Positions 1 to 64,000 of a stretch of DNA of 64,000 nt are shown piece after piece (within the stretch, counting starts at the first letter, position 1; each line of letters begins with the position of its first letter). The stretch covers positions 2,115 to 66,114 of the forward strand of contig DASWKB010000024.1 in assembly GCA_036396895.1 (NCBI GenBank). The letters are read 5' to 3'. The position numbers and the translations under genes were made by a program. Origin of the DNA: a bacterium (lineage in GTDB: Bacteria; Omnitrophota; Gorgyraeia; Aquiviventales; Aquiviventaceae). The notes under the pieces were generated by a model that saw only the letters and a program-made list of their open reading frames with translations, ran no database searches and had not been told where the DNA came from.

Positions 1-60
1 AATACCGAGTGAAAGTCGTCAAACACTATCGTGCGTGAGCACAACTCGAGCGTTGGCGAG

Positions 61-81
61 AGGCTGGAAGCTGGAATGATC
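61..81. repeat. hepta-2 tandem array (GCTGGAN orientation) with GATC-side cap
   Basis: Read directly: aggctgga-agctgga-atgatc. Confidence 0.6.
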
Positions 82-92
82 GGTGGCGACGA

Positions 93-128
93 TGCCAAAT
101 TCGGAATTCGGAATTGGGAATGCGGAAT
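93..128. repeat. hepta-1 tandem array (CGGAATN) with TGCCAAAT cap
   Basis: tgccaaat-tcggaat-tcggaat-tgggaat-gcggaat; identical 36-mer recurs at 6427-6462. Confidence 0.85.
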
Positions 129-130
129 GG

Positions 131-220
131 GTTATGTGCTGTCACGGGAACGCAGGTTTGTGCCGCAAAGGAAGATGACGCCTGTGCCTGTGTGGAGAGC
201 CTCCATTGTTGACGATTCAC
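131..220 (-). repeat. IGR-core element, alpha subfamily
   Basis: Reverse complement of the copy at 4435-4530. Ends in ccattgttgacgattca, the complement of the TGAATCGTCAACAA signature. Confidence 0.8.
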
Positions 221-234
221 AATTCACGGGAGGC

Positions 235-265
235 GAGAAGCTGAAAGCTGGAGGCTGGAACGATC
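235..265. repeat. hepta-2 tandem array
   Basis: gagaagctg-aaagctg-gaggctg-gaacgatc. Confidence 0.7.
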
Positions 266-330
266 ACGTGCCGCACGAACGATCAAGCGTGCATCTGTGC
301 ATAAGTGCAGGGCTATTGTTATTGACGACC
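262..330 (-). repeat. IGR-core element, beta subfamily (diverged)
   Basis: gatcacgtgccgcacgaacgatcaagcgtgcatctgtgcataagtgcag...ttgttattgacgacc aligns by eye to the reverse complement of the beta copies at 2721, 4322 and 7021. Confidence 0.7.
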
Positions 331-370
331 GTCATGCTCCGGCATCCTGCCCGTGTTCAGTCTCTTCAAT

Positions 371-424
371 AATCCGCAATCGGAAATCCGCAATCCGCAA
401 TTCACGATCCAGCCTCCAGCTTCC
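371..424. repeat. hepta-6 array (AATCCGC) followed by hepta-2 units
   Basis: aatccgc-aatcgga-aatccgc-aatccgc-aattcac-gat-ccagcct-ccagctt. The same composite recurs at 6813-6866. Confidence 0.8.
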
Positions 425-471
425 CGGTCGCCATCAACGGGCCAGGTATATCGGAAATTGGCTGGAAGGGC

Positions 472-1476
472 TCAGACAGGCAGCGCCACGCCGCGGAGGA
501 TCTGCGCGGCGTACTCGGGCGGAGTCGGGTTGATGTAGAATCCCGTGCCCCATTCGAAGCCGGCGACCCGCGTCAGCGCGGGGATGATCTCCAGGTGCCA
601 GTGATAGGTCTCGGGGTCCCTCAGCTGAAACGGCGCGGTGTGAATGACGAAGTTGTAGGGCGCGTTCTTGAGCGCTTCCCGCAGCCGCCCGAGAACCTCG
701 CGGACGATCCGGGCGAAGTCCGTCACCGTCTCCTGCGTCGCCAGCGCGAACTCCGGAAGATGCTCCTTCGGCAGCACCCACATCTCGAACGGGAACCGCG
801 ACACGTAGGGGCACACGGCCAGGAACGCCCGGTTCTCGCACACGACGCGCTCATCCTCGAGCAGCTCCTGCGAGGCGATGTCGCAGAAGACGCAGCGCTC
901 CCGCGCCTCGAAATACCGCTCGGCGCCCCGCAGCTCTTCCTCCACCCGCTTCGGCACGATCGGCAGCGCGATCAGCTGGGAATAGCTGTGCGTCAGCGTG
1001 GCGCCAGCCACCAGCCCCGAGTTTTTGAACACGAGGCCGTACTTGAGCCTCGCGTCCGCGCGGAGCGCCTGGGTGCGCAGCTGGTACGACGTGATCACCT
1101 GCCTGAGCTCCTCCTGGCTGAGGTCCGCGAGCTGACGCTGGTGATCCGGAGTTTCCACGATGATCTCATGGACGCCGACGCCCGAGGATTGGTCGAACAC
1201 GCCGAGGCCGCGCCGGGTCAGCATGCCGGACGCGTCCAGCGCCGGAAACTTATTCGGCACGACGCGCAGCCGCCAGCCGGGGCCGTCGACGGCGCCCACC
1301 GCCGGGCGGAGCGCGTACACCTCGGGCGGGGTCATCGCCTCGTTCCCGGGGCAGAACGGACACGTCCCGCCGGCGGGCGTGTCCGTCTCCACCTCGAACA
1401 CCTCGGGGCCGGAGGGCTCCAGCGTCTCGATGATCGTCCATCGTCCGGTGATGGGATCGCGCCTCAGCTCGGACAT
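472..1476 (-). CDS. GalT-like HIT-superfamily nucleotidyltransferase (galactose-1-phosphate uridylyltransferase family), paralog 1
   Basis: 334-aa ORF with CPFCPGNE zinc knuckle, VVPNKFPAL, FKNSGLVAGA, and C-terminal YHWHLEIIP and GFEWGTGFYINP. The expected His-x-His nucleophile site reads THSYSQ. Confidence 0.8.
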   Translation of the reverse strand: MSELRRDPITGRWTIIETLEPSGPEVFEVETDTPAGGTCPFCPGNEAMTPPEVYALRPAVGAVDGPGWRLRVVPNKFPALDASGMLTRRGLGVFDQSSGVGVHEIIVETPDHQRQLADLSQEELRQVITSYQLRTQALRADARLKYGLVFKNSGLVAGATLTHSYSQLIALPIVPKRVEEELRGAERYFEARERCVFCDIASQELLEDERVVCENRAFLAVCPYVSRFPFEMWVLPKEHLPEFALATQETVTDFARIVREVLGRLREALKNAPYNFVIHTAPFQLRDPETYHWHLEIIPALTRVAGFEWGTGFYINPTPPEYAAQILRGVALPV

Positions 1477-1477
1477 G

Positions 1478-2551
1478 TCAGCGCCGCTCCACGGCCTGCG
1501 ACGCCGGCGCCGGCGGCGCCCCGGCCGCCGCTTCGCGGAGATAACGCGCGGCTTCCTCCGGCGGCGTCGGGTTGATGTAGAACCCCGTGCCCCATTCGAA
1601 CCCCGCCACCCTCGTGAGGCGCGGAATGAGCTCCAGGTGCCAGTGAAAGTCGTCTTCCAGCGTCTTCCAGTGACCGAGTCTTCCCCGCCCGCTGCGAAAC
1701 GGCGCCGTATGCAGCAGGTAGTTGTACGGAGGGTCCTCCAGCACGGTCTTCAGCCGCGACAGGACCTCTTTGAGCGCCACCGGCAGCTCCCGGATCTCCT
1801 CCTGGCGCATGCGCGCGAAGTCCGGACTATGGCGCTTCGGCAGAATGCACAGCTCGAACGGAAACCGCGAGGCGAACGGCGCCAGCGCGATGATGTGGGG
1901 GGACTCGAACACGACCCGCACGCCCGATTCGCGCTCCTGCTGGATGACATCGCACATCAGGCAGCGCTCCTTGTCCTCGTAATAGCGGCGGCTGCACAGG
2001 AGCTCTTCCTTCACGACCTTGGGCGTGACGGGCGTGGCGATAAGCTGGGAGCGCGTGTGATCGATCCGGCCCGCGCCGGCCACCCCGCCGTGATTCTTGA
2101 ACCACAGCACGTAGCGGAAGCGCGGGTCCCGCTCCAGATCCACGATCCGGTTTACGGTCGTCTGTACCACCAGCTGGAGCTGCTCGGCCGACAAGTCCGC
2201 GGCATTGCTGACGTGTTTGGGGCTCTCGATGATCATCTCGTGCGCGCCGATGCCGTCCATCACGTCGTAGATCCCCTTCGCCCGCCGGTTCAGCCGGCCC
2301 TCGATGCGCAGCACGGGATTCACGCTCGGGATCACGCGAACGGTCCAGCCGGGCTTATCGGCGCCCGGGCGGGCGCGCACGGCGAGGATCTCCCGCCGCG
2401 TGTCCGCCTCGTGTCCCTCGCAGAAGGGGCACTCGGCCGGATCCGCATGCGCATCGTGCGGAGGGAGGAAGTCCTCGGGCCCTTTCGCGCGCTCGGTGGC
2501 GATGATGACCCACCGCCGCGTCAGGGGGTCTTTCCGAAGCTCAGGCATCAC
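1478..2551 (-). CDS. GalT-like HIT-superfamily nucleotidyltransferase, paralog 2
   Basis: 357-aa ORF ending 1 nt before the paralog 1 start. Has CPFCEGHE, VIPSVNPVL, FKNHGGVAGA, FHWHLELIP and GFEWGTGFYINP. The nucleophile site reads DHTRSQ. Confidence 0.8.
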   Translation of the reverse strand: MMPELRKDPLTRRWVIIATERAKGPEDFLPPHDAHADPAECPFCEGHEADTRREILAVRARPGADKPGWTVRVIPSVNPVLRIEGRLNRRAKGIYDVMDGIGAHEMIIESPKHVSNAADLSAEQLQLVVQTTVNRIVDLERDPRFRYVLWFKNHGGVAGAGRIDHTRSQLIATPVTPKVVKEELLCSRRYYEDKERCLMCDVIQQERESGVRVVFESPHIIALAPFASRFPFELCILPKRHSPDFARMRQEEIRELPVALKEVLSRLKTVLEDPPYNYLLHTAPFRSGRGRLGHWKTLEDDFHWHLELIPRLTRVAGFEWGTGFYINPTPPEEAARYLREAAAGAPPAPASQAVERR

Positions 2552-2564
2552 GCCAGTCCATTGG

Positions 2565-2601
2565 TGCCAATTTCGGAGTTCGGAATTGGAAATGCGGAAT
2601 T
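2565..2601. repeat. hepta-1 tandem array with TGCCAAT cap
   Basis: tgccaattt-cggagtt-cggaatt-ggaaatg-cggaatt. Confidence 0.8.
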
Positions 2602-2602
2602 G

Positions 2603-2690
2603 GTCTTGTGCTCTCTCGGGAACGCAGGTTTGTGCCGCAACGGAAGATGACGCTTGCGCATGTGTGCAGAGCTTCCGAGGTTGACGCTAG
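2603..2690 (-). repeat. IGR-core element, alpha subfamily (diverged at the signature end)
   Basis: gtcttgtgctctctcgggaacgcaggtttgtgccgcaacggaagatgacgc... is collinear with 131-220. Confidence 0.75.
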
Positions 2691-2720
2691 AGAACCGGTC
2701 GGATGCTGGAGCATGGAATG

Positions 2721-2799
2721 TGAATCGTCAACAACGAAGGCTCTGCACTCATGCACAGATGCACGCGTGCTCGTTCGTGCGGCACTCGACCATTCCAGC
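2721..2799 (+). repeat. IGR-core element, beta subfamily
   Basis: tgaatcgtcaacaacgaaggctctgcactcatgcacagatgcacgcgtgctcgttcgtgcggcac...cattccagc. It is convergent with the alpha copy at 2603-2690. Confidence 0.85.
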
Positions 2800-2816
2800 G
2801 ACCAGCCTCCAGCTTC
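2795..2816. repeat. hepta-2 tandem array
   Basis: ccagcga-ccagcct-ccagctt. Confidence 0.75.
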
Positions 2817-2827
2817 TACCCGATTCG

Positions 2828-3763
2828 TCACGACGCCGGTGGCGTTTCGAAGCGGTCGCCCGCGGCGATGCCGCGGCCCGCGACGAACGCCGCCGCCGGC
2901 ATCCGCCGGCGGCCACCGGGCTGAACCTCGAGAACCTGAAGCTCCCCCTGGCCCGTCGCGACCGCGATCCCATCGGAGGACGCGCGGACCACCGTGCCGG
3001 GCGCCGCCCCGCTTCGCGCATCAGGACACGCGCTCGCCGCGAAGATTCTGAGCGGCTCGCCTCCGCGCCACGCGGTCGCCACAGGCCACGGCACGAACGC
3101 CCGCACCTGCCGCTCCAGCTCGCGGGCCGGGAGCCTCCAGTCCAGGGTCCCCTGCGCCTTCGTCAGCTTGGGCGCGAACGTCGCTTCCTCGTCCCGCTGC
3201 GGCGTTTCCTTCGCCGTGCCGGCTGAGAGCTGATGCAGCGCTTCGATGAGCGCCTCCGCCCCCAGCGTCGAGAGCCGCGCGCTTAGGCCTTCGGATGTCT
3301 CCTCCGGCGCGATCGGCATGATCCGCCGGATGAGCACCGGCCCGGCATCCAGCGCTTCGACGAGCCGGTAAATGCAGACCCCCGTTTCCGGCTCGCCGTT
3401 CAGAATCGCCCACGGCACCGGCGCCGCCCCGCGGTACTTGGGCAGCAGCGACGGGTGAACGCCGAGCAGGCCGAACCGCACTGCCTCGAGCAAGTCGCGC
3501 CGCAACAGCTGTCCGTACGCGACCACCACGCCCACATCCGCCTCAAGCGGCGCGATCGCGTCGGCGCGCGGACGCTCCGGCTGCTGCACGATGAGACCCA
3601 GGCGCTCCGCCGCGGCTTTGACCGGCGACGGCGCCGGCTTGAGCCCCCGGCCCTGCGGCCGGTCCGGCCGCGACACGCACGCGACGACGCGGTGGTCCGA
3701 ATGGGCCAGCCGTTCGAGCACCGGGACGGCATACGCTGACGTGCCGAAATACACGACGCGCAT
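2828..3763 (-). CDS. fmt: methionyl-tRNA formyltransferase
   Basis: MRVVYFGTSAYAVPVLERL N-terminus, HPSLLPKYRGAAP motif and an Fmt C-terminal domain. The ATG at 3763 overlaps the def stop (TGATG). The track ORF extends to 3808. Confidence 0.9.
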   Translation of the reverse strand: MRVVYFGTSAYAVPVLERLAHSDHRVVACVSRPDRPQGRGLKPAPSPVKAAAERLGLIVQQPERPRADAIAPLEADVGVVVAYGQLLRRDLLEAVRFGLLGVHPSLLPKYRGAAPVPWAILNGEPETGVCIYRLVEALDAGPVLIRRIMPIAPEETSEGLSARLSTLGAEALIEALHQLSAGTAKETPQRDEEATFAPKLTKAQGTLDWRLPARELERQVRAFVPWPVATAWRGGEPLRIFAASACPDARSGAAPGTVVRASSDGIAVATGQGELQVLEVQPGGRRRMPAAAFVAGRGIAAGDRFETPPAS

Positions 3764-4251
3764 CAGCGCACGCGGCGCCGGAGCCTGAGCCGCAGGCGTG
3801 CCGGCCACGAGAGCCGGTCGACGAACAGCCGCCCGTCAAGGTGATCGCACTCGTGCTGGAGGATGATCGCCAGCAGGCCCTCGGCCTCGATCCTGAACGG
3901 ATTGCCGTTCCGGTCCTGGGCCGCGACGCGCACCCACGCCGAGCGCTTCACCTTCGCCCACGCACCCGGAAGGCTCAGGCACCCCTCCGTCAGCGCCGCG
4001 CGGCCGTGTTGGGCCTCGATCACCGGATTGGCCAAGAGGAGCTCCTCGCCACGCCGCTGCGTATGGCCGACGACGCAGAGCCTGAGCGATTCGCCGACCT
4101 GCGGCGCCGCCAGCCCCACGCCGTCGTTGGCGTGCATCGTCTCGATCATCTCCGCCGCCAACCGGCGCAGGGCCTCCGCGAACTCCGTTACCGGCTCCGC
4201 GCGCCGGCGCAGGGCCGGCGCCGGCGCGAAGGTCAACACGCGCGCGCCCAT
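3763..4251 (-). CDS. def: peptide deformylase
   Basis: The three deformylase motifs are all present: GVGLAAPQVG, EGCLSLPG, QHECDHLDG. Classic def-fmt gene order. Confidence 0.92.
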   Translation of the reverse strand: MGARVLTFAPAPALRRRAEPVTEFAEALRRLAAEMIETMHANDGVGLAAPQVGESLRLCVVGHTQRRGEELLLANPVIEAQHGRAALTEGCLSLPGAWAKVKRSAWVRVAAQDRNGNPFRIEAEGLLAIILQHECDHLDGRLFVDRLSWPARLRLRLRRRVR

Positions 4252-4262
4252 ATCTTATGCGT

Positions 4263-4290
4263 ATTCTATCGTCGCCATCCCAAAAAGCAA
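4263..4290 (-). promoter_or_regulatory. sigma70-like promoter candidate upstream of def-fmt
   Basis: On the minus strand: TTGCTT, a 16-nt spacer, TAGAAT, then 12 nt to the def ATG. Lies in a locally AT-richer stretch. By-eye match only. Confidence 0.35.
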
Positions 4291-4321
4291 GTGATGCACG
4301 TCATCCGAGCAACCGGCAAGT

Positions 4322-4400
4322 TGAATCGTCAACACCGAAGGCTCTGCACCCGTGCACAGATGCACGCGTGATCGTTCGTGCGGCACGTGATCATTCCAGC
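4322..4400 (+). repeat. IGR-core element, beta subfamily
   Basis: tgaatcgtcaacaccgaaggctctgcacccgtgcacagatgcacgcgtgatcgttcgtgcggcacgtgatcattccagc. Confidence 0.85.
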
Positions 4401-4423
4401 TTCTCGCGTCCAGCTTCTCGCCT
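4396..4423. repeat. 14-nt direct repeat x2 (hepta-2-derived linker)
   Basis: ccagcttctcgcgt-ccagcttctcgcct. The same linker is seen at 6994-7011 and 7108-7124. Confidence 0.8.
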
Positions 4424-4434
4424 CCCGTGAATTA

Positions 4435-4530
4435 TGAATCGTCAACAACGGAGGCTCTCCACACAGGCACAGGCGTCATCTTCCTTTGCGGCACAAACCT
4501 GCGTTCCCGTGAGAGCACATAACCCATTCC
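4435..4530 (+). repeat. IGR-core element, alpha subfamily
   Basis: tgaatcgtcaacaacggaggctctccacacaggcacaggcgtcatcttcctttgcggcacaaacctgcgttcccgtgagagcacataacccattcc. Confidence 0.85.
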
Positions 4531-4548
4531 GAATTCCGAAGTTGGCAT
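4526..4548. repeat. hepta-1 array (ATTCCGN orientation) with cap
   Basis: attccga-attccga-agttggcat. Confidence 0.7.
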
Positions 4549-4567
4549 CTATCCAATCTCGCACTTC

Positions 4568-5752
4568 TCACAGGAAACACGCCACCACCATGGCCACGAC
4601 CGCGAGGACGCCGCCCGCCGTGTACGGCGCCTGCCCCAGCATCCCCGCGGAGCGAAGGGCATCGGCGTGCAGCAGCCACCCGCCGAGCACGGGGCCCGCG
4701 ATCCGCGCCAGACTCGCGGCCGACTGCATGACGCCCAGCACCCGCCCCTGAGACTGAGAGCCGGCGCTCCGGGACGCGAGCCCGTTCAGCGGGGCCAGGA
4801 TCAGGCTGTGCCCGACGGCGATCCCCGTCGTCACCGACAGCAGGCACGCCAACGTCACGCTGGATGGCAACAGGAACAGGCTTGCGGCGAGGAGCGCCGT
4901 GCCGGCGATGATCAGCTTCTTATCGCCGAACATTCTCACCAGCCAGCCGAGCATGCCGCCCTGGATGACGGCGCCGATGAGTCCCTGCCCCGCGAAAATG
5001 TATCCGTTCTGGGCCGCCGAGAGTCCGAACCGCCGCTCGGTGAACAGCGCGTAGGTCGCCGTGAGAAGCGAAAACGCCGCGGTCGAGAAGAAATACGCCA
5101 GGAGAATCACGCCGAACGGCCGCCGGCGCAGCGACCGGAACGACTCGCCGAACGAGGAGCGTTCCCGTGCATGGCCGCGCTGCTCGGGCGGCAGGCTCTC
5201 CGGCAGCAGCCAAAAGATCGCCACGGCCGTGACCGCGGCCAGGAACGCCGCGAACAGAAACGGTGCCGCAAGCGACACGTGGCTCAGCAGTCCGCCGATG
5301 GCCGGGCCGAAGATGAATCCCAGCCCGAACGCCGCGCCGATCAGGCCCATCCCGCGCGAACGCTGCTCCGGCGGCGTGATATCGGCGATGTAGGCCTGCG
5401 CCGTCGAGATATTGCCGCCCGTGGCGCCGTCGATGATGCGTGCGACGAACAGGAGCGGCAGCGTGTGCGCGACGCCCATGAGGAGAAATCCGGCCGCCGT
5501 GCCGATCACGCTGAGCAGGAGGACCGGCCGCCTGCCCACGCGGTCCGACAGCCGGCCGAGAAGCGGGGCGCAGACGAACTGCATGGCGGAGTAGACCGCC
5601 AGCAGCAGCCCGACGACGAACGGCGACGCGTCGAACTGCTCCGCGTAGATGGGCAGGACGGGGATCACGATCCCGAAGCCGACCAGATCGAGAAACACGA
5701 TCCCGAAGATCAGGAAGTACGGCGACCGCCGGCTGGAACGGGCGTGATCCAT
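4568..5752 (-). CDS. MFS transporter (drug/H+ antiporter-like)
   Basis: 394 aa, hydrophobic throughout with about 12 spans by eye, and an MFS motif-A-like GRLSDRVGRRPVLL. Confidence 0.85.
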   Translation of the reverse strand: MDHARSSRRSPYFLIFGIVFLDLVGFGIVIPVLPIYAEQFDASPFVVGLLLAVYSAMQFVCAPLLGRLSDRVGRRPVLLLSVIGTAAGFLLMGVAHTLPLLFVARIIDGATGGNISTAQAYIADITPPEQRSRGMGLIGAAFGLGFIFGPAIGGLLSHVSLAAPFLFAAFLAAVTAVAIFWLLPESLPPEQRGHARERSSFGESFRSLRRRPFGVILLAYFFSTAAFSLLTATYALFTERRFGLSAAQNGYIFAGQGLIGAVIQGGMLGWLVRMFGDKKLIIAGTALLAASLFLLPSSVTLACLLSVTTGIAVGHSLILAPLNGLASRSAGSQSQGRVLGVMQSAASLARIAGPVLGGWLLHADALRSAGMLGQAPYTAGGVLAVVAMVVACFL

Positions 5753-5759
5753 GCGGACG

Positions 5760-6077
5760 CTAGCGCCGGAGCAACTCGGCCAGGACCGATCCGAGCGCGG
5801 CGGCGCTGAAGAGCACCATCAGCGCGTCGGGCATGACGCGGCGTTTGGCTTTCCAGGTGCCGAGAAACCTCACGGCCAGCGCCAGCGCGATCAGGAGACT
5901 CAGGACGGACCCTGCCGTGCGGCCTTCCAGTATCCAGGAGGCGCAGAGCAGCAGGATCCCGCCCAATCCGACGCCCGCGATCAGGGAGGGGACGCTGCGC
6001 GCTTTGACATATCCGATGATGCCGCCCAGGATGGTGAATGTCCCGTAGGCGGCGACGATTGTTGCCGTGTATGACAT
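5760..6077 (-). CDS. TMEM14/UPF0136-family small membrane protein
   Basis: MSYTATIVAAYGTFTILGGIIGYVKARSVPSLIAG matches the family pattern GGxxGYxKxxSxxSLxAG. ATG at 6077. The track ORF starts at a GTG at 6104. Confidence 0.7.
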   Translation of the reverse strand: MSYTATIVAAYGTFTILGGIIGYVKARSVPSLIAGVGLGGILLLCASWILEGRTAGSVLSLLIALALAVRFLGTWKAKRRVMPDALMVLFSAAALGSVLAELLRR

Positions 6078-6142
6078 CCTGCTATTGTCGGGCAAGCTCA
6101 CCACTCACGCCAGCATAAAATCCGGGCCGGAGGCCAACGGCC

Positions 6143-6177
6143 GCGTAACGTGAAACGCGTAACGCGTAACGTGATCG
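6143..6177. repeat. hepta-3 tandem array
   Basis: gcgtaac-gtgaaac-gcgtaac-gcgtaac-gtgatcg. Confidence 0.8.
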
Positions 6178-6180
6178 CGT

Positions 6181-6285
6181 GTCTTGTGCCGTGACGGACG
6201 ATGAGGATTGTACAGTGACGACAGATGACGCCTGTGCATTTGTGCAACGCCTTGTTTGTTGGTGCCCGAACTGAATGAGTCATAA
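6181..6285 (-). repeat. IGR-core element, degenerate copy
   Basis: gtcttgtgccgtgacgg...agatgacgcctgtgcatttgtgcaacgccttgtttgttgg...ctgaatgagtca keeps blocks of the alpha core. Confidence 0.5.
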
Positions 6286-6340
6286 GTGAGAGGCTTGAAG
6301 GTAGCGCCTGGAATGCGGGGGCGGATCATGCTTGGAACAT

Positions 6341-6368
6341 GGGACGGGGGACAGGGGACGTGGACGGA
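6341..6368. repeat. hepta-4 tandem array
   Basis: gggacgg-gggacag-gggacgt-ggacgga. Confidence 0.8.
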
Positions 6369-6384
6369 ATCAGAGATCCGTGGC

Positions 6385-6415
6385 GAGAAGCTGGAGGCTG
6401 GAAGCTGGAATGATC
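6385..6415. repeat. hepta-2 tandem array
   Basis: gagaagctg-gaggctg-gaagctg-gaatgatc. Confidence 0.8.
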
Positions 6416-6426
6416 AGCCGCGACGA

Positions 6427-6462
6427 TGCCAAATTCGGAATTCGGAATTGGGAATGCGGAAT
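6427..6462. repeat. hepta-1 tandem array with TGCCAAAT cap
   Basis: Identical to 93-128. Confidence 0.85.
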
Positions 6463-6464
6463 TG

Positions 6465-6549
6465 GTCTTGTGCTGTCACGGGAACGCAGGCTTGTGCCGT
6501 CATAGAAAGTCACGAGTGTGCATAAGCGAAACGTCTTCGTTGTTGACGG
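6465..6549 (-). repeat. IGR-core element, alpha-like
   Basis: gtcttgtgctgtcacgggaacgcaggcttgtgccgtcatagaaagtcacgagtgtgcataagcgaaacgtcttcgttgttgacgg. Confidence 0.75.
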
Positions 6550-6583
6550 GTCGGGAACCGGTCGGAAGCTGGAGCGTGAAATC

Positions 6584-6696
6584 GAATCGTCAACAACGGA
6601 GGCTCTGCACACATGCACAATCGTCATCGTGCATCGCGGCACACACCTGCTCTCCCGGTACGGCACAAGACCCATTCCGCATTCCGCACCATGCTC
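6584..6696 (+). repeat. IGR-core element, gamma subfamily
   Basis: 113 nt identical by hand comparison to 7135-7247. Starts gaatcgtcaacaacggaggctctgcacacatgcacaatcgtcatcgtgcatcgcggcac. Confidence 0.9.
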
Positions 6697-6812
6697 GCGC
6701 GTGACACGTTACGCGGCATGTCATGCTCATCACGCTCCAGTTCCGTATGCCTCCCCTGTCCCAAGCGTGGCTCGCCTATGACTCCGATCCTCCCGGTCTG
6801 CTCAAGTCTTTC

Positions 6813-6866
6813 AATCCGCAATCCGAAATCCGCAACCCGCAATTCACACGGAGCCTCCAGCTTCAG
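6813..6866. repeat. hepta-6 array followed by hepta-2 units
   Basis: aatccgc-aatccga-aatccgc-aacccgc-aattcac...gagcctccagcttcag. Paralogous to 371-424. Confidence 0.8.
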
Positions 6867-6896
6867 TCCTGCAACACGACACAACCCCTGACGCCG

Positions 6897-6960
6897 CCGT
6901 GACGCGTTTCGCGTTACGCGGGCCCGCAAGTCGGGGGTCCCCTCGGGGGCTGTCCCCCTT
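6897..6960. repeat. hepta-3 units followed by G5/C5-rich hepta-4-like palindromic stretch
   Basis: ccgtgacgcgtttcgcgttacgcgg...tcgggggtcccctcgggggctgtccccc. Confidence 0.6.
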
Positions 6961-6971
6961 GGACCAGACTA

Positions 6972-7011
6972 CTTCCAGCCTCCAGCCTCTAGCGTCCAGC
7001 TTCTCGCCTCC
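6972..7011. repeat. hepta-2 tandem array plus conserved linker
   Basis: cttccagcctccagcctctagcgtccagcttctcgcctcc. Confidence 0.8.
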
Positions 7012-7020
7012 CGTGATGTT

Positions 7021-7100
7021 TGAATCGTCAACAACGAAGGCGCTGCACTCATGCACAGATGCACGCGTGATCGTTCGTGCGGCACGTGATCATTCCAGCC
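7021..7100 (+). repeat. IGR-core element, beta subfamily
   Basis: tgaatcgtcaacaacgaaggcgctgcactcatgcacagatgcacgcgtgatcgttcgtgcggcacgtgatcattccagcc. Confidence 0.85.
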
Positions 7101-7124
7101 TCCAGCGTCCAGCTTCTCGCCTCC
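7091..7124. repeat. hepta-2 tandem array plus conserved linker
   Basis: cattccagcctccagcgtccagcttctcgcctcc. Confidence 0.8.
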
Positions 7125-7134
7125 CGTGATGTTT

Positions 7135-7247
7135 GAATCGTCAACAACGGAGGCTCTGCACACATGCACAATCGTCATCGTGCATCGCGGCACACACCTG
7201 CTCTCCCGGTACGGCACAAGACCCATTCCGCATTCCGCACCATGCTC
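7135..7247 (+). repeat. IGR-core element, gamma subfamily
   Basis: 113 nt identical to 6584-6696. Confidence 0.9.
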
Positions 7248-7281
7248 TCACGTTACACGTTCCACGTTTCACGTGACACGC
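7247..7281. repeat. hepta-3 tandem array directly downstream of the priA stop
   Basis: ctcacgtta-cacgttc-cacgttt-cacgtga-cacgc. Confidence 0.8.
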
Positions 7282-7282
7282 A

Positions 7283-9319
7283 TTATGAAGGATCAACATC
7301 CACCGCGACAGGAAGCCCCGCGAACCGGCGCCCCGGCTGCAAGGTGTGCCGGATGAGCTCCACGATGGGCTCGACGCTCTTGTGCTTGAGGAGCACACAC
7401 ATCCGGTACGTGCGGCGCATCTTCGGGATGCGGTGCGGGGCCGGACCGATGATCTCGATCTTCGAACCCGCCGCGCGCTTCCGGAGCGCGTCCGCCAGGT
7501 CAGCGGCGGTCTGCTCCGCGCGGTCCTGCTTCCCGGCGCGGACGGTCAGCTCCGCCAGATGGCAGAACGGCGGGAGGCGAAGGCGCCGGCGCATCTTGAG
7601 TTCCTCGCGGTAAAAGCCCACGTAATCGTGCTTGGCCGCCGCGGTGATGGCGTAATGGTCCGGATGGAATGTCTGCACGAGCACCCGGCCCGGTTGCGCT
7701 CCGCGGCCGGCCCGCCCGGCCACCTGCGCCAGGAGATCGAAGGTGCGCTCCCCCGCCCTGAAATCCGGCAGATTGAGCGCGGTGTCGGCCGAAATGACGC
7801 CGACCAGCGTGACCTCGGGGAAGTGCCAGCCCTTCGCGATCATCTGCGTGCCGACCAGGACCCCGATCTTGCCCGACTTCATCCCTTCGTAGAACTCCTC
7901 GTGGCTGGTCCGGGCCTTCGTGGTGTCGGTGTCCATGCGCGCGATCGACGCGCCCGGGAACACCCGGTGCAGTTCCGACTCGACGCGCTCGGTGCCGGTA
8001 CCCCGGAATCTGACGGCGCCCTTCTTGCAGTGCGCGCACACCTCGGGCGGCGGCTCGCGGTGGTTGCAGTAATGACAGACCATCCCGCCCTCGGCGGCGT
8101 GGTAGATGAGCGGGACCGAGCAGCGGGGACACAGCGCAGAGGCTCCGCACTGCAGGCACTGCGCGATCCGGGCGAACCCTCGGCGGTTAAGCAGGAGCAG
8201 CGCCTGCTCGCCTCGCCCCGTCACCTGCTCGAGCGCCAGCTGGAGCCTGAGCGAGAGCGGAGCGCTTCGCCTGCCGCGGCCGGCCTCGCGCATGTCGACG
8301 ATGGAGACCTTCGGCATCGCGCGCCCCTCGACCCGCTCCGGAAGCTCAAGCAGCATGCCCCCCCGCCGGCGCGCGGCGTAGGCGCTTTCCATCGAAGGGG
8401 TCGCGCTGCCGAGGATGACGAGCGCGCCGGTCACGCGCGCCCGGGCGAGGGCCACGTCGCGGGCGTGATAGCGCGGAGCGTCCTCCTGTTTGTAGGTCTG
8501 CTCGTGCTCCTCATCCAGCACGATGACCCCGAGCCGGCGGATCGGGGTGAAGACGGCGGAACGGGCGCCGATCACGATCCGGGAACGCCCGCAGCTCATG
8601 GCCTGCCAGGCGGCCGACCGCTGGCGCGCAGTCATGCGGCTGTGCCAGACGGCGACCGTGTCGCCGAAACAGCCCCGGAACCGCTCGATCGTCTGGGGCG
8701 TGAGCGCGATTTCCGGTATCAGGCAGATCGCTCCCTGCCCCCGCCTGAGCGCCCGGTCGATCACGCGAAGGTACAGCTCCGTTTTTCCCGATCCGGTCAC
8801 GCCGTGGAGCAGCGCCGCGCGCGCGCGCCCGGCCTCGAGCGCCGCGAAGAGACGTCCGAGCGCCAGGTCCTGGTGGGATGTCAGCACGTGGGTGAAGGGC
8901 GCGACGGCGCCCCGGACCGGCTCATCCGGCGCGTCAGGCTCCGCCGGACCGACGCGAAGCGCCGCCGGGACCATGACGCCGAAGGCTTCGCCGAGACTGC
9001 ACCCGTAGTAGCCCGAGAGCCACTCGGCCAGCCGCCAGCGGTCCTCCGACACGACGGGCTGCGGATCGAGGACGCGCCGGATGGCCTTCAGGCCGGGAAA
9101 CGGAGCAACCCCGCTGCGCCGGAGGATGAAGCCCTGGCGTTCCCTGCGGCCGAACGGGGCGGCCACGCGCGTGCCCGGCACGGCGGCCTGCTGCAATGCC
9201 CCTGGCACGGCATAGTGGAACGGGTGCTCGATCGGCAGGCTGAACACGACTTCGGCGTACGGGAGCGCGGCGTCCGCCGTGGCGTCATCAATGCGCACTC
9301 GCCTTGGAGCAGAACTCAT
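7283..9319 (-). CDS. priA: primosomal protein N' (replication restart helicase PriA)
   Basis: GVTGSGKTELYL Walker A, LDEEHE, and paired CxxC zinc motifs (CLQCG, CPRC, CHYC, CAHC). ATG at 9319. The track ORF starts at a TTG at 9346 inside the hepta-1 cap. Confidence 0.9.
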   Translation of the reverse strand: MSSAPRRVRIDDATADAALPYAEVVFSLPIEHPFHYAVPGALQQAAVPGTRVAAPFGRRERQGFILRRSGVAPFPGLKAIRRVLDPQPVVSEDRWRLAEWLSGYYGCSLGEAFGVMVPAALRVGPAEPDAPDEPVRGAVAPFTHVLTSHQDLALGRLFAALEAGRARAALLHGVTGSGKTELYLRVIDRALRRGQGAICLIPEIALTPQTIERFRGCFGDTVAVWHSRMTARQRSAAWQAMSCGRSRIVIGARSAVFTPIRRLGVIVLDEEHEQTYKQEDAPRYHARDVALARARVTGALVILGSATPSMESAYAARRRGGMLLELPERVEGRAMPKVSIVDMREAGRGRRSAPLSLRLQLALEQVTGRGEQALLLLNRRGFARIAQCLQCGASALCPRCSVPLIYHAAEGGMVCHYCNHREPPPEVCAHCKKGAVRFRGTGTERVESELHRVFPGASIARMDTDTTKARTSHEEFYEGMKSGKIGVLVGTQMIAKGWHFPEVTLVGVISADTALNLPDFRAGERTFDLLAQVAGRAGRGAQPGRVLVQTFHPDHYAITAAAKHDYVGFYREELKMRRRLRLPPFCHLAELTVRAGKQDRAEQTAADLADALRKRAAGSKIEIIGPAPHRIPKMRRTYRMCVLLKHKSVEPIVELIRHTLQPGRRFAGLPVAVDVDPS

Positions 9320-9340
9320 CCGCCGCCCACCAGCACATGA

Positions 9341-9428
9341 TGCCAAATGCGGAATTCGGAATCGGGAATTCGGAATCGCGCGTTCGGGCCTTCATTCCGC
9401 ATTCCGAATTCCGCATTCCGAATTTGGC
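9341..9428. repeat. inverted hepta-1 arrays forming a long imperfect hairpin
   Basis: Left arm tgccaaatgcggaattcggaatcgggaattcggaat, loop of about 17 nt, right arm attccgcattccgaattccgcattccgaatttggc. Mismatches fall at the variable heptad position. Confidence 0.85.
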
Positions 9429-9481
9429 TTCACTCCCCACTCTCCTCGAGACGCTCCACACTTGGCATAGCGTCGCGTGAC

Positions 9482-9509
9482 GTGCCCCCTGCCCCCCGCC
9501 CCTTGCCCC
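9482..9509. repeat. hepta-4 tandem array (NNGCCCC orientation)
   Basis: gtgcccc-ctgcccc-ccgcccc-ttgcccc. Confidence 0.85.
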
Positions 9510-9557
9510 AGACCTGACGGATAGACGAATGAGACGAATTGGGTGACATCGGGAGTG

Positions 9558-10241
9558 TCAACGCGTTCGGGTCTTCGTCGGCGGTTCCCGCCCGAGCACC
9601 TTGAGAACGACCTGCAGATCCTCCCACGCCTGCGGCTTGGCGGCCGGATTGCGCAGGAGATAGGCGGGATGGTACGTCGGCACAAGCGGCACGCCTTCAT
9701 ACTCCTTGACCGAGCCGCGGACCCGGCTGATGGCGATGTGCGGCCCGAAGAGCGCCTTCACCGCCACCGCCCCCAGCGTGCAAATGACCTTCGGCCGGAT
9801 GATCTCGATCTGCTCCAGCAGGTACGGCAGGCACGCGTCGACTTCGGACGGCTCCGGCGTGCGGTTGTTCGGCGGACGGTCTTTCAGGATGTTGCAGATG
9901 TAGACCTGCTCGCGATGCAGTCCCATGGCTTCGATCATCTTCGTCAGCAGCTTGCCCGCGGCCCCGACGAACGGTTTGCCCTGCAGGTCCTCGTCCCTCC
10001 CGGGAGCTTCCCCGATGAACATCAGCTCCGCATCCTGGCTGCCATCGCTGACGACCGCGTGCGTGCGGGTCCTGTACAGGGGGCACTTCCGGCACTGCTC
10101 GACCGCCCGCGCCAGCGCCGCAAGCCGCTCGCTTCGACCTCCGCGATCACCTCCGCGCGGCAGTGCCTCCAGCCCCATCAGCTTCAATCCCTCGGCGTGG
10201 AGCCGCGCCGCCTTCGCGAGTGCTCGTCGCTCGTCATTCAT
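9558..10241 (-). CDS. family-4 uracil-DNA glycosylase
   Basis: [39 protein letters not shown]. Start placed at MNDERR (10241). The longer track ORF (to 10394) translates heptad repeats at its N-terminus. Confidence 0.85.
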
Positions 10242-10346
10242 GGGTTCACCCTGCGATTGGGGCAACGGGCGGGAGGCACGGGACATGAACCGTAAGTCCA
10301 TTGATCGTGGACCGTGTAACGTGTCCTGTAGGAACACATGCACATA

Positions 10347-10381
10347 GGTTCCAGGTTCCAGCTTCCACCTTCCAGCATCCG
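10347..10381. repeat. hepta-2-like tandem array
   Basis: ggttcca-ggttcca-gcttcca-ccttcca-gcatccg. Confidence 0.8.
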
Positions 10382-10391
10382 ACCGAAACCC

Positions 10392-10423
10392 CACGTTACA
10401 CGATACACGTTACACGTTACGCG
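10392..10423. repeat. hepta-3 tandem array spanning the stop codon of the 10410 gene
   Basis: cacgtta-cacgata-cacgtta-cacgtta-cgcg. Confidence 0.85.
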
Positions 10424-11576
10424 GCGTGAGAAGCGGTTCGACGACCTGCTCGATGATATCGTTCGCCGCGTTCGGCCGGCCGGCGTCGCGCGCGCCCGTT
10501 CTGAGCTTCGCCATGAGCTCGGGCGAAGAGGCGCAGTGCCGCACGAACTCCGCGGCCGCCTCCGGGCCCAGCGCGATCACTCCCGCCCCCTGCCGCGCGA
10601 CGTACCGCGCATTCGATTCCTCCTGCCCAGGAATCGCGTGATAGAAGACCAGGGGCAGCTCGCACGCCAGCGCCTCGGCCACCGTCAGGCCACCCGCCTT
10701 GGCCACGGCCAGATCCGCCGTTCCCATCAAGTCCAGCATATTGTGCACGAATCCGAAGACCCTCGCGGGCATCGGCGCCGCCGCAGCCGCCGCCTCAAGG
10801 CGCGCCGTCGTGCGGGCGTCATCCCCGCAGACGACGATGAGCTGCAGCCGCCCTGGCACCATGGCCTCGAGTCTCAACAGCCGCTCGACGAGGTCTGCGA
10901 ACCGGCCGACGGTGGTGCCGCCGCTCGTGACCAGCACGGTCAGCCGGTCGTGCGCAAGACCGAGCGATTCCCTGAGCGCCCGCCGGCGCGTCTCGGTGAG
11001 CGGCGCCGCGGCGACCGTCGGAATCCCAAGCGCCGCCACGCGCTCGCGCGGCACGCCGAGCTCCACGCAACGGTCCGCCCCCGCCTGATTCGCCACGACC
11101 ACCGCGTCCGGACGGGCGCCGAGCCACAGCCGGTGCGGATGCCAGTCGGTGACGACGACCACGACCGGCGCCCGCAGCCGCCCCGCGGTCCGCGCAGCCC
11201 CCAAGAGGTCGGCCGGGAAAAAGTGCGTCAGGACCGCCACGTCCGGCTGCTCCGCGAGCAGGACGGCCGGCATGCGGTATCCGATCAGCCGGTTCCAGGC
11301 GCGCCGGAACGGCTGGATGCACCGGAACACCGCCGCCTGATCCAGCGCGCGATACGAAAACTTCCAGCACATCGGCAGCGCGCGCACCAGGAACAAGTAC
11401 AGGCGGGCGTACCCGCTCCGATACCAGCCCGGAGTCCATGCCAGGGCGTCCAGACAGCGAACGTCGGCGTCCGGCCAGCGCCGCCGCGCCGCGTCCGCCA
11501 GCGCTTCAGCCGCCCGGCGATGTCCGGCCCCGGCCGTCGCGTACGCAATCAGAATCCGAGGTCTTGATGAATCCAT
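10410..11576 (-). CDS. GT28-type glycosyltransferase (MGDG synthase / UgtP-like diacylglycerol glycosyltransferase)
   Basis: 388 aa. N-terminal ILIAYATAGAGHRRAAEAL and C-terminal AVAKAGGLTVAEALACELPLVFYHAIPGQEESNA are typical of the MGDG_synth plus Glyco_tran_28_C architecture. Confidence 0.8.
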   Translation of the reverse strand: MDSSRPRILIAYATAGAGHRRAAEALADAARRRWPDADVRCLDALAWTPGWYRSGYARLYLFLVRALPMCWKFSYRALDQAAVFRCIQPFRRAWNRLIGYRMPAVLLAEQPDVAVLTHFFPADLLGAARTAGRLRAPVVVVVTDWHPHRLWLGARPDAVVVANQAGADRCVELGVPRERVAALGIPTVAAAPLTETRRRALRESLGLAHDRLTVLVTSGGTTVGRFADLVERLLRLEAMVPGRLQLIVVCGDDARTTARLEAAAAAAPMPARVFGFVHNMLDLMGTADLAVAKAGGLTVAEALACELPLVFYHAIPGQEESNARYVARQGAGVIALGPEAAAEFVRHCASSPELMAKLRTGARDAGRPNAANDIIEQVVEPLLTPRNV

Positions 11577-11585
11577 CCGCCATCG

Positions 11586-11664
11586 GGAAGCTTGAAGCTA
11601 GAAGCTCGATGATGGAACGAGCGATCCGATCATTCCAGCTTCAAGCTTCCAGCCTCCAGCTTCC
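11586..11664. repeat. inverted hepta-2 arrays with a perfect 14-bp stem
   Basis: ggaagcttgaagct (11586-11599) is the exact reverse complement of agcttcaagcttcc (11637-11650). Further CCAGCNT units run to 11664. Confidence 0.8.
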
Positions 11665-11673
11665 GCCCAGAGG

Positions 11674-12384
11674 TCAATTCGGCTTCTCAAGCCGCCGGAA
11701 CGCGTCATAGTAGCCGCTCAGCTTGGCCCGCATCAGAAGGGGATGCGCGTCGCGGTCGGTCACTTTGATGCGGCGCAGCGCGTAGCGGTCCAGCGGGCCT
11801 TGCAAGGCGACGCGGTTGGTCGTGCACGCGCCGCGGTAGCCAGCCGATTTGGCGATCTCCTGAATTTTCGAGGAGTAGCCGCCGATCGGGTAGCTCAGCC
11901 AGTCGGCCGCCATCCCGATCCGCTCCTCGATCGCGCGCTTGGAGCCGGCCAGCTCTTCCTCGAGCCGGGACTCCTCCAGGATCGGCAGATACTGATGATG
12001 CATGGTGTGGCTGCCGATGGTCACGCCGCCGTTCGCCATCGCGCTCACCTGCTCCCAGCTCATGAACCCCGGCAGCCCGATCTCCCCGGAGGAGATGAAC
12101 ACGGTCGCGGGCAGATTGAAGCGCTTCAGAATCGGCCATGCGATGCTCCAGGTCTCCTCATAGCCGTCATCGAAGGTGATGACCGCGCTCCGGCGCGGCA
12201 TCGCGCCGTCGCGTTTCACGAGCTCGCCCAGCTCACCCAGCGGCAGAACCCGGAGGCCGCTGCGCGCGAGACTCCCCATCTGCTGTTCGAACGCCTCCGC
12301 AGAGACGGTCGGCACGTGATCCCCCCGCATCCCGCCGACCCTGTGATAGGCCAGGATCGGGACGTAGTACCTCCACTGGTTCAT
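11674..12384 (-). CDS. polysaccharide deacetylase (CE4 family)
   Basis: ITFDDGYEETWSIAWPILKRFNLPATVF and GSHTMHHQYL NodB-type motifs. GGGAGG Shine-Dalgarno 9 nt upstream of the ATG. Confidence 0.85.
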   Translation of the reverse strand: MNQWRYYVPILAYHRVGGMRGDHVPTVSAEAFEQQMGSLARSGLRVLPLGELGELVKRDGAMPRRSAVITFDDGYEETWSIAWPILKRFNLPATVFISSGEIGLPGFMSWEQVSAMANGGVTIGSHTMHHQYLPILEESRLEEELAGSKRAIEERIGMAADWLSYPIGGYSSKIQEIAKSAGYRGACTTNRVALQGPLDRYALRRIKVTDRDAHPLLMRAKLSGYYDAFRRLEKPN

Positions 12385-12429
12385 ATCGAGTCACCTCCCA
12401 TGCACGCTTCCCCTACCATCCGCCTGGTC

Positions 12430-12514
12430 GGAAGCTGGACGGTGGAGGCTGGAAGCTGGAACGGGTATCGTTGGGCTTCCACCTGAATGATCTAACGTCC
12501 AGCTTCGAGCTTCA
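12430..12514. repeat. hepta-2 arrays in inverted orientation
   Basis: ggaagctggacggtggaggctggaagctggaac ... gtccagcttcgagcttca. Confidence 0.75.
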
Positions 12515-13480
12515 GACCGATGAAGACGACAACGCCGCTTCCGCGCGGGCCAGGACGCGCGTCACATCGAGGGCCAATGCCGTGCCGAAGTGCTCGCGCG
12601 GCCCCCCGCGCAACCCCCGGACGAAGTACCTGAGCATTTCCTCCATCGGCAGCCGGCCCGGCTCCAGCGCGACGGGGCCGCGCGGCGCCGGAGCGCCGGA
12701 GCCGCGATCGTCGAACGCGAACGGACCGGCGCTCACGCGCTTCGCGTCCAACTCGTCGAACGCCACGAGGCGCCGAGAGGTAAAGACACTGAACGTCCGC
12801 CGGTCGAAGGGCGAGAGGCGGCCGATGTGGATCCACGCCTGCGCGCCGCCTGAAAACCCCAGCCGCATGCAGGCCTGTTCCGCCGCCTGCGCACCGCCCT
12901 CTGGCTTCAGGCCCAGCGCCTCGACGGACTCGGGCGGACGACCCATGAGGTCGAGACAGAGGCTCACGTCGTGCGCGCCCCAGTCCCAGACCGCGGGCGT
13001 CTCCGGGCGGAACGGTCCCAACCCCACGCCTTCGGAGAGGATCAGGCGCACCGGCGTGCCGTCGCGCCGCACCGACTCCCTGAGCGCGACATAGCCGGGG
13101 TTGAAGAGGTACGTGTGGTTGACCAGCACGGGCGCGCCCGAGGCGGTGACGCGGGCGTGCACGCGCTCGGCCGTCTCCACGTCGAGGCACAGCGGCTTCT
13201 CGACGATGCAGGGCATGCCGGCCTCCACGCAGGCCTCCACGATGTCCGCATGCGCGGGCGCAGGCGTCGCGATGATGAGCGCGTCGCAGCCGGCCGATAG
13301 CAGCGCCCGCCAGTCGCGCTCAACGCGCACGCCCTCGGGGAGCGCCGCGGCGTTCTCCGGCCGGCTTGTCGCCGCGTGCGTGAGGCGGGCGAACTCCGGC
13401 CCGACGGCGCGGAGGGTCTTCACGTAGACCTTCCCCCACCGCCCGACGCCGATCAAGCCGAACCGCACGGGGCCCGTCAT
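12512..13480 (-). CDS. Gfo/Idh/MocA-family NAD(P)-dependent sugar oxidoreductase
   Basis: VRFGLIGVGRWGKVY Rossmann N-terminus and CIVEKPL motif. Confidence 0.85.
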   Translation of the reverse strand: MTGPVRFGLIGVGRWGKVYVKTLRAVGPEFARLTHAATSRPENAAALPEGVRVERDWRALLSAGCDALIIATPAPAHADIVEACVEAGMPCIVEKPLCLDVETAERVHARVTASGAPVLVNHTYLFNPGYVALRESVRRDGTPVRLILSEGVGLGPFRPETPAVWDWGAHDVSLCLDLMGRPPESVEALGLKPEGGAQAAEQACMRLGFSGGAQAWIHIGRLSPFDRRTFSVFTSRRLVAFDELDAKRVSAGPFAFDDRGSGAPAPRGPVALEPGRLPMEEMLRYFVRGLRGGPREHFGTALALDVTRVLARAEAALSSSSV

Positions 13481-13483
13481 CGC

Positions 13484-14566
13484 TCACACGATCGGCGCGC
13501 CGCTGTAGCGCTGCTCGGCCCAGCGCATGAACCGCGTGAGCCCCTCCAGCAGCTCGACCCGGGGCCGGTAGCCGACCTGCCGGGCCGCCTTGGCGATATC
13601 GGGGCAGCGCCGCTGCGGCTCATCGGCCGGGTAGGCGTCGGGGTATTCGATGAGGCGCATCTCCAGCGGACGCCCCGCCACCTGCTCCATGAGTGTCGCA
13701 AGCTCCTTCATCGAAATCTCGGGCACCGGATTACCGATGTTGTAGGCCTGCCCGGAGATCCCGTCCAGCAGGACCTTGAGGAACCCCGTGATGGCGTCCG
13801 TGATGTAGCAGAAGGTCCTGGTCTGCGTGCCCTGCCCGTACACCGTGAGCGGCCGGCCCCCGATGATCCGGCTGGCGAAGTTCGGCAGCACGCGGTAGTC
13901 CGTCTCCTGCATGCCGGGCCCATACACGTTGAACGGACGCACGATCTTCGCGGGCACCCCGAAGCGTTCATGGAAGACCGCGCAGAGCGTTTCGCCCAGC
14001 CGCTTCGATTCGTCATAGCAGGCCCGCGGGCCCAGGCAGGACACGTTGCCCCGGTACGATTCGCCGGTCGGCACGTGGCGCGGGTCGGGGTCGCCGTAGA
14101 TCTCGCTCGAGCTGAAGAACAGGAACCCCTGCAGCGGATGCGCCCGGCCCAGCGTGAGCATGTTCCGCGTCCCGCTGATCGCCACCTCGAGCGTCTCCAG
14201 CGGGTACTTCCGATAATAATACGGGCTGGCGATCCCCGCCGCCTGAATCACGTAATCGGCGGGTTCCTCGAGCGCGAGGGGGGCGATGATGTCGTGCCGG
14301 ATGAAGCGGATGCCGTTCTGCACTTTCCAGTCCGCGCCGAGCTCTCCGCTCGTGATGAGGTTATCGTAGACGAGCACCCGGCAGGGTGTCTTGAGCACGC
14401 GGTCATTCAGGTGCGCGAAGACCGACGTGAAATACCGGCCGAGAAAACCCGCGCCTCCGCAGAGCACGATATGCCGGCCCGCGAAGCGCTGCGCGTCCTC
14501 GCCCAGCCCCTCGGCGATCTCCGCGATGTCCGACTCGAGGCAGTGCCCCCCCGCCTTCCCGCTCAT
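13484..14566 (-). CDS. SDR-family NDP-sugar dehydratase/decarboxylase (UXS/ArnA-C-like)
   Basis: VLCGGAGFLGRY, SSSEIYG, YDESKR. ATG at 14566 forms an ATGA overlap with the upstream stop. The Arg-rich 5' extension in the track (to 15130) is rejected. Confidence 0.85.
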   Translation of the reverse strand: MSGKAGGHCLESDIAEIAEGLGEDAQRFAGRHIVLCGGAGFLGRYFTSVFAHLNDRVLKTPCRVLVYDNLITSGELGADWKVQNGIRFIRHDIIAPLALEEPADYVIQAAGIASPYYYRKYPLETLEVAISGTRNMLTLGRAHPLQGFLFFSSSEIYGDPDPRHVPTGESYRGNVSCLGPRACYDESKRLGETLCAVFHERFGVPAKIVRPFNVYGPGMQETDYRVLPNFASRIIGGRPLTVYGQGTQTRTFCYITDAITGFLKVLLDGISGQAYNIGNPVPEISMKELATLMEQVAGRPLEMRLIEYPDAYPADEPQRRCPDIAKAARQVGYRPRVELLEGLTRFMRWAEQRYSGAPIV

Positions 14567-15858
14567 CGGGTCCGCTCCCGCGCGGGCGTGAGATCGCCCG
14601 CCGCGCCCCACAGGCGCACCTCCGGCAGCGGCACGATCATCTTCCCGCCCGCTTCGAGGAATCCCCGGTGCTGCTTCATGATCGGCTCCGCGAAGTTCCA
14701 GGCCAGGATGACCAGCACGTCCGGGCGCCGCGCGGGGTCCTGGAGCACCGACGCCGGCACGACCGGGATGTGCAGTCCCGGGCTGAACAGGCCCTGCTTC
14801 AAGGGACTCTCGTCCACGATGTACTCGAGCGTCTCCGCTCCGAGCCCGAACTGGTACATGAGCGTGGTCGCCTTCGCCGGCGCGCCGAACCCCGCGAAGC
14901 GGGCGCCGGAGGCCTTCAGCTCGGACAGGAGCGCCGTGAGCTCGGCGCCCCGCCGCTCGATGCGGCTCATCAGCTCGACGAACGCCTCGGAGCCGTGCAG
15001 GCCCATCCGCCGCTCGAGCGCCACCAGCTCCTCCACCCGGGGCGACGCCGCCGGGTGGGCGGCCGCGGGCCGCGCCACGCCCCGCAGGGACCCGCCGTGC
15101 GGATCGACCCGGAGCGCGTCCGTCAGGCACAATCCGTGGCGCGCGAAAAACCCGATGAGGGGCTTCACGCTGTGGTAGCTCAGGTGCTCGTGGTAGATCG
15201 TATCGAAGAGGGTCTTCTCGTAGACATCCACGAGATACGATACCTCGAAGACGAACGCCCCGTCAGGCGCGAGCAGGTCCGCGACGCCTTCCGCGATGCC
15301 GTGCAAATCGTCCGCGTGCGCGAAGACGTTGTTGGCCGCGATCAGCTTCGGCCGCCGGCCCTCCGCGGCAAGGCGCGACGCCAGAGCCTGATCGAAGAAC
15401 TCGGGCCGCGTCTCGATGCCCCTGGCCGCCGCCTGCTCCGCGATCGCCCGCGCCGGGTCCACGCCGAGCACCTTCAGGCCCGCCTCCTTGAAGAACCCGA
15501 GGAACGTCCCGTCGTTGCTGCCGATTTCAAGGACTTCATCGCCAGGCGCCAGCCCCAGGTCCCGGATGCAGGCGGCCGCGTAGCGGCGGAAATGCTCGAC
15601 GAAGACCGGCGAGGTGCCCGAGACGTAGACGTAGTTGCGGAACAAGAGCTCCGGATCCACGACGTCGAGCAGCTGCGCGTGGCTGCACTCGCGGCACAGC
15701 CGCACGTCCAGGGGAAAGCGCTCCTGCTCCCGTCCGCGCGCCGAGGCGTCCACGAACGCGTTCGCCGGCGGGGTCGCGGCGAGAGAGAGCACCGGCTCCA
15801 CTCGACGGGAGCCGCACAGGCGGCAGTCCGTCCGGCGCCGGCAGCGCGGGCCGCTCAT
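14563..15858 (-). CDS. NDP-hexose C-methyltransferase (TylCIII-like; zinc-ribbon, SAM-MT and C-methyltransferase C-terminal domains)
   Basis: CRLCGS...CRECSHAQL zinc pair, LEIGSNDG SAM motif, FDTIYHEHLSYHS. Confidence 0.8.
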   Translation of the reverse strand: MSGPRCRRRTDCRLCGSRRVEPVLSLAATPPANAFVDASARGREQERFPLDVRLCRECSHAQLLDVVDPELLFRNYVYVSGTSPVFVEHFRRYAAACIRDLGLAPGDEVLEIGSNDGTFLGFFKEAGLKVLGVDPARAIAEQAAARGIETRPEFFDQALASRLAAEGRRPKLIAANNVFAHADDLHGIAEGVADLLAPDGAFVFEVSYLVDVYEKTLFDTIYHEHLSYHSVKPLIGFFARHGLCLTDALRVDPHGGSLRGVARPAAAHPAASPRVEELVALERRMGLHGSEAFVELMSRIERRGAELTALLSELKASGARFAGFGAPAKATTLMYQFGLGAETLEYIVDESPLKQGLFSPGLHIPVVPASVLQDPARRPDVLVILAWNFAEPIMKQHRGFLEAGGKMIVPLPEVRLWGAAGDLTPARERTR

Positions 15859-16277
15859 GGGGCCGTGCCCTCCCCCGGCACGCCGGGGATGCGGACGCGC
15901 ACCGTGTCCTCCTCGTAGCGCTCCATCTGGCGGCTGTTGCGCGCGAACACCAGCATCACGGAGTCCTTCGTGAACACCATGGCGTGCTCATGCATCGGGG
16001 GCGTGAAGAAGACCTGCCCCGCCGAGATGCGCCAGCGCTGCGCCGGACCGGTTTCGCCGACCGGGCGCTGGAAGTAGTGCATCTCGCCCTCCTGGAGCCA
16101 GCAATAATGGTAATCCGTCTTGTGGTAATGCTGGGCGCGCACGGCGCCCGCGACCGACCGGATGACGACGGCGCTCGCAAAGACCGCTTCGATCAGGTTG
16201 AGGATTTCTCCCCGCTCGTCCACGAACGGCGGCCGGAGCGGCACCAATGGCTCATCGGCGTGCGGCATCGCCCACAC
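15855..16277 (-). CDS. cupin-fold sugar isomerase/epimerase-like protein
   Basis: 140 aa with cupin motifs RAQHYHK and PPMHEHAMVF. Overlaps both neighbours. Confidence 0.6.
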   Translation of the reverse strand: MWAMPHADEPLVPLRPPFVDERGEILNLIEAVFASAVVIRSVAGAVRAQHYHKTDYHYCWLQEGEMHYFQRPVGETGPAQRWRISAGQVFFTPPMHEHAMVFTKDSVMLVFARNSRQMERYEEDTVRVRIPGVPGEGTAP

Positions 16278-17328
16278 CGTTCGCCGATTCCTCCGGAACC
16301 TCCCGCGCCCCGTCCGCCGCCGGTAGGGATGCCTTCACATGGAGCAGAAAGTTCCCCCCGTGCTTCAACCGCGGTGCAATGCGGATCCCTGCAACCGCGT
16401 ACCGCCATCCGCAGGCGCGCAGCAAACGAGAGAGACGATTGGGTTTGAGCTGACCCGCGAATCGGAACCCGCATCGCGCCATCAGACCGTTGAAGGTGTT
16501 CACATCGTCGTAGCAGGCATGCTGCGCGAGATGGATCGCCTCATGCGGACTGCCCGAGGTGGCAAACGTGGATTTGCTGATACACAGGCCATCTGAACGC
16601 AACATCCCGTGGATCGTTCCCAGCGCCTCCTCCAAGTCGAACAGGTGCTCAAGGACGTCCCAGGCGAAGATCGCGTCATAGGATCCATCACGCCGCTGTC
16701 CGGAACCGGCGGCATCCACCATCCTCACCGCCACGCCATGCCGCGCGAAGCGCCACGACGCATACTCGAAGGTTTTCCCGGCGACATCCAGATACGCGCA
16801 CGGAATTCCGCACCGGTTCAGGGTGAGCGCCGTCCCTCCGACCCCCCCGCCGAAATCCAGAACGCGGCCGCACTTGAATCTGCGGCACGCCAGAGCCGCC
16901 ACCCGCAGCCAGGCCTGCTTGTCCAATGACGCCTCCCAGTAGCTCAGCTCGTAGAGATAGTGCGGCGTCGCCGCATAATAGGCCAACACGTCCGCGGGAT
17001 TGGTCGCGTTAGCCACGCGCTCCTGCGCGGACCGGTCTGCGCCCTCACGGTATGCCCAATACTCCCGGGCGATCTCCTCGATCGGTTGTCGCAGATACTC
17101 CGTGAGATCCCCAAACACCAGGGGGACCGCGCCCCGATCCAACCCTCCAAGGCTGAGCTCCTGCTCGAGCCTCCGGTCATAGAACCGCGTGATGGTCAGG
17201 CCCTCCTCCGGCTTCCTGCAACGCCTTGGACGGACGAGGCGCTCCGGACGCGAAGCCCTCCACGCGTTCGAAGTACTTGGCCCATTCCAGAAAGTGCACC
17301 CATGCAAAGAGGCCGGCGAAGACCACAC
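16252..17328 (-). CDS. class I SAM-dependent methyltransferase
   Basis: VLDFGGGVGGTAL and DAIFAWDVLEHL. The true start is probably internal because the first ~150 nt overlap the upstream GT2 gene. Confidence 0.7.
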   Translation of the reverse strand: MWSSPASLHGCTFWNGPSTSNAWRASRPERLVRPRRCRKPEEGLTITRFYDRRLEQELSLGGLDRGAVPLVFGDLTEYLRQPIEEIAREYWAYREGADRSAQERVANATNPADVLAYYAATPHYLYELSYWEASLDKQAWLRVAALACRRFKCGRVLDFGGGVGGTALTLNRCGIPCAYLDVAGKTFEYASWRFARHGVAVRMVDAAGSGQRRDGSYDAIFAWDVLEHLFDLEEALGTIHGMLRSDGLCISKSTFATSGSPHEAIHLAQHACYDDVNTFNGLMARCGFRFAGQLKPNRLSRLLRACGWRYAVAGIRIAPRLKHGGNFLLHVKASLPAADGAREVPEESANGVGDAARR

Positions 17329-18016
17329 CGTGCATCCCCTCCCGGAAGCCCTGCTTCTTCACCAGGAACTTCCAGAACAGCTTCCAGGGCTTCCAGATGA
17401 GATGCTCCCGCACCCGCGGCACCAGTCCCGGCCCCTGTTCCTCGTACCATTCCCGGGCCTGGTCGGAGCTGTACCGGTTCTGCCGGCTGATGAACTGCTC
17501 CAGACTGCGAAACGGGCGATGCTCCACCTCCCCGGACAGCCGGCCCACCGCCCCCTGCACTTGCGGCGTGTGATGCACGCGCCCCGCAAAACGCGTCCCG
17601 TCCCGCCGAAACAGCCGCAGGATATCGTGATACCATCCTCCGTAGCGCATGCGATGTCCGAGGAAAAAGTTCAGCCGCTTGTAGGTGAAACCCCGGCAGA
17701 CGGTGGGCTGCTGCAGCATCCGGAGAATCTCATCGCGCAGCGCGGGAGTGACCCATTCGTCCGCGTCCAGCGCCAACACCCAGTCCCCCTGGATGTGGTC
17801 CAGTCCGAAGTTTCCCTGACTGGAGAAATCATCGAAGGCCCGCCGCACCACCCGCGCGCCAGACCGGCGCGCGAGCTCCGCGGTGCGATCGGTGCTCATG
17901 TCATCCACCACGACGATGTCGTCCGCCCACTGCACGCGCTCCAAACAGGACGCGATCCGCGCCTCCTCATTCCGCGCGAGCACCAGGACCGACAGCGTGC
18001 TCCGCGCGGCCGTCAT
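17177..18016 (-). CDS. GT2-family glycosyltransferase
   Basis: LSVLVLARNEE, VVVDDMSTDRT, LALDADE. Confidence 0.85.
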   Translation of the reverse strand: MTAARSTLSVLVLARNEEARIASCLERVQWADDIVVVDDMSTDRTAELARRSGARVVRRAFDDFSSQGNFGLDHIQGDWVLALDADEWVTPALRDEILRMLQQPTVCRGFTYKRLNFFLGHRMRYGGWYHDILRLFRRDGTRFAGRVHHTPQVQGAVGRLSGEVEHRPFRSLEQFISRQNRYSSDQAREWYEEQGPGLVPRVREHLIWKPWKLFWKFLVKKQGFREGMHGVVFAGLFAWVHFLEWAKYFERVEGFASGAPRPSKALQEAGGGPDHHAVL

Positions 18017-18768
18017 TCAGCTCTCCACATCCACACGCGCGCCGCTTCCGGGCGGGAGGCGATCGGCCCGCGTCGACAGACGTACAGGAGCGACCAGCTC
18101 AACGCCGTCGGGCAGCACGCGGACATCAGGCGGCTGGCGAGGAACTTGCGAAGCGACCTGAGCTTTCCGTTCCTGCACAGCGGCGGCCGCTTCACGTAGC
18201 CCCGCACGCGCACCACGTTGAAGCCCTGCGCCTCCAACAAGTTCCGCCACTGGCCGATGGTCGCCACGCGCTCCACGTGCTGGAAGGGGACCTGCTCCTC
18301 CTTTCCGGCGCAGACGCTCACAATGTCCCCCAGCCAGAATTTATTCGGCATCATCACGCACAGCCAGCCGTCGCCGGTCAGCACCCGGCGCATTTCCGCC
18401 AGGGCCGGCGCCATCTGTTCGAAATTCTCCAGACTCCCGAAGCACGTGACGGCGTCAAACGCGCCCTCGGCGAACGGCAGCTGTTCCGCGCTGGCGACAA
18501 GGACCCGCCCCGGCCCGCCTGCGGAGGGGATCCGGCTCACGGCGTTGAACGCGATATCCACTCCCCACACGTCGCGTCCGAGCTCGGCGCCGGCCATCAG
18601 CACGCCCCCTTCCCCGCACGCCACATCCAGGACGCGAGCCCCCTTCTGCAGCGGGAACTGGCGCAGCGCCCAGCGGTAGAAGCCGCGCTCATCGTGGAGC
18701 CCTGACGACGCGTAGAGCCGCTCGTAGGAGCTTCGGTGCGCCTGTGGATCCGTCGCGACCTTCGTCAT
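18013..18768 (-). CDS. class I SAM-dependent methyltransferase
   Basis: VLDVACGEGG, FDAVTCFGSLENF. ATG at 18768 forms an ATGA overlap with the upstream stop. The track ORF runs to 18981. Confidence 0.8.
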   Translation of the reverse strand: MTKVATDPQAHRSSYERLYASSGLHDERGFYRWALRQFPLQKGARVLDVACGEGGVLMAGAELGRDVWGVDIAFNAVSRIPSAGGPGRVLVASAEQLPFAEGAFDAVTCFGSLENFEQMAPALAEMRRVLTGDGWLCVMMPNKFWLGDIVSVCAGKEEQVPFQHVERVATIGQWRNLLEAQGFNVVRVRGYVKRPPLCRNGKLRSLRKFLASRLMSACCPTALSWSLLYVCRRGPIASRPEAARVWMWRAE

Positions 18769-19550
18769 CGGCCAGGCCCCGAGGCGGACTGATGAGCCTG
18801 CTGCTGCAGCTCCCAATACTTCGCAAAGCTCACGAACTGGTACATCCCCGCCATGACCGCCAGCACGTACCCCAGCATGCCGTCCCGGAAGCCGCGCTTG
18901 CCGATCAGGGCCCTGAGGAAACGGTCGAGCGACCGCCACAGGGCTTTTCCGACCGTCATCGTTCGGCGATCCGCCATCCATTTCGCCGCCTCGAGGCTGG
19001 TCTGGCGGTTCATTTTCTCGACGAAATCATGAAGATCGCGGTAGCTGTAATGGAGAATGTCGCCGCGCAGCAACACCGATGGGCGATCGGAGATGGCGCG
19101 TGGATGGACCGTCGTCTCTTCCCAGCGGAACACGGTGCGCTTGAACAATTTGATCTGAGGACTCGGATACCAGCCCCCGTATCGCACCCAGCGCTCCCCG
19201 ACGAAATTCCGCCTGGGAATGGCGAAGACTTCCCCCGCGGGAACGGCGCTGAGCAGGGTGCCGATCTCATCAGCCAATTCGGGCGTCACCCGCTCATCCG
19301 CGTCAAGACTGAGGATCCAATCGTGCTTGGCCTGCGCGTGGGCCCAGTTGCGATGCCGCCCTTCGAGATCCATCGCGCGCGACACGACCCGCGCGCCCAG
19401 GGTCTTCGCGAGGCTCGCGGTGCCGTCCGTGCTCTCATCGTCCACCACCAGCACCTCGTCCGCCCACGAGACGCTCCGGATGCACTCGGCGAGCCGGGCC
19501 GACTCGTTCTTGGCGAGAATGACGACGCTCAGCGGGACCGCCGCGCCCAT
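18765..19550 (-). CDS. GT2-family glycosyltransferase (paralog of 17177-18016)
   Basis: LSVVILAKNES, LVVDDESTDGT, LSLDADE. Confidence 0.85.
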   Translation of the reverse strand: MGAAVPLSVVILAKNESARLAECIRSVSWADEVLVVDDESTDGTASLAKTLGARVVSRAMDLEGRHRNWAHAQAKHDWILSLDADERVTPELADEIGTLLSAVPAGEVFAIPRRNFVGERWVRYGGWYPSPQIKLFKRTVFRWEETTVHPRAISDRPSVLLRGDILHYSYRDLHDFVEKMNRQTSLEAAKWMADRRTMTVGKALWRSLDRFLRALIGKRGFRDGMLGYVLAVMAGMYQFVSFAKYWELQQQAHQSASGPGR

Positions 19551-20692
19551 GCCGCTGTCAGTCCTGCCTCATCGTCCTGCCGCACCACCTCCGCGCCGTG
19601 CGCCCACCGCAACAGGCGCATCGCCCGCACCCACCCCTCGCCCGGCGCCGCGATCACGTCGTAGCGCTTCTTGCGCCGCTTGAGGACCCGCGCCGCCGCC
19701 GCCACACTCCCCCCGCGCGCCGGGACGCGCATCCAATGGATGTCCGCGTGAGGAATCTGCCCCACGGAGCGCATCATCGCCTGCGGCGTCAAACCGGACG
19801 GCAGCGGGGCGAACACGTACACGTGCGTGCGCCGCCGGGCCCACGCGAGCACGCGCGCCAGCCACGCCTTGAGCTCCTCCGACTCCGGCGCGCCGCTCTC
19901 ACGCTGCGGCCACGCGATGCGGATCCGTCGGCCCCACTTCTCGTCGCACCATCGCTGGTTGCGACGGAACAAGGCTTCCCGCTCGGGCATCTTCTTCACC
20001 GTCTTGTGCTCGGCATGGAACACGTACGCCCCTTCGGCGACGACGCAGCGGAACCCCGCCCGCTGGGCGCGCATGCAGAAGTCCTCGTCCTCGAAAAAAA
20101 TCCGCTCAACCTCTTCGCTCAACCCCCCCGTCCGGTCCAGGACCGAGCGCTTGATGAGCATGCAGAACCCGATGCACATCCCGACCTCGGTGTACGTCCC
20201 CCTGCGCCCGGCGCGCACCGCCGCGTGCTCGTCCAGCGACACGCCCCGCGCCGGCACGTCGCCGAAGGTGCTGCTGCCGGGATTGACGACGCCCACGTCC
20301 TGGTTCACCGCCGCGACAGCGACCATTTCGTCCAGCCATCCCGGGGTGAAGCGCAGGTCGTTATTCAGCAGGACCACGTACGGGGCGCGCGAGGCGCGGA
20401 TGCCCCGGTTCATGCCCTTCGGAAAGCCTTCGTTCGTCTCGTTCTGCAGCAGCACGACGTCGGTGATCGCGCCCTGCGGCCGCACGCCCGCGAGAAACTC
20501 CCGCACGGGCGCGTCGCTCCCGTTGTCCACGATGAGGAGCCGGCTGGGAACCCTGGTCGTCGCGAAGAGGCTCTCGAGGCACGGCCGCGTTTCCTCGAGA
20601 TGGTTCCAGCTCAGCAACACCAGATCACACGCCACCCCAGGTCCACTGTCCACAGACGACGGTCCACTGACCACAGCGTCACCGGGCATCAC
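19529..20692 (-). CDS. GT2-family glycosyltransferase
   Basis: LVLLSWNHLEETRPCLESL, IVDNGSDAP, LLNNDLRFTPGW. Start uncertain (20692, 20689 or a GTG near 20635) because the first ~15 codons are a hepta-5 array. Confidence 0.8.
   Translation of the reverse strand: MMPGDAVVSGPSSVDSGPGVACDLVLLSWNHLEETRPCLESLFATTRVPSRLLIVDNGSDAPVREFLAGVRPQGAITDVVLLQNETNEGFPKGMNRGIRASRAPYVVLLNNDLRFTPGWLDEMVAVAAVNQDVGVVNPGSSTFGDVPARGVSLDEHAAVRAGRRGTYTEVGMCIGFCMLIKRSVLDRTGGLSEEVERIFFEDEDFCMRAQRAGFRCVVAEGAYVFHAEHKTVKKMPEREALFRRNQRWCDEKWGRRIRIAWPQRESGAPESEELKAWLARVLAWARRRTHVYVFAPLPSGLTPQAMMRSVGQIPHADIHWMRVPARGGSVAAAARVLKRRKKRYDVIAAPGEGWVRAMRLLRWAHGAEVVRQDDEAGLTAAWARRSR
20638..20677. repeat. hepta-5 tandem array (GTCCACN)
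   Basis: caggtccactgtccacagacgacggtccactgaccacagc. Confidence 0.75.
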
Positions 20693-20825
20693 AACGTCTT
20701 TCGCAGTCCCTGAATCATCCTGACCAGCACCTCGGCATGCTCGTAGTGCTGCCGAAATTCCTGCTTTTCAAACTTGAATCCCATTATCCCTCGTCGCGTG
20801 CTCAAGCACCAACTTCGCGTGTCAG

Positions 20826-20866
20826 GCTGTGGTCTGTGGACAGTGGACTGTGGACTGCGTGTGGAC
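20826..20866. repeat. hepta-5 tandem array, inverted orientation (TGTGGAC)
   Basis: gctgtggtc-tgtggac-agtggac-tgtggac-tgcgtgtggac. Abuts the stop of the 20866 gene. Confidence 0.8.
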
Positions 20867-21987
20867 TAGTCGCCGCGTGTCAGACCGTGCTGTTCCAGCT
20901 CGCGGGTCGCGGCCTCGACGCGGTCGACGGCGTGCTGGGTCTCTCCCCAGGCGGCGAGGTCCGCCAGCCCCTCCTCCAGGCCGACGCGGGGGGCGAACCC
21001 GAGCGCGCGGATGCGCGAGATGTCCGCCACGCAGTGCCGGATGTCGCCCGCGCGGAACTTCTTCGTGATCTCCGGCTCCACCGAAACCCGGTAGAGCGTC
21101 CCGAGCGCCTGCGCGATTCCGGCGACCGTCGTCGGAGCGCCCGTGCCCACGTTGAGCGCCCGCCCGTTCGCGCCCGCCTCGCGCAGGACCAGGAGGTTGG
21201 CCGCGACGATATCGCTCACGTGCACAAAGTCGCGCGACTGCCGGCCGTCCTCGAAGAGGATCGGCGCGTGCCGGTTCTTGATGCGGGCGGAAAAGATCGC
21301 GCAGACCCCCGTGTAGGGATTCGAGAGCGCCTGGCGCGGCCCGTAGACGTTGAAGTAGCGGAGCGCGACCGCCGGGATGCGATAGCCGTGCCCGACCGAG
21401 AGGCACAACTCCTCCTGGTCGCGCTTCGTCACCGCGTAGACCGAGGTGGGGGCGAGGGGCTTCTCCTCGGGCGTCGTCTCCGGGGAGGCGCCGGCGCCGC
21501 AGGACGGGCAGCGCATCTCCCACTCCCCACCGGCCAGCTGCGACTCCGGGCGCAGACTCGGATGCACCGGGCCGCACGCGGGACAGCGGTACCGCCCTTC
21601 CCCGTAAATGCTCATGGAGCTTGCCACGACCAGTTTCGCCAGGTCGCGGCGGGCGCGGATGACGGCCTCGAGCAGCACGGCGGTCCCCAGCACGTTCGCG
21701 GCGGCATACCGCTCGATCTGGTACATGGACTGTCCGACGCCGACGGCGGCGGCTTCATGGAATACGGCTTCGATGCCGTGCAGCGCCGTCTCCACGGCCT
21801 TCGGATCGCGGACGTCTCCCCAACGGTATTCCGCGCCGGCGTTGAGGTAGTCGGGCTGCTTGCCCTCGTGCACCTGCGGGTCCAGGCTGTCCAGCACCCG
21901 GACCCGGTGCCCGTCGCGCACCAGGGCGTCCACCAGGTGGGAACCGATGAATCCCGCGCCCCCCGTCACCAGAATCCTCATTCGCAT
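20866..21987 (-). CDS. SDR-family NDP-sugar epimerase/dehydratase with an inserted CxxC...CxxC zinc-ribbon
   Basis: MRMRILVTGGAGFIGSH, SSMSIYGEG, YAVTK. AAGGAG Shine-Dalgarno 5 nt upstream of the ATG at 21987. Confidence 0.85.
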   Translation of the reverse strand: MRMRILVTGGAGFIGSHLVDALVRDGHRVRVLDSLDPQVHEGKQPDYLNAGAEYRWGDVRDPKAVETALHGIEAVFHEAAAVGVGQSMYQIERYAAANVLGTAVLLEAVIRARRDLAKLVVASSMSIYGEGRYRCPACGPVHPSLRPESQLAGGEWEMRCPSCGAGASPETTPEEKPLAPTSVYAVTKRDQEELCLSVGHGYRIPAVALRYFNVYGPRQALSNPYTGVCAIFSARIKNRHAPILFEDGRQSRDFVHVSDIVAANLLVLREAGANGRALNVGTGAPTTVAGIAQALGTLYRVSVEPEITKKFRAGDIRHCVADISRIRALGFAPRVGLEEGLADLAAWGETQHAVDRVEAATRELEQHGLTRGD

Positions 21988-22066
21988 TCGGCTCCTTCTA
22001 TCGCCCGCTATCCTGTCTCTCCAGGATGTGGCATCACACCGCCGCATCCTCCCGCCACGTCGATCG

Positions 22067-22150
22067 TGCCAAATGCGGAATCCGGAATTGGGAATTCGGA
22101 ATTATTGCGGACCGTGGAGATTCCGCATTCCGCATTCCGCATTCCGAATT
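22067..22150. repeat. inverted hepta-1 arrays forming a hairpin
   Basis: tgccaaatgcggaatccggaattgggaattcggaatt, loop of about 16 nt, attccgcattccgcattccgcattccgaatt. Confidence 0.85.
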
Positions 22151-23010
22151 ACCGTATTCTTCAGAGGATTGGCGAGGCCGAGACGCGATTCGGCCAGTTC
22201 CAGCAGCCGCCTCAGCCGGTGGGCGTACGTGTGGCGCTCCAGAACGAGCGAGGAGCCCGCGCGGGCGATCTCCGTGCGCGCCGGCTCATCCGCCAGATAC
22301 CGATCGATGACCTCGAAGAGCTCCTCGGGCCGCCGGTACGTGACCAGGTGCTCACCGGGCTCCAGGCCCAGCGCTTCCATCTCCCCGTTGTCCAGCGCGT
22401 TCGTGACCAGGAGCGCGCCCGCGGCCATCACTTCGAACATCCGCATGTTGACGTCATTGGCGATGGAAAAGTTGAAGCCGACCCTGGCCCGCCCGTAAAT
22501 GTGCGCCAGGTCCGTGTGGGGAGCTCGCCCAATCCGGCTGGACGGATAGCGCTCGCGCAAGGCCTGCAGGATGAATTTGCGCGGCACGCCGCCGTCATTG
22601 CCGACGAACGCGACGTCCCAGACGGCACCCTGCGGCGGCGCGGCGTGCACCCGGGGGTCGCAGGCCACCGGAAGCCACTCGGCCCCTGGCAGCCGTTCCG
22701 CCCCCGAGAGATGGCACGACAGAAGGAGATCGTAGCGTCCCGCCGTCCGGCGGATCTTCCTGAAACTGTGCGGCAGGTGCGTATCAATTGCGTAGAACAC
22801 CGCGGGTCGCAGCATCTTCGGCAGCGGCACCTCGTAATCGTCCCCATGGTCCACCCGAAGATACAGATCGTACTCTGGAGGCGGAGGAATGCGCGCCGCC
22901 TCGCTCAGGCTCCAATGATCATGCGCCACGCCCAGTGCGTCGCAGGCGCGCTCGAGATACCCGCCGGTGGTGTCCGGCCTCGTCGTGTTGAAAATGAGCG
23001 CAATCTTCAT
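22102..23010 (-). CDS. CgeB-family / Glyco_trans_1_2-type glycosyltransferase-like protein
   Basis: MKIALIF N-terminus. VGFNFSIANDVNMRMFEVMAAGALLVTN resembles the CgeB family. Alternative ATGs at 23019 and 23025. The last ~12 codons translate the hepta-1 hairpin (IRNAECGMRN). Confidence 0.6.
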   Translation of the reverse strand: MKIALIFNTTRPDTTGGYLERACDALGVAHDHWSLSEAARIPPPPEYDLYLRVDHGDDYEVPLPKMLRPAVFYAIDTHLPHSFRKIRRTAGRYDLLLSCHLSGAERLPGAEWLPVACDPRVHAAPPQGAVWDVAFVGNDGGVPRKFILQALRERYPSSRIGRAPHTDLAHIYGRARVGFNFSIANDVNMRMFEVMAAGALLVTNALDNGEMEALGLEPGEHLVTYRRPEELFEVIDRYLADEPARTEIARAGSSLVLERHTYAHRLRRLLELAESRLGLANPLKNTVIRNAECGMRNLHGPQ

Positions 23011-23086
23011 TGGAGCCATGCGCATGCACCCGGCCGCTGAGGGACCCCCGGCCCGCGCAGGGCCGCCTCCCGACCCCTCAACCGCG

Positions 23087-23551
23087 TCATCGCGCGGACA
23101 CCGGACCCGCGCCTGCATCCGCCGGCGGGACGGCGACTCCGAGCGTCCGCACCCAGGCCTCGCGCTCGACCGGCCCGGCTCCTGCGGCGAGCTCGTACCC
23201 GCCGCGCACCTCGCCGATGAAGGCGATCCGCACGCCGGCGCGTTCCCAGAACCCGGGCCAGCCATCGAAACGGCGGCGGGAGCGTTCGTTGTCCACCAGC
23301 ACTCCTGCCAGCCGTCCCGAAGCGGACAGCACTCCCAGCAGGCTCCACACCGCCGGCCAGAACCAGCCGCGCGGCACGTCCCAGATCCGCACGTGCGGCT
23401 TCGGCGCGATCAGCGAACGCACCCCGCGCCCGAGCCGGCCTTTCACCACGTGGATGATCTCGACGCCCGCATCCTCCAAATCCAGCGAGCACTTCCGAGC
23501 CGGCCCCCACCCGCGCTCGACCAGCGACAGGACCACGCGAGGCCGGCTCAC
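23087..23551 (-). CDS. hypothetical protein
   Basis: 154-aa ORF with balanced composition, unlike the overlapping Arg-rich ORFs. GTGA overlap with the upstream stop. No motif recognised. Confidence 0.4.
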   Translation of the reverse strand: MSRPRVVLSLVERGWGPARKCSLDLEDAGVEIIHVVKGRLGRGVRSLIAPKPHVRIWDVPRGWFWPAVWSLLGVLSASGRLAGVLVDNERSRRRFDGWPGFWERAGVRIAFIGEVRGGYELAAGAGPVEREAWVRTLGVAVPPADAGAGPVSAR

Positions 23552-23870
23552 GGGCGGGGTCCCCGGACGCGGACCGGAGTTCCGGCCACGTCGTCGCCGA
23601 TCCGGCAGCCGTCATCCACCGTCGAGTGGCTCCAGATCCAGCAGCGGTCCCCGATGACCGTCTCGTCCCGGACTACGACGTGGTGGCCCGACTCGCACCG
23701 CCCGCCGATATCGGTCTCACCATGCACGACCGTCTCGCTGCGCAGCCGGGCTCCCCGGCCGATCTTTGCCGGCTCTCGCGCGATCAGCCGGCCGGATGCG
23801 ACCCCGAGCTCGACGCCTTCGCCAATCACGCACTCGGGCCCCACCTCGACCCATGGTGATGTCCTTGCTG
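23548..23870 (-). CDS. left-handed beta-helix (hexapeptide-repeat) acyltransferase, unusually short
   Basis: Hexapeptide-like periodicity in IGEGVELG, IGRGARLR, IGGRCESG, IGDRCWIW, CRIGDDV. Only 107 aa from the ATG at 23870. Confidence 0.55.
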
Positions 23871-23889
23871 ACGTGCTCATTGCCGCTCG

Positions 23890-23979
23890 TGCCAAATTCG
23901 AAATTGGGAGTTCGGAATGCGAAATTGCATGTGCGGATCTGATATTCCGCGTTCCGCATTCCGCATTCCGCATTTGGCA
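23890..23979. repeat. inverted hepta-1 arrays forming a hairpin
   Basis: tgccaaattcgaaattgggagttcggaatgcgaaat, loop of about 18 nt, attccgcgttccgcattccgcattccgcatttggca. Confidence 0.85.
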
Positions 23980-24003
23980 AGGTTCATGCTCGGCTCACGT
24001 CAC

Positions 24004-24024
24004 GCGCCCCTCGCCCCGTGCCCC
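24004..24024. repeat. hepta-4 tandem array (NNGCCCC orientation)
   Basis: gcgcccc-tcgcccc-gtgcccc, immediately downstream of the DegT-family stop. Confidence 0.75.
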
Positions 24025-24026
24025 GT

Positions 24027-25202
24027 TCATGCCCGAGACGCCTGCTTGCGTTTGAGGCGCACGTCGCGCGACGGCGCCAACCCGTAGATCTCAAGCAGCT
24101 CGCCCGTCTGCTCCACCACTTCTGCGACCTGCTCGCGCGTCAGTTGTGGATGCAATGGAAGGGCTAAAATCTCATCCGCGATCCGCTCGGCGGCGGGAAG
24201 GTCGCCCCGCTTCAGCGGCTGGCCCTCGTACATGGAGCCCAGATGGATGGGCCGAGGATAATGCGTCATCGCCTGAATCCCTCGCGCGCGCAAATCGGCG
24301 AGCATCCGGTCGCGCTCCGGCACGCGGACGCTGAAGAGGTGATAGACATGCTCGCGCCCCGGCAGCTCCGCCGGCAACCCGACGCGCTCCAGCCCCTCCG
24401 CGGCGAACGAGTCCCGGTACCACCCCGCGCGCTCGCGCCGGGCGGCGTTCCAGGGTTGGAGGTATTTCAATTTGACCAGCAGGATCGCCGCCTGGAGCTC
24501 ATCGAGCCGGCTGTTCCGGCCGTATCCGGAATAGGTCATCTTGTCCTTGGTGCCGTAGTTGCGAAGCAGGCCGAGCCGCTCGGCGACGCCGGGATCGCTG
24601 GTGACGATCGCGCCCCCGTCCCCGACCGCTCCCAGGTTCTTGGTCGGATAGAAGCTGAAGCAGCCCGCCTGGCCGAAGCTGCCCACCGGCCGCCCGCGAT
24701 AGCGCGCGCCGATCGCCTGCGCGCAGTCCTCGATCACCGCGAGTTTGTGCGCCTTCGCCAGCGCCAGCACGCCGTCGAGATCGCACGGCTGCCCGAAGAG
24801 GTGCACGGGGATGATCGCTCGCGTGCGCGAGGTCACGCGGCGCGCGGCATCCTCGAGGTCGATGCCGAAATCGTCCTCCCGCACGTCTGCGATCACGGGA
24901 ATCCCCCCGATCGTGGTCACTGCCAGCGGAGTAGCCATGAACGTCAGGGCCGGCACGATCACCTCGTCCCCCCGGCCCACGCCGCACGCGCGAAGCGCCA
25001 GCTCAAGCGCATCCGTGCCGGAATTGACGCCGACGGCCATGTCGCAGTCGCAGCGCTCCGCCAGCGCCCGCTCGAACGCCTGGAGGTACTGCCCCAGGAT
25101 GTACTGCCCGCTCGCGAGGACCGTTTTCACGGCGCGGTCGATCTCGCGCTGGATCGAGCGATACTGCCCGGCCAGATCAATCAAGGGAATGTGATATTTC
25201 AT
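24027..25202 (-). CDS. DegT/DnrJ/EryC1/StrS-family PLP-dependent sugar aminotransferase
   Basis: IPLIDLAGQY, VNSGTDALELAL, FYPTKNLGA. Confidence 0.9.
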   Translation of the reverse strand: MKYHIPLIDLAGQYRSIQREIDRAVKTVLASGQYILGQYLQAFERALAERCDCDMAVGVNSGTDALELALRACGVGRGDEVIVPALTFMATPLAVTTIGGIPVIADVREDDFGIDLEDAARRVTSRTRAIIPVHLFGQPCDLDGVLALAKAHKLAVIEDCAQAIGARYRGRPVGSFGQAGCFSFYPTKNLGAVGDGGAIVTSDPGVAERLGLLRNYGTKDKMTYSGYGRNSRLDELQAAILLVKLKYLQPWNAARRERAGWYRDSFAAEGLERVGLPAELPGREHVYHLFSVRVPERDRMLADLRARGIQAMTHYPRPIHLGSMYEGQPLKRGDLPAAERIADEILALPLHPQLTREQVAEVVEQTGELLEIYGLAPSRDVRLKRKQASRA

Positions 25203-25218
25203 GGCTCCTCACTACGCC

Positions 25219-25354
25219 GCGTCACGTGAAACGCGTAACGCGCCTTCATGTTGGACATGAGCCTCGCCCCACCGTTCCGGCCATCTGACTCGTCTTCAAT
25301 CATGATCGCGCTCGTTTGCTTCCCACGTTTCGCGTTACGCGTTACGCGTGACGC
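25219..25354. repeat. inverted hepta-3 arms around an ~80-nt loop
   Basis: gcgtcacgtgaaacgcgtaacgcg ... cacgtttcgcgttacgcgttacgcgtgacgc. The right arm spans the stop of the 25335 gene. Confidence 0.8.
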
Positions 25355-26447
25355 GATCCGCGGTTGTCGCCATGACCTCGTCGCAGGCCGCCAGGACATC
25401 CTCCACGCTGAGCTCCCTGAGGCACGCCCGGTCGTACGGACACGGCGGGAACCGGAACCGGTGATAGCACGGCCGGCAAGGCAAGCCCTGGATGTGCACC
25501 GCGCGGCGGCTCGGGCCGGGCGGATACGGCCCGTACACCCTGGGGTCGACCGGCCCGAAGATCGCCACGGTCGGGACCGACTGCGTGACCGCCAGGTGAA
25601 CCGGACCGCCGTCGTTCGCGAGCACGAGGCGACACCGGCTCAAGATCGCCACGAACTCCCCGAGCGTCGTGCGGCCGCTCGCATCGAGGGCCCCCTCGCC
25701 GATGGCGCGCGTCATGGCCGCGCAGACCGTGCGGTCGGCCTCTTCGCCCAGCACCAGCACCGCATAGCCGCGCCGCGCGAATTCCCTCCCGGCCGCGGCG
25801 AAATGCGCTTGGGGCCAGCGCCGGTACTGCGCCTCGGCCCCCCAGCTCACTCCGCCCGCGGGCATGAGCGCCACGCACGGCTTCCCCTCCGGAGTGCCCA
25901 TCTCTCGCAGCCGCGCATCCGCCCGCCGCCGATCCTCATCGGTGAGACTCAGCTCCATCCGCCGGTCGTCGAGCTTGAACCCCAGCGCCGCCATCAGCGA
26001 CGCGTGATGCTCAATCACGTGGCGGCCGTCGAAGCCCGCGATGCGCATCCGGCGCGTCAGAAACCGGCCGCGCCGCCGGTACGCGTAGCCCATCCGGCGA
26101 CGCACGCCCAGGAGCGACAGGATGAAGCTGTACTGCTCCACCAGCGACAGATCAAGCGCGAGATCGACGCGCGCGCGACGGATGCCGATGAGCAGGCGCC
26201 CCAGCGCGCCCAGCGCCGCGAGCGGACGCGACTTCCACAGCGCGTCCAGCTCGTCCTTTTCGTACACGAAGAGCTGATCAAGATGCGGATTGCGCCGGAG
26301 CACCGCTTCGGTCCGGCGATTGCAGAGGTAACTCAACCGCGCGCGGGGAAACGCCGCGCGCAGCGCCCGGATCACCGGCGTGGAGAACAGGACGTCGCCG
26401 ATCCCGAACGGGTTGATGATGAGAATGCTCGACACCGCCGAGGGCAT
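25335..26447 (-). CDS. GT9-family glycosyltransferase (heptosyltransferase-like)
   Basis: ILIINPFGIGDVLFSTPVIRAL and ANDGGPVHLAV. Confidence 0.85.
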   Translation of the reverse strand: MPSAVSSILIINPFGIGDVLFSTPVIRALRAAFPRARLSYLCNRRTEAVLRRNPHLDQLFVYEKDELDALWKSRPLAALGALGRLLIGIRRARVDLALDLSLVEQYSFILSLLGVRRRMGYAYRRRGRFLTRRMRIAGFDGRHVIEHHASLMAALGFKLDDRRMELSLTDEDRRRADARLREMGTPEGKPCVALMPAGGVSWGAEAQYRRWPQAHFAAAGREFARRGYAVLVLGEEADRTVCAAMTRAIGEGALDASGRTTLGEFVAILSRCRLVLANDGGPVHLAVTQSVPTVAIFGPVDPRVYGPYPPGPSRRAVHIQGLPCRPCYHRFRFPPCPYDRACLRELSVEDVLAACDEVMATTADRVTRNA

Positions 26448-26459
26448 GGCGAATCCGGC

Positions 26460-27443
26460 TCACGTCCCCGCGGGACTGTGCCCGGCCAGCAAATTCAGGG
26501 CTGCCGACAGCACTTCATCGGTCGCCAGCGCCTCCAGCGGCTGGTGCAGCACCACGTGCTCCGTGCCCCACGGCCCCCACCGCTTCGGGTGCGAGCCCGC
26601 ATTGCTCGTGCCGAAGAGCGCCACGACCGGCGTGCCGACGGCGGCGGCGACGTGCATGGGGCCGCTGTCGTTGGTCACCAGGCAGCGGCTGCGGGACAGG
26701 AGCGCCGCGAGCTGCTGGAGATTGAGGCGCCCGGTCAGGTTGATGACGGTGCCCCCGGGTCCGATCAGCGCCTGCGCTCGGGCGGTCTCCTCCGCGCCGC
26801 CGATGACGGCGACCCGGCGCCCTGACGATGCCAGGTGCTCGATCAGCGCACGGAACCGTTCGGCGGGCCACTCCTTGAAGCGGCGCGCGGACCACGGATG
26901 CACCACGATGAGCGCGTCGTCAGGCCGAAGCCCCTCGGCCGCCAGGAGATCCGTCACCGCGCTCAGGTGCTCCGGCGGGCATGTGAGACGCCAGCTCGAC
27001 GCGTGCACGTCGATGCCGAGCGTGCGGACCAAGTCAAGATTATACTCGACTTCGTGGCGGCCGCCAAGACGGTTGCGCCCCGGCACTCGGTGCGTCAGCA
27101 GCCAGCGTCCCCATTTTCTCGCGTACCCCACGCGCGTCGGGATGCCCGCGAGCCACGCGGCCAGATGGTAGTCTTTCTGCGGATTTGAGATCACGATCGC
27201 ATCGGCCCGTTCCGCTCTGAAGGCGTCCGCCAGCACCCGCACGCGCCGCAGCCAGAAGCCCGCCGGGCGCGGCTCCGGAACGGCTCGCCATGGCCCCGCC
27301 TGCTTCAGGAGCTCGATAAGCGCGGGATCCATGATCCAGGTGACGGCGGCGCCGGGATACGCCGCGTGCAGCGCGAGCACCGCCGGGATGTTCAGAATTG
27401 TTTCTCCCAGGCGGTCCGTCCTGACATACAGAATGCGCTTCAC
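26460..27443 (-). CDS. GT9-family glycosyltransferase (heptosyltransferase-like)
   Basis: ILYVRTDRLGETILNIPAVLAL and TNDSGPMHVAAAVGTPVVALFG. Confidence 0.85.
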   Translation of the reverse strand: MKRILYVRTDRLGETILNIPAVLALHAAYPGAAVTWIMDPALIELLKQAGPWRAVPEPRPAGFWLRRVRVLADAFRAERADAIVISNPQKDYHLAAWLAGIPTRVGYARKWGRWLLTHRVPGRNRLGGRHEVEYNLDLVRTLGIDVHASSWRLTCPPEHLSAVTDLLAAEGLRPDDALIVVHPWSARRFKEWPAERFRALIEHLASSGRRVAVIGGAEETARAQALIGPGGTVINLTGRLNLQQLAALLSRSRCLVTNDSGPMHVAAAVGTPVVALFGTSNAGSHPKRWGPWGTEHVVLHQPLEALATDEVLSAALNLLAGHSPAGT

Positions 27444-28675
27444 GATGCGCCTTTCTCACCGACCGGACCCGTGTCCGCCAGCACAACCGACGCGCGCCCG
27501 CACGCCAGACCCGCCAGGATCCAAAAGAGCGCCGCGTGCCTGAGCGCGTAGAAGTTCGTGTCGAACACCGCATGCAGCATGAACGCCACCAGCCCCGCCG
27601 CCGTGCCCGCCAGCATGGGCCGCTCCACCACATCGCGCCCCATCCGGATCGCGCGCGCCCAGAGCCGAAGCATCCCGCTCAGCAGCCAGCCGACCGCCGC
27701 CAGTCCCGCCAGTCCGGTCTCCGCCCAGATCTGGAGATAGCAGTTATGCGCGTACCGCGGCATGCGTTCCCCGCCGACGCAGAACGCCAGATAATTATCC
27801 ATGAACGTATTGAGCCCATGGCCGAGGAACGGACGCGTCTTGATCATTTCCCAGGCCGTGCCCCACATGTACGCGCGATCCTGGATTCCACCTGTCTTGA
27901 ACGTCAGGAGCGACGCCAGATAGCCCGTGCGCACCAGCGGCACCAGCGCCGCGGCACCGAAGGCGGCGCCCGCCCAGGCGATCGGGACCCGCAGTCGCCT
28001 GTCGACCACCGCGAGAAAGAGCAGGCCGGCCGAAAGCGCGACCCAATTCCCCTCCGCGCGTGTCTCGATCAGGCACCAGCCGAGAAATCCCACGATGACC
28101 CAGCGCGCGACCCGCACAATCCGCGGCCCGCTCCAGCGCTGCGCCAGCACAATGGGCAGGACCGTCATGAGATAGACCGCGAGATCGATGGGATTTTCAT
28201 ACGGGCCCTGCATGTCCTGATAATTGTGCGAACGCATCCCCCGCAGCGGGTCGGCGCCGAGGTACTGCCCAACCGCGCCGTCCAGGCCCACGACCACGGC
28301 CGACATGGCGAGAACGATTCCGCACCGCGTGGCCACGCCGGGCCGCCGCGCCACGTCCGCCACGAAGACCGTGAACAACGCGTACTCGAGCGTCTTGCCG
28401 ATCCAGCCGTCGATCGAGAGCGCCGGGTTGGTGCTCCACAGCCACGAGAGGCCGCAGATCACGACGTAGGCCGCCAGCGCCAGCGCCACCGGGCGCACCG
28501 GACTCCGGCGATGGAGGAAGAGGGGACGCTCCCCGCCCGCGTGCTCGAGCAGCCACCCGGCCAAGAGCAGGCCGAAACCGACTTCGACCGCCGACTTGGA
28601 GAACGGCAGCATGAAGAGCACGACGTACAGCGTGCCCTCTTGCAGGCGCCGGCCCACTCGCCGAGATCCGCTCAT
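27440..28675 (-). CDS. O-antigen ligase / Wzy_C-domain membrane protein
   Basis: Polytopic membrane protein with YAHNCYLQIWAETGLAGL, typical of the Wzy_C loop. ATG at 28675 forms an ATGA overlap with the upstream stop. Confidence 0.8.
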   Translation of the reverse strand: MSGSRRVGRRLQEGTLYVVLFMLPFSKSAVEVGFGLLLAGWLLEHAGGERPLFLHRRSPVRPVALALAAYVVICGLSWLWSTNPALSIDGWIGKTLEYALFTVFVADVARRPGVATRCGIVLAMSAVVVGLDGAVGQYLGADPLRGMRSHNYQDMQGPYENPIDLAVYLMTVLPIVLAQRWSGPRIVRVARWVIVGFLGWCLIETRAEGNWVALSAGLLFLAVVDRRLRVPIAWAGAAFGAAALVPLVRTGYLASLLTFKTGGIQDRAYMWGTAWEMIKTRPFLGHGLNTFMDNYLAFCVGGERMPRYAHNCYLQIWAETGLAGLAAVGWLLSGMLRLWARAIRMGRDVVERPMLAGTAAGLVAFMLHAVFDTNFYALRHAALFWILAGLACGRASVVLADTGPVGEKGAS

Positions 28676-30492
28676 ACGGGACTTTCCAGCCCGCTCGACA
28701 CCACGCGCCAGGCGACGCCCCGCGGCTCGCAACCGCGCCGGATGTGCTCGAGGAGATCCGCCGGCGGGTCCGCGATCGCGACGAATACCGTTTGAACCCT
28801 CCATGCACTGATCGCCTGCTCGAGGTCCTCGCGCGACCCCAGCACCGGGACGCCGTGAATGCGGCTCCCCAGCTTGTCCGGATCGTCATCCAGCACCCCC
28901 ACCACGCGCAGGCCTCCCGGTCCTTCGTGCAGCGACCGGAGCGAGCGCAGCATCGCCGCGCCGACGTCCCCCGCGCCGACGACGAGGACAGGCGTCCCGC
29001 CCGAGGCGGCGCGCCGGATCCATTCATCCAGCAGCCGCTCCGTGACGCGCGCGCCCGCCACCGCCAGCAGCGTGATCATCCAATCAATGACGAAGACCGC
29101 CCTGGAGTAGCCCTCGAAACGCCAGAGGAACAGCACCGCCAGCGCCGAGAGCATGGACGCGAGCGTCACCGTGCGGACCAGCCCCACAAGGTCCGCGAGA
29201 CTGACGTACCGCCACAGCCCCCGGTAGAGGCCGCAGACCGCGAAGCAGGCGATTTTGATCACCAGAATCAGCGGGAGCGACTGCGCGATCTGCCTCGACA
29301 GCGGCGGGTTCAGCCCCCCCTCGAACCGCAGGAGATACGCCAGCACGTACGCCGCGCTGAGCAGCAGGAAATCCGCCAGAATCTCGAACAACCGGCGCTT
29401 GTGCAGGAGGATGGTGTCGATGCGGGTGACCCGGACCGCGCGAGCCTCGGCGGGCACCGCGGCGCCGGCGGCGATCCGGTACACCTTGACCCGCGAGAGA
29501 TACCGCCCGAGCAGCAGCAGCACGGCGATCGTGAATAGGCCCAGCGCGAGCACCGGCAGCGCGTTCAGAAGCCCGGCGAGAATACTGAGCGCGCCCAGGC
29601 TGGCACTCAGGAGGTACAGGACGCCCATCGTCTGCCTCGTCGACAGACCAAGAATCGCCAGCCGGTGGGAGACATGGTCCGTGCCGCCGACGAACGGATG
29701 CTGCCCGTGCCGCAGCCGTTGAATGGTGACGAACAGGGTGTCGAAAATCGGCACGGCGAGCACCAACACCGGCACCGCGAGCACGCTGAGCAGCTGGGCG
29801 GAAGGCTGCCATGTTCCCATGACCGAGAGTGCCGCAAGCACAAGGCCGAGCACGTGGCTTCCGGAATCGCCCATGTAGATTTTCGCGGGCGGCAGATTGT
29901 ACTGCAGGAAGCCGAGCGCGGCGCCGAACAGGACGGCGCTGTAGCCGACGAGCGTCCAGTCCCCCAGCAGCCAGGCGTGGACGGCGCAGAAGCCCGCGGC
30001 CATGCCGCCGATTCCGGCGGCGAGCCCGTCCATGTTGTCCAGCAAATTGAACGCGTTCATCACGAAGACGAACCACAGCACCGACAGCGGAATGGAGAGC
30101 CACGGCGCCTGGTCGAGCTCGATCCGAAGCCCCGCGAGGACCATCAGGCAGCCGATCAGGAGCTGGACCACCAGCTTCACATACGGCCGCATGCGCCTAA
30201 GATCATCGCCGAGCCCGAGCAGAAAGACGGCCCCGGCCCCGGCCATCAGCACCCCGCCGGCTCCCCGCAGGGGCAGCCACAGCACCGCGCCCGCAAGGAA
30301 TCCGAAAAAGATGGCGACGCCGCCCAGGCGCGCCACCGCCCTCCGCCCCCATCGGTCCTGCACGGGCCGCGACACCAATCCCGCGCGCACTGCGGCCATG
30401 CGCACAAGCGGCGTGAGCACGAGTGTCGCCACGAAGGCCGTCAGGCTCGCCGCGAGCGGCGTCCAAGCGTGTTCGAGTCCCTCCACCGTCAT
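28672..30492 (-). CDS. WecA/MraY-family polyprenyl-phosphate HexNAc-1-phosphate transferase fused to a CapD/WbpM-N-terminal-like membrane and Rossmann module
   Basis: N-terminal half has NAFNLLDNMDGLAAG and YMGDSGSHVLG. C-terminal half has 4 hydrophobic spans, then VLVVGAGDVGAAMLRSL and VVGVLDDDPDKLGSRIHGVPVLG. Start placed at MTVEGLEH (30492). Confidence 0.8.
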   Translation of the reverse strand: MTVEGLEHAWTPLAASLTAFVATLVLTPLVRMAAVRAGLVSRPVQDRWGRRAVARLGGVAIFFGFLAGAVLWLPLRGAGGVLMAGAGAVFLLGLGDDLRRMRPYVKLVVQLLIGCLMVLAGLRIELDQAPWLSIPLSVLWFVFVMNAFNLLDNMDGLAAGIGGMAAGFCAVHAWLLGDWTLVGYSAVLFGAALGFLQYNLPPAKIYMGDSGSHVLGLVLAALSVMGTWQPSAQLLSVLAVPVLVLAVPIFDTLFVTIQRLRHGQHPFVGGTDHVSHRLAILGLSTRQTMGVLYLLSASLGALSILAGLLNALPVLALGLFTIAVLLLLGRYLSRVKVYRIAAGAAVPAEARAVRVTRIDTILLHKRRLFEILADFLLLSAAYVLAYLLRFEGGLNPPLSRQIAQSLPLILVIKIACFAVCGLYRGLWRYVSLADLVGLVRTVTLASMLSALAVLFLWRFEGYSRAVFVIDWMITLLAVAGARVTERLLDEWIRRAASGGTPVLVVGAGDVGAAMLRSLRSLHEGPGGLRVVGVLDDDPDKLGSRIHGVPVLGSREDLEQAISAWRVQTVFVAIADPPADLLEHIRRGCEPRGVAWRVVSSGLESPV

Positions 30493-30526
30493 CCCTCCCC
30501 TGCCGACTCCTTCCCTCCGGCCGCCC

Positions 30527-31522
30527 TCACCGGGCCGCGGCGCCCGACGCGGCCAGGCGCGCTCGCGTATCCTCGACGACGTTCTCGATGATCTCGTCGA
30601 GCCCGAGCGTCGGCTCAAAGCCGATGAGGTCCCGGATCTTGCTGATGTCCGGCACGCGGCGGGGCATGTCTTCGTACCCTTCCTCGTACGCTTCCGCGTA
30701 CGGAATGTACTCGATCGGCGACGCGCTGCCCGTCGCGCGGATCACCCGCTGGGCGAGTTCTTCGATCGTCACTTCCTCCTGGCTGCCGATATTGAACACC
30801 TGTCCGACCGCTCGAGGGTGCTCGATCAGCTCCAGCAGCGCCTCAACCAGATCGCGCACGTGCAGAAAACAGCGGGACTGTCCGCCATCCCCGTGCACCT
30901 GCAGCGGCTCCCCTGCGAGCGCCCGCGCAACGAACCGGGGGATGACCATCCCGTACGCGCCCGATTGCCGCGGGCCGACCGTGTTGAACAGCCGCCCGAT
31001 CACCGTTGGCACGCCCTTCTCCTTCCAGTACACGTACGCGAGGATTTCATCCACCGCCTTTGAGGTCGAATAGCTCCAGCGCGTCTTGAGCGGCGAGCCC
31101 AGGACGCGGTCGGTCTCCTCGCGCAGGGGTCCGGTCGAGTTCTTACCGTAGATTTCCGACGTGGAGGTGATGAACACCTTCTTCCGGTACCGGTGCGCCA
31201 TCTCGAGCACGATCTCGCTGCCCCGGATATTGGTCATGAGCGACTCCAGGGGCCGCTTGATGATGAGCTCCACGCCGACCGCCGCAGCCAGGTGGAAGAT
31301 CACGTCGGCCCGCTCCGCGAGCTTATCGACCAGATGCTCGTTCAGGATGCTGCCGATGACGATCTGGAAATCCCCGTGGCCGTCCAGGTGCGCCACGTTC
31401 TCGTACCGGCCCGTCGAGAGATCATCCAGCACCGTCACCTGATCTCCCCTGGCCACCAGCGCCTCCGCCAGGTGCGATCCGATGAACCCCGCCCCGCCCG
31501 TAATCAACGCCCTCATGCGCAC
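30527..31522 (-). CDS. SDR-family NDP-sugar epimerase/dehydratase
   Basis: [29 protein letters not shown]. Confidence 0.9.
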   Translation of the reverse strand: MRMRALITGGAGFIGSHLAEALVARGDQVTVLDDLSTGRYENVAHLDGHGDFQIVIGSILNEHLVDKLAERADVIFHLAAAVGVELIIKRPLESLMTNIRGSEIVLEMAHRYRKKVFITSTSEIYGKNSTGPLREETDRVLGSPLKTRWSYSTSKAVDEILAYVYWKEKGVPTVIGRLFNTVGPRQSGAYGMVIPRFVARALAGEPLQVHGDGGQSRCFLHVRDLVEALLELIEHPRAVGQVFNIGSQEEVTIEELAQRVIRATGSASPIEYIPYAEAYEEGYEDMPRRVPDISKIRDLIGFEPTLGLDEIIENVVEDTRARLAASGAAAR

Positions 31523-32781
31523 AGCTCCTCATACACGCGCTCCAAGTCGCCCACCAGGCGCGCGGCGGCATACCGCCCGGCGACGAACGCCCGTCCCGCC
31601 GAGCCCATCCGCCTCCGCTCGCCTCCGTAGGTGGCCAGGTAGCGCAGCCCCTCACACAACCCCTCCACGTCCCCCGTCCGGACCAGCATCCCATGCGCCA
31701 TCCTCAGGCAGTGCCCGTGGGTCTCCCCCGGACCCGGCCCCAGCAATTCAGCGACCCCGCCCACGTCCGTCGCCAGCACCGGCCGCCCGGCAGCCATCCC
31801 TTCGATCAGCGACACCGGCGTGCCCTCGTTGCGCGACGTCAGGCACACCACGTCCATCCGCCCATACAGCCGACGGGTGTCCTGCTCCCACCCCGTGAAC
31901 AGGACGCGATCCGCCACGCCCAGCCGGCGCGCCTCCGCTTCGAGCTCGCCGCGCAACTCCCCGTCCCCGACGATCTCGAATTGCACCCGCGACAGGACCG
32001 GATCGCGCTCACTAACCTTGATGGCCTCCAGGAACATCCGGTGGTGCTTAATCGGCACGAGGCGGCCGATGAGCCCCACGCGGATTTCTTCGCCGTCCTC
32101 CGGCGCCTGGGGCATCGCGAGCAGCTCCTCCAGCGGAAGCCCGAGCGGCACGACGAGAATCTGTTCCGGCCGTCCGATCCGGCGCCGCAGGAGGTCCTGG
32201 CGCACGGCCTCGCTGACCGCGATCAGCCGGTCGCTGCCTCGCGCCAGCAGCCGTTCGATCTGAATGAACGCGTTCGTCCGCGCCGGGCTGAAATAGCCTT
32301 CCAGCACGTGCCCGTGAAACGTATGCACCACCCGGCACCGGCGCCCCCCGCGCCCCCAGAGGGCGTTGTAAACGATCGCGGCGGTGCGTCCGAGCGCGCC
32401 GGCCTTGGACGTGTGCGTATGCACGATCCGGGGCCGCTCCTGGATCATCAGCGAGAGAATCTGCCACCAGGCCCGCAGGTCCGCCAGCGGCCGCACGGCG
32501 CGGCCCATCGCCGGCACGACGGCCACGCGCACGCCCCGCCGGATCGCCGTGAGTCTGAGATCCCCCTCGTGAGGCTCGGCGACCCCGGTCACCAGCAGCG
32601 ACTCGTACCTCGGCCCCCTGAACCCTTCGCCCAGCACGATCGCGTGGACCGCGGGCCCCCCGATGTTCATGCGCGCGAGGATCCGCATGATGCGCAGGGG
32701 CTCCGCGGCCGGCGCCGCGCGCAGCGCGCTGCGGCGCTGCGGCACGGTCTGCCGAATGAGCCACTCCTCCGCCGGAGTCAT
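31513..32781 (-). CDS. GT4-family glycosyltransferase
   Basis: C-terminal SRNEGTPVSLIEGMAAGRPVLATDVGG (E-x7-E region). Confidence 0.8.
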   Translation of the reverse strand: MTPAEEWLIRQTVPQRRSALRAAPAAEPLRIMRILARMNIGGPAVHAIVLGEGFRGPRYESLLVTGVAEPHEGDLRLTAIRRGVRVAVVPAMGRAVRPLADLRAWWQILSLMIQERPRIVHTHTSKAGALGRTAAIVYNALWGRGGRRCRVVHTFHGHVLEGYFSPARTNAFIQIERLLARGSDRLIAVSEAVRQDLLRRRIGRPEQILVVPLGLPLEELLAMPQAPEDGEEIRVGLIGRLVPIKHHRMFLEAIKVSERDPVLSRVQFEIVGDGELRGELEAEARRLGVADRVLFTGWEQDTRRLYGRMDVVCLTSRNEGTPVSLIEGMAAGRPVLATDVGGVAELLGPGPGETHGHCLRMAHGMLVRTGDVEGLCEGLRYLATYGGERRRMGSAGRAFVAGRYAAARLVGDLERVYEELCA

Positions 32782-34700
32782 GCGTCAGCTCCCGCGTGCG
32801 CCCAGACGCGCCGAGCCTTCCGGCGAGCCGCCGTCTGCCTGAGCCAGAGCTCAGTCGTCAGCCACACCCACAGCGCCCCGCCCGCATCCACCCGGCCGCG
32901 GCAATGCGCGTCAAGCAGCGCGAGCAGCCCGGCGCGATTCGCATAGCGCGACACTTCGGCCTGGCCCGAACCCAGGAGGTCCTGCACTGCGTCGCGCCAA
33001 CTCCCGCGGAACCAGGCACCGACCGGCACGCCGAATCCGGCTTTGCCGCGGCCGGCCGTCTCCGGCGGGATGAGATCCGCGCATGCGCGGCGCAGGAGCC
33101 ACTTGGTCCGGCCCGCCCTGATGCGCATCCGATCCGGCAGTGCCGCCGCAAATTCGATCAGCGCCGTATCGAGCATCGGGGAGCGCAGCTCAAGGCCGTG
33201 GGCCATGCTGCAGCGATCGGCCTTCACCAGCAGCTGCGACGGCAGGTAGTGGGTGAAATTCAAATGCAGGAGCCGTCCGAGCGTCGTGCACCCCGCCGAT
33301 TCGGCCCAGCGCTCGCGGACCATGCCGGACAAGCCGCCGCGAGTTCCGACCGAATCCAATCCTTCGGCGAGCCATGCCCACGGATCTCGCACGTACGCGG
33401 TCCATTCCAAATACGCCTCCGGAAGCGAACGCTCCGCAGAGCGGGCGAAACGCTTGACCCTGGCCGCAAGGCTGCGTTCGTGTCCGTCAGGCAGCAGACG
33501 CGCCGCCCGCGCCGCCAACCGGGCCATCGCGCGCGGCATCCGTTCGGCCCACAGCGCCGCCCGCATCCGGTCGTATCCGGCGAAGAGCTCATCGCCGCCG
33601 TCGCCGGTCAGCGCCACCGTCACGTGCCGCCTGGCCAGCTCCGAGAGCAGATACAGCGGGAGCGCCGCCGTGTCGCCGAAGGGCTGATCGTACTGCCGCA
33701 CGAGCCGCTCCACCAGCTCGATGGGCTGCGGACCGACCGGGAACGTGGTATGGAGGGCGCCCACCCGTCGCGCGGCCGCCTCCGCATACCGGCTTTCATC
33801 GTATCGCGGATCGTCCGGAAAGGCGATGCTGAACGTCCGCACCGGGCGTGCCGGCTCAGCTGAGCTCATGAGCGCCGTCACGATGCTGGAATCCACTCCC
33901 CCGCTCAGGAACGCCCCGACCGGCACGTCAGCCACCAGGCGGCGGCGCACCGCCTCCGCGAGCAGCTCCCGAAGACGCCCCGCGGCCTCTTGATCGGTCA
34001 CCGGTCCGCGGGTCTTCCACTCGAGCCGCCAATACCGCTCCAGAACCGGCTCGGACGCCCCGGGCCCGAATCGCGCCATGGTCGCCGGCGGAACTTCCCG
34101 GATGCCTCGATAGGCGGTGCGCGGCTCGGGCGCGTGCCCGAACGCCAGCACCCCCGGCAGCGCCGACTCATCGACGTCGCACGGCACGTGGGCATGCGCG
34201 AGAAGCGCCTTGATTTCGGAGCCGAACGTCAGGCACGTGCCGTCCGTCCAATAGAACAGCGGCTTCTTGCCGATCCGGTCTCGGGCGAGCAGCAGCGTGC
34301 GACGCCCTCCATCCCAGACGGCCAGCGCGAACATGCCATCCAGCCGCCGCACGACGTCCGGTCCCCACTGGAGGTACCCCCGCAGCACGACCTCGGTATC
34401 CGACGCGCTGTGGAATCGATGCCCTCGAGCGGCGAGCTCCGAGCGTAGCTCGCGGAAGTTGTAGATTTCTCCGTTGTAGACCAGCCAGACCTTGGAGTCT
34501 GTGTCCGCCATCGGCTGCCGCGCCGCGTCACTCAAGTCGATGACTTTCAAGCGGGCATGCGCCAGGGCGATGCCGGGTTCCGGCGATGCCGCCACGCGCT
34601 CATCAGGGCCACGATGGCGCAAGATGTCCGCCATCGCCGCCGGGTCATCCGGCGGGATCGGCTCCGCATCCCAATGCACCATGCCTGCAAAACCGCACAT
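32778..34700 (-). CDS. asparagine synthase-family glutamine amidotransferase (AsnB-type), copy 1
   Basis: MCGFAG N-terminal nucleophile Cys, GEIYNF, and SGGVDSS PP-loop. Confidence 0.9.
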   Translation of the reverse strand: MCGFAGMVHWDAEPIPPDDPAAMADILRHRGPDERVAASPEPGIALAHARLKVIDLSDAARQPMADTDSKVWLVYNGEIYNFRELRSELAARGHRFHSASDTEVVLRGYLQWGPDVVRRLDGMFALAVWDGGRRTLLLARDRIGKKPLFYWTDGTCLTFGSEIKALLAHAHVPCDVDESALPGVLAFGHAPEPRTAYRGIREVPPATMARFGPGASEPVLERYWRLEWKTRGPVTDQEAAGRLRELLAEAVRRRLVADVPVGAFLSGGVDSSIVTALMSSAEPARPVRTFSIAFPDDPRYDESRYAEAAARRVGALHTTFPVGPQPIELVERLVRQYDQPFGDTAALPLYLLSELARRHVTVALTGDGGDELFAGYDRMRAALWAERMPRAMARLAARAARLLPDGHERSLAARVKRFARSAERSLPEAYLEWTAYVRDPWAWLAEGLDSVGTRGGLSGMVRERWAESAGCTTLGRLLHLNFTHYLPSQLLVKADRCSMAHGLELRSPMLDTALIEFAAALPDRMRIRAGRTKWLLRRACADLIPPETAGRGKAGFGVPVGAWFRGSWRDAVQDLLGSGQAEVSRYANRAGLLALLDAHCRGRVDAGGALWVWLTTELWLRQTAARRKARRVWAHAGADA

Positions 34701-35642
34701 TCAGCACTGCTCCCGATCAGCATTGGCGTTCACTGTCTCAGCCGCGTCCCAAGCGCAAGGTCCGGGGCCCGCGCCGATGGCGCTGCCATTGCGGAACGCG
34801 AGCGTATCCAGCATGACACCGTAGCGAAGCAGCGGGGCGATCAGCCGGCGCAGCACCGGGCGCCGCATGAAGGCGTGCAGGAGGTTCCGCAGCCGCTGGG
34901 GGCCGTCATAGAACTGCGTCGGATTGTAGTCCAACACCCGCTCAAGCGTCACATCCTCGTAGCGGTCATAGTAACGCCCGAGCATGCGCAGATGAAACCC
35001 CGGCGAGCGGAATGAGAGCAGCTCGTCCAAATACGCCGCGTCCCGCCCGATCATCGCGTACAGTCGACGGCGCAACGCACGCGGGAAATAATGGATGAGC
35101 CACGTCTGCGAATGCGAATCGTAGGGGATCGAGCGATGGGGCACCTGGTGCAGACAGGCTCCGCCGGGCGCCAGCACGCGGGCGCCCTCCCGGTAATACG
35201 CGTGGAGGTAATCCGCCTTCACGTGCTCGAGCACCTGCTCACTGTAGATGAAGTGGAACACGCCGGAGGGAAAGGGGAGCGTCAGACCGTCGTACTGGAA
35301 AAAGCGATCACCCTCGACGCCGAACAGCTCGCGGGCGATCCGGTTCTGCTCAGCCATCGGGTGCAGATCCACACCGTACGTGTCGAGATACCCGAGCGCC
35401 AACAGCGAGAATGCCGTCGCGCCCACTCCGCAGCCGTAATCGAGCACTCTCACCTGCTCCCGCGGAACATGTCCCGCATGCCGCAGCAGCTTCTTCATGA
35501 CATTGCGGTGCCCATAGACCAGGCAGTTCGCTGCCACCTCTCGCCGATAGTCCGCAACCAATTCGCGCGCGCAAGAAAGGCCTCCAGGCCGCCGCGCCTG
35601 CTCCAGGATCCTGACGAACTGTTGATCGATCGGATCAGCCAT
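34701..35642 (-). CDS. class I SAM-dependent methyltransferase
   Basis: VLDYGCGVGATAF and FIYSEQVLEHV. Confidence 0.75.
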   Translation of the reverse strand: MADPIDQQFVRILEQARRPGGLSCARELVADYRREVAANCLVYGHRNVMKKLLRHAGHVPREQVRVLDYGCGVGATAFSLLALGYLDTYGVDLHPMAEQNRIARELFGVEGDRFFQYDGLTLPFPSGVFHFIYSEQVLEHVKADYLHAYYREGARVLAPGGACLHQVPHRSIPYDSHSQTWLIHYFPRALRRRLYAMIGRDAAYLDELLSFRSPGFHLRMLGRYYDRYEDVTLERVLDYNPTQFYDGPQRLRNLLHAFMRRPVLRRLIAPLLRYGVMLDTLAFRNGSAIGAGPGPCAWDAAETVNANADREQC

Positions 35643-37059
35643 CGGCCCCTGCCCCTCGCCCGACCGCGGGCCGCGACCGCCCTGCCCACCAGGCCGCCAA
35701 GGTCGCGGTCGCCGGCATGCCGATGGCTAACCAGAAGGGGTACCGGATGCGGTACAGCGCCCCCACGTTCGCCACGACCAGCCCGAGCAGCAGCATCCCG
35801 CCGAGCGCAAACGCCGTCAGCATCCACACGCCGGGCCTCGTGCGCGCGCGGACCAGGCTGATGCCGGTGAGCAGCAGCAAGCCGTACATCAGCGCCGTCT
35901 CGGCCCCGGCCAGCATCCGGCCGAGCCGTCCGGTTTCCCGGCCGCGCTCGAACCAACTGCCCGGAAAGGGCGCAAGCAGGCCGATCTGCAGGGCGCGCGG
36001 CATGTATCGCAGCACATCGGAGGCACGGGTGAAATGCACTTCCCGGTCGATATTGGACCCCGCGTAAGGAAAGAACGTCGTGAAGTCATTTCGCGCGTGG
36101 GCAATGGCCACCAGCACACCACTGAACCGCCCTCGCGTGTAGGCGAGACGCTCGGCGAATACAGGCTGTCCATCGGACGTATACCAGATCCGCTGGTTCG
36201 CGGGCAGCGCGTCTTCAGATATGCCCTTGGAGCGCATCTCAAGTTCCCGCTCGGACATCACAAGGCTCTCCGGAATCGGTGGCACCCCCGACGCCTTGTT
36301 TCGCTCGAACCAGACCGTGGCGGTGCCGAACGCGAACAGGAGCGCCGCCCCCGCTAGGCACGACCGCCAGGGCAATGCCCGGCGGCGCCATGAGACGCCG
36401 AGCAGCGTCAGGCACGCGAGTCCCCAGATCATGCAGTTGTACTCGCTCATGTACCCGCGGACTGCGCTGGCCATGAAGAACCCAGCCACGACCCAGACGC
36501 TGATGCGCACGATGCGCCCTTGGCGGTCTTCGCGAGTCTCGACCAGCAGGACGGCCGCGTAACAGACCGCGAGCTCGCCGGCGATGAACCAGGGGTCCTT
36601 GATGAGTTGCGTCAAGTGCAGGAGAAGCGACGGCCACAGCCCCACGATCAGCGCAGCCAGCCATCCCGCACGCGGACCGAACAGCTCCCCCGCCAGACGG
36701 TTCGCCATCCACACAAGCAGGAGATACATGGCGGTCAACAGCGGGAGTATGCTCAGGCGTGAGTCGCCGAACACCGCCATCAGCAAGGAGGCCGCCCGGC
36801 TGTGAATCGGCGCCTGTCTGGCCATCCACGACCGCCACCCATCCTCGCCAAGCACGCGCCGCAGCGCCGCTGCTTCGTGCTGCGCATCACTGGCATCGAT
36901 CGCAAAGTTCCAATATCCGTTTTGATTCCGCAAATCCGGGCGCCATTCCGAGCGCGCCAGCGCCCACATGCCAACCGTCGCGACCATGTGCACGCCGGCC
37001 AGAATCAACAGGAGCTTCGCGAGTGATGGTCGCCGTTCTCTCGCCAATGCCCGGCTCAT
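35635..37059 (-). CDS. polytopic membrane protein (possible GT-C-fold glycosyltransferase or polymerase)
   Basis: 474 aa with many hydrophobic spans by eye. No catalytic motif confidently recognised. Confidence 0.55.
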   Translation of the reverse strand: MSRALARERRPSLAKLLLILAGVHMVATVGMWALARSEWRPDLRNQNGYWNFAIDASDAQHEAAALRRVLGEDGWRSWMARQAPIHSRAASLLMAVFGDSRLSILPLLTAMYLLLVWMANRLAGELFGPRAGWLAALIVGLWPSLLLHLTQLIKDPWFIAGELAVCYAAVLLVETREDRQGRIVRISVWVVAGFFMASAVRGYMSEYNCMIWGLACLTLLGVSWRRRALPWRSCLAGAALLFAFGTATVWFERNKASGVPPIPESLVMSERELEMRSKGISEDALPANQRIWYTSDGQPVFAERLAYTRGRFSGVLVAIAHARNDFTTFFPYAGSNIDREVHFTRASDVLRYMPRALQIGLLAPFPGSWFERGRETGRLGRMLAGAETALMYGLLLLTGISLVRARTRPGVWMLTAFALGGMLLLGLVVANVGALYRIRYPFWLAIGMPATATLAAWWAGRSRPAVGRGAGADG

Positions 37060-37850
37060 ACGCCCCGTTCCTGTTCAGCGCCTTTGCGCGCAGTGACAAT
37101 CAGGTGAGTGGCCATGTCTCGCAGGCCGGGGAGATCGCTCACGCGATCATCCGTCCGCTCCCACCGCCGCAGCGCGCCCGGCAGCAGCGTTGGAGCCAGC
37201 TTCTCCAGATAGATGAACGGGCCGAAGAAGCGGCCGGTGACGCTGATAGCCGAAAACCCCGCCGCCGCGAAGGCCCGGCGCAGGCCGAGGCTCGTGTCGA
37301 ACCGCTGGGGGAGCTTGGGAAACGGCAGGCCAGGAATGCGCGAGCACAGCGTGTTGTAGAGCCCGTACCCCGACGCGGCCATCAACGGGGCGGCGGTGAT
37401 AAAGCACACCCCGCCGTCATCCAAGACGCGCCAGACCTCCCGCAGCGCCGGTTCCAACCGGTCAAGATACCGGATGACTTCGATGGAGACGACGACATCG
37501 AAGCTCCGGTCCCGGCACGGAATCGCCCCAAGCTCTCCACGAAAGATGGGACACTCCGGGACAGCCCGTTTCGCCCGCGCGGACATGTCCGCGGACGCGT
37601 CCAGCCCGACCGCCCGATGCCCCATCGCCCGAAACCGGGCCAGATTGAATCCCGTGCCGCATCCGGCGTCCAGAATCCGCTGAGGCGCCGGCCGTGTCCG
37701 GAGCATCTCCTCCAACGCCTGTTCGATCTTCATGCGGCCGTATGAAAACACGCTCCCGTAGGGGTTCTCCCGGTAGACGTCGTAGCGGCGCTCGAAGAGC
37801 CCCACGTGCCGCGAATGATACTCGATGGCCTGTGTCTCGACGTCCTTCAT
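37056..37850 (-). CDS. class I SAM-dependent methyltransferase
   Basis: ILDAGCGTGFNL and FDVVVSIEVIRYL. Confidence 0.8.
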   Translation of the reverse strand: MKDVETQAIEYHSRHVGLFERRYDVYRENPYGSVFSYGRMKIEQALEEMLRTRPAPQRILDAGCGTGFNLARFRAMGHRAVGLDASADMSARAKRAVPECPIFRGELGAIPCRDRSFDVVVSIEVIRYLDRLEPALREVWRVLDDGGVCFITAAPLMAASGYGLYNTLCSRIPGLPFPKLPQRFDTSLGLRRAFAAAGFSAISVTGRFFGPFIYLEKLAPTLLPGALRRWERTDDRVSDLPGLRDMATHLIVTARKGAEQERGV

Positions 37851-40093
37851 CCCGCCGCTCCAGCGGCCACCACTTCCCTGGATTCGGCCGCAGGCTGCCC
37901 GAATCGCCTCGCCGCCTCAGACATCGTGAGGATGTCAAGCGTCCCCTCGCGACGACGCCGGTCGGCGTACTCGAGAATCCGCTCGAATCCCCAGAGCAGG
38001 CGGTCCTGTTCCACTCCCAGCGTGCAGGGATGCGTCCACAGGTGGAACACCGCTCCCTCACGAATCGCCGCATCGATCCCCCGCCGGGCGCGGGCCACCC
38101 GCGCCCGCACAGGGATCAGACGCCGCCACCCGAACATGAACTGGTACATCATGCTGCCCGGAAGCTCCCACAGGCCCGGCAGCACCTCATGCGCCACGAC
38201 AGGCTCGGGCGTCCGGGCCAGCACGTCCTGCAGCACGTGGCGGAGCTTTCCTGCCCATCGGAGGCGCGCGTCCCGGAAGAGCTCGCGGGTCGGGCCGCGA
38301 TACACACAAAACCCCGCTTCGCGGGCCAGCGCCAGGTGGCCGATCCGGTCGCGGGGGTACACCAGCGCCCGCAGCTCGGCACCGAACCGCGCGGCCGCGT
38401 CACGCGCCGCGCGGAACTCGTCCCGCGCGAGCTCCGGCGCGCACCCGTCCTCGCTGAGTTCGACATGAGAAAAGCCGTGGCAGCCAAGCTCCTGAGGCAC
38501 GCGGCACGCGAGAATGCGCCTGACGAGGTCCGGTGCGTACCAGAGCGGCGCCGCGCTCCATCGCGTGCAGGGATCGAACACGTACCAGTCGCTCCCATCG
38601 GGCAGGCGTCCGTGCTCCAGATCCTGATGCGCCTCCCCGTCCGTCCGGGCGCACGTATCCAGACAGAGGTGCCCCGTCACGGCCCACGTCGCGGACACCC
38701 CGTAGCGGGCCAGCAGCGCAAGGAGCTCCTCCGACGCGCTCCGCCCGGCCAGCAGCGCGCCCGCGCGCCGCCGAAACCACATCCGGTGGAGCGTGCCCCA
38801 CGCAAGCTCAAGATCGAGGGAAATGACCATCACGCCTCGCGCATGGCTCTTGCTGACGGGAGCAGCCCCCGTTGAGGCGGATGACGTCGAGCGACGCGCG
38901 GTGCGGCCTGCTCGACCACGACGAGTTCGCGGTGTGTCGGCAAGCTCCGTGTAGAGTGCCTCATACTGCGCCGTGATCTGCGCGATGCTGAAGTGCTCGA
39001 TGATTCGCGCCCTGGCCGCTTCACCCAGGCCGCTCCGGGCCGCCGGGTTCATCCGAACAACGTGGGCGATGGCCGCCGACAGCGGCGCGATCTGCCCCGC
39101 CGGCACCACGAGGCCGGTCTGCCCGACCAGCGCCGGCGCGTCCCCGACATCGCTCACGATGCACGGGACACCGCAGGCCATGGCTTCCCCCACCGCGTTC
39201 GGGCAGCCCTCCCCATACGTCGATGCAGAGCAAAGCACGTCCATCCCGGCCATCAACGCGCCGACGTCGCCGCGCTCCCCGAGCAGCGCCAGTCGCGATC
39301 GCCACTCGCCGCCGGGCAGCATCGCCCTGAGCGCGCGATTCTCGTCCTCGAGCCCCGCCCCAATCGCCACCACGTGCAAGCCGGGCATCAGCCTCGCCGC
39401 CTCCGCGACGGCGCGAAAGAACACCCCATGCCCTTTCATGGGATGCCAGCGCGCCACGATACCGACGATGGCGGCGGACTCCGGCCAGCCGAGCCAATCC
39501 CGCAACGCCGCTCCGGCATCCGGATCCGGGCGGAACGCGTCCGTGTCGAATCCGTTCGGGATGACGCGCATGCGCGCCGTCTCGTACCCCATCTTGGCGT
39601 GCACCGCCTTCCCGCGATGGGAATTCACGACGATCGCATCCACCCTCCGCGAGAGCCGCGCGTTCGCCGCGACGATGAGACGCGTCAGCAGCGAGCCCTC
39701 CGACAACCGCATGTCGGAACAACGCAGATTCCAAACCAGCGCGGGCCCGCGAACCAGCCGCGCCACGGCGAAGCCCGCGAGATCCGCGTGGTACAGCCAC
39801 GTCTGGATCACATCGGGCTCCATCGCCCGCGCGATGCCCGCCAGGCGCCGCAGCACCCTCGGCCCCGCCGGCCGCCCCCGCCGCAGCCCGAGCGCGTGGA
39901 CGCGGAACCCCGCCCGCTCGAGCCGCTCGCCCACGGGACCGGCCCGGGTGAGCGAGACGATCTCGGTCTCGAACCGCGCGGGGTCCATGCGGAGCGCGAG
40001 CTTCTCGAGCATGCGCTCCGCCCCCGCGGTCTCGAGATCCGTGCTGATGTGGAGGCAGCGGACCGCGCGGCGGCTCATGCCGGTTTTCCGCAT
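37847..40093 (-). CDS. fusion protein: GT4 glycosyltransferase (N) plus polysaccharide-deacetylase-like domain (C)
   Basis: N-terminal half has EGCPNAVGEAMACGVPCIVSDVG. C-terminal half starts VMVISLDLELAWG and has HGFSHVEL, resembling the CE4/deacetylase fold. Confidence 0.75.
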   Translation of the reverse strand: MRKTGMSRRAVRCLHISTDLETAGAERMLEKLALRMDPARFETEIVSLTRAGPVGERLERAGFRVHALGLRRGRPAGPRVLRRLAGIARAMEPDVIQTWLYHADLAGFAVARLVRGPALVWNLRCSDMRLSEGSLLTRLIVAANARLSRRVDAIVVNSHRGKAVHAKMGYETARMRVIPNGFDTDAFRPDPDAGAALRDWLGWPESAAIVGIVARWHPMKGHGVFFRAVAEAARLMPGLHVVAIGAGLEDENRALRAMLPGGEWRSRLALLGERGDVGALMAGMDVLCSASTYGEGCPNAVGEAMACGVPCIVSDVGDAPALVGQTGLVVPAGQIAPLSAAIAHVVRMNPAARSGLGEAARARIIEHFSIAQITAQYEALYTELADTPRTRRGRAGRTARRSTSSASTGAAPVSKSHARGVMVISLDLELAWGTLHRMWFRRRAGALLAGRSASEELLALLARYGVSATWAVTGHLCLDTCARTDGEAHQDLEHGRLPDGSDWYVFDPCTRWSAAPLWYAPDLVRRILACRVPQELGCHGFSHVELSEDGCAPELARDEFRAARDAAARFGAELRALVYPRDRIGHLALAREAGFCVYRGPTRELFRDARLRWAGKLRHVLQDVLARTPEPVVAHEVLPGLWELPGSMMYQFMFGWRRLIPVRARVARARRGIDAAIREGAVFHLWTHPCTLGVEQDRLLWGFERILEYADRRRREGTLDILTMSEAARRFGQPAAESREVVAAGAAG

Positions 40094-41022
40094 ACCAGGG
40101 TATACCAGGTCACAGATAATTCCTCCTCAGGCATCGCAGCATACGGGGCCGTCAGGCGCTCGCGGGCGAAGCCTGCTCCGAACGGCTCCCGAACCGCGTG
40201 GTCCCTCATCAAGGCGAGCCCGCACTCCTCGATGAGGGTCCGCCACTCGGACGCGCGGAGCCGGTTCGCCCATGAGCTTCGCCGGCTCGTCATCAGCTCC
40301 CAGAGACGCGGCGAGTATCGCAGGAAGCGCAGCCAATCCATGCCGGGATTCAGATGGTAATGGTCGCGCAGGTCGATGATGTGGCACATCACGCCGCCGG
40401 GCCGCAAGACCCTCGCCAGCTCCTTGAAGACCGCCCGGGGATCCTTCACGTGCTCCAGCACGCTCTTCGACCAGATCACGTCGACGGAATCCGGCTCGAG
40501 CGGAAGCCGCGTCCCGTCGTAGAGATCGAGATGCAGCACGTCGGGCGGAATCGGGCCAGACGGATCCAGCCGCTCCGGGCGGCACGTACCCGCGCCCGGC
40601 AGCGCCCCGCGCTCCAAGGCGTCCGCGAGCCACCGCCGGGTCCCGGCGTACGTGCCCGGATCGCGCGCGGAGCCGTCGAGGTACGGCGCGACATCCATGG
40701 CGACCGCTTTCGAGGCCCCCAGGAGCAGCGCCGCCACGAGCATGTCGGGCGTCTGTCCCGGCCCCAGCTCAAGGACCGTCTTCCCGGCTGGCGCTCCCGT
40801 GCCCTCCAGCAGCGCGCGCAGCACCGGCAGAATCTTCTCCGGCGACCGGCCCATCCCGGTATGATGAAATCGCCGCGCCGCGCGTTTGACGCCCGGCACT
40901 GCCATGCACGCGTTCTGCACGACATGGCGCACGGGTGAGTCCATGACGGCCTCCCACACACCGGCACGATCCGTGCGCGCTGATTCGCGGTTCACCTGCT
41001 GATCCATTTGCCCCTTGCGCAT
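40075..41022 (-). CDS. class I SAM-dependent methyltransferase
   Basis: VLELGPGQTPD and IWSKSVLEHVKDPRAVFKELARVLRPGG. Confidence 0.75.
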   Translation of the reverse strand: MRKGQMDQQVNRESARTDRAGVWEAVMDSPVRHVVQNACMAVPGVKRAARRFHHTGMGRSPEKILPVLRALLEGTGAPAGKTVLELGPGQTPDMLVAALLLGASKAVAMDVAPYLDGSARDPGTYAGTRRWLADALERGALPGAGTCRPERLDPSGPIPPDVLHLDLYDGTRLPLEPDSVDVIWSKSVLEHVKDPRAVFKELARVLRPGGVMCHIIDLRDHYHLNPGMDWLRFLRYSPRLWELMTSRRSSWANRLRASEWRTLIEECGLALMRDHAVREPFGAGFARERLTAPYAAMPEEELSVTWYTLVCGKPA

Positions 41023-41036
41023 TCACTGCGATGCCA

Positions 41037-41140
41037 GGGGTGGGACATGGGACGCGGGACCGGGAACATGTCTCCGCGCCTCAACGCTCGTCCTCTCCCT
41101 GCGCCACGTCCCCTGTCTCAAACGTGAGCCCTGTCCACGC
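41037..41140. repeat. hepta-4 array plus partial inverted copy
   Basis: gggacat-gggacgc-gggaccg-ggaacat ... cacgtcccctgtctc...gccctgtcc. Confidence 0.65.
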
Positions 41141-41152
41141 GTTTCCCGCTCC

Positions 41153-41173
41153 CACGTGACACGTGACACGTTG
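41153..41173. repeat. hepta-3 tandem array just downstream of the 41187 gene stop
   Basis: cacgtga-cacgtga-cacgttg. Confidence 0.8.
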
Positions 41174-41186
41174 CGCTCATCTTCCG

Positions 41187-42359
41187 TTAACACGGAACAG
41201 GCGCCATTTCGATCCGGCGGCGCGACGGCGGAGGCACCCGCCCGCCCAGCGCGAGCTCCGTAAAGAGCGCGTCGTACTCACCCGCCACGGCGCCGACGTC
41301 GAAGCGTTTGGCGGTTTCCGTTGCGCGCGAGCTCAGCCGCCGCCGGAGCTCGGGGTCGCCCGCCAACGCACGGATCGAATCGGCCAGCGCCGCGGGCGAC
41401 TCCGGTTCGCACAGGAGGCCGTCCTCTCCGTGCGTGATGATTTCATCGGGGCCGGCGGGGCACCGCGCGGCAATGACCGGCGTTCCGCAAGCCATGCCCT
41501 CGACGATCACGTGACCGAAGCCCTCCCAGCGCGACGGCACGACGAGCATGTCCGCCTGCGCCATCCAGGGATACGGGTTCTCGGACCACCCGAGAAATGT
41601 CACGCGGTCCAGAAGGCCGAATTCAGCCGCCATCCCCTCAAGCGCCCGCCGCTCCGGCCCGTCGCCGAGCACGGTCAGCCGCACGGGGAGGTCCGGCAGG
41701 CTCCGGCAGGCATGCAGCAGGATGTCGATGCCCTTTTGACGGATGAGCCGCGCGACGGCGACGATCCGGAGCCCTTCGCGCCCGCGCAGCGCCGGCTGCG
41801 CGGCGTGCCGCAGCGACGCGATGCGCTTCAGATCGATCGGGTTGTAGATGGTGCGCACGCGCTCCGGCGGAACGCCGTAGCGCGCCCGGATGTCCGCCTC
41901 CACGCCGCGCGAGAGCGCCACCACGCGGTCCGCCTGCCGGTACGCCCAGCCGAGCAGCCGGTCGAAGGGCCCGCGCTTCAGGCGCCCTTCCGCGCTGCGG
42001 TGGTTCGATTCCCGAAGGACCAGCGCGCACGGCCGGCCCGCCAGACGCCACGCCGCCGTGAGCGCGAGATCGGCGTCCGGCATCGGCGCGAACGCGACCG
42101 CCGGCTTCGCTCGCCGCAGGATGCTCGCGAGCGGCAGCACCGCGTGCCGCACTCGCCGCGCGCGCAGCGGAATCTTGCGGACGTCGGCGGAGAGCTCCGC
42201 CGCGAACGGCCCGCCCGTGCCGAGGGCCAGCAGCACCTGCCATCGCCGGCGGTCGAGCCCGTTCGCCAGCGTCAGTGTCGTGCGCTGGGCGCCTCCGATC
42301 GCGAGCGACGGCAGGAAGATGAGGAGCCTCATGGCGCCTCCGGAAGACGCGAGCGGCAC
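41187..42359 (-). CDS. GT4-family glycosyltransferase
   Basis: MRLLIFLPSLAIGGAQR and PSRWEGFGHVIVEGMACGTPVIA. Confidence 0.85.
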   Translation of the reverse strand: MPLASSGGAMRLLIFLPSLAIGGAQRTTLTLANGLDRRRWQVLLALGTGGPFAAELSADVRKIPLRARRVRHAVLPLASILRRAKPAVAFAPMPDADLALTAAWRLAGRPCALVLRESNHRSAEGRLKRGPFDRLLGWAYRQADRVVALSRGVEADIRARYGVPPERVRTIYNPIDLKRIASLRHAAQPALRGREGLRIVAVARLIRQKGIDILLHACRSLPDLPVRLTVLGDGPERRALEGMAAEFGLLDRVTFLGWSENPYPWMAQADMLVVPSRWEGFGHVIVEGMACGTPVIAARCPAGPDEIITHGEDGLLCEPESPAALADSIRALAGDPELRRRLSSRATETAKRFDVGAVAGEYDALFTELALGGRVPPPSRRRIEMAPVPC

Positions 42360-42988
42360 ACGAAGAACTGGTGGTACGGGTTTTCCCTAGGGCGGAACTC
42401 GCGCGCGATCCGGAACCGGCGCGCGATCATCCCGCGCACCCGTGTCTCGGAATAGCCCCGCCGGTTGATTTCCCACTGATGCTTGCGGTCATGCGGGTGC
42501 CGGCGCGTCTTGAGAAACGGCACAGGCAGCCTTCCCGCCCAGCGGACCTTGGGCAGACGCGCTTCCAACTGCACATAGAACCCGCCGTGAGGCAGCGAGA
42601 GGATGAGTTTCCCGCCGGGACGGAGCACGCGGGCCAGCTCCGCCAGCGCCGCGTCGAGCTCCGAAAACGGCAGGTGCTCCAGCACCTGGCAGCAAAACGC
42701 GATATCGGCACACGCCGTCGCCAGCCCCAGTGCCGTCACCGACGTCAGCACCTCCGGGCTTCTCGCGGGATCAATATCCACATCAAGAAACCGGCCCCGG
42801 CACCCGAGCCGCCCGGCGTACCAGGGAATGAAGCCCGCGCCCGTGCCCACGTGCACGATGAGCGACGCGTCCGCGAGCTCCGGCATCGCGGCCTGGATCT
42901 GATAGTGGTACGACGCCAGCCGCTGGGGGGTCTCGTACCGCAGCGGGTGGAATCCCGCTTCGATCTCAGCGGCCGTCTCGCCGGCCAT
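42329..42988 (-). CDS. class I SAM-dependent methyltransferase
   Basis: HVGTGAGF and FCCQVLEHLPFSELDAALAELARVLRPGG. Confidence 0.7.
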   Translation of the reverse strand: MAGETAAEIEAGFHPLRYETPQRLASYHYQIQAAMPELADASLIVHVGTGAGFIPWYAGRLGCRGRFLDVDIDPARSPEVLTSVTALGLATACADIAFCCQVLEHLPFSELDAALAELARVLRPGGKLILSLPHGGFYVQLEARLPKVRWAGRLPVPFLKTRRHPHDRKHQWEINRRGYSETRVRGMIARRFRIAREFRPRENPYHQFFVCRSRLPEAP

Positions 42989-44897
42989 CCGCCGTCACTC
43001 CTCCCACATGCATCACATACTCCGCATCGATCGTGCGGCAGCCCGCTTCGGCCAGCAGGGCCTTGGCCGCGGCTTCCCGCCCCTGGCGCGGAAGCTCGAC
43101 CGCGGCGCGTATGCACCGCGCGAACGCGTCCGGTGCGGGGTCGGCGGTGTATCCGTTCACGCCGGAGTGGATCCACCGGTCCGTAATTCCGGGCAGCCGG
43201 CTCGCGACGACCGGCACCCCGCAGCACAGCGCCTCCAAGAGCGGAGTGCCGAGCCCGTCATGCACCGATGGGAACACGAACACGTCCGCCAGGCGATAGT
43301 ACGCTTCCGGGCGCTCCACAAAGCCCTCCTCGAACAGGACCCGCGAGCCGAGTCCGAGCTCCTCCGCCAACCCCTTCAGATCATCGATCAGCGGCCGATC
43401 CGGATCATCGACCGGCCCGCTGACCAGCAATCGAAACCGGTCTGGCAGATGGCGCATCGCGCGGATCGCCAGCGCCTTGTTCTTGCCCCTGATGTACTTC
43501 GACATTTCAACCAGCACGATGTCCTCCGCGCCGAAGCGCCCATCGGAGGCCCGAGCGGCTTCGCGCAGTGTCCAATCCACGTAGAACCTCCGCTCATCGA
43601 CCGGATTCGGCCGGCACCAGATCCTGCGGAACCCAAGTGCGGCCGCCCGCTCGGCCAGGCGGGGGGAAATCGCGACGATGAGACTCCGCGTCCGCTTGAG
43701 CACCGGGCCGACAAGCCAGCGCATGCCCGCGGGATCATCGGGCCGGCTGTCCATCGTCACCACCTCCCGCACGATAGTCCGGCCCGTGAGACCGGCCCAG
43801 ATGACGGCCGTGCCGCACACCCAGGATGAGCCGAGGACGTGAACGGCCCGCCATCGGCGTCCGAACCGGACGAGCCACAGCGCAGTCCGCGCGCATTCAT
43901 CGAGCCCCGACAGGGCGTACCACCAACGGCGGATCCACCGCGGAGGCCTCCCTTCGCGCCAGCCCACCCAGCGCTTGAATGGGCTGGAAATCTTGGCGAC
44001 GCGAACTCCATCCAACACGTAGCGGCGCGTCCGCCAGGACCATTCGAACGCCGAACTCGCCAGCACGGCCGTCTCGATTCCGTACTGCGCTTTGAGTCGC
44101 GCATACAGCCGGTGCATCCGCAATCCGGAGCCCGCATATTCCGGCGGGTACTTGCTGCTGACGACCAGCACGCGCGCGGCGCCGGGCTGCGGCGCCCGCG
44201 CCTGGACTGCCACGCGATAACGAAGCAGATACCACAGCGCCTTGATTCCATCGCTCATCCGGATCTTCTTTCCCTGCTTCCGAGTCCGCGGCGCGTAGCG
44301 CACCGGCACTTCCCTGGGGCGGATGCCCCGTCGCAGGAGCTTCGCCGTCATCTCGACTTCGAATTCAAACCCATGCGCGCCGACCGCCAACGTCTCAAGC
44401 GTGCCCCGGCGCACCGCTTTGTAGCACGTCTCCACATCGGACACCCGGGCGCCGTAGAGCAGCGTGGCCGTCAGGCTGATCATCTGATTCCCCAGCCGCC
44501 ACAATGCCGGCATCTCCGCGGCTCGGAAATCCCGCCGCCCGTACACCGCCTCCACGGCTGGATCCGAAAACGGCTCGAGGAGCGCCGGGTAGTCCTCCGG
44601 AAAGAGCTCGAGGTCCGCGTCCTGCACCAGGCACACATCACCCGTGGCGCGCCGATATCCCAACCGAACCGCGGCGCCCTTCCCCCGGTTGCAGTCGGCA
44701 TGCGCGACCACGATCTCCGCGCCCCCGCGCTCGCCTGCCAGCGCGTCCGCGGCTTCCCGCGTGCCGTCCGTGGAGCCGTCGTTCACGATGATGATCTCGC
44801 GCTCCCACCCTGGAAGCGCGACGCGCGCCACGCGCTCGACCACCGCCGAGAGGGTGTCTCGTTCGTTGAACACCGGAATGATCACGCTGAGCTTCAT
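42966..44897 (-). CDS. fusion protein: GT2 (DPM1-like) glycosyltransferase (N) plus GT4 glycosyltransferase (C)
   Basis: N-terminal half has MKLSVIIPVFNE, IVNDGSTDGT, QDADLE. C-terminal half has FPSVHDGLGTPLLEALCCGVPVVAS. ATG at 44897 forms an ATGA overlap with the upstream stop. Confidence 0.8.
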   Translation of the reverse strand: MKLSVIIPVFNERDTLSAVVERVARVALPGWEREIIIVNDGSTDGTREAADALAGERGGAEIVVAHADCNRGKGAAVRLGYRRATGDVCLVQDADLELFPEDYPALLEPFSDPAVEAVYGRRDFRAAEMPALWRLGNQMISLTATLLYGARVSDVETCYKAVRRGTLETLAVGAHGFEFEVEMTAKLLRRGIRPREVPVRYAPRTRKQGKKIRMSDGIKALWYLLRYRVAVQARAPQPGAARVLVVSSKYPPEYAGSGLRMHRLYARLKAQYGIETAVLASSAFEWSWRTRRYVLDGVRVAKISSPFKRWVGWREGRPPRWIRRWWYALSGLDECARTALWLVRFGRRWRAVHVLGSSWVCGTAVIWAGLTGRTIVREVVTMDSRPDDPAGMRWLVGPVLKRTRSLIVAISPRLAERAAALGFRRIWCRPNPVDERRFYVDWTLREAARASDGRFGAEDIVLVEMSKYIRGKNKALAIRAMRHLPDRFRLLVSGPVDDPDRPLIDDLKGLAEELGLGSRVLFEEGFVERPEAYYRLADVFVFPSVHDGLGTPLLEALCCGVPVVASRLPGITDRWIHSGVNGYTADPAPDAFARCIRAAVELPRQGREAAAKALLAEAGCRTIDAEYVMHVGGVTADGRRDGR

Positions 44898-46084
44898 GCC
44901 TCGTGTCCCCCGCCCGCCGGCCGCATCGCCCGGTCCAGCATGAGCCAGGCGCTGATGATCCACACGGGAGTCCAGACGATGAGGTACCGCGCGTCGGAGT
45001 CGACATGCGTCAGCGTATGGAACGCGCCAGCGGACAGCAGGATCGCGCCGCCGGCCCACGCCGCAGGAGGCAGTGCCGACAGACGCCGCCGGAAGCCGCG
45101 CCCGCGCAGCAGCCAGCCCGCGCCAATCACGGAAAGCAGCGAGAGGCTTCCGAAGTACACGGCGTTAAACGCCCGGTGACGGGAGGAATATTTCGGATAG
45201 ACCGGCACGAAATAGGCTCCCAGTTTTGCCGCAACATACCGCGCGCAATAGGCGGGATATGCCCCGCAGAGCTCGCCGACCGAGCGGTCTTTGGCCTCCC
45301 GTTCCGAAAACGGCACGTCGAGCGGCACCCCCATGTGCGGGTTCTGCAGGAGGTGTCCTCCCACGAATGTCCGCCGGGCGATGTCGGCGTGCTCCGCATG
45401 CTTGACCTGGCCTGCCGCCAGCCAACAGCCTACCCAGGCCCCGAACCCCGCGCACAAGGCAAGCAACCCCCAGCGCACCCGCCGGTCCCGGCTCGCGAGC
45501 GCAAACGCCGCCACGCCGGGAAACACGAGCAGTCCCGTCGGGCGCGTGTAGACCACGCTGTACAAGAGCGCCGCCACCGAGACCCACCAGAGAGCCGAAG
45601 CGCGCGCGGCGGCGAGCAGGGCCAACAGCAGCGCCACTTGGATGAGAAAGAGCCCGTCGCTCAGCACGAACCACGCCCACTTGTATAGCTCGGGGTTCGC
45701 TCCGATGAATGCCAGCGCCCCCAGGCGCGCCCACGGGCCGGCCCCGGAGCGCCGAAGGACCGAGTCCGATAGCCACGGCAGCAGCGCAGTCAAGGCCACC
45801 GTTGCCGCCACGAACCCGCGCGGGCCGAGCCATCGCATCCACACCGTCGTCATGTGCGCGCCCTGGTAGCGCGGCTGGTAGAGGCTCTCGAAGGACATGG
45901 CCTGCCGGCCCACCTGCTCGACGCGGATCAGGTAGTCCTTCGTGTCTCCGCCGCTCCGGATGCCGCGGTAATAGCTCCCGATGGCCATCGTCCAGGCGAC
46001 ACCCACCGCCAGCGCAACCCACGGCAGGCCGCGCCCAAGCGGATGGTCCCGGCGTCCGAGCCCGCTCACGCGACGCCCGCCCAT
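44894..46084 (-). CDS. polytopic membrane protein of unknown function
   Basis: About 10 hydrophobic spans by eye. Start ambiguous (ATG at 46084 or GTG at 46069). No motif recognised. Confidence 0.5.
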   Translation of the reverse strand: MGGRRVSGLGRRDHPLGRGLPWVALAVGVAWTMAIGSYYRGIRSGGDTKDYLIRVEQVGRQAMSFESLYQPRYQGAHMTTVWMRWLGPRGFVAATVALTALLPWLSDSVLRRSGAGPWARLGALAFIGANPELYKWAWFVLSDGLFLIQVALLLALLAAARASALWWVSVAALLYSVVYTRPTGLLVFPGVAAFALASRDRRVRWGLLALCAGFGAWVGCWLAAGQVKHAEHADIARRTFVGGHLLQNPHMGVPLDVPFSEREAKDRSVGELCGAYPAYCARYVAAKLGAYFVPVYPKYSSRHRAFNAVYFGSLSLLSVIGAGWLLRGRGFRRRLSALPPAAWAGGAILLSAGAFHTLTHVDSDARYLIVWTPVWIISAWLMLDRAMRPAGGGHEA

Positions 46085-48120
46085 GTCTCGAACAGCCGGT
46101 CCCAGCGCTCCATGACCGGAAACACCCGCAGCCGCCGCCATCCCGGATGATGCAGCATGAGCGGCGCCGCATCCGTCAGCTGGCGGACCCACCACATGAA
46201 CACAAGCGGCTCCCGCCACGCCTGATTGAGGCCGAGCCGGTCGAGGTGATCCGCCCACAGCGCCGCAACCGGCCCATCGAGAAACATCTCAGGGTAGCCC
46301 GGGAACTTCACCCCCGCGGGGTCGATGCCGCGCGCGCGCAGCGCGGCGGTCACGTCGGGGCGGAACGCGCATCCGAGGAACGTCACCGCGTCCAGCCCCG
46401 GCAGTCCCTCGGGCTCGAACAGCTCCCAGTCATGGACCGACAGCAGCCGCCCGCTCCCGCGTTCGACCAGGCAGTTCTCCGGCACGAAGTCGCCGTGCCT
46501 CGGCGCAACACGAATCGGCAGCCCCAGCATGCGCGCGCGCATCCAGGCGAGCCGGTCCTCGAACCATCCTCGCCGGCGGTCCCACTCCTCGGCGGTGAAC
46601 CACATCCTCAGCGACGCGACCGGCTGCGCGACGGCGCGCTCGAAGGCCCGCTCGTCCATCGGGCGCATCCCGCCGGGGACCGCCGCGCTCAGCGTTTCGA
46701 GGAATTCAAGCGCGTCCGCGCACAGCCGCCGGCGCGTCCGCATGGACCGGATCACGTCCCCTCCGCCGGATCCGCTCGCGCAGAGTTCCACGCCGTACAC
46801 GAGTCCGTCGTGCTCGCCCACTCGTTCCGCCTGTGGCAGCCGCGAGGCCACGAGCTCCGGCCACACCCGCGCGCGCATCCACTCCAGGGCGTCATGATGA
46901 GCCCGGATCCATCTGCCCGCCTGCGGGACGAGGCCGATGCGGACGATTCGGCGCGGCCCCCGCCGCGGGCGCACGCGCACGACCGCCTTGCCCGTTGAGG
47001 TCACGCGGAAGAGCGCGCCGTCCAGCCGCCAGTCCCCCCCGCCGCCGCACGCGCGCCGCAGCACGCCGAGAAGCGGGGACTCCCGAGGCACCCGCGAGCC
47101 GGTGATGCCGAACGCCGGCGCAAACCATCGTCCCGGCCGCCGCGCAGCCGGGTGCCGACTCGACACGGGCGTCTCCGGGCGCGCGTCCGCCGGCCAGACC
47201 GCGACGATCGAGCCGTAGTGCGGCCAAGTGACGTACCAGCGCCCCCGGTCGAATCCCGCCTGCTGCAGCAGCTTCCGGTACCCCCGCACGCTGTACGTGT
47301 ACTGCCGGAACGGCGTTCCGCGGCGCCGCCTCAGGTACCAGTCGGTCACCGCCCGCGGAAGGAGCGCCGCGAAGCGCATCCGGACGTGCCCTTCCGGCAC
47401 GCCGAGGAAATATTTGTAATTGATGCGGTTCTCGATGCCGATGTAGACCGAGCCGTCAGGACGCAGGACCCGGGCCACTTCGCGAAGAAAACGGCGCTGA
47501 ATGTCTTCAGGGTCCCCCTCCGCGTGCGTGGCGATCCACTCGAACACGCCGTTCAGAATGACGGTGTCGAATGACTCATCCGGGAACGGCAGAGCCGCGC
47601 GCTCGCCGCCCTGAACGACGCGGAGCGTCTCCAGGCCCCGTTCGCGGGCCGACCCGCGAACCCACCGCACGTGCATCGGCGCCTGATCCAGCGCGGTCAC
47701 GAGCGCGCCCCGCTCTGCCAGGTGCAGCGAGATCGTGCCCCACCCGCACCCGACATCCAGCACCCGCGTCCCGGGCCCCGTCTGCACGAGGAGCTCAAGC
47801 GCCAGGCGGCGCACCCCGAGCGTACGCTGCCAGATGAGCTCGGCTTCCCGCAGCGGCACGTCGTCGCAGAGGCGGAACATGGCATCCCGCCATCCGAGCA
47901 CGTCGGCTTCGTGCGCCATGCGCGCCATCCGGGCGGCCGGCACTCCCCAGTCGAACACGCGCGAGGGCTCCCCGAACATCGGCACCCCGTCTGCGACCGG
48001 ATAGATCCTGGCGCATCCGGCGCAGGTCAACGACGCCGCGTCGTCCCAGGCCACGGCGCCGTGGCAGGACGGACAGGCCAGCTCAGTTGGCGAGAACGGG
48101 TTCAGCGAGGTCTCGAGCAT
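46066..48120 (-). CDS. WbdD-like bifunctional protein: Trm112-like zinc ribbon, SAM methyltransferase and APH/protein-kinase-like phosphotransferase
   Basis: CPSCHG...CAGCARIYPVADGVPMF, VLDVGCGWGT, then HGDFVPENCLV and VHDWE kinase catalytic motifs. Confidence 0.75.
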   Translation of the reverse strand: MLETSLNPFSPTELACPSCHGAVAWDDAASLTCAGCARIYPVADGVPMFGEPSRVFDWGVPAARMARMAHEADVLGWRDAMFRLCDDVPLREAELIWQRTLGVRRLALELLVQTGPGTRVLDVGCGWGTISLHLAERGALVTALDQAPMHVRWVRGSARERGLETLRVVQGGERAALPFPDESFDTVILNGVFEWIATHAEGDPEDIQRRFLREVARVLRPDGSVYIGIENRINYKYFLGVPEGHVRMRFAALLPRAVTDWYLRRRRGTPFRQYTYSVRGYRKLLQQAGFDRGRWYVTWPHYGSIVAVWPADARPETPVSSRHPAARRPGRWFAPAFGITGSRVPRESPLLGVLRRACGGGGDWRLDGALFRVTSTGKAVVRVRPRRGPRRIVRIGLVPQAGRWIRAHHDALEWMRARVWPELVASRLPQAERVGEHDGLVYGVELCASGSGGGDVIRSMRTRRRLCADALEFLETLSAAVPGGMRPMDERAFERAVAQPVASLRMWFTAEEWDRRRGWFEDRLAWMRARMLGLPIRVAPRHGDFVPENCLVERGSGRLLSVHDWELFEPEGLPGLDAVTFLGCAFRPDVTAALRARGIDPAGVKFPGYPEMFLDGPVAALWADHLDRLGLNQAWREPLVFMWWVRQLTDAAPLMLHHPGWRRLRVFPVMERWDRLFETWAGVA

Positions 48121-49927
48121 CCGACTTCTCCGGCATCGCGCCGGTCACAAACGCCTCCAGGATCGCCAGGCGCACGGCGATCAGCTGCCAGCCGTGCTCT
48201 GACCGGCGCGCCCACACGGCACGCGCGGACGCGGGATCGACGCCCGGCGGGCGCGGAGGGCGCTGCGGTCCGTCCGCCAGAAGCCGCGCGGGCGGATACA
48301 TGAAACCCGACTTCGGGAATTCCGTCAGCCGCGAGGGCACGTACCGCGCAAGCAGGCGCCGCAGCACCGATTTCTGTCCGAAGGCCGCGAACGCGCGCTG
48401 ATCCTCCGCCGAGACGGTTTCGAGGAGCGCCCGGCTCAGGAACGGCGTCCGCACCTCGAGGCTTGCGCGCATGCTCCCCCGCTCCATGGCGGGGATGTAG
48501 CTGCCCGGCATGGTGCAGTCGAGATCGAACTGTCTCGCCGCAACCATGAGCGGCTGCCGCGAGTCGGGAAACCAGCGCTGGGCCATCGTTTCGAATCCCG
48601 GCTGAGTCCGCAGCCACGGCGCCGTGCGTCCGTGTTTCACCGCCAGCACGCGGGCAGCATCGCCGGCGCCGAGCAGCGCCGAGGCCGTCCTGAGCGTCCC
48701 GGACCGCGCGAGCGGCCCGCGGACCATGCCGCCGAGCGCCTGCCTAAGCGCCGCGGGCAGGGCCAGGGCCGCGCGCATGCGATAGAGCACCTGATAGCGC
48801 CCGTACCCGTAGAAGAGCTCATCGCCGCCCATGCCGCACAATGCGACCGTCATGCGCGACACCGCCGCCGAGGCGATCTGATGCACGGACGCCGCCGTCA
48901 GGTTATCGTTCAATTCCCCGTACAGCGCGAGCACCGATGCGCCCGAGGCGCGGAACCGCTCCGCACGGCTGTCCACGATTTCGTGCGGCGTCTCGAGATG
49001 CCGCGCGATCGCCGCCGCGCGCGCCGACTCATCCCGGCCGTCCGGAAACGCCACGGTCAGCGCCAGCGGGCGCAGCTTCAGCTCCCGCACGGCGAGCGCG
49101 GCCACGAGGGCGGAATCGACGCCCGCCGAGAGAAAGATGCCCAGCGGCACGTCGGCGTACACCCGCCGCCTGAGCGACGCAACGAGCGCGTCTGCGATCC
49201 GGTCCAGCGTCCGTTCCGGCAGCGGCCGAACGGGGCCGCGCCCCCAGAGCGGCTCAGGCGCCCGCCAGTACCGCCGCCGGCTGACGAGGGCCCCGCGTTC
49301 GATGACGACGTGCATCCCCGGGCCCAGCCGCTCCAGGCCCGCGTACCCCGTCCCCGGCGGCGGCACGAAGCCCAGGCACAGGTACGCCGTCGTCTCCTCG
49401 GCCGACAGGCGCTTCGGCAGGCCGAGCCGCGCCGCGAGCGGCCCCGGTTCCGATGAGACATGGACGCCCTCGGGCGTTTCGGCAAGATACAAGGGCTTCT
49501 CCCCGAAGGGGTCCGTGACCAGGTGCACCCGGCGCCCGTCGAAGAGCGCGAACGCCATCATGCCGTCGAAGCGCTCCAGCGCCTCCGGGCCCCAGCGCCG
49601 CCATGCCTCCAGGACGACTTCCGTGTCGCCCGTCGTCGAGCAGCGCACGCCCTGCGCGGCCAGCTCCTCACGGAGCTCGCGGAAGTTGTACAGCTCGCCG
49701 TTGTACGCGAGCGCCCAGCCGTCGCGCACGAACGGCTGGCGGCTTGCAGGCGACGGGTCGATCACGGCGAGGCGGGCGTGCCCGAACACGACGCCCGAGT
49801 CGCGGTCGGCCCATTCGCCCGCATCGTCCGGCCCCCGATGGCGCAAGGCGGCGATGCCCGCGCGCGACGCCCTGAGGTCCGCCTCCTCGAGCGGACGCCT
49901 GAGCATGAGGCCCACGATCCCGCACAT
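48083..49927 (-). CDS. asparagine synthase-family glutamine amidotransferase (AsnB-type), copy 2
   Basis: MCGIVG from the ATG at 49927, GELYNF, and SAGVDSA PP-loop. Confidence 0.9.
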   Translation of the reverse strand: MCGIVGLMLRRPLEEADLRASRAGIAALRHRGPDDAGEWADRDSGVVFGHARLAVIDPSPASRQPFVRDGWALAYNGELYNFRELREELAAQGVRCSTTGDTEVVLEAWRRWGPEALERFDGMMAFALFDGRRVHLVTDPFGEKPLYLAETPEGVHVSSEPGPLAARLGLPKRLSAEETTAYLCLGFVPPPGTGYAGLERLGPGMHVVIERGALVSRRRYWRAPEPLWGRGPVRPLPERTLDRIADALVASLRRRVYADVPLGIFLSAGVDSALVAALAVRELKLRPLALTVAFPDGRDESARAAAIARHLETPHEIVDSRAERFRASGASVLALYGELNDNLTAASVHQIASAAVSRMTVALCGMGGDELFYGYGRYQVLYRMRAALALPAALRQALGGMVRGPLARSGTLRTASALLGAGDAARVLAVKHGRTAPWLRTQPGFETMAQRWFPDSRQPLMVAARQFDLDCTMPGSYIPAMERGSMRASLEVRTPFLSRALLETVSAEDQRAFAAFGQKSVLRRLLARYVPSRLTEFPKSGFMYPPARLLADGPQRPPRPPGVDPASARAVWARRSEHGWQLIAVRLAILEAFVTGAMPEKSDARDLAEPVLAN

Positions 49928-49929
49928 CC

Positions 49930-51753
49930 TCACGACCCCCTGAAGAACTCGTTCAGCGTCACCACCGTCGCCATGAGATCGCCGCCGCCCGCGGGCGCCT
50001 CGAGCCGCCGCTCGAGATCCGCGCCCAGCACGGCGAGATCCAGAAACGGCGCGTGCGCGGCCAGCACCTCCGAGCGCGCGGCGTCACGGACGGCCCGCCG
50101 CAGGCGGGGATCCTCGCGGAACAGGCGGTCGCGGTCCGGCCAGGTCCGGTCCGCCGCCTGCGGGTGCCGCGCGCCCCGCAGCCGCCGCCAAGCGTGCGCC
50201 GCGGTCAGCGACAAGGGCGAGCTGTCGATCCGGAGCCCCGTGTTCGCGCTCGGCAGCGCGGCCAGTCTCGCATCGAGCCGCCGGAGCGCCCGGCGCAGCA
50301 CGCGCGCCGCAAGCCGGTACCGCTCGGGCATCGAGAGGTACAGCGCGAACACGTCGTTGTCGAACGTGAGCGTGCGCTGCTCGCCGCAGGTGCCGATGCT
50401 GGACACGTTCGGGTTCGTGTAGTGCCGCGAGAGCGCGTGCATCAGCAGGTACTCCCACAGGTCGAAGGGCGTGCGCGCCCACGGGCGCGCGCGCGCGATG
50501 ACGTCCTCGACCGACTGCCGCAGCGCATCCGTCAAGCGGGCCCTCCAGGCGGGACGGACATAGCGCAGCAGATCCGTCCGCTTGAGCCGGTAGCTGATCC
50601 GGCGCAGGAACGCCTCCGCGAGATCGCCGCGGGGCGCCTCGAGCCGCCGGATGAACGTCCGGCGGCCGAACGCCTCCAGATACCGCACAGGCAGATACAT
50701 GCCCTGGAACATGTAATCCAGCCCGTGGCCATGCAGCACGACGTCGGCGAGCGGCGCGACCTGATCGCGCAGGCCGAGAAACAGCGCGTGGTCGAACGCG
50801 TACATGCCTCCGCAGAGCTTCGACGCGTCATCCAGGATGCGGCCGTAGTGGCCGACCGGAAGGACGATGAGCGTGTGCGGCGCCCCGCGAGCCGCGGCCA
50901 CGGTCCGCGCGATCTCGCCCTCCCGGTTCTCCGAAAACGCGACCGTCACGCATGAGACCGTCCGCGCCCCGCAGGCCGCCAGCACCGTGCGCGTGTCCAT
51001 CCCGCCGCTGAGGAACAGGCCCAGCCGCGGCCCGTCGCTTGTCTTTCGCTCAAGCGCCCGCGCCAGGCGCCCGATCAGCGCGTCGGCCGCCGCGTCGAGC
51101 GACGGGTAGGCCGTCTTCGCGAAGTCGGGCCGCCAATACGCTTCGAGCGTCGTGGCGGCCCCGTCTGCCGTCAGCAGCGTCGCCGCAGGGAGGAACCGAG
51201 AAGCCGAATCATAGGTCTTCTCCCCCAGCAGGCGCTGCAGCCACATGAACTCGAAAACCGACTCTTCCCGGGTCCGCCTGGCCCCGGCCTCGCCGAGCGC
51301 GAGCCACAGATCGGCATAGGCAAGCGAGCCCAGCAGGCGCTCTCCCAGCCGCGCGTAGTAAAACGGGATGGAGGCGTACCGGTCGTTCACGACGCGAAGG
51401 CGCCGCCGGGTAAGGTCCGCGTGCACGATGAGAAACTCGCCGTTCAACTCCGCGAGGTCCCGCGACGGATGCTCACGCGACAGGAACCACCGGGCGGCGC
51501 CGGCGCGGTCGATCCGCTCTCCCAAGACGGGATTGCCGAATACCAGGACGACATCCGTCCCGGCTTCGACGATCGCGGGCGCGGGCCGGCACCCGCGCCA
51601 GTGCATCGCGAGCCCGCCGGCCGGCCGGGGCCAATCGCCCCGTTCGACGATCTCAACCTCCGCGCCCGCGGGGGACCAGCCGAGCTGGACCTGCGGGCGA
51701 AGCACGTGCGTGTCAGGTCGCGCAGGCGCGCCGGCCTCCGCCGTCGTGATCAT
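49930..51753 (-). CDS. AsnB-like synthetase-domain protein lacking the N-terminal Cys nucleophile, copy 3
   Basis: SGGMDTR PP-loop and glutaminase-domain remnants (NGEFLIV, NDRYASIPFYY), but it starts MITTAEAG. ATG at 51753 forms an ATGA overlap with the ABC gene stop. Confidence 0.75.
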   Translation of the reverse strand: MITTAEAGAPARPDTHVLRPQVQLGWSPAGAEVEIVERGDWPRPAGGLAMHWRGCRPAPAIVEAGTDVVLVFGNPVLGERIDRAGAARWFLSREHPSRDLAELNGEFLIVHADLTRRRLRVVNDRYASIPFYYARLGERLLGSLAYADLWLALGEAGARRTREESVFEFMWLQRLLGEKTYDSASRFLPAATLLTADGAATTLEAYWRPDFAKTAYPSLDAAADALIGRLARALERKTSDGPRLGLFLSGGMDTRTVLAACGARTVSCVTVAFSENREGEIARTVAAARGAPHTLIVLPVGHYGRILDDASKLCGGMYAFDHALFLGLRDQVAPLADVVLHGHGLDYMFQGMYLPVRYLEAFGRRTFIRRLEAPRGDLAEAFLRRISYRLKRTDLLRYVRPAWRARLTDALRQSVEDVIARARPWARTPFDLWEYLLMHALSRHYTNPNVSSIGTCGEQRTLTFDNDVFALYLSMPERYRLAARVLRRALRRLDARLAALPSANTGLRIDSSPLSLTAAHAWRRLRGARHPQAADRTWPDRDRLFREDPRLRRAVRDAARSEVLAAHAPFLDLAVLGADLERRLEAPAGGGDLMATVVTLNEFFRGS

Positions 51754-53609
51754 CGCGCGGCCGTCTCCTGCGCCGGCAAACCCGGATCCGACCAGCCCAT
51801 CACCCGCGCGTACCACTCATCGCCGCGCATCAGCGCCTCATGCGTCCCTTCCTCCACCAGCCGCCCCTCTTCGAGCACCACGATGTACTCCGCCTGGCGA
51901 ATGGTCGACAGCCGGTGCGCGATGACGATGATCGTCGTCCGGCGGTCCCGCCGGAGCGCTTCGAGGGAGGCCTGGATGCTGCGCTCGGTCTCCACGTCCA
52001 GCGCGCTCGTCGGCTCATCCAGAATCAGAATCGAGGCGCCTTTCAGGAGCGCACGCGCCAGCGTAATGCGCTGGCGCTGCCCGACCGACAACCGGGAGCC
52101 CCGTTCCCCGAGCGGCTCGCCGTAGCCGCCCGGCAAGCGCCGGATGAACTCGTCCGCGTGTGCCTGGCGCGCCGCCGCCTCCACCTCGGCGTCCGCGGCT
52201 TCAGGACGCTCATAGCGGATATTGTTCGCCACGGTGTCGTCGAACACGATCCCCTCTTGCGGCACGAACGCGATCCCGCGCCTGAGGCTCTCCAGCGAAT
52301 ACTCCGAGAGCGGCGCCCCGTCGGCGCTGATCATCCCCGAGACGGGCTCGATCAGCCGCGGAATCAGATCGATGAGCGTGGACTTACCCGCGCCTGAGGG
52401 GCCCACGATGGCGATGAGCTTCCGGGCGGGCAGCCGGAGCGTCACCCCGTGCAGCGCGTCCCGGTCGGCGCCGTCGTACCGGAACCGCACGACCGAGAAG
52501 TCCAGCTCCGCATCTAACCCCAGGAACGCCCGCGCGCCTCCACGGATCGTCGGCGCCGTCTCCACCCGGCTGATGAGGCGACGGACGTGATCAAGACTGG
52601 GCCCCCAGCTGGACATGGATTGCCTCGCGTGGATGGCGTCGCGAATGAGCGGCACCACCCGCACGATCACGAGACAAAACAGCGCCACCTCCGCCAGCGA
52701 GAGCGCGAGCCAGGTAGTCGACACCGTCAGCAGGCCCAGCGTGGCCAGCACGGCGATCGGCTCCGCGAGCGCCTGAATTTTCGAGCCCATCAGCGCCACC
52801 GCGATCTTCCGGTCCCGCAGGCCCGTCACGGTCTCCGACAGGCGTTCCGCCTCCGCGCGCTCCCGGCCCGCAAGCTTGATGAGCCGCAATCCGCTCAACC
52901 GCTCGACCAGCGCGTGCGCCAGCAGCCCGTTCAGCTCGGCCACCTGTTCGCCCTGCCGCCGGCTCCAGGCCATGAGCCACCGCACGAAGAGCTGCGCCGC
53001 CAAGACGCCGAATCCAACGACGAGCGCCGCCGGGGGGGCGACGGCGCACAACACCGCCGCGTACACGGCCACCAGCGACCAGATCGAGGCCAGATCGATG
53101 AAGAACAGGAGCGCCGTGCCGGCCCGTTCAGCGTCCATCGTCAGCGCCGCCACCAGAGTGCCGACTCCCTGCCGCTCCGCGAACCGGAAGTCCGCCTGCA
53201 CCGCGGCCGCGAATCCCCGCTGCTGAAGCCCCGACACCACCCCCTCCTTGAGCCGATAATTCAGCCTCTGCCTGAGGTAGCTGCACCCCTGCCGGCCCAT
53301 CGTCAGAACGAACACGAGCCACAGCAGGTTGGCCAGGGTGAGCGGCATCTGCACGCGGTCAAACAGGCCTGTCAGCGTGCGCCAGAGCAGCGAGCCTCCG
53401 ACGGCGCCAGGATCGCCGCCCGCCTGCATCAGCTCAAGCACGGGCAGGAGCATTGACACGCCCGCGCCCTCGAACATGGCCGTGACAAGACTCAGCACAA
53501 CCAGAAGCACCAGACTCCGCCAAGAGACGCCGAGCCAGCGGAGATGGCCGAAAAAGGAGCGTGGCTCAGCTCGCGACTTCACATACGCGTGCCGCCGCCG
53601 CTCAGACAT
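51750..53609 (-). CDS. fused TMD-NBD ABC exporter (MsbA/PglK-type)
   Basis: Six N-terminal hydrophobic spans, GPSGAGKST Walker A, LSVGQRQR signature, ILILDEPTSALD Walker B. Confidence 0.9.
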   Translation of the reverse strand: MSERRRHAYVKSRAEPRSFFGHLRWLGVSWRSLVLLVVLSLVTAMFEGAGVSMLLPVLELMQAGGDPGAVGGSLLWRTLTGLFDRVQMPLTLANLLWLVFVLTMGRQGCSYLRQRLNYRLKEGVVSGLQQRGFAAAVQADFRFAERQGVGTLVAALTMDAERAGTALLFFIDLASIWSLVAVYAAVLCAVAPPAALVVGFGVLAAQLFVRWLMAWSRRQGEQVAELNGLLAHALVERLSGLRLIKLAGRERAEAERLSETVTGLRDRKIAVALMGSKIQALAEPIAVLATLGLLTVSTTWLALSLAEVALFCLVIVRVVPLIRDAIHARQSMSSWGPSLDHVRRLISRVETAPTIRGGARAFLGLDAELDFSVVRFRYDGADRDALHGVTLRLPARKLIAIVGPSGAGKSTLIDLIPRLIEPVSGMISADGAPLSEYSLESLRRGIAFVPQEGIVFDDTVANNIRYERPEAADAEVEAAARQAHADEFIRRLPGGYGEPLGERGSRLSVGQRQRITLARALLKGASILILDEPTSALDVETERSIQASLEALRRDRRTTIIVIAHRLSTIRQAEYIVVLEEGRLVEEGTHEALMRGDEWYARVMGWSDPGLPAQETAAR

Positions 53610-55248
53610 CCCGCGCCCCGTTCATCAACAAGCTGTCCGCCAGCGCGCGGTCCGGTTCGGTGACCGGTCCGTGCAAGCTCGCCGCCAGCCGGTCAAAGTC
53701 CGCCTGGAGCCGGTTGTTCTGATCGAACGCGGCCGGGACGATGGTGCAGCGCCGCGCCGCCAGCGCGCGTGCGTCCTGATGCCACGGATGCCGTCCGTGG
53801 TCGACCCAAACCACCGGTTTGCGCGTGCAGAGCGCGTGCGCGAATGCCGTCGTTGCCAAGTAATCGAACACGAACGCGTCCGCGTCGTTCCACGCGGACT
53901 CGAACGCGTCGTATCGAAATTCGCACTGGTCGATGTACCGCAGCGGACGCCCCTTCAACAAGCCTTCTGGATGCGGCTTGCAGATGACGCGGAATCCCGC
54001 CCCGCAGAGGGCGCCGACCAGCCTGGCCTGCCAGTCCAGGTACGCCATATCGTCGAGTAGGAGCAGGTTGTTCACCTGCTTTTCTCCGCGGAACACGGTG
54101 GGGACGTACATCACCGTGCGCACCCGATCCGGCTTCGCCCGCGCCCGCTCGCGCATGATCAGCGAGCGAAGCGGATGCCGGCTTCCAGGCGCGGGACCAC
54201 GAACGACGGGGGGCCGCAGTCCGAGCGGCCACTCCGCCGCATCGCGCTGGTACAGGGAGGCCGCCGCGTCCGTGTAGGCCACGAACTCATCGGCCCAGAG
54301 CCCGTCCATGTAGTACAGCGTGCGCGTCTGGTGGAGCGCCCAGGCGCTGGACCCGCCGTGATCAAATCCGGTCACGCTGCCGCCCTGGGCCCGGGTGACC
54401 GCGCGGGCGATCCGCACCCAGTAGTGGCCCCCGCTGCCGGTCCACAGCTCGCGAGGCCACGTGCGCTCCCAGCGCCGCGTCACGTTCATGAGGTCTCGCG
54501 CCGCCTGCTCAAGCAGCCGCTCCGTCAGCGCACGCACGTACTCACGCAAGGGCGTTCCTGCCTTCCAGCCGCGCGCGCTGAGCACCTCAGCCAGCATGGA
54601 CGCCAGACGCTCGCCGAGCTCCGTCACCTTCGGAGGATCCTCCCCGCGCGCCTGGGTCATCAGCGCTTCCGGACCCAGGCAGTACACGGCGCGCGCGCGC
54701 GAGGCCAACTCCGCCCGCAACAGGTCATTCGGCGCAAGGACGCACACCGTCTCCGGCCCGTCGATCCGGCGTGTCAGCATCCCGCGGAGTCCGCCCCATT
54801 GAGCTTGCCGGCCGACACGCCGGATGATGCGTTCGATCCGCGTCCCCGGCCCCGTTCGCCGGCCCCGCTTGAGGTGAAGCGGCGCCACCCCGTCCCCGTA
54901 CGGAACGCCTCGCTCGGCGAGTCCGCGCAGCATCGGATACTCATCGGACAGCACGAGGCGCTGCCCGCGTTCGCGCGTGCGCGCGATGAGTCCGCAGCCT
55001 TGCGCGAGCGAAAGGTATTCCACCAGCAGCCACTTCAACACGACGATCGCAGCCGTCCGGAGATCCGGCTCGCGGCACTCTTCCAGAACCCTGATCAGCC
55101 CACGCTCGATGGCGTCTTTCAGCGCCTCGACTTCTTCCATCGACATCGGCCAGCTGAACAGCGCCGACTCATACGGCAACGCCGCCGCGAAGAGGCTCGC
55201 GGGCACATCGCGAGTATCGCGCTGCGTCAGCGTTGCCGTCTCGCTCAT
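53602..55248 (-). CDS. hypothetical protein (candidate glycosyltransferase)
   Basis: 548 aa from the ATG at 55248 (ATGA overlap with the pseI stop). No family recognised. Contains VICKPHPEG and FVFDYLATTAF near the C-terminus. Confidence 0.6.
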   Translation of the reverse strand: MSETATLTQRDTRDVPASLFAAALPYESALFSWPMSMEEVEALKDAIERGLIRVLEECREPDLRTAAIVVLKWLLVEYLSLAQGCGLIARTRERGQRLVLSDEYPMLRGLAERGVPYGDGVAPLHLKRGRRTGPGTRIERIIRRVGRQAQWGGLRGMLTRRIDGPETVCVLAPNDLLRAELASRARAVYCLGPEALMTQARGEDPPKVTELGERLASMLAEVLSARGWKAGTPLREYVRALTERLLEQAARDLMNVTRRWERTWPRELWTGSGGHYWVRIARAVTRAQGGSVTGFDHGGSSAWALHQTRTLYYMDGLWADEFVAYTDAAASLYQRDAAEWPLGLRPPVVRGPAPGSRHPLRSLIMRERARAKPDRVRTVMYVPTVFRGEKQVNNLLLLDDMAYLDWQARLVGALCGAGFRVICKPHPEGLLKGRPLRYIDQCEFRYDAFESAWNDADAFVFDYLATTAFAHALCTRKPVVWVDHGRHPWHQDARALAARRCTIVPAAFDQNNRLQADFDRLAASLHGPVTEPDRALADSLLMNGARDV

Positions 55249-56351
55249 GCGGCCTTCCGCGACCCGGCTGTCTCGCCAGCCCCGGATCCCGTCACGAGGT
55301 CCCACGTCAAGGGTGTCCCCCGCGCGATGTCCCGGCTCGCCCTCCGGCCGAGGATCTGCCGCAAATAGCGCGGCGCGAGGCCCGCGCCTGGACGGATCGA
55401 GCGGACGTTGCGTGCCGTCAAGGCCTCCCCCGCCCGGACCGCCTTGACGACGAAGAGCGACCGCCGGAACACCCGGCTCTTGGACTCCTCAGGTCCCGGG
55501 CCGAACCGGGAGCTGCCGAGCGCGCGCTCGACCTCGCGCACCGCGTCGACCATGCGGCGGAACTCCTCGGGCGTTTGCGAAAACGCCTGATCCGCGCTCG
55601 GGGCCTCGCGCGAGAGCGTCAAGTGCTTCTCCAACATGCACGCGCCCAGCGCAACCGCCGCCACCGCGGCCGTCGCCCCAAGCGTATGGTCCGACAGTCC
55701 GATCGGAACCCGAAAGGTTTCGGCCAGCGTCCTGATGGCTCTCAGATTCATTTCATCCGAAGGCGCCGGATACGCGCTGGTGCACTTGAGGAGCGCCAGC
55801 GGCCCGGCACCAGCCCGGGACGCCGTTTCGACCGCCTCGGTGATCTCCTCGATCGTCGCCATGCCCGTAGACAGGATCAGCGGTTTGCCCGTGCGGGCGA
55901 GGCGCTCAATCAGCGCCAAATCCACCAGCTCGAACGAAGCCGCCTTGTGAATCGGAACTCCCAGCCGCTCCAGAAATTCGACGGCGGACTCGTCGAACGC
56001 GGTCGAGAAGCAATCGAGCTCCTCCTCTACCGCCACGCGCATGAGCTTCGGATGCCACTCCCATGGGGTCGCGGCGTCCGCGTAGAGCTCGTACAGCGTC
56101 CGGCCGTCCCAGAGCGTCCCGCCGGCGATCTTGAACGGGGGCGCGTCGCAGCAAATCGTCAGCGTGTCCGGAGTGTACGTCTGCAGTTTGATCGCGTCGG
56201 CTCCGGCCGCTTTGGCCGCGCGGACGATGCGCACGGCGGTGTCGAAGTTGCCGCCGTGGTTCGCCGACATCTCTGCCACGATGTACGTCGGGCGGCCGGG
56301 TCCGACCTTCCGGCCGTTGATCTCGAACTCCCGCACCGGCTCGCCGTTCAC
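55245..56351 (-). CDS. pseI: pseudaminic acid synthase (NeuB family with C-terminal SAF domain)
   Basis: YIVAEMSANHGG, AIKLQTY, YELY...TPWEWH, HKAASFELVDL, GKPLILSTGMAT. Confidence 0.88.
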   Translation of the reverse strand: MNGEPVREFEINGRKVGPGRPTYIVAEMSANHGGNFDTAVRIVRAAKAAGADAIKLQTYTPDTLTICCDAPPFKIAGGTLWDGRTLYELYADAATPWEWHPKLMRVAVEEELDCFSTAFDESAVEFLERLGVPIHKAASFELVDLALIERLARTGKPLILSTGMATIEEITEAVETASRAGAGPLALLKCTSAYPAPSDEMNLRAIRTLAETFRVPIGLSDHTLGATAAVAAVALGACMLEKHLTLSREAPSADQAFSQTPEEFRRMVDAVREVERALGSSRFGPGPEESKSRVFRRSLFVVKAVRAGEALTARNVRSIRPGAGLAPRYLRQILGRRASRDIARGTPLTWDLVTGSGAGETAGSRKAA

Positions 56352-57112
56352 GAGCGTCCTTGCTCCTCGTCTCCGTACTCAAGCCCCAGCGACAGATACA
56401 CCCGCCGGCCGCCGACCTCGATGAACGCCCCGCGGAAGGGTGGAAAGGTCCGCGCCCGAAGGATATTGAGCAACTCGCCCGCGGCGTACTGCCGGGTGAC
56501 GTCAATGCGGTCCATCGCGTCCACGTCCCGGATTCGGTGCGTCGCGCCGATGCCTGCCGGCTGAGGCGTGCGAGGTGCCCGGCCGTCTCGGATGGCCGGC
56601 CACAGCTCCTGGAACAGCTCGACCGACGCCCGCTCGAGCCTCCGGTAAAGCGTTTCGCCGGTGTCCACGGGCTCCACGGCCACGACCCGCTGGGCGATCA
56701 GGTCTCCGGCATCGAGGCGATCATCGACGTAGTGCAGCGACACCCCCGCAGGAGTCCCCTCGATGATGCTCCAGACGTTCGGGTACGCCCCCCGGTTATG
56801 CGGCAACAGCGATGGATGCACATTGATGACGCCGGCGGGAAACCCGCGCAGGAGTTCCCGGCTCAGGACGTACCCGAACATGAGCGACACTCCCAAGTCG
56901 GGTTTGAGCGCGAGCACGGCGTCTCTCACCTCGGGCTGAGCAAGCCGGGACCCCTCGAAGACGGCCTCCCGGGGCACCCCGGCAGCCTTGAGGATCTCCC
57001 GGACGTGCCGCTGCCGCTCCGGCGGGTGAATGACCACGGCCGCGATGTCCTCTTCGCGCTCCCGCAGCCATCCGACAATCTGCCAGCCGACCCAGTTGTT
57101 CGCGAAGCACAC
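56348..57112 (-). CDS. Fmt-like sugar N-formyltransferase
   Basis: VINVHPSLLPHNRG and SLHYVDDRLDAGDLI. Start is a GTG at 57112. An in-frame ATT at 57121, 8 nt after a GGAGGG, would give xRIVCFANN. Confidence 0.8.
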   Translation of the reverse strand: MCFANNWVGWQIVGWLREREEDIAAVVIHPPERQRHVREILKAAGVPREAVFEGSRLAQPEVRDAVLALKPDLGVSLMFGYVLSRELLRGFPAGVINVHPSLLPHNRGAYPNVWSIIEGTPAGVSLHYVDDRLDAGDLIAQRVVAVEPVDTGETLYRRLERASVELFQELWPAIRDGRAPRTPQPAGIGATHRIRDVDAMDRIDVTRQYAAGELLNILRARTFPPFRGAFIEVGGRRVYLSLGLEYGDEEQGRS

Positions 57113-57136
57113 GATGCGAATCGCAGGATCCCTCCG

Positions 57137-58183
57137 TTACCGCGAGCCGTTGGCCAGCTCGGCCGCCACGTGCGAGGCGCCTTCCCCCGACACGAGCGCC
57201 CGCCCTCGGGCCGACATCCCGCGCCGCCGCGCCGCATCCCCCAGAAGCGCGCCGGCCGCCCCGGCGACGGCCTCGCCGGTCAGGGTGTCCGCCAGGCCCA
57301 GGTTCAGCGCGACGCCGGCCGCCTCCAGCCGCTCCGCGATCGGCGCCTGGTTCTCCGCCAGCACGATGAGCGCGGCCGGGAGACCCATGAACGCGAGCTC
57401 CCACACGGTGCTGCCCGCGGCCGACACGGCGAGGTCCGCCCACGACATCAGCTCCGGCATCTTCGCCGGCTGCCGCTCGAGGCGCACGGCGGCCTTCGCG
57501 CCCTTGGAGAAGCGCTCAAGCTCCGCCGCGTGCGGATTGGCCGGACCGGCGACCGCCACCGTTTCGAGACGGCCCGGCAAGGCCTCGAGCGCTTCCAGAA
57601 CCCTCGCGGTGACGTTGTCCGGATCCCCGCCCCCCATCGTGACCAGCACGCGCGGCGTCCGGGCGGGGAACTCCCGCGTCCATTCGTTCCACTGAAGGAA
57701 CTCCCGCCGCAGCAGGGCGTATTGCGGCCCCAGCAGGAGGCGGGTGTCCGGCTCCCGGGCCGCGTACAGCGACTCCTCGGCGTGCGGGTTCTGGTTCAGT
57801 ACCACGTGCGCGTAGTAATGCTCCGCGTGGCGGCCGTCATCGATCACGAGCAGCCGGAACCGGCTGCGCCGGATCGCGAGCTGATAGGCGCTGCCGAAGC
57901 GGTAGCCGTCGGCCACGATCCAGGCCGCGCCTGCGCGCCGGGCCGCGCCGATGGTGAGCTTCGCGTCCTCCGGGTCGCCCGGTTCGGCGGGCATGGCCGC
58001 GACCGGAATCCCTTCGCGGATGAACCGGGTCCGGACCGCCTCCGGCACCGCGGCCGCCAGGAGCGCCGCCCCCCCGCCGTGGTGACGCCACGCCTGCGCG
58101 AGCGCCAGGCACCGCATCAGGTGCCCGGTGCCGATCGCGGCATTCCCGTCGGCGCGGATGAGCAGCGCGGGCGCCTTCGCCAT
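57137..58183 (-). CDS. pseG: UDP-2,4-diacetamido-2,4,6-trideoxy-beta-L-altropyranose hydrolase
   Basis: LLIRADGNAAIGTGHLMRCLALA N-terminus and C-terminal AAGSTVWELAFMGLPA. Start placed at MAKAPALL (58183). Confidence 0.8.
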   Translation of the reverse strand: MAKAPALLIRADGNAAIGTGHLMRCLALAQAWRHHGGGAALLAAAVPEAVRTRFIREGIPVAAMPAEPGDPEDAKLTIGAARRAGAAWIVADGYRFGSAYQLAIRRSRFRLLVIDDGRHAEHYYAHVVLNQNPHAEESLYAAREPDTRLLLGPQYALLRREFLQWNEWTREFPARTPRVLVTMGGGDPDNVTARVLEALEALPGRLETVAVAGPANPHAAELERFSKGAKAAVRLERQPAKMPELMSWADLAVSAAGSTVWELAFMGLPAALIVLAENQAPIAERLEAAGVALNLGLADTLTGEAVAGAAGALLGDAARRRGMSARGRALVSGEGASHVAAELANGSR

Positions 58184-58184
58184 G

Positions 58185-58920
58185 CTAGACGGGCTTCTGC
58201 GCCACGTGGGCGTTGAGCCGGCTCCAGTCGGGATGCGCCGCCAGCACCTCCAGGACGTCCCGCCACTCGAACGTGTCGCGTCCGAAATGCCCGTAAATCC
58301 GCCGGAGGAGCTCCAAGTCATCGGCGGTGTCCACCGTCCAGCGGTGTCCCGAGTGATCGTCGCCCAGGCGGACCGGCACCAGCGTAAAGCGCTCCGGGTG
58401 ACGCCAGATGTAGGGCGTCACATGCTCCCGCCAGGCTGGATCGCGGTCCTCTTCCCAGGCGCGACGCAGCGCCCCCGCGGCGATGACTTCCGTGTCGAGC
58501 CCGCGCGGAAACGTCCGCGGCGGCAGGATGTTGCTCGCGTAATCGGCCGCGCCCGAGCGCCGGAACTCCCGCACCACCAGGTCGATCACGCCGGGGTCGA
58601 TCATCGGGCAGTCCGCCGTCACGCGCACGACGGCCGATGCCCGCAGCGCGAGGGCCGCCTGGTAATAGCGGTCCAGCACGTCCGCCTCGCTGCCGCGCAC
58701 GCACGTCCATCCGCGGGACGCGCACAGCGCCGCGACCGGGTCGTCCTGCGGCGCGAGCGTCGTCGCGACGCACACGCCGTCCACGCGCGCCGCCCGCGCG
58801 GTCCGCGCGACGACACGCGCCAGCATCGGCTCACCCGCGAGATCCTTCAGCACCTTGCCCGGCAGCCGCGCGCTTCCCATGCGCGCCTGAATCACGGCGA
58901 CGACGCGCATCCTCGCTCCC
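58185..58920 (-). CDS. SpsF/PseF-type nonulosonate cytidylyltransferase
   Basis: MRVVAVIQARMGSARLPGKVL and RVTADCPMIDP. The Arg-rich 5' extension in the track is rejected. Confidence 0.78.
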
Positions 58921-59554
58921 GCTTCCTGAGCAGAAACATCGCGTCCTCGAGCGGCTCCGTCCGGTACGGAAGCCGCTCCTCCCGCACGAGCTCCAGATCC
59001 GGGCAGGCCGCGCGGTACAGCGCCGCGTAGTCCGCCTTCCAGAGTAAATTCGCGCGGCCCCGGTAGGGCACGCCGGTCAGCTCCGGCGCGAAGTACTCCA
59101 GCCCCAGAATGCCGCGGCGCGAACAACGGTGGATCTCGCGCATCGCCGTCGCGAGATCCGCCGGAGCCAGATGGATCAGCACCCCGGAGGTGAACACCAG
59201 ATCGAAGGACCCGTCCCGGAACGGCAGGCCCGTTGCCGAGCCCTGAATCAGCGTGACACCCGGCAGGCGGCTCCGGGCGCGCGCGACCGCGTACGCCTGC
59301 AGCTCGATCCCGTAGAGCCGGGTGAATCCCTGCCGCCTGAGGCACCCCAGCTGAGTACCCACGTTCGTGCCGACTTCCAGGATCCGGGCCCCGCGGTCGA
59401 CGCCGTCCAGGAACCGCGCGTTGAGCGCGCTGCGCGTGACTCCGTAGCGCGACTCGTACATCGCGTCCAGCTCCTCAATCGTGAGGTCGTTCCGGTCGGT
59501 GTACGACCGGCCGAACGGGCCGCTCCACACGGCGGCCTGCGGCGTCTCAGGCAT
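58892..59554 (-). CDS. pseudaminic-acid-biosynthesis-associated methylase-like SAM methyltransferase
   Basis: ILEVGTNVGTQL and DLVFTSGVLIHL. Its position between pseC and the cytidylyltransferase matches the Pse-associated methylase family. Confidence 0.72.
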   Translation of the reverse strand: MPETPQAAVWSGPFGRSYTDRNDLTIEELDAMYESRYGVTRSALNARFLDGVDRGARILEVGTNVGTQLGCLRRQGFTRLYGIELQAYAVARARSRLPGVTLIQGSATGLPFRDGSFDLVFTSGVLIHLAPADLATAMREIHRCSRRGILGLEYFAPELTGVPYRGRANLLWKADYAALYRAACPDLELVREERLPYRTEPLEDAMFLLRKRERGCASSP

Positions 59555-60719
59555 CGCGGCTCCTCCCGCTCGGCGCCGGGCGCGGCGCGAGCCGTTCCAG
59601 CGCCGAGACGACGCGCCTGATGTCCCCATCCGTCATGCCCGGAAACATCGGCAGCGATACGATACGCTCGTAGGCGGCCTCCGCGGCCGGACACAAGCCG
59701 GGCCCCGTGCCCAGGCGCGTCCGGTACAACGGCTGCAGGTGCACCGGAATGTAGTGCACGTTCACGCCGATCCCCTCCTCATGAAGCCGCCGGAAGGCTT
59801 CCGCCCGGTCCAGGCCCAGCCGGTCCCGGTCGAGCCGGACGACGTACAGATGATACGCGTGCTCGACGCCGGGCCGGACCTCGAGCGGCGCGATCCCCTC
59901 AAGCGTCCCGCAGGCGCGGTCGTACGCCGCGGCGACGGCGCGCCGGCGGGCGAGACTCGCCTGGAGCTTCGCGAGCTGGCTCAAGCCCAGCGCGCACTGG
60001 AAGTCCGAGATCCGATAATTCAGGCCGGGCTCGGCGATCTCGTACACCCACGTGCGCGCCGCCAGGCGGCGGTGCGGATCCGCGTCGATGCCATGGTTGC
60101 GGAAGCGGCGCGCGCGGGCCGCCAGCGCCTCGTCGTCCGTGACCAGCATGCCCCCTTCCCCCGTCGTGATGTGCTTCGCGGGGTGGAAACTGAACGCCGT
60201 CGCGTCGGCGAGCGTCCCCACCGGGCGCGCCGCATCGGACGCGCCCAGCGCGTGGCAACCGTCCGCCAGCAGGCGGATGCCCCGCTCCGCCGTGACCGCC
60301 CGGAGCCGCGCGTAGTCGCACGGCTGACCCGCGTAATCGACGGCGATCACCGCTTTGGTCCTCGGCGTCGCCCGCGCCGCCACGCTCGCGGGGTCGATAA
60401 GCAGCGTCTTCGGGTCCACGTCCGCGAACACGGGACGGGCGCCCTGCAGCAGCACGACCGTGGCCGTCGAGGCGAACGTGATCGCCGGCACGATGACCTC
60501 GTCTTCCGGCCCGATCCCCAGCGCCGCCACGGCCGCGTGGAGCGCGGCAGTCCCGCTGGAGACCGCGACGCCGTGCCGCGCGCCGGTCCGCGCCGCCACC
60601 GCGCGCTCGAACCGCTCAATCAGCGGGCCGCCGGTCAGCCAGGCCGACCGCAGCGCCTCCGCCACCGCGGCGGCGTCCGCGTCATCGATCGAATGCCGCG
60701 TGTACGGCAACAGGTCCAT
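59547..60719 (-). CDS. pseC: UDP-4-amino-4,6-dideoxy-N-acetyl-beta-L-altrosamine transaminase
   Basis: [46 protein letters not shown]. The ATG at 60719 overlaps the pseB stop (TGATG). Confidence 0.88.
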   Translation of the reverse strand: MDLLPYTRHSIDDADAAAVAEALRSAWLTGGPLIERFERAVAARTGARHGVAVSSGTAALHAAVAALGIGPEDEVIVPAITFASTATVVLLQGARPVFADVDPKTLLIDPASVAARATPRTKAVIAVDYAGQPCDYARLRAVTAERGIRLLADGCHALGASDAARPVGTLADATAFSFHPAKHITTGEGGMLVTDDEALAARARRFRNHGIDADPHRRLAARTWVYEIAEPGLNYRISDFQCALGLSQLAKLQASLARRRAVAAAYDRACGTLEGIAPLEVRPGVEHAYHLYVVRLDRDRLGLDRAEAFRRLHEEGIGVNVHYIPVHLQPLYRTRLGTGPGLCPAAEAAYERIVSLPMFPGMTDGDIRRVVSALERLAPRPAPSGRSRDA

Positions 60720-61777
60720 CACGCGTCGCTCAGGCACGGCTCCGAGAGACCCAGCAGGTCCCGCAGCTCCTCGGGGGTCAGCCGCGCGGGATTCGTGTCG
60801 CTCGCGTACCGGAATCCCGGCGGCAGCGGACGCCCGTCCGTCCAGCGCTCGCTTCTCCACCACGCGTGCGCCGGGCGGATGACGTACATGTCGTCCAGCT
60901 CCACGGCCTGCCGCGCCTCGTCCTCCGAGACCAGGACTTCGTGGATCTTTTCCCCGGGCCGGATCCCGATTTCCTCGATGCGGCAGTCCGGCGCCAGCGC
61001 TTTGCACAGATCAAGAATGCTCATGCAGGGGATCTTCGGCACGAAGATCTCCCCGCCGTGCATCGACGTCAGGCAGCGGATGACGAAGCGGACGCCCTGG
61101 TCGAGCGTCAGCCAGAAGCGCGTCATGCGCGGGTCCGTCACCGTCACCGTGCCGCCGGCCCGCTGGGCGAGAAACAGCGGGACGACGCTGCCGCGGCTGC
61201 CGACGACGTTGCCGTACCGGGCGCACGCGAAGCGCGTCCCGCCGGCGCCGGCGTAGGCGTTGCCCTGCACGAAGAGCTTTTCGGCGCACAGCTTCGTCGC
61301 GCCGTAGAGGTTGATGGGGTTCACCGCCTTGTCGGTGCTCACCGCCAGGACCCGCTTGACGCCGCAGTCGATCGCGGCGTCGATCACGTTCTTCGCCCCG
61401 ATAATGTTCGTCTGCACGGCCTCGAACGGGTTGTACTCGCACGCCGGCACCTGCTTGAGCGCCGCCGCGTGCACCACGAGGTCCACCCCGTGCATCGCCC
61501 TCCGGAGCCGATCAAGATCGCGCACGTCGCCGATGAAGTAGCGCACCGGCGATCCGGGGCCGTCGGGCACGCGCTGGCGCATCTCGTGCTGCTTGAGCTC
61601 GTCCCGGCTGAAGATGATCAGCTTCTTGGGGCGCGCGGAGGCCAGCACCGCCTCCGTGAACTTCTGCCCGAACGATCCCGTGCCGCCCGTGACGAGGATC
61701 GTCGATCCGTCCAACGACAAGGATTCGCGCATTGTCTCCGTCCCTCCCGGCGCCTGAGGCCCTCGCCGGGCGCTCAT
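60719..61777 (-). CDS. pseB: UDP-N-acetylglucosamine 4,6-dehydratase (inverting)
   Basis: [36 protein letters not shown]. Start at 61777 (ATGA overlap) or 61732. Confidence 0.9.
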
Positions 61778-62712
61778 GTCCGCTCCAGTTGCGTGCGAAA
61801 CCACGCGATCGTCTTGGTCAGCCCCTCCGCGAGGGCGGTCTTCGGCTGCCAGCCGAGCACCCGCGACGCGGCGCCGATATCGGGGCAGCGCTGTTTGGGG
61901 TCGTCCTGCGGCAGCGGCCGCGATTCGATGCGGCTGGGGCTCTTCGTCATGCGGATGATCTCCTCCGCGAGCTGCCGCACCGTGTACTCCCCTGGGTTGC
62001 CGATGTTCATCGGCTCGTCGTAGTCGGAGTGCATCAGCCGCACGATCCCTTCGATGAGATCGTCCACGAAGCAGAACGAGCGGGTCTGGCTGCCGTCCCC
62101 GAACACCGTCACCGCCTCGCCGCGCAGCGCCTGGGTGATGAACGCCGGGATCGCCCGCCCATCGTGCATTCTCATTCTCGGCCCGTAGGTGTTGAAGATC
62201 CGGACAATGCGCGTATCCACGCCGTGGCTGCGGTGATACGCCATCGTGAGCGCCTCGGCGAAGCGCTTCGCCTCGTCGTAGACCCCGCGAGGGCCGACGG
62301 GGTTCACGTGCCCCCAGTAGGACTCCGGCTGCGGGTGGACCTGGGGATCGCCGTAGACTTCCGAGGTGGACGCCAGGAGGAACTTCGCGCCCTTGGCCTT
62401 CGCCATGCCGAGCGTGTTGTGGGTGCCCAGCGCGCCGACCTTGAGCGTCGGGATCGGGTGCTTGAGGTAATCGATGGGACTCGCCGGCGAGGCGAAATGC
62501 AGGATGAAGTCGATGGAGCCGTCCGGCGTGTACGGGCGGCTGACGTCATGGACGACGTGCGTGAAGCGCGTCTGTCCCAGGAGGGCGGCGATGTTGTCCG
62601 GGTTGGCCGTGATCAGGTTGTCCACGCAGATGATCTCGTGGCCGTCACGATGCAATCGCTCGCACAGGTGCGAGCCGAGGAACCCGGCTCCGCCGGTAAT
62701 GAGCATCCGCAT
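61774..62712 (-). CDS. UDP-glucuronate decarboxylase-like SDR (UXS family)
   Basis: [35 protein letters not shown]. Confidence 0.9.
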
Positions 62713-62966
62713 CAGGTGGCCTCCAGGAGTGGCATGGCCGGCTGCACGGCCGGCTTGGGATCGGGGGCCCGCTTCAACAGGAAGATTCCCCGGTGCTTGT
62801 GCTGACGCCGCCGGATGAACCCCTTGCGCTCAAGGGCGGTCAAGCGGTCGATGGCTGACTTGTAGGAGACGATGCGGCAGCCGGCCTGGACTTCCCGGAT
62901 CAGCGGAGCCCGGCTGTGCTCGCGCACGTAGTCCTCGATAAATATCAGGACACTGCGCTGTTTCAT
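62712..62966 (-). CDS. stand-alone LexA-N-terminal-type winged-helix DNA-binding protein
   Basis: 84 aa. [45 protein letters not shown] parallels the LexA DNA-binding domain. No S24 peptidase domain. Its stop overlaps the start of the next gene. Confidence 0.6.
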
Positions 62967-63030
62967 GGTGAGCTGAGATCTGGCCAGGACTGACTCCTAT
63001 CCACCGGCGTGAACACGCTCTATCCAGTCA

Positions 63031-63078
63031 AAGGGAAATATTACTATAACTGAATCAAGGGGATTAGCAAGAAAAACC
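63031..63078 (-). promoter_or_regulatory. AT-rich island upstream of the supercluster (possible promoter region)
   Basis: aagggaaatattactataactgaatcaagggattagcaagaaaaacc stands out in GC-rich DNA. The minus strand reads TTGCTA, 15 nt, TATAGT. Spacing is suboptimal and this is a by-eye match only. Confidence 0.25.
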
Positions 63079-63096
63079 TGAACGATTTCGAGCCAC

Positions 63097-63126
63097 ATGC
63101 GGAATTCGGAATGGGGAATGGGGAAT
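63097..63126. repeat. hepta-1-like tandem array
   Basis: tgcggaat-tcggaat-ggggaat-ggggaat-t. Confidence 0.75.
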
Positions 63127-63198
63127 TACTGACGGACCAGCGTGTCGCGCGGCATGCAAGAGTGGGAGATTCCGGTACGCTACGTGATGTCGCTGTTC

Positions 63199-63230
63199 AT
63201 TCCAGCTTCCAGCATTTAGCGTCCAGCTTC
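63199..63230. repeat. hepta-2 tandem array
   Basis: ttccagcttccagcatttagcgtccagcttcg. Confidence 0.7.
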
Positions 63231-63248
63231 GGACCGGCCGTGTCCGCT

Positions 63249-63297
63249 CACACGTGACACGTGACGCGTTTCACGTTTCACGTTACACGTTACGCGG
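63249..63297. repeat. hepta-3 tandem array (about 7 units) spanning the stop of the 63290 gene
   Basis: cacacgtga-cacgtga-cgcgttt-cacgttt-cacgtta-cacgtta-cgcgg. Confidence 0.85.
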
Positions 63298-64000
63298 ATG
63301 TGCGGTGGTGCCGGAACCAGGCGGCGGTGCGCTCGAGGCCCTCGGCGAACTTGATGTGCCCTTCCCAGCCGAGCAGGCGCTTCGCCTTGGACGAGTCCGC
63401 CAGGGTCCGGCGGACGTCTCCGGGCCTGGGCGGCACGAAGGCCGGCTTGATGGACGTGCCGAGAATGCGATTCAGCTCGTTCAGGAGGTCCAGGACCGAG
63501 TGCTCTTCCCCAAGCGCGAGATTGAACACCTCCCCGCTCACGCCCGGCGCCTGGGACGAGCGGATCGTGCCGTCAACGACGTTCTGGACATAGGTGAAGT
63601 CCCGCGACTGCTTCCCGTCGCCGTAGACCGGCGGGGACTCCCCGCGCAGGAGGCAGACGATGAACTTCGGGATGACGACCGCGTACTCGTTCTCCAGGCT
63701 CTGCCTGGGCCCGAACACGTTGAAGTACCTGACGCAGACCGTCTCCAGGCCGAAGCCGCGCGAGAACATCTGGCAGAGCAGCTCATCCGCCAGCTTCGAG
63801 GCCGCGTAGGGCGAGACCGGCGCCGCCGGGTCGTCCTCCCGCTGGGGCACCCGGTCCGTTTCACCGTACACGGAGCTGGAGGACACGCAGACCACGCGCT
63901 TCACCTGCTCCGCCGCCGCGCGCTCCAACAGGCCGGCGGTCGCGAGCACGTTGACCTCGATATACCCGTAGGGGTCCGACATCGACTTCGGCACGCTGCG
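63290..64000 (-). CDS. SDR-family NDP-sugar epimerase (C-terminal part; gene continues beyond the window)
   Basis: SSSSVYG, YAASK, RYFNVFGPRQ. The reading frame is open to the window edge. Confidence 0.85.
   Translation of the reverse strand, partial: RSVPKSMSDPYGYIEVNVLATAGLLERAAAEQVKRVVCVSSSSVYGETDRVPQREDDPAAPVSPYAASKLADELLCQMFSRGFGLETVCVRYFNVFGPRQSLENEYAVVIPKFIVCLLRGESPPVYGDGKQSRDFTYVQNVVDGTIRSSQAPGVSGEVFNLALGEEHSVLDLLNELNRILGTSIKPAFVPPRPGDVRRTLADSSKAKRLLGWEGHIKFAEGLERTAAWFRHHRTSA

Follow-up and report, generated by a model that had tools for sequence, protein, structure and literature searches.

The locus described here raises the question of whether a formyltransferase, encoded within a row of genes for pseudaminic acid (Pse), a sugar of bacteria that resembles sialic acid, takes the place of the acetyltransferase PseH, which in the canonical route performs the N4 acylation step with acetyl-CoA. 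To answer it, we considered the gene content of the module, the search for PseH in the window (i.e., the whole 64-kb stretch of DNA that was analysed), the relationships of the formyltransferase and the distribution of its close relatives.

Gene content and organisation of the module

The seven genes listed in the initial annotation, namely pseB, pseC, a methylase, a cytidylyltransferase, pseG, a formyltransferase and pseI, were all found on the minus strand (55245-61732), arranged as listed. Searching with the TIGRFAM Pse models, the four canonical equivalogs, as well as the methylase, exceeded the curated NCBIfam cut-offs: pseB (60719..61732), coding for the inverting UDP-GlcNAc 4,6-dehydratase (TIGR03589, 482 bits, cut-off 408; PF02719), pseC (59547..60719), coding for the PLP aminotransferase that leads to UDP-4-amino-4,6-dideoxy-beta-L-AltNAc (TIGR03588, 426.9 bits, cut-off 423.5; PF01041), pseG (57137..58183), coding for the UDP-sugar hydrolase (TIGR03590, 214.6 bits, cut-off 154), pseI (55245..56351), coding for the Pse synthase with NeuB and SAF domains (TIGR03586, 458 bits, cut-off 340), and the gene of a Pse-biosynthesis-associated SAM methyltransferase (58892..59554; TIGR03587, 170.7 bits, cut-off 112.05; PF08241). 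Neighbouring genes either overlap by 1-19 nt (1 nt between pseC and pseB, 4 nt between the pseI start and the formyltransferase stop) or are at most 41 nt apart, thus indicating a single operon. Independent ENA gene calls on the same contig agree with the module genes.

The cytidylyltransferase (58185..58910), presumed to act as CMP-Pse synthetase in the PseF role, was initially described as "SpsF/PseF-type". The SpsF-like nature was confirmed (PF02348, 1.7e-27), whereas the score with the PseF model TIGR03584, only 23 bits, fell short of its cut-off (205.7). This enzyme shares 45% identity with that in the same slot of an Anoxybacillus cluster (L085), and a cytidylyltransferase occurs in 50 of the 80 loci related by their formyltransferase. 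PseG, having no fused GNAT domain, is 348 aa long, versus the ≈500 aa of the PseG-PseH fusions of methylase-anchored loci. No sign of co-adaptation of PseI and PseG to a formyl substrate was obtained, their identities to the window proteins being similar in formyltransferase and in PseH loci.

The methylase gene lies between pseC and the cytidylyltransferase gene, as in many metagenome loci. Elsewhere, this family is found mostly alongside PseG-PseH fusions; indeed, most of the PseG-containing loci among 80 methylase-anchored metagenome loci have either such a fusion or a separate GNAT, with a long formyltransferase only in L127 and a PseJ-type one only in L110. The suggestion that the methylase acts specifically on the formyl derivative thus found no support, and the idea of a specific link between TIGR03587 and formyl-Pse was rejected.

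On the same strand, downstream of pseI and coupled to it in translation, an orphan gene (53602..55248) codes for a 548-aa protein with no Pfam or NCBIfam match and with just seven database matches, itself included. Its AF2 model (pLDDT 75) gave weak Foldseek matches to the GT-B enzymes BshA, UrdGT2, TarL/TagF and KpsC, and its homologues have an ABC exporter gene and an AsnB-like gene in their vicinity. On the basis of the model we speculate that it may be a GT-B-like nonulosonic-acid transferase. A MsbA/HepA-like ABC exporter (51750..53477, minus strand; PF00664 and PF00005) follows downstream of the module and provides a context for export of the glycan. Immediately upstream of the module, a UDP-xylose-synthase-like SDR (61774..62712, minus strand; PF01370, PF16363) has its best NCBIfam matches, all under cut-off, with the RmlB, UXS and ArnA-C types.

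The missing PseH and the long-form formyltransferase

Pfam scans of the called ORFs of the 64-kb window retrieved no member of the Acetyltransf families. The NCBIfam PseH cut-off (93 bits) was discarded as a test since GNATs in the PseH slot, either fused to PseG or located between PseG and PseI, score just 36-47 bits; a custom PseH HMM was therefore built from ten GNAT domains in this position. Searched against the six-frame translation of the 64 kb, it gave no match at E ≤ 1, and the same HMM recovers PseH-like GNATs in other loci. These scans bear out the earlier remark that no GNAT-type PseH is present in the window; as only 64 kb of the genome were seen, a PseH could lie elsewhere. The sole acyltransferase in the window, a hexapeptide (LbH) protein (23548-23973), is an unlikely PseH substitute, being 30 kb away and adjoining its own DegT aminotransferase.

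The formyltransferase (56348..57112, minus strand; 254 aa), which carries the sequence INVHPSLLPHNRG, combines a Formyl_trans_N domain (PF00551, 2.2e-27) with a C-terminal dimerisation domain (PF18216, 1.3e-13, residues 196-246). The catalytic triad N97, H99 and D134 (Asn-His-Asp) is invariant in an alignment of 23 family members. Its AF2 model (pLDDT 90) has as top PDB matches in Foldseek 5vyq, 4pzu, 4nv1 and 4yfv, the 4-amino-sugar N-formyltransferases being Rv3404c, ArnA-N, WbtJ and VioF (E 3e-19 to 1e-15, TM-scores 0.74-0.81). The enzyme reaches the cut-off of no NCBIfam family, the best match being NF005755, the dTDP-4-amino-4,6-dideoxyglucose formyltransferase, with 124.7 bits vs a cut-off of 238. 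The housekeeping fmt, with its Formyl_trans_C domain, is encoded separately at 2828-3808, beside def and apart from the cluster, so that the cluster enzyme is an additional formyltransferase of the sugar type.

The replacement of PseH by a formyltransferase is already known, a precedent that the initial annotation missed; the present locus does not alter the logic of the pathway. In ACS Chem Biol in 2018, Reimer et al. reportedly showed by experiment, including biochemical reconstitution, that the formyltransferase PseJ stands in place of the acetyltransferase PseH, and are said to have asked by what path a sugar formyltransferase came to serve as the F domain of an NRPS. PseJ is represented in the PDB by 6ci2, 6ci4, 6ci5 and 6edk, and PMC11040635, citing Reimer et al. 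2018, names it as the formyltransferase of the Pse5Ac7Fo pathway. A close homologue, P0125, with 89% identity to the PDB PseJ over a 128-aa query core (85% by tblastn), is encoded in the Anoxybacillus cluster L085, and the gene order pseB-pseC-cytidylyltransferase-pseG-pseJ-pseI, with a close PseJ homologue, is found in both Anoxybacillus and a Desulfobacteraceae MAG. The window formyltransferase occupies the same pseG-pseI slot as the PseJ homologues of L085 and L086, and the module is collinear with L085, with 28-64% identity for each of the other enzymes (64% for PseB).

Over 125 core residues, the window enzyme is 42% identical to PseJ; core identities are higher with the PseJ family (40-48%) than with Rv3404c (37%) or WbtJ (32%), the overall scores against Rv3404c and PseJ being equal. 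In a rough tree it falls in a "long-form" clade, sister to the PseJ clade, with identities of 59-65% within each clade and of 40-48% between them. PF18216, present in the window enzyme, is absent from 120/120 PseJ relatives among the matches listed. Because of the 42% core identity, the separate sister clade and the extra PF18216, it is not a plain orthologue of the single-domain, ≈192-aa PseJ, and the sequence comparison presents it as a presumed functional analogue and sister of PseJ.

Distribution of the long-form clade and alternative explanations

The long-form clade counts ≈1,800 proteins and was found in 106 species genomes of many phyla; the 80 loci listed with a long-form formyltransferase are all from MAGs. 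Pse core genes are present in 75 of these 80; PseG immediately precedes the formyltransferase in 54 of 77 loci, and PseI immediately follows it in 33 of 69. The arrangement of a formyltransferase within a Pse module recurs in dozens of unrelated genomes. A PseH-like GNAT is found within 10 kb of the formyltransferase in 11 of 88 loci scanned, two of which (L039 and L084) have a PseG-PseH fusion directly beside it. An AAC(3)-like N-acetyltransferase domain is located near the formyltransferase in at least four loci, and in the three checked (L016, L025 and L053) it belongs to a fusion protein whose gene lies between those of the formyltransferase and PseI. Loci of these kinds indicate that formylation does not in every case simply stand in for acetylation. 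The long-form proteins are presently annotated as "methionyl-tRNA formyltransferase" or "formyltransferase family protein".

A member of the family is also found in a Pse-like module of a Kuenenia MAG (L082). CMP-nonulosonic acids with one amine formylated and one free have been described in Ca. Kuenenia (bioRxiv 10.64898/2026.04.20.719630). A link between the two was set aside, the gene order of L082 not matching that of the cluster in the preprint, and we would give it little weight.

Loci with both the formyltransferase and a PseG-PseH fusion or another acetyltransferase are among the observations that would fit acetylation of N4 by a PseH, or by some other N-acetyltransferase, whose gene lies beyond the window. 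The formyltransferase would then act on a different amine, for instance N5 after deacetylation or that of a further amino sugar in the polysaccharide. The presence in the window of a second DegT aminotransferase (24027-25202) and of polysaccharide deacetylase domains, as well as the partly formylated acids of the Kuenenia preprint, point in the same direction. We nevertheless regard this explanation as unlikely: translational coupling ties the formyltransferase gene to pseI in the very slot of PseH and PseJ, a position kept across many phyla, neither a GNAT nor a deacetylase is encoded inside the module, and the second aminotransferase lies 30 kb off with its own LbH acetyltransferase alongside.

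The equal overall scores against Rv3404c and PseJ count against the formyl-Pse reading, as does the retained PF18216 domain, typical of dTDP/GDP-sugar formyltransferases. This domain, together with the best NCBIfam match at 125 bits and with Rv3404c as top PDB match by both sequence and fold, would suit an enzyme of the Rv3404c/VioF kind, with dTDP-Qui4N or a similar dTDP-sugar as substrate, placed beside the Pse genes and serving another sugar of a large polysaccharide cluster. That NCBIfam score is, however, far under its cut-off, the catalytic core is nearer to PseJ, the linkage with PseG and PseI is very strong over 80 loci of many phyla and no dTDP-glucose pathway genes are adjacent, thus making such a function quite improbable. 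An inactive remnant, with no formylated product made by the cluster, could be suspected from the GTG start and from an N-terminus three residues shorter than that of homologues; given the intact reading frame, the conservation of all catalytic and nearly invariant residues, the confident fold prediction and a codon-position GC typical of real genes in the window, it is hardly to be believed.

Proposed pathway and comparison with known systems

The proposal that the formyltransferase takes the PseH step, leading to 7-N-formyl Pse, is instead supported by the PseJ precedent, the collinearity with L085, the position of the sister clade, the triad, the fold and the recurrent synteny. We estimate at roughly three in four the probability that CMP-5-acetamido-7-formamido-pseudaminic acid (CMP-Pse5Ac7Fo), perhaps with further methylation, is the product of the operon and is destined for a secreted or LPS-type polysaccharide; substrate, formyl donor and final product are assigned on the model of the PseJ pathway, which has been characterised. 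PseB and PseC would convert UDP-GlcNAc into UDP-4-amino-4,6-dideoxy-beta-L-AltNAc, the 4-amino group of which would be formylated by the 254-aa enzyme with N10-formyl-tetrahydrofolate. PseG would then take off UDP, PseI would condense the sugar with PEP, the former N4 becoming N7 of Pse, and the SpsF-like cytidylyltransferase would activate the product with CMP. Pse5Ac7Fo occurs naturally, e.g., in Pseudoalteromonas distincta (PMC3210612), and one PseF accepts it in vitro as well as Pse5Ac7Ac (PMC11040635).

The PseJ-type route to 7-N-formyl Pse would thus be more than an oddity confined to a few Firmicutes: Pse operons of more than 100 uncultured species, spread over many phyla, carry a sister family that kept the dimerisation domain. 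We put forward, tentatively and with the balance against it, that the long-form clade is a second, environmentally dominant family of Pse N7-formyltransferases and the 548-aa orphan a new family of pseudaminyl-transferases. If the former were true, formyl-Pse would be common on the surfaces of uncultured Acidobacteriota, Planctomycetota, Chloroflexota, Nitrospirota and other phyla. Recognising the sister family matters for genome annotation and for predicting surface-glycan chemistry from metagenomes. The clade may also represent the ancestral long form, and could then inform the origin of the NRPS F domain from a sugar formyltransferase.

Compared with the canonical PseB-PseC-PseH-PseG-PseI-PseF pathway of Campylobacter and Helicobacter, the window shares PseB, PseC, PseG and PseI, lacks PseH, has an SpsF-like CTP_transf_3 enzyme instead of a TIGR03584-type PseF, and is expected to yield a product with N7-formyl instead of N7-acetyl. 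With Rv3404c, WbtJ, VioF, WbkC and the ArnA N-domain, whose target is the 4-amino group of a 6-deoxy or pentose sugar linked to a nucleotide, the formyltransferase has in common the PF00551 plus PF18216 architecture and the fold; those enzymes use dTDP-, GDP- or UDP-Ara4N substrates in other pathways, and core identity to the Rv3404c/WbtJ type is only 32-37%, with NCBIfam scores below cut-offs. Differences from the PseJ system of Anoxybacillus kamchatkensis/ayderensis are the extra methylase and the length of the formyltransferase, PseJ (≈192 aa) being shorter in its N-terminal part and lacking the PF18216 hairpin, whereas gene order, the SpsF-like type of cytidylyltransferase, the lack of PseH and the catalytic core with its Asn-His-Asp triad are common to both.

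Organization of the pseudaminic acid operon and of the surrounding cluster

The G+C content of the window is about 69% and almost all of its real genes are encoded on the minus strand, as judged from codon-position GC. According to Pfam scans, everything to the right of about 10.4 kb belongs to a single very large polysaccharide/LPS-type cluster, which extends to the right edge of the window. It carries glycosyltransferases of the GT1, GT2, GT4 and GT9 families, numerous SAM methyltransferases, an O-antigen-ligase-like Wzy_C protein, an ABC exporter and three AsnB-like amidotransferases. Other unusual-sugar genes of this cluster lie at nt 13484–16277 and 23548–25202 (minus strand); their products are a small cupin, an SDR, a TylCIII-like sugar C-methyltransferase that bears a zinc-binding domain, and a second DegT aminotransferase accompanied by an LbH acetyltransferase.

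The operon, on the minus strand, comprises in transcription order (bit scores against curated NCBIfam cut-offs) a UDP-xylose-synthase-like SDR (nt 61774–62712), PseB (nt 60719–61732; TIGR03589, 482 vs. 408), PseC (nt 59547–60719; TIGR03588, 427 vs. 423.5), a methylase (nt 58892–59554; TIGR03587, 171 vs. 112), a CTP_transf_3 cytidylyltransferase (nt 58185–58910; just 23 bits to PseF TIGR03584), PseG (nt 57137–58183; TIGR03590, 215 vs. 154), a 254 aa formyltransferase (nt 56348–57112; PF00551 and PF18216), PseI (nt 55245–56351; TIGR03586, 458 vs. 340), an orphan protein of 548 aa (nt 53602–55248) and an ABC exporter (nt 51750–53477). Between neighbouring genes there is either an overlap of 1–19 nt or a gap of no more than 41 nt. 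Given the HMM matches, this tight spacing and the agreement with gene calls made on the same sequence in an independent ENA assembly, the row of pseudaminic acid (Pse) genes claimed in the initial annotation is confirmed.

The UDP-xylose-synthase-like SDR lies directly upstream of pseB, with relatives also upstream in two comparison loci (L013 and L054), and is preceded by an 84 aa LexA_DNA_bind-domain protein whose stop codon overlaps the SDR start (nt 61774–62966, minus strand). Together they hint that the same glycan might contain a pentose and that a small regulator is present.

At the other end, a 4 nt overlap links the pseI stop to the start of the orphan gene, indicating translational coupling. 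No Pfam or NCBIfam match was found for this protein, and database searches retrieved just seven matches, itself included. Two homologues, in loci L087 and L088, have an ABC exporter and an AsnB-like gene nearby, and the one in L087 is downstream of NeuB and CTP_transf_3 genes. In the window the protein belongs to a block (nt 46066–55248, minus strand) with an MsbA-like ABC exporter, two AsnB-like amidotransferases, one of them without a GATase domain, and a 684 aa methyltransferase/APH-kinase fusion. The entire block, second AsnB and fusion included, recurs in L088 (nt 1017–10123), and in part in L087 (nt 10001–17229), where the contig ends after the exporter and a single AsnB-like gene. The AF2 model was of moderate quality (pLDDT 75), and Foldseek retrieved weak but consistent similarity to GT-B enzymes, including KpsC and the teichoic-acid polymerases TagF/TarL. 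It is plausible, although speculative, that the orphan protein might be a transferase or polymerase using a CMP-sugar, perhaps a nonulosonic-acid transferase.

Search for PseH and role of the methylase

Pfam scans did not detect any GNAT family member in the called ORFs of the window. GNATs occupying the PseH position (fused to PseG or between PseG and PseI) reach only 36–47 bits on the NCBIfam PseH model, against a cut-off of 93.1, implying that the model is too strict for environmental sequences and that most environmental PseH escape automated annotation. A custom HMM was therefore built from ten positional PseH domains of methylase-anchored metagenome loci, and searched against six-frame translations of the window and 88 related loci. 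No PseH-like GNAT was matched in the window at E ≤ 1, while the same HMM found such GNATs at other loci; both searches bear out the earlier statement that a GNAT-type PseH is missing from the window. Low-scoring GNATs in the PseH position, often fused to PseG, occur for instance in L130 (nt 3055–3522), L155 (nt 3752–5269) and others among the methylase-anchored loci L089–L168. The window PseG is 348 aa long, hence without a fused GNAT. The sole acyltransferase of the window is the LbH protein (nt 23548–23973), which adjoins the second DegT aminotransferase 30 kb away, and the housekeeping fmt, with Formyl_trans_C, adjoins def (nt 2828–4251).

The TIGR03587 methylase family is abundant, with at least 589 confirmed metagenome stretches, and its usual position is between pseC and the cytidylyltransferase. 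In methylase-anchored loci the slot between PseG and PseI is mostly taken by a GNAT, either fused to PseG (PseG-PseH) or separate, a formyltransferase being found just in L127 (long form) and L110 (PseJ-type). The methylase is thus independent of the acyl group at N7, and the earlier suggestion that it further modifies the formyl derivative was not borne out.

Distribution of the long-form formyltransferase

Database searches with the window formyltransferase, here called long-form, returned 1,798 matches at E ≤ 1e-5. The best 120 of these (identical entry aside) are all 52–61% identical, have the two-domain architecture in common and are unnamed or labelled 'methionyl-tRNA formyltransferase'. 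A pattern scan detected 106 relatives among species-representative genomes. All 80 retrieved loci derive from MAGs, assigned to Acidobacteriota, Planctomycetota, Chloroflexota, Nitrospirota, Myxococcota, Omnitrophota, Gemmatimonadota, Armatimonadota, Clostridia, Elusimicrobia and others. Of the 80, 75 carry one or more Pse core genes; the formyltransferase is immediately preceded by PseG in 54 of 77 evaluable loci and immediately followed by PseI in 33 of 69. The complete PseB/PseC/PseG/formyltransferase/PseI set was found in 31 of 80 loci, or 34 when adding three metagenome contigs, retrieved by exact-protein look-up, having the gene order of the window.

Of the 99 ORFs intervening in the 34 complete modules, only 3 encode GNATs. 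The custom HMM placed a PseH-like GNAT at most 10 kb from the formyltransferase in 11 of 88 loci scanned, two of which have a PseG-PseH fusion directly beside it (L039, nt 8308–9981; L084, nt 1735–3354), these organisms possessing both acetyl and formyl enzymes. An AAC(3)-type N-acetyltransferase domain occurs in at least four loci; in all three checked, the AAC(3)-like domain (PF02522) forms part of a fusion with DUF4910 and DUF2172 whose gene separates the formyltransferase from PseI (L016, nt 10784–12922; L025, nt 10804–12966; L053, nt 11970–14177). This fusion of about 715 aa, whose DUF4910/DUF2172 portion is M28-peptidase-like and which also carries an HTH domain, belongs to several Chloroflexota/Acidobacteriota-type loci, with relatives in L021, L049, L059 and L061, and might provide the Pse pathway with an alternative N-acyl-modifying activity. 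In some organisms, therefore, acetylation exists alongside formylation, and the formyltransferase is not invariably a simple PseH substitute. Neither the PseH-like GNATs nor the AAC(3)-type acetyltransferases of those loci were found in the window. In L001 (nt 2606–5078) the formyltransferase-bearing module includes a WbuX-like N-acetyl-sugar amidotransferase with HisH/HisF-like partners, suggestive of an acetamidino modification in addition to the formyl group.

The 7-N-formyl form, Pse5Ac7Fo, occurs naturally, e.g., in Pseudoalteromonas distincta KMM 638 (PMC3210612). In vitro, one PseF enzyme converts it to the CMP derivative about as efficiently as the 7-N-acetyl form, Pse5Ac7Ac (kcat/Km 4.85 vs. 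4.71 s-1 mM-1; PMC11040635), and it is therefore plausible that the activating step would tolerate the formyl group. CMP-nonulosonic acids bearing both formyl and methyl (+14 Da) groups were detected in Ca. Kuenenia, the responsible cluster being called legionaminic-acid-like (2026 preprint, bioRxiv 10.64898/2026.04.20.719630). A Ca. Kuenenia stuttgartiensis MAG (L082, nt 7115–12875) has a Pse-like module carrying the long-form family, but this lends weak support, because its gene order is unlike that of the preprint's cluster.

Comparison with the PseJ pathway

The Asn97-His99-Asp134 catalytic triad is present in the window formyltransferase and invariant across a 23-member alignment. Its confident AlphaFold model (pLDDT 90, pTM 0.87) superposes on the sugar 4-N-formyltransferases Rv3404c, ArnA N-domain, WbtJ, VioF and WbkC (Foldseek E 3e-19 to 1e-15). 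By sequence, the top PDB matches were Rv3404c (104.8 bits, C-terminal domain included) and 'formyltransferase PseJ' (101.8 bits, catalytic core only). For PseJ, Reimer and colleagues reportedly reconstituted the pathway in 2018 as far as formylation of the UDP-4-amino sugar, and solved structures. A later paper that cites this work assigns PseJ to the Pse5Ac7Fo pathway (PMC11040635).

A PseJ-core query retrieved the PDB protein (P0121) together with a large family whose members are about 192 aa long and have PF00551 alone. Compared with PseJ, the window enzyme is 42% identical over 125 core residues, has about 30 additional N-terminal residues and keeps the PF18216 dimerisation hairpin of about 50 residues, which is absent from all PseJ relatives among the matches listed. 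In a rough neighbour-joining tree of the shared core (few outgroups, no bootstraps), the window enzyme groups with its relatives in a clade that is sister to the PseJ family, both clades being separate from Rv3404c/WbtJ and from Fmt. Core identity to the window enzyme is 59–65% in the long-form clade, 40–48% in the PseJ family, 37% for Rv3404c and 32% for WbtJ.

The order pseB-pseC-CTP_transf_3-pseG-pseJ-pseI was found in one Anoxybacillus genome and one Desulfobacteraceae MAG, a PseJ-family gene occupying there the slot of the window formyltransferase. Gene-for-gene identity with the Anoxybacillus cluster is 64% for PseB, 45% for PseC, 45% for the cytidylyltransferase, 28% for PseG and 50% for PseI. 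On account of the PseJ precedent, the same slot and this match, the proposal of a formyltransferase in the place of PseH appears right, yet is already established, and the module product is probably 7-N-formyl Pse (a probability of roughly three in four). The main value of the analysis lies in genome annotation and in showing the breadth of this route among uncultured bacteria, and the evidence supports the system of the window as a PseJ-type CMP-Pse5Ac7Fo pathway, of a kind already known, with a sister long-form formyltransferase.
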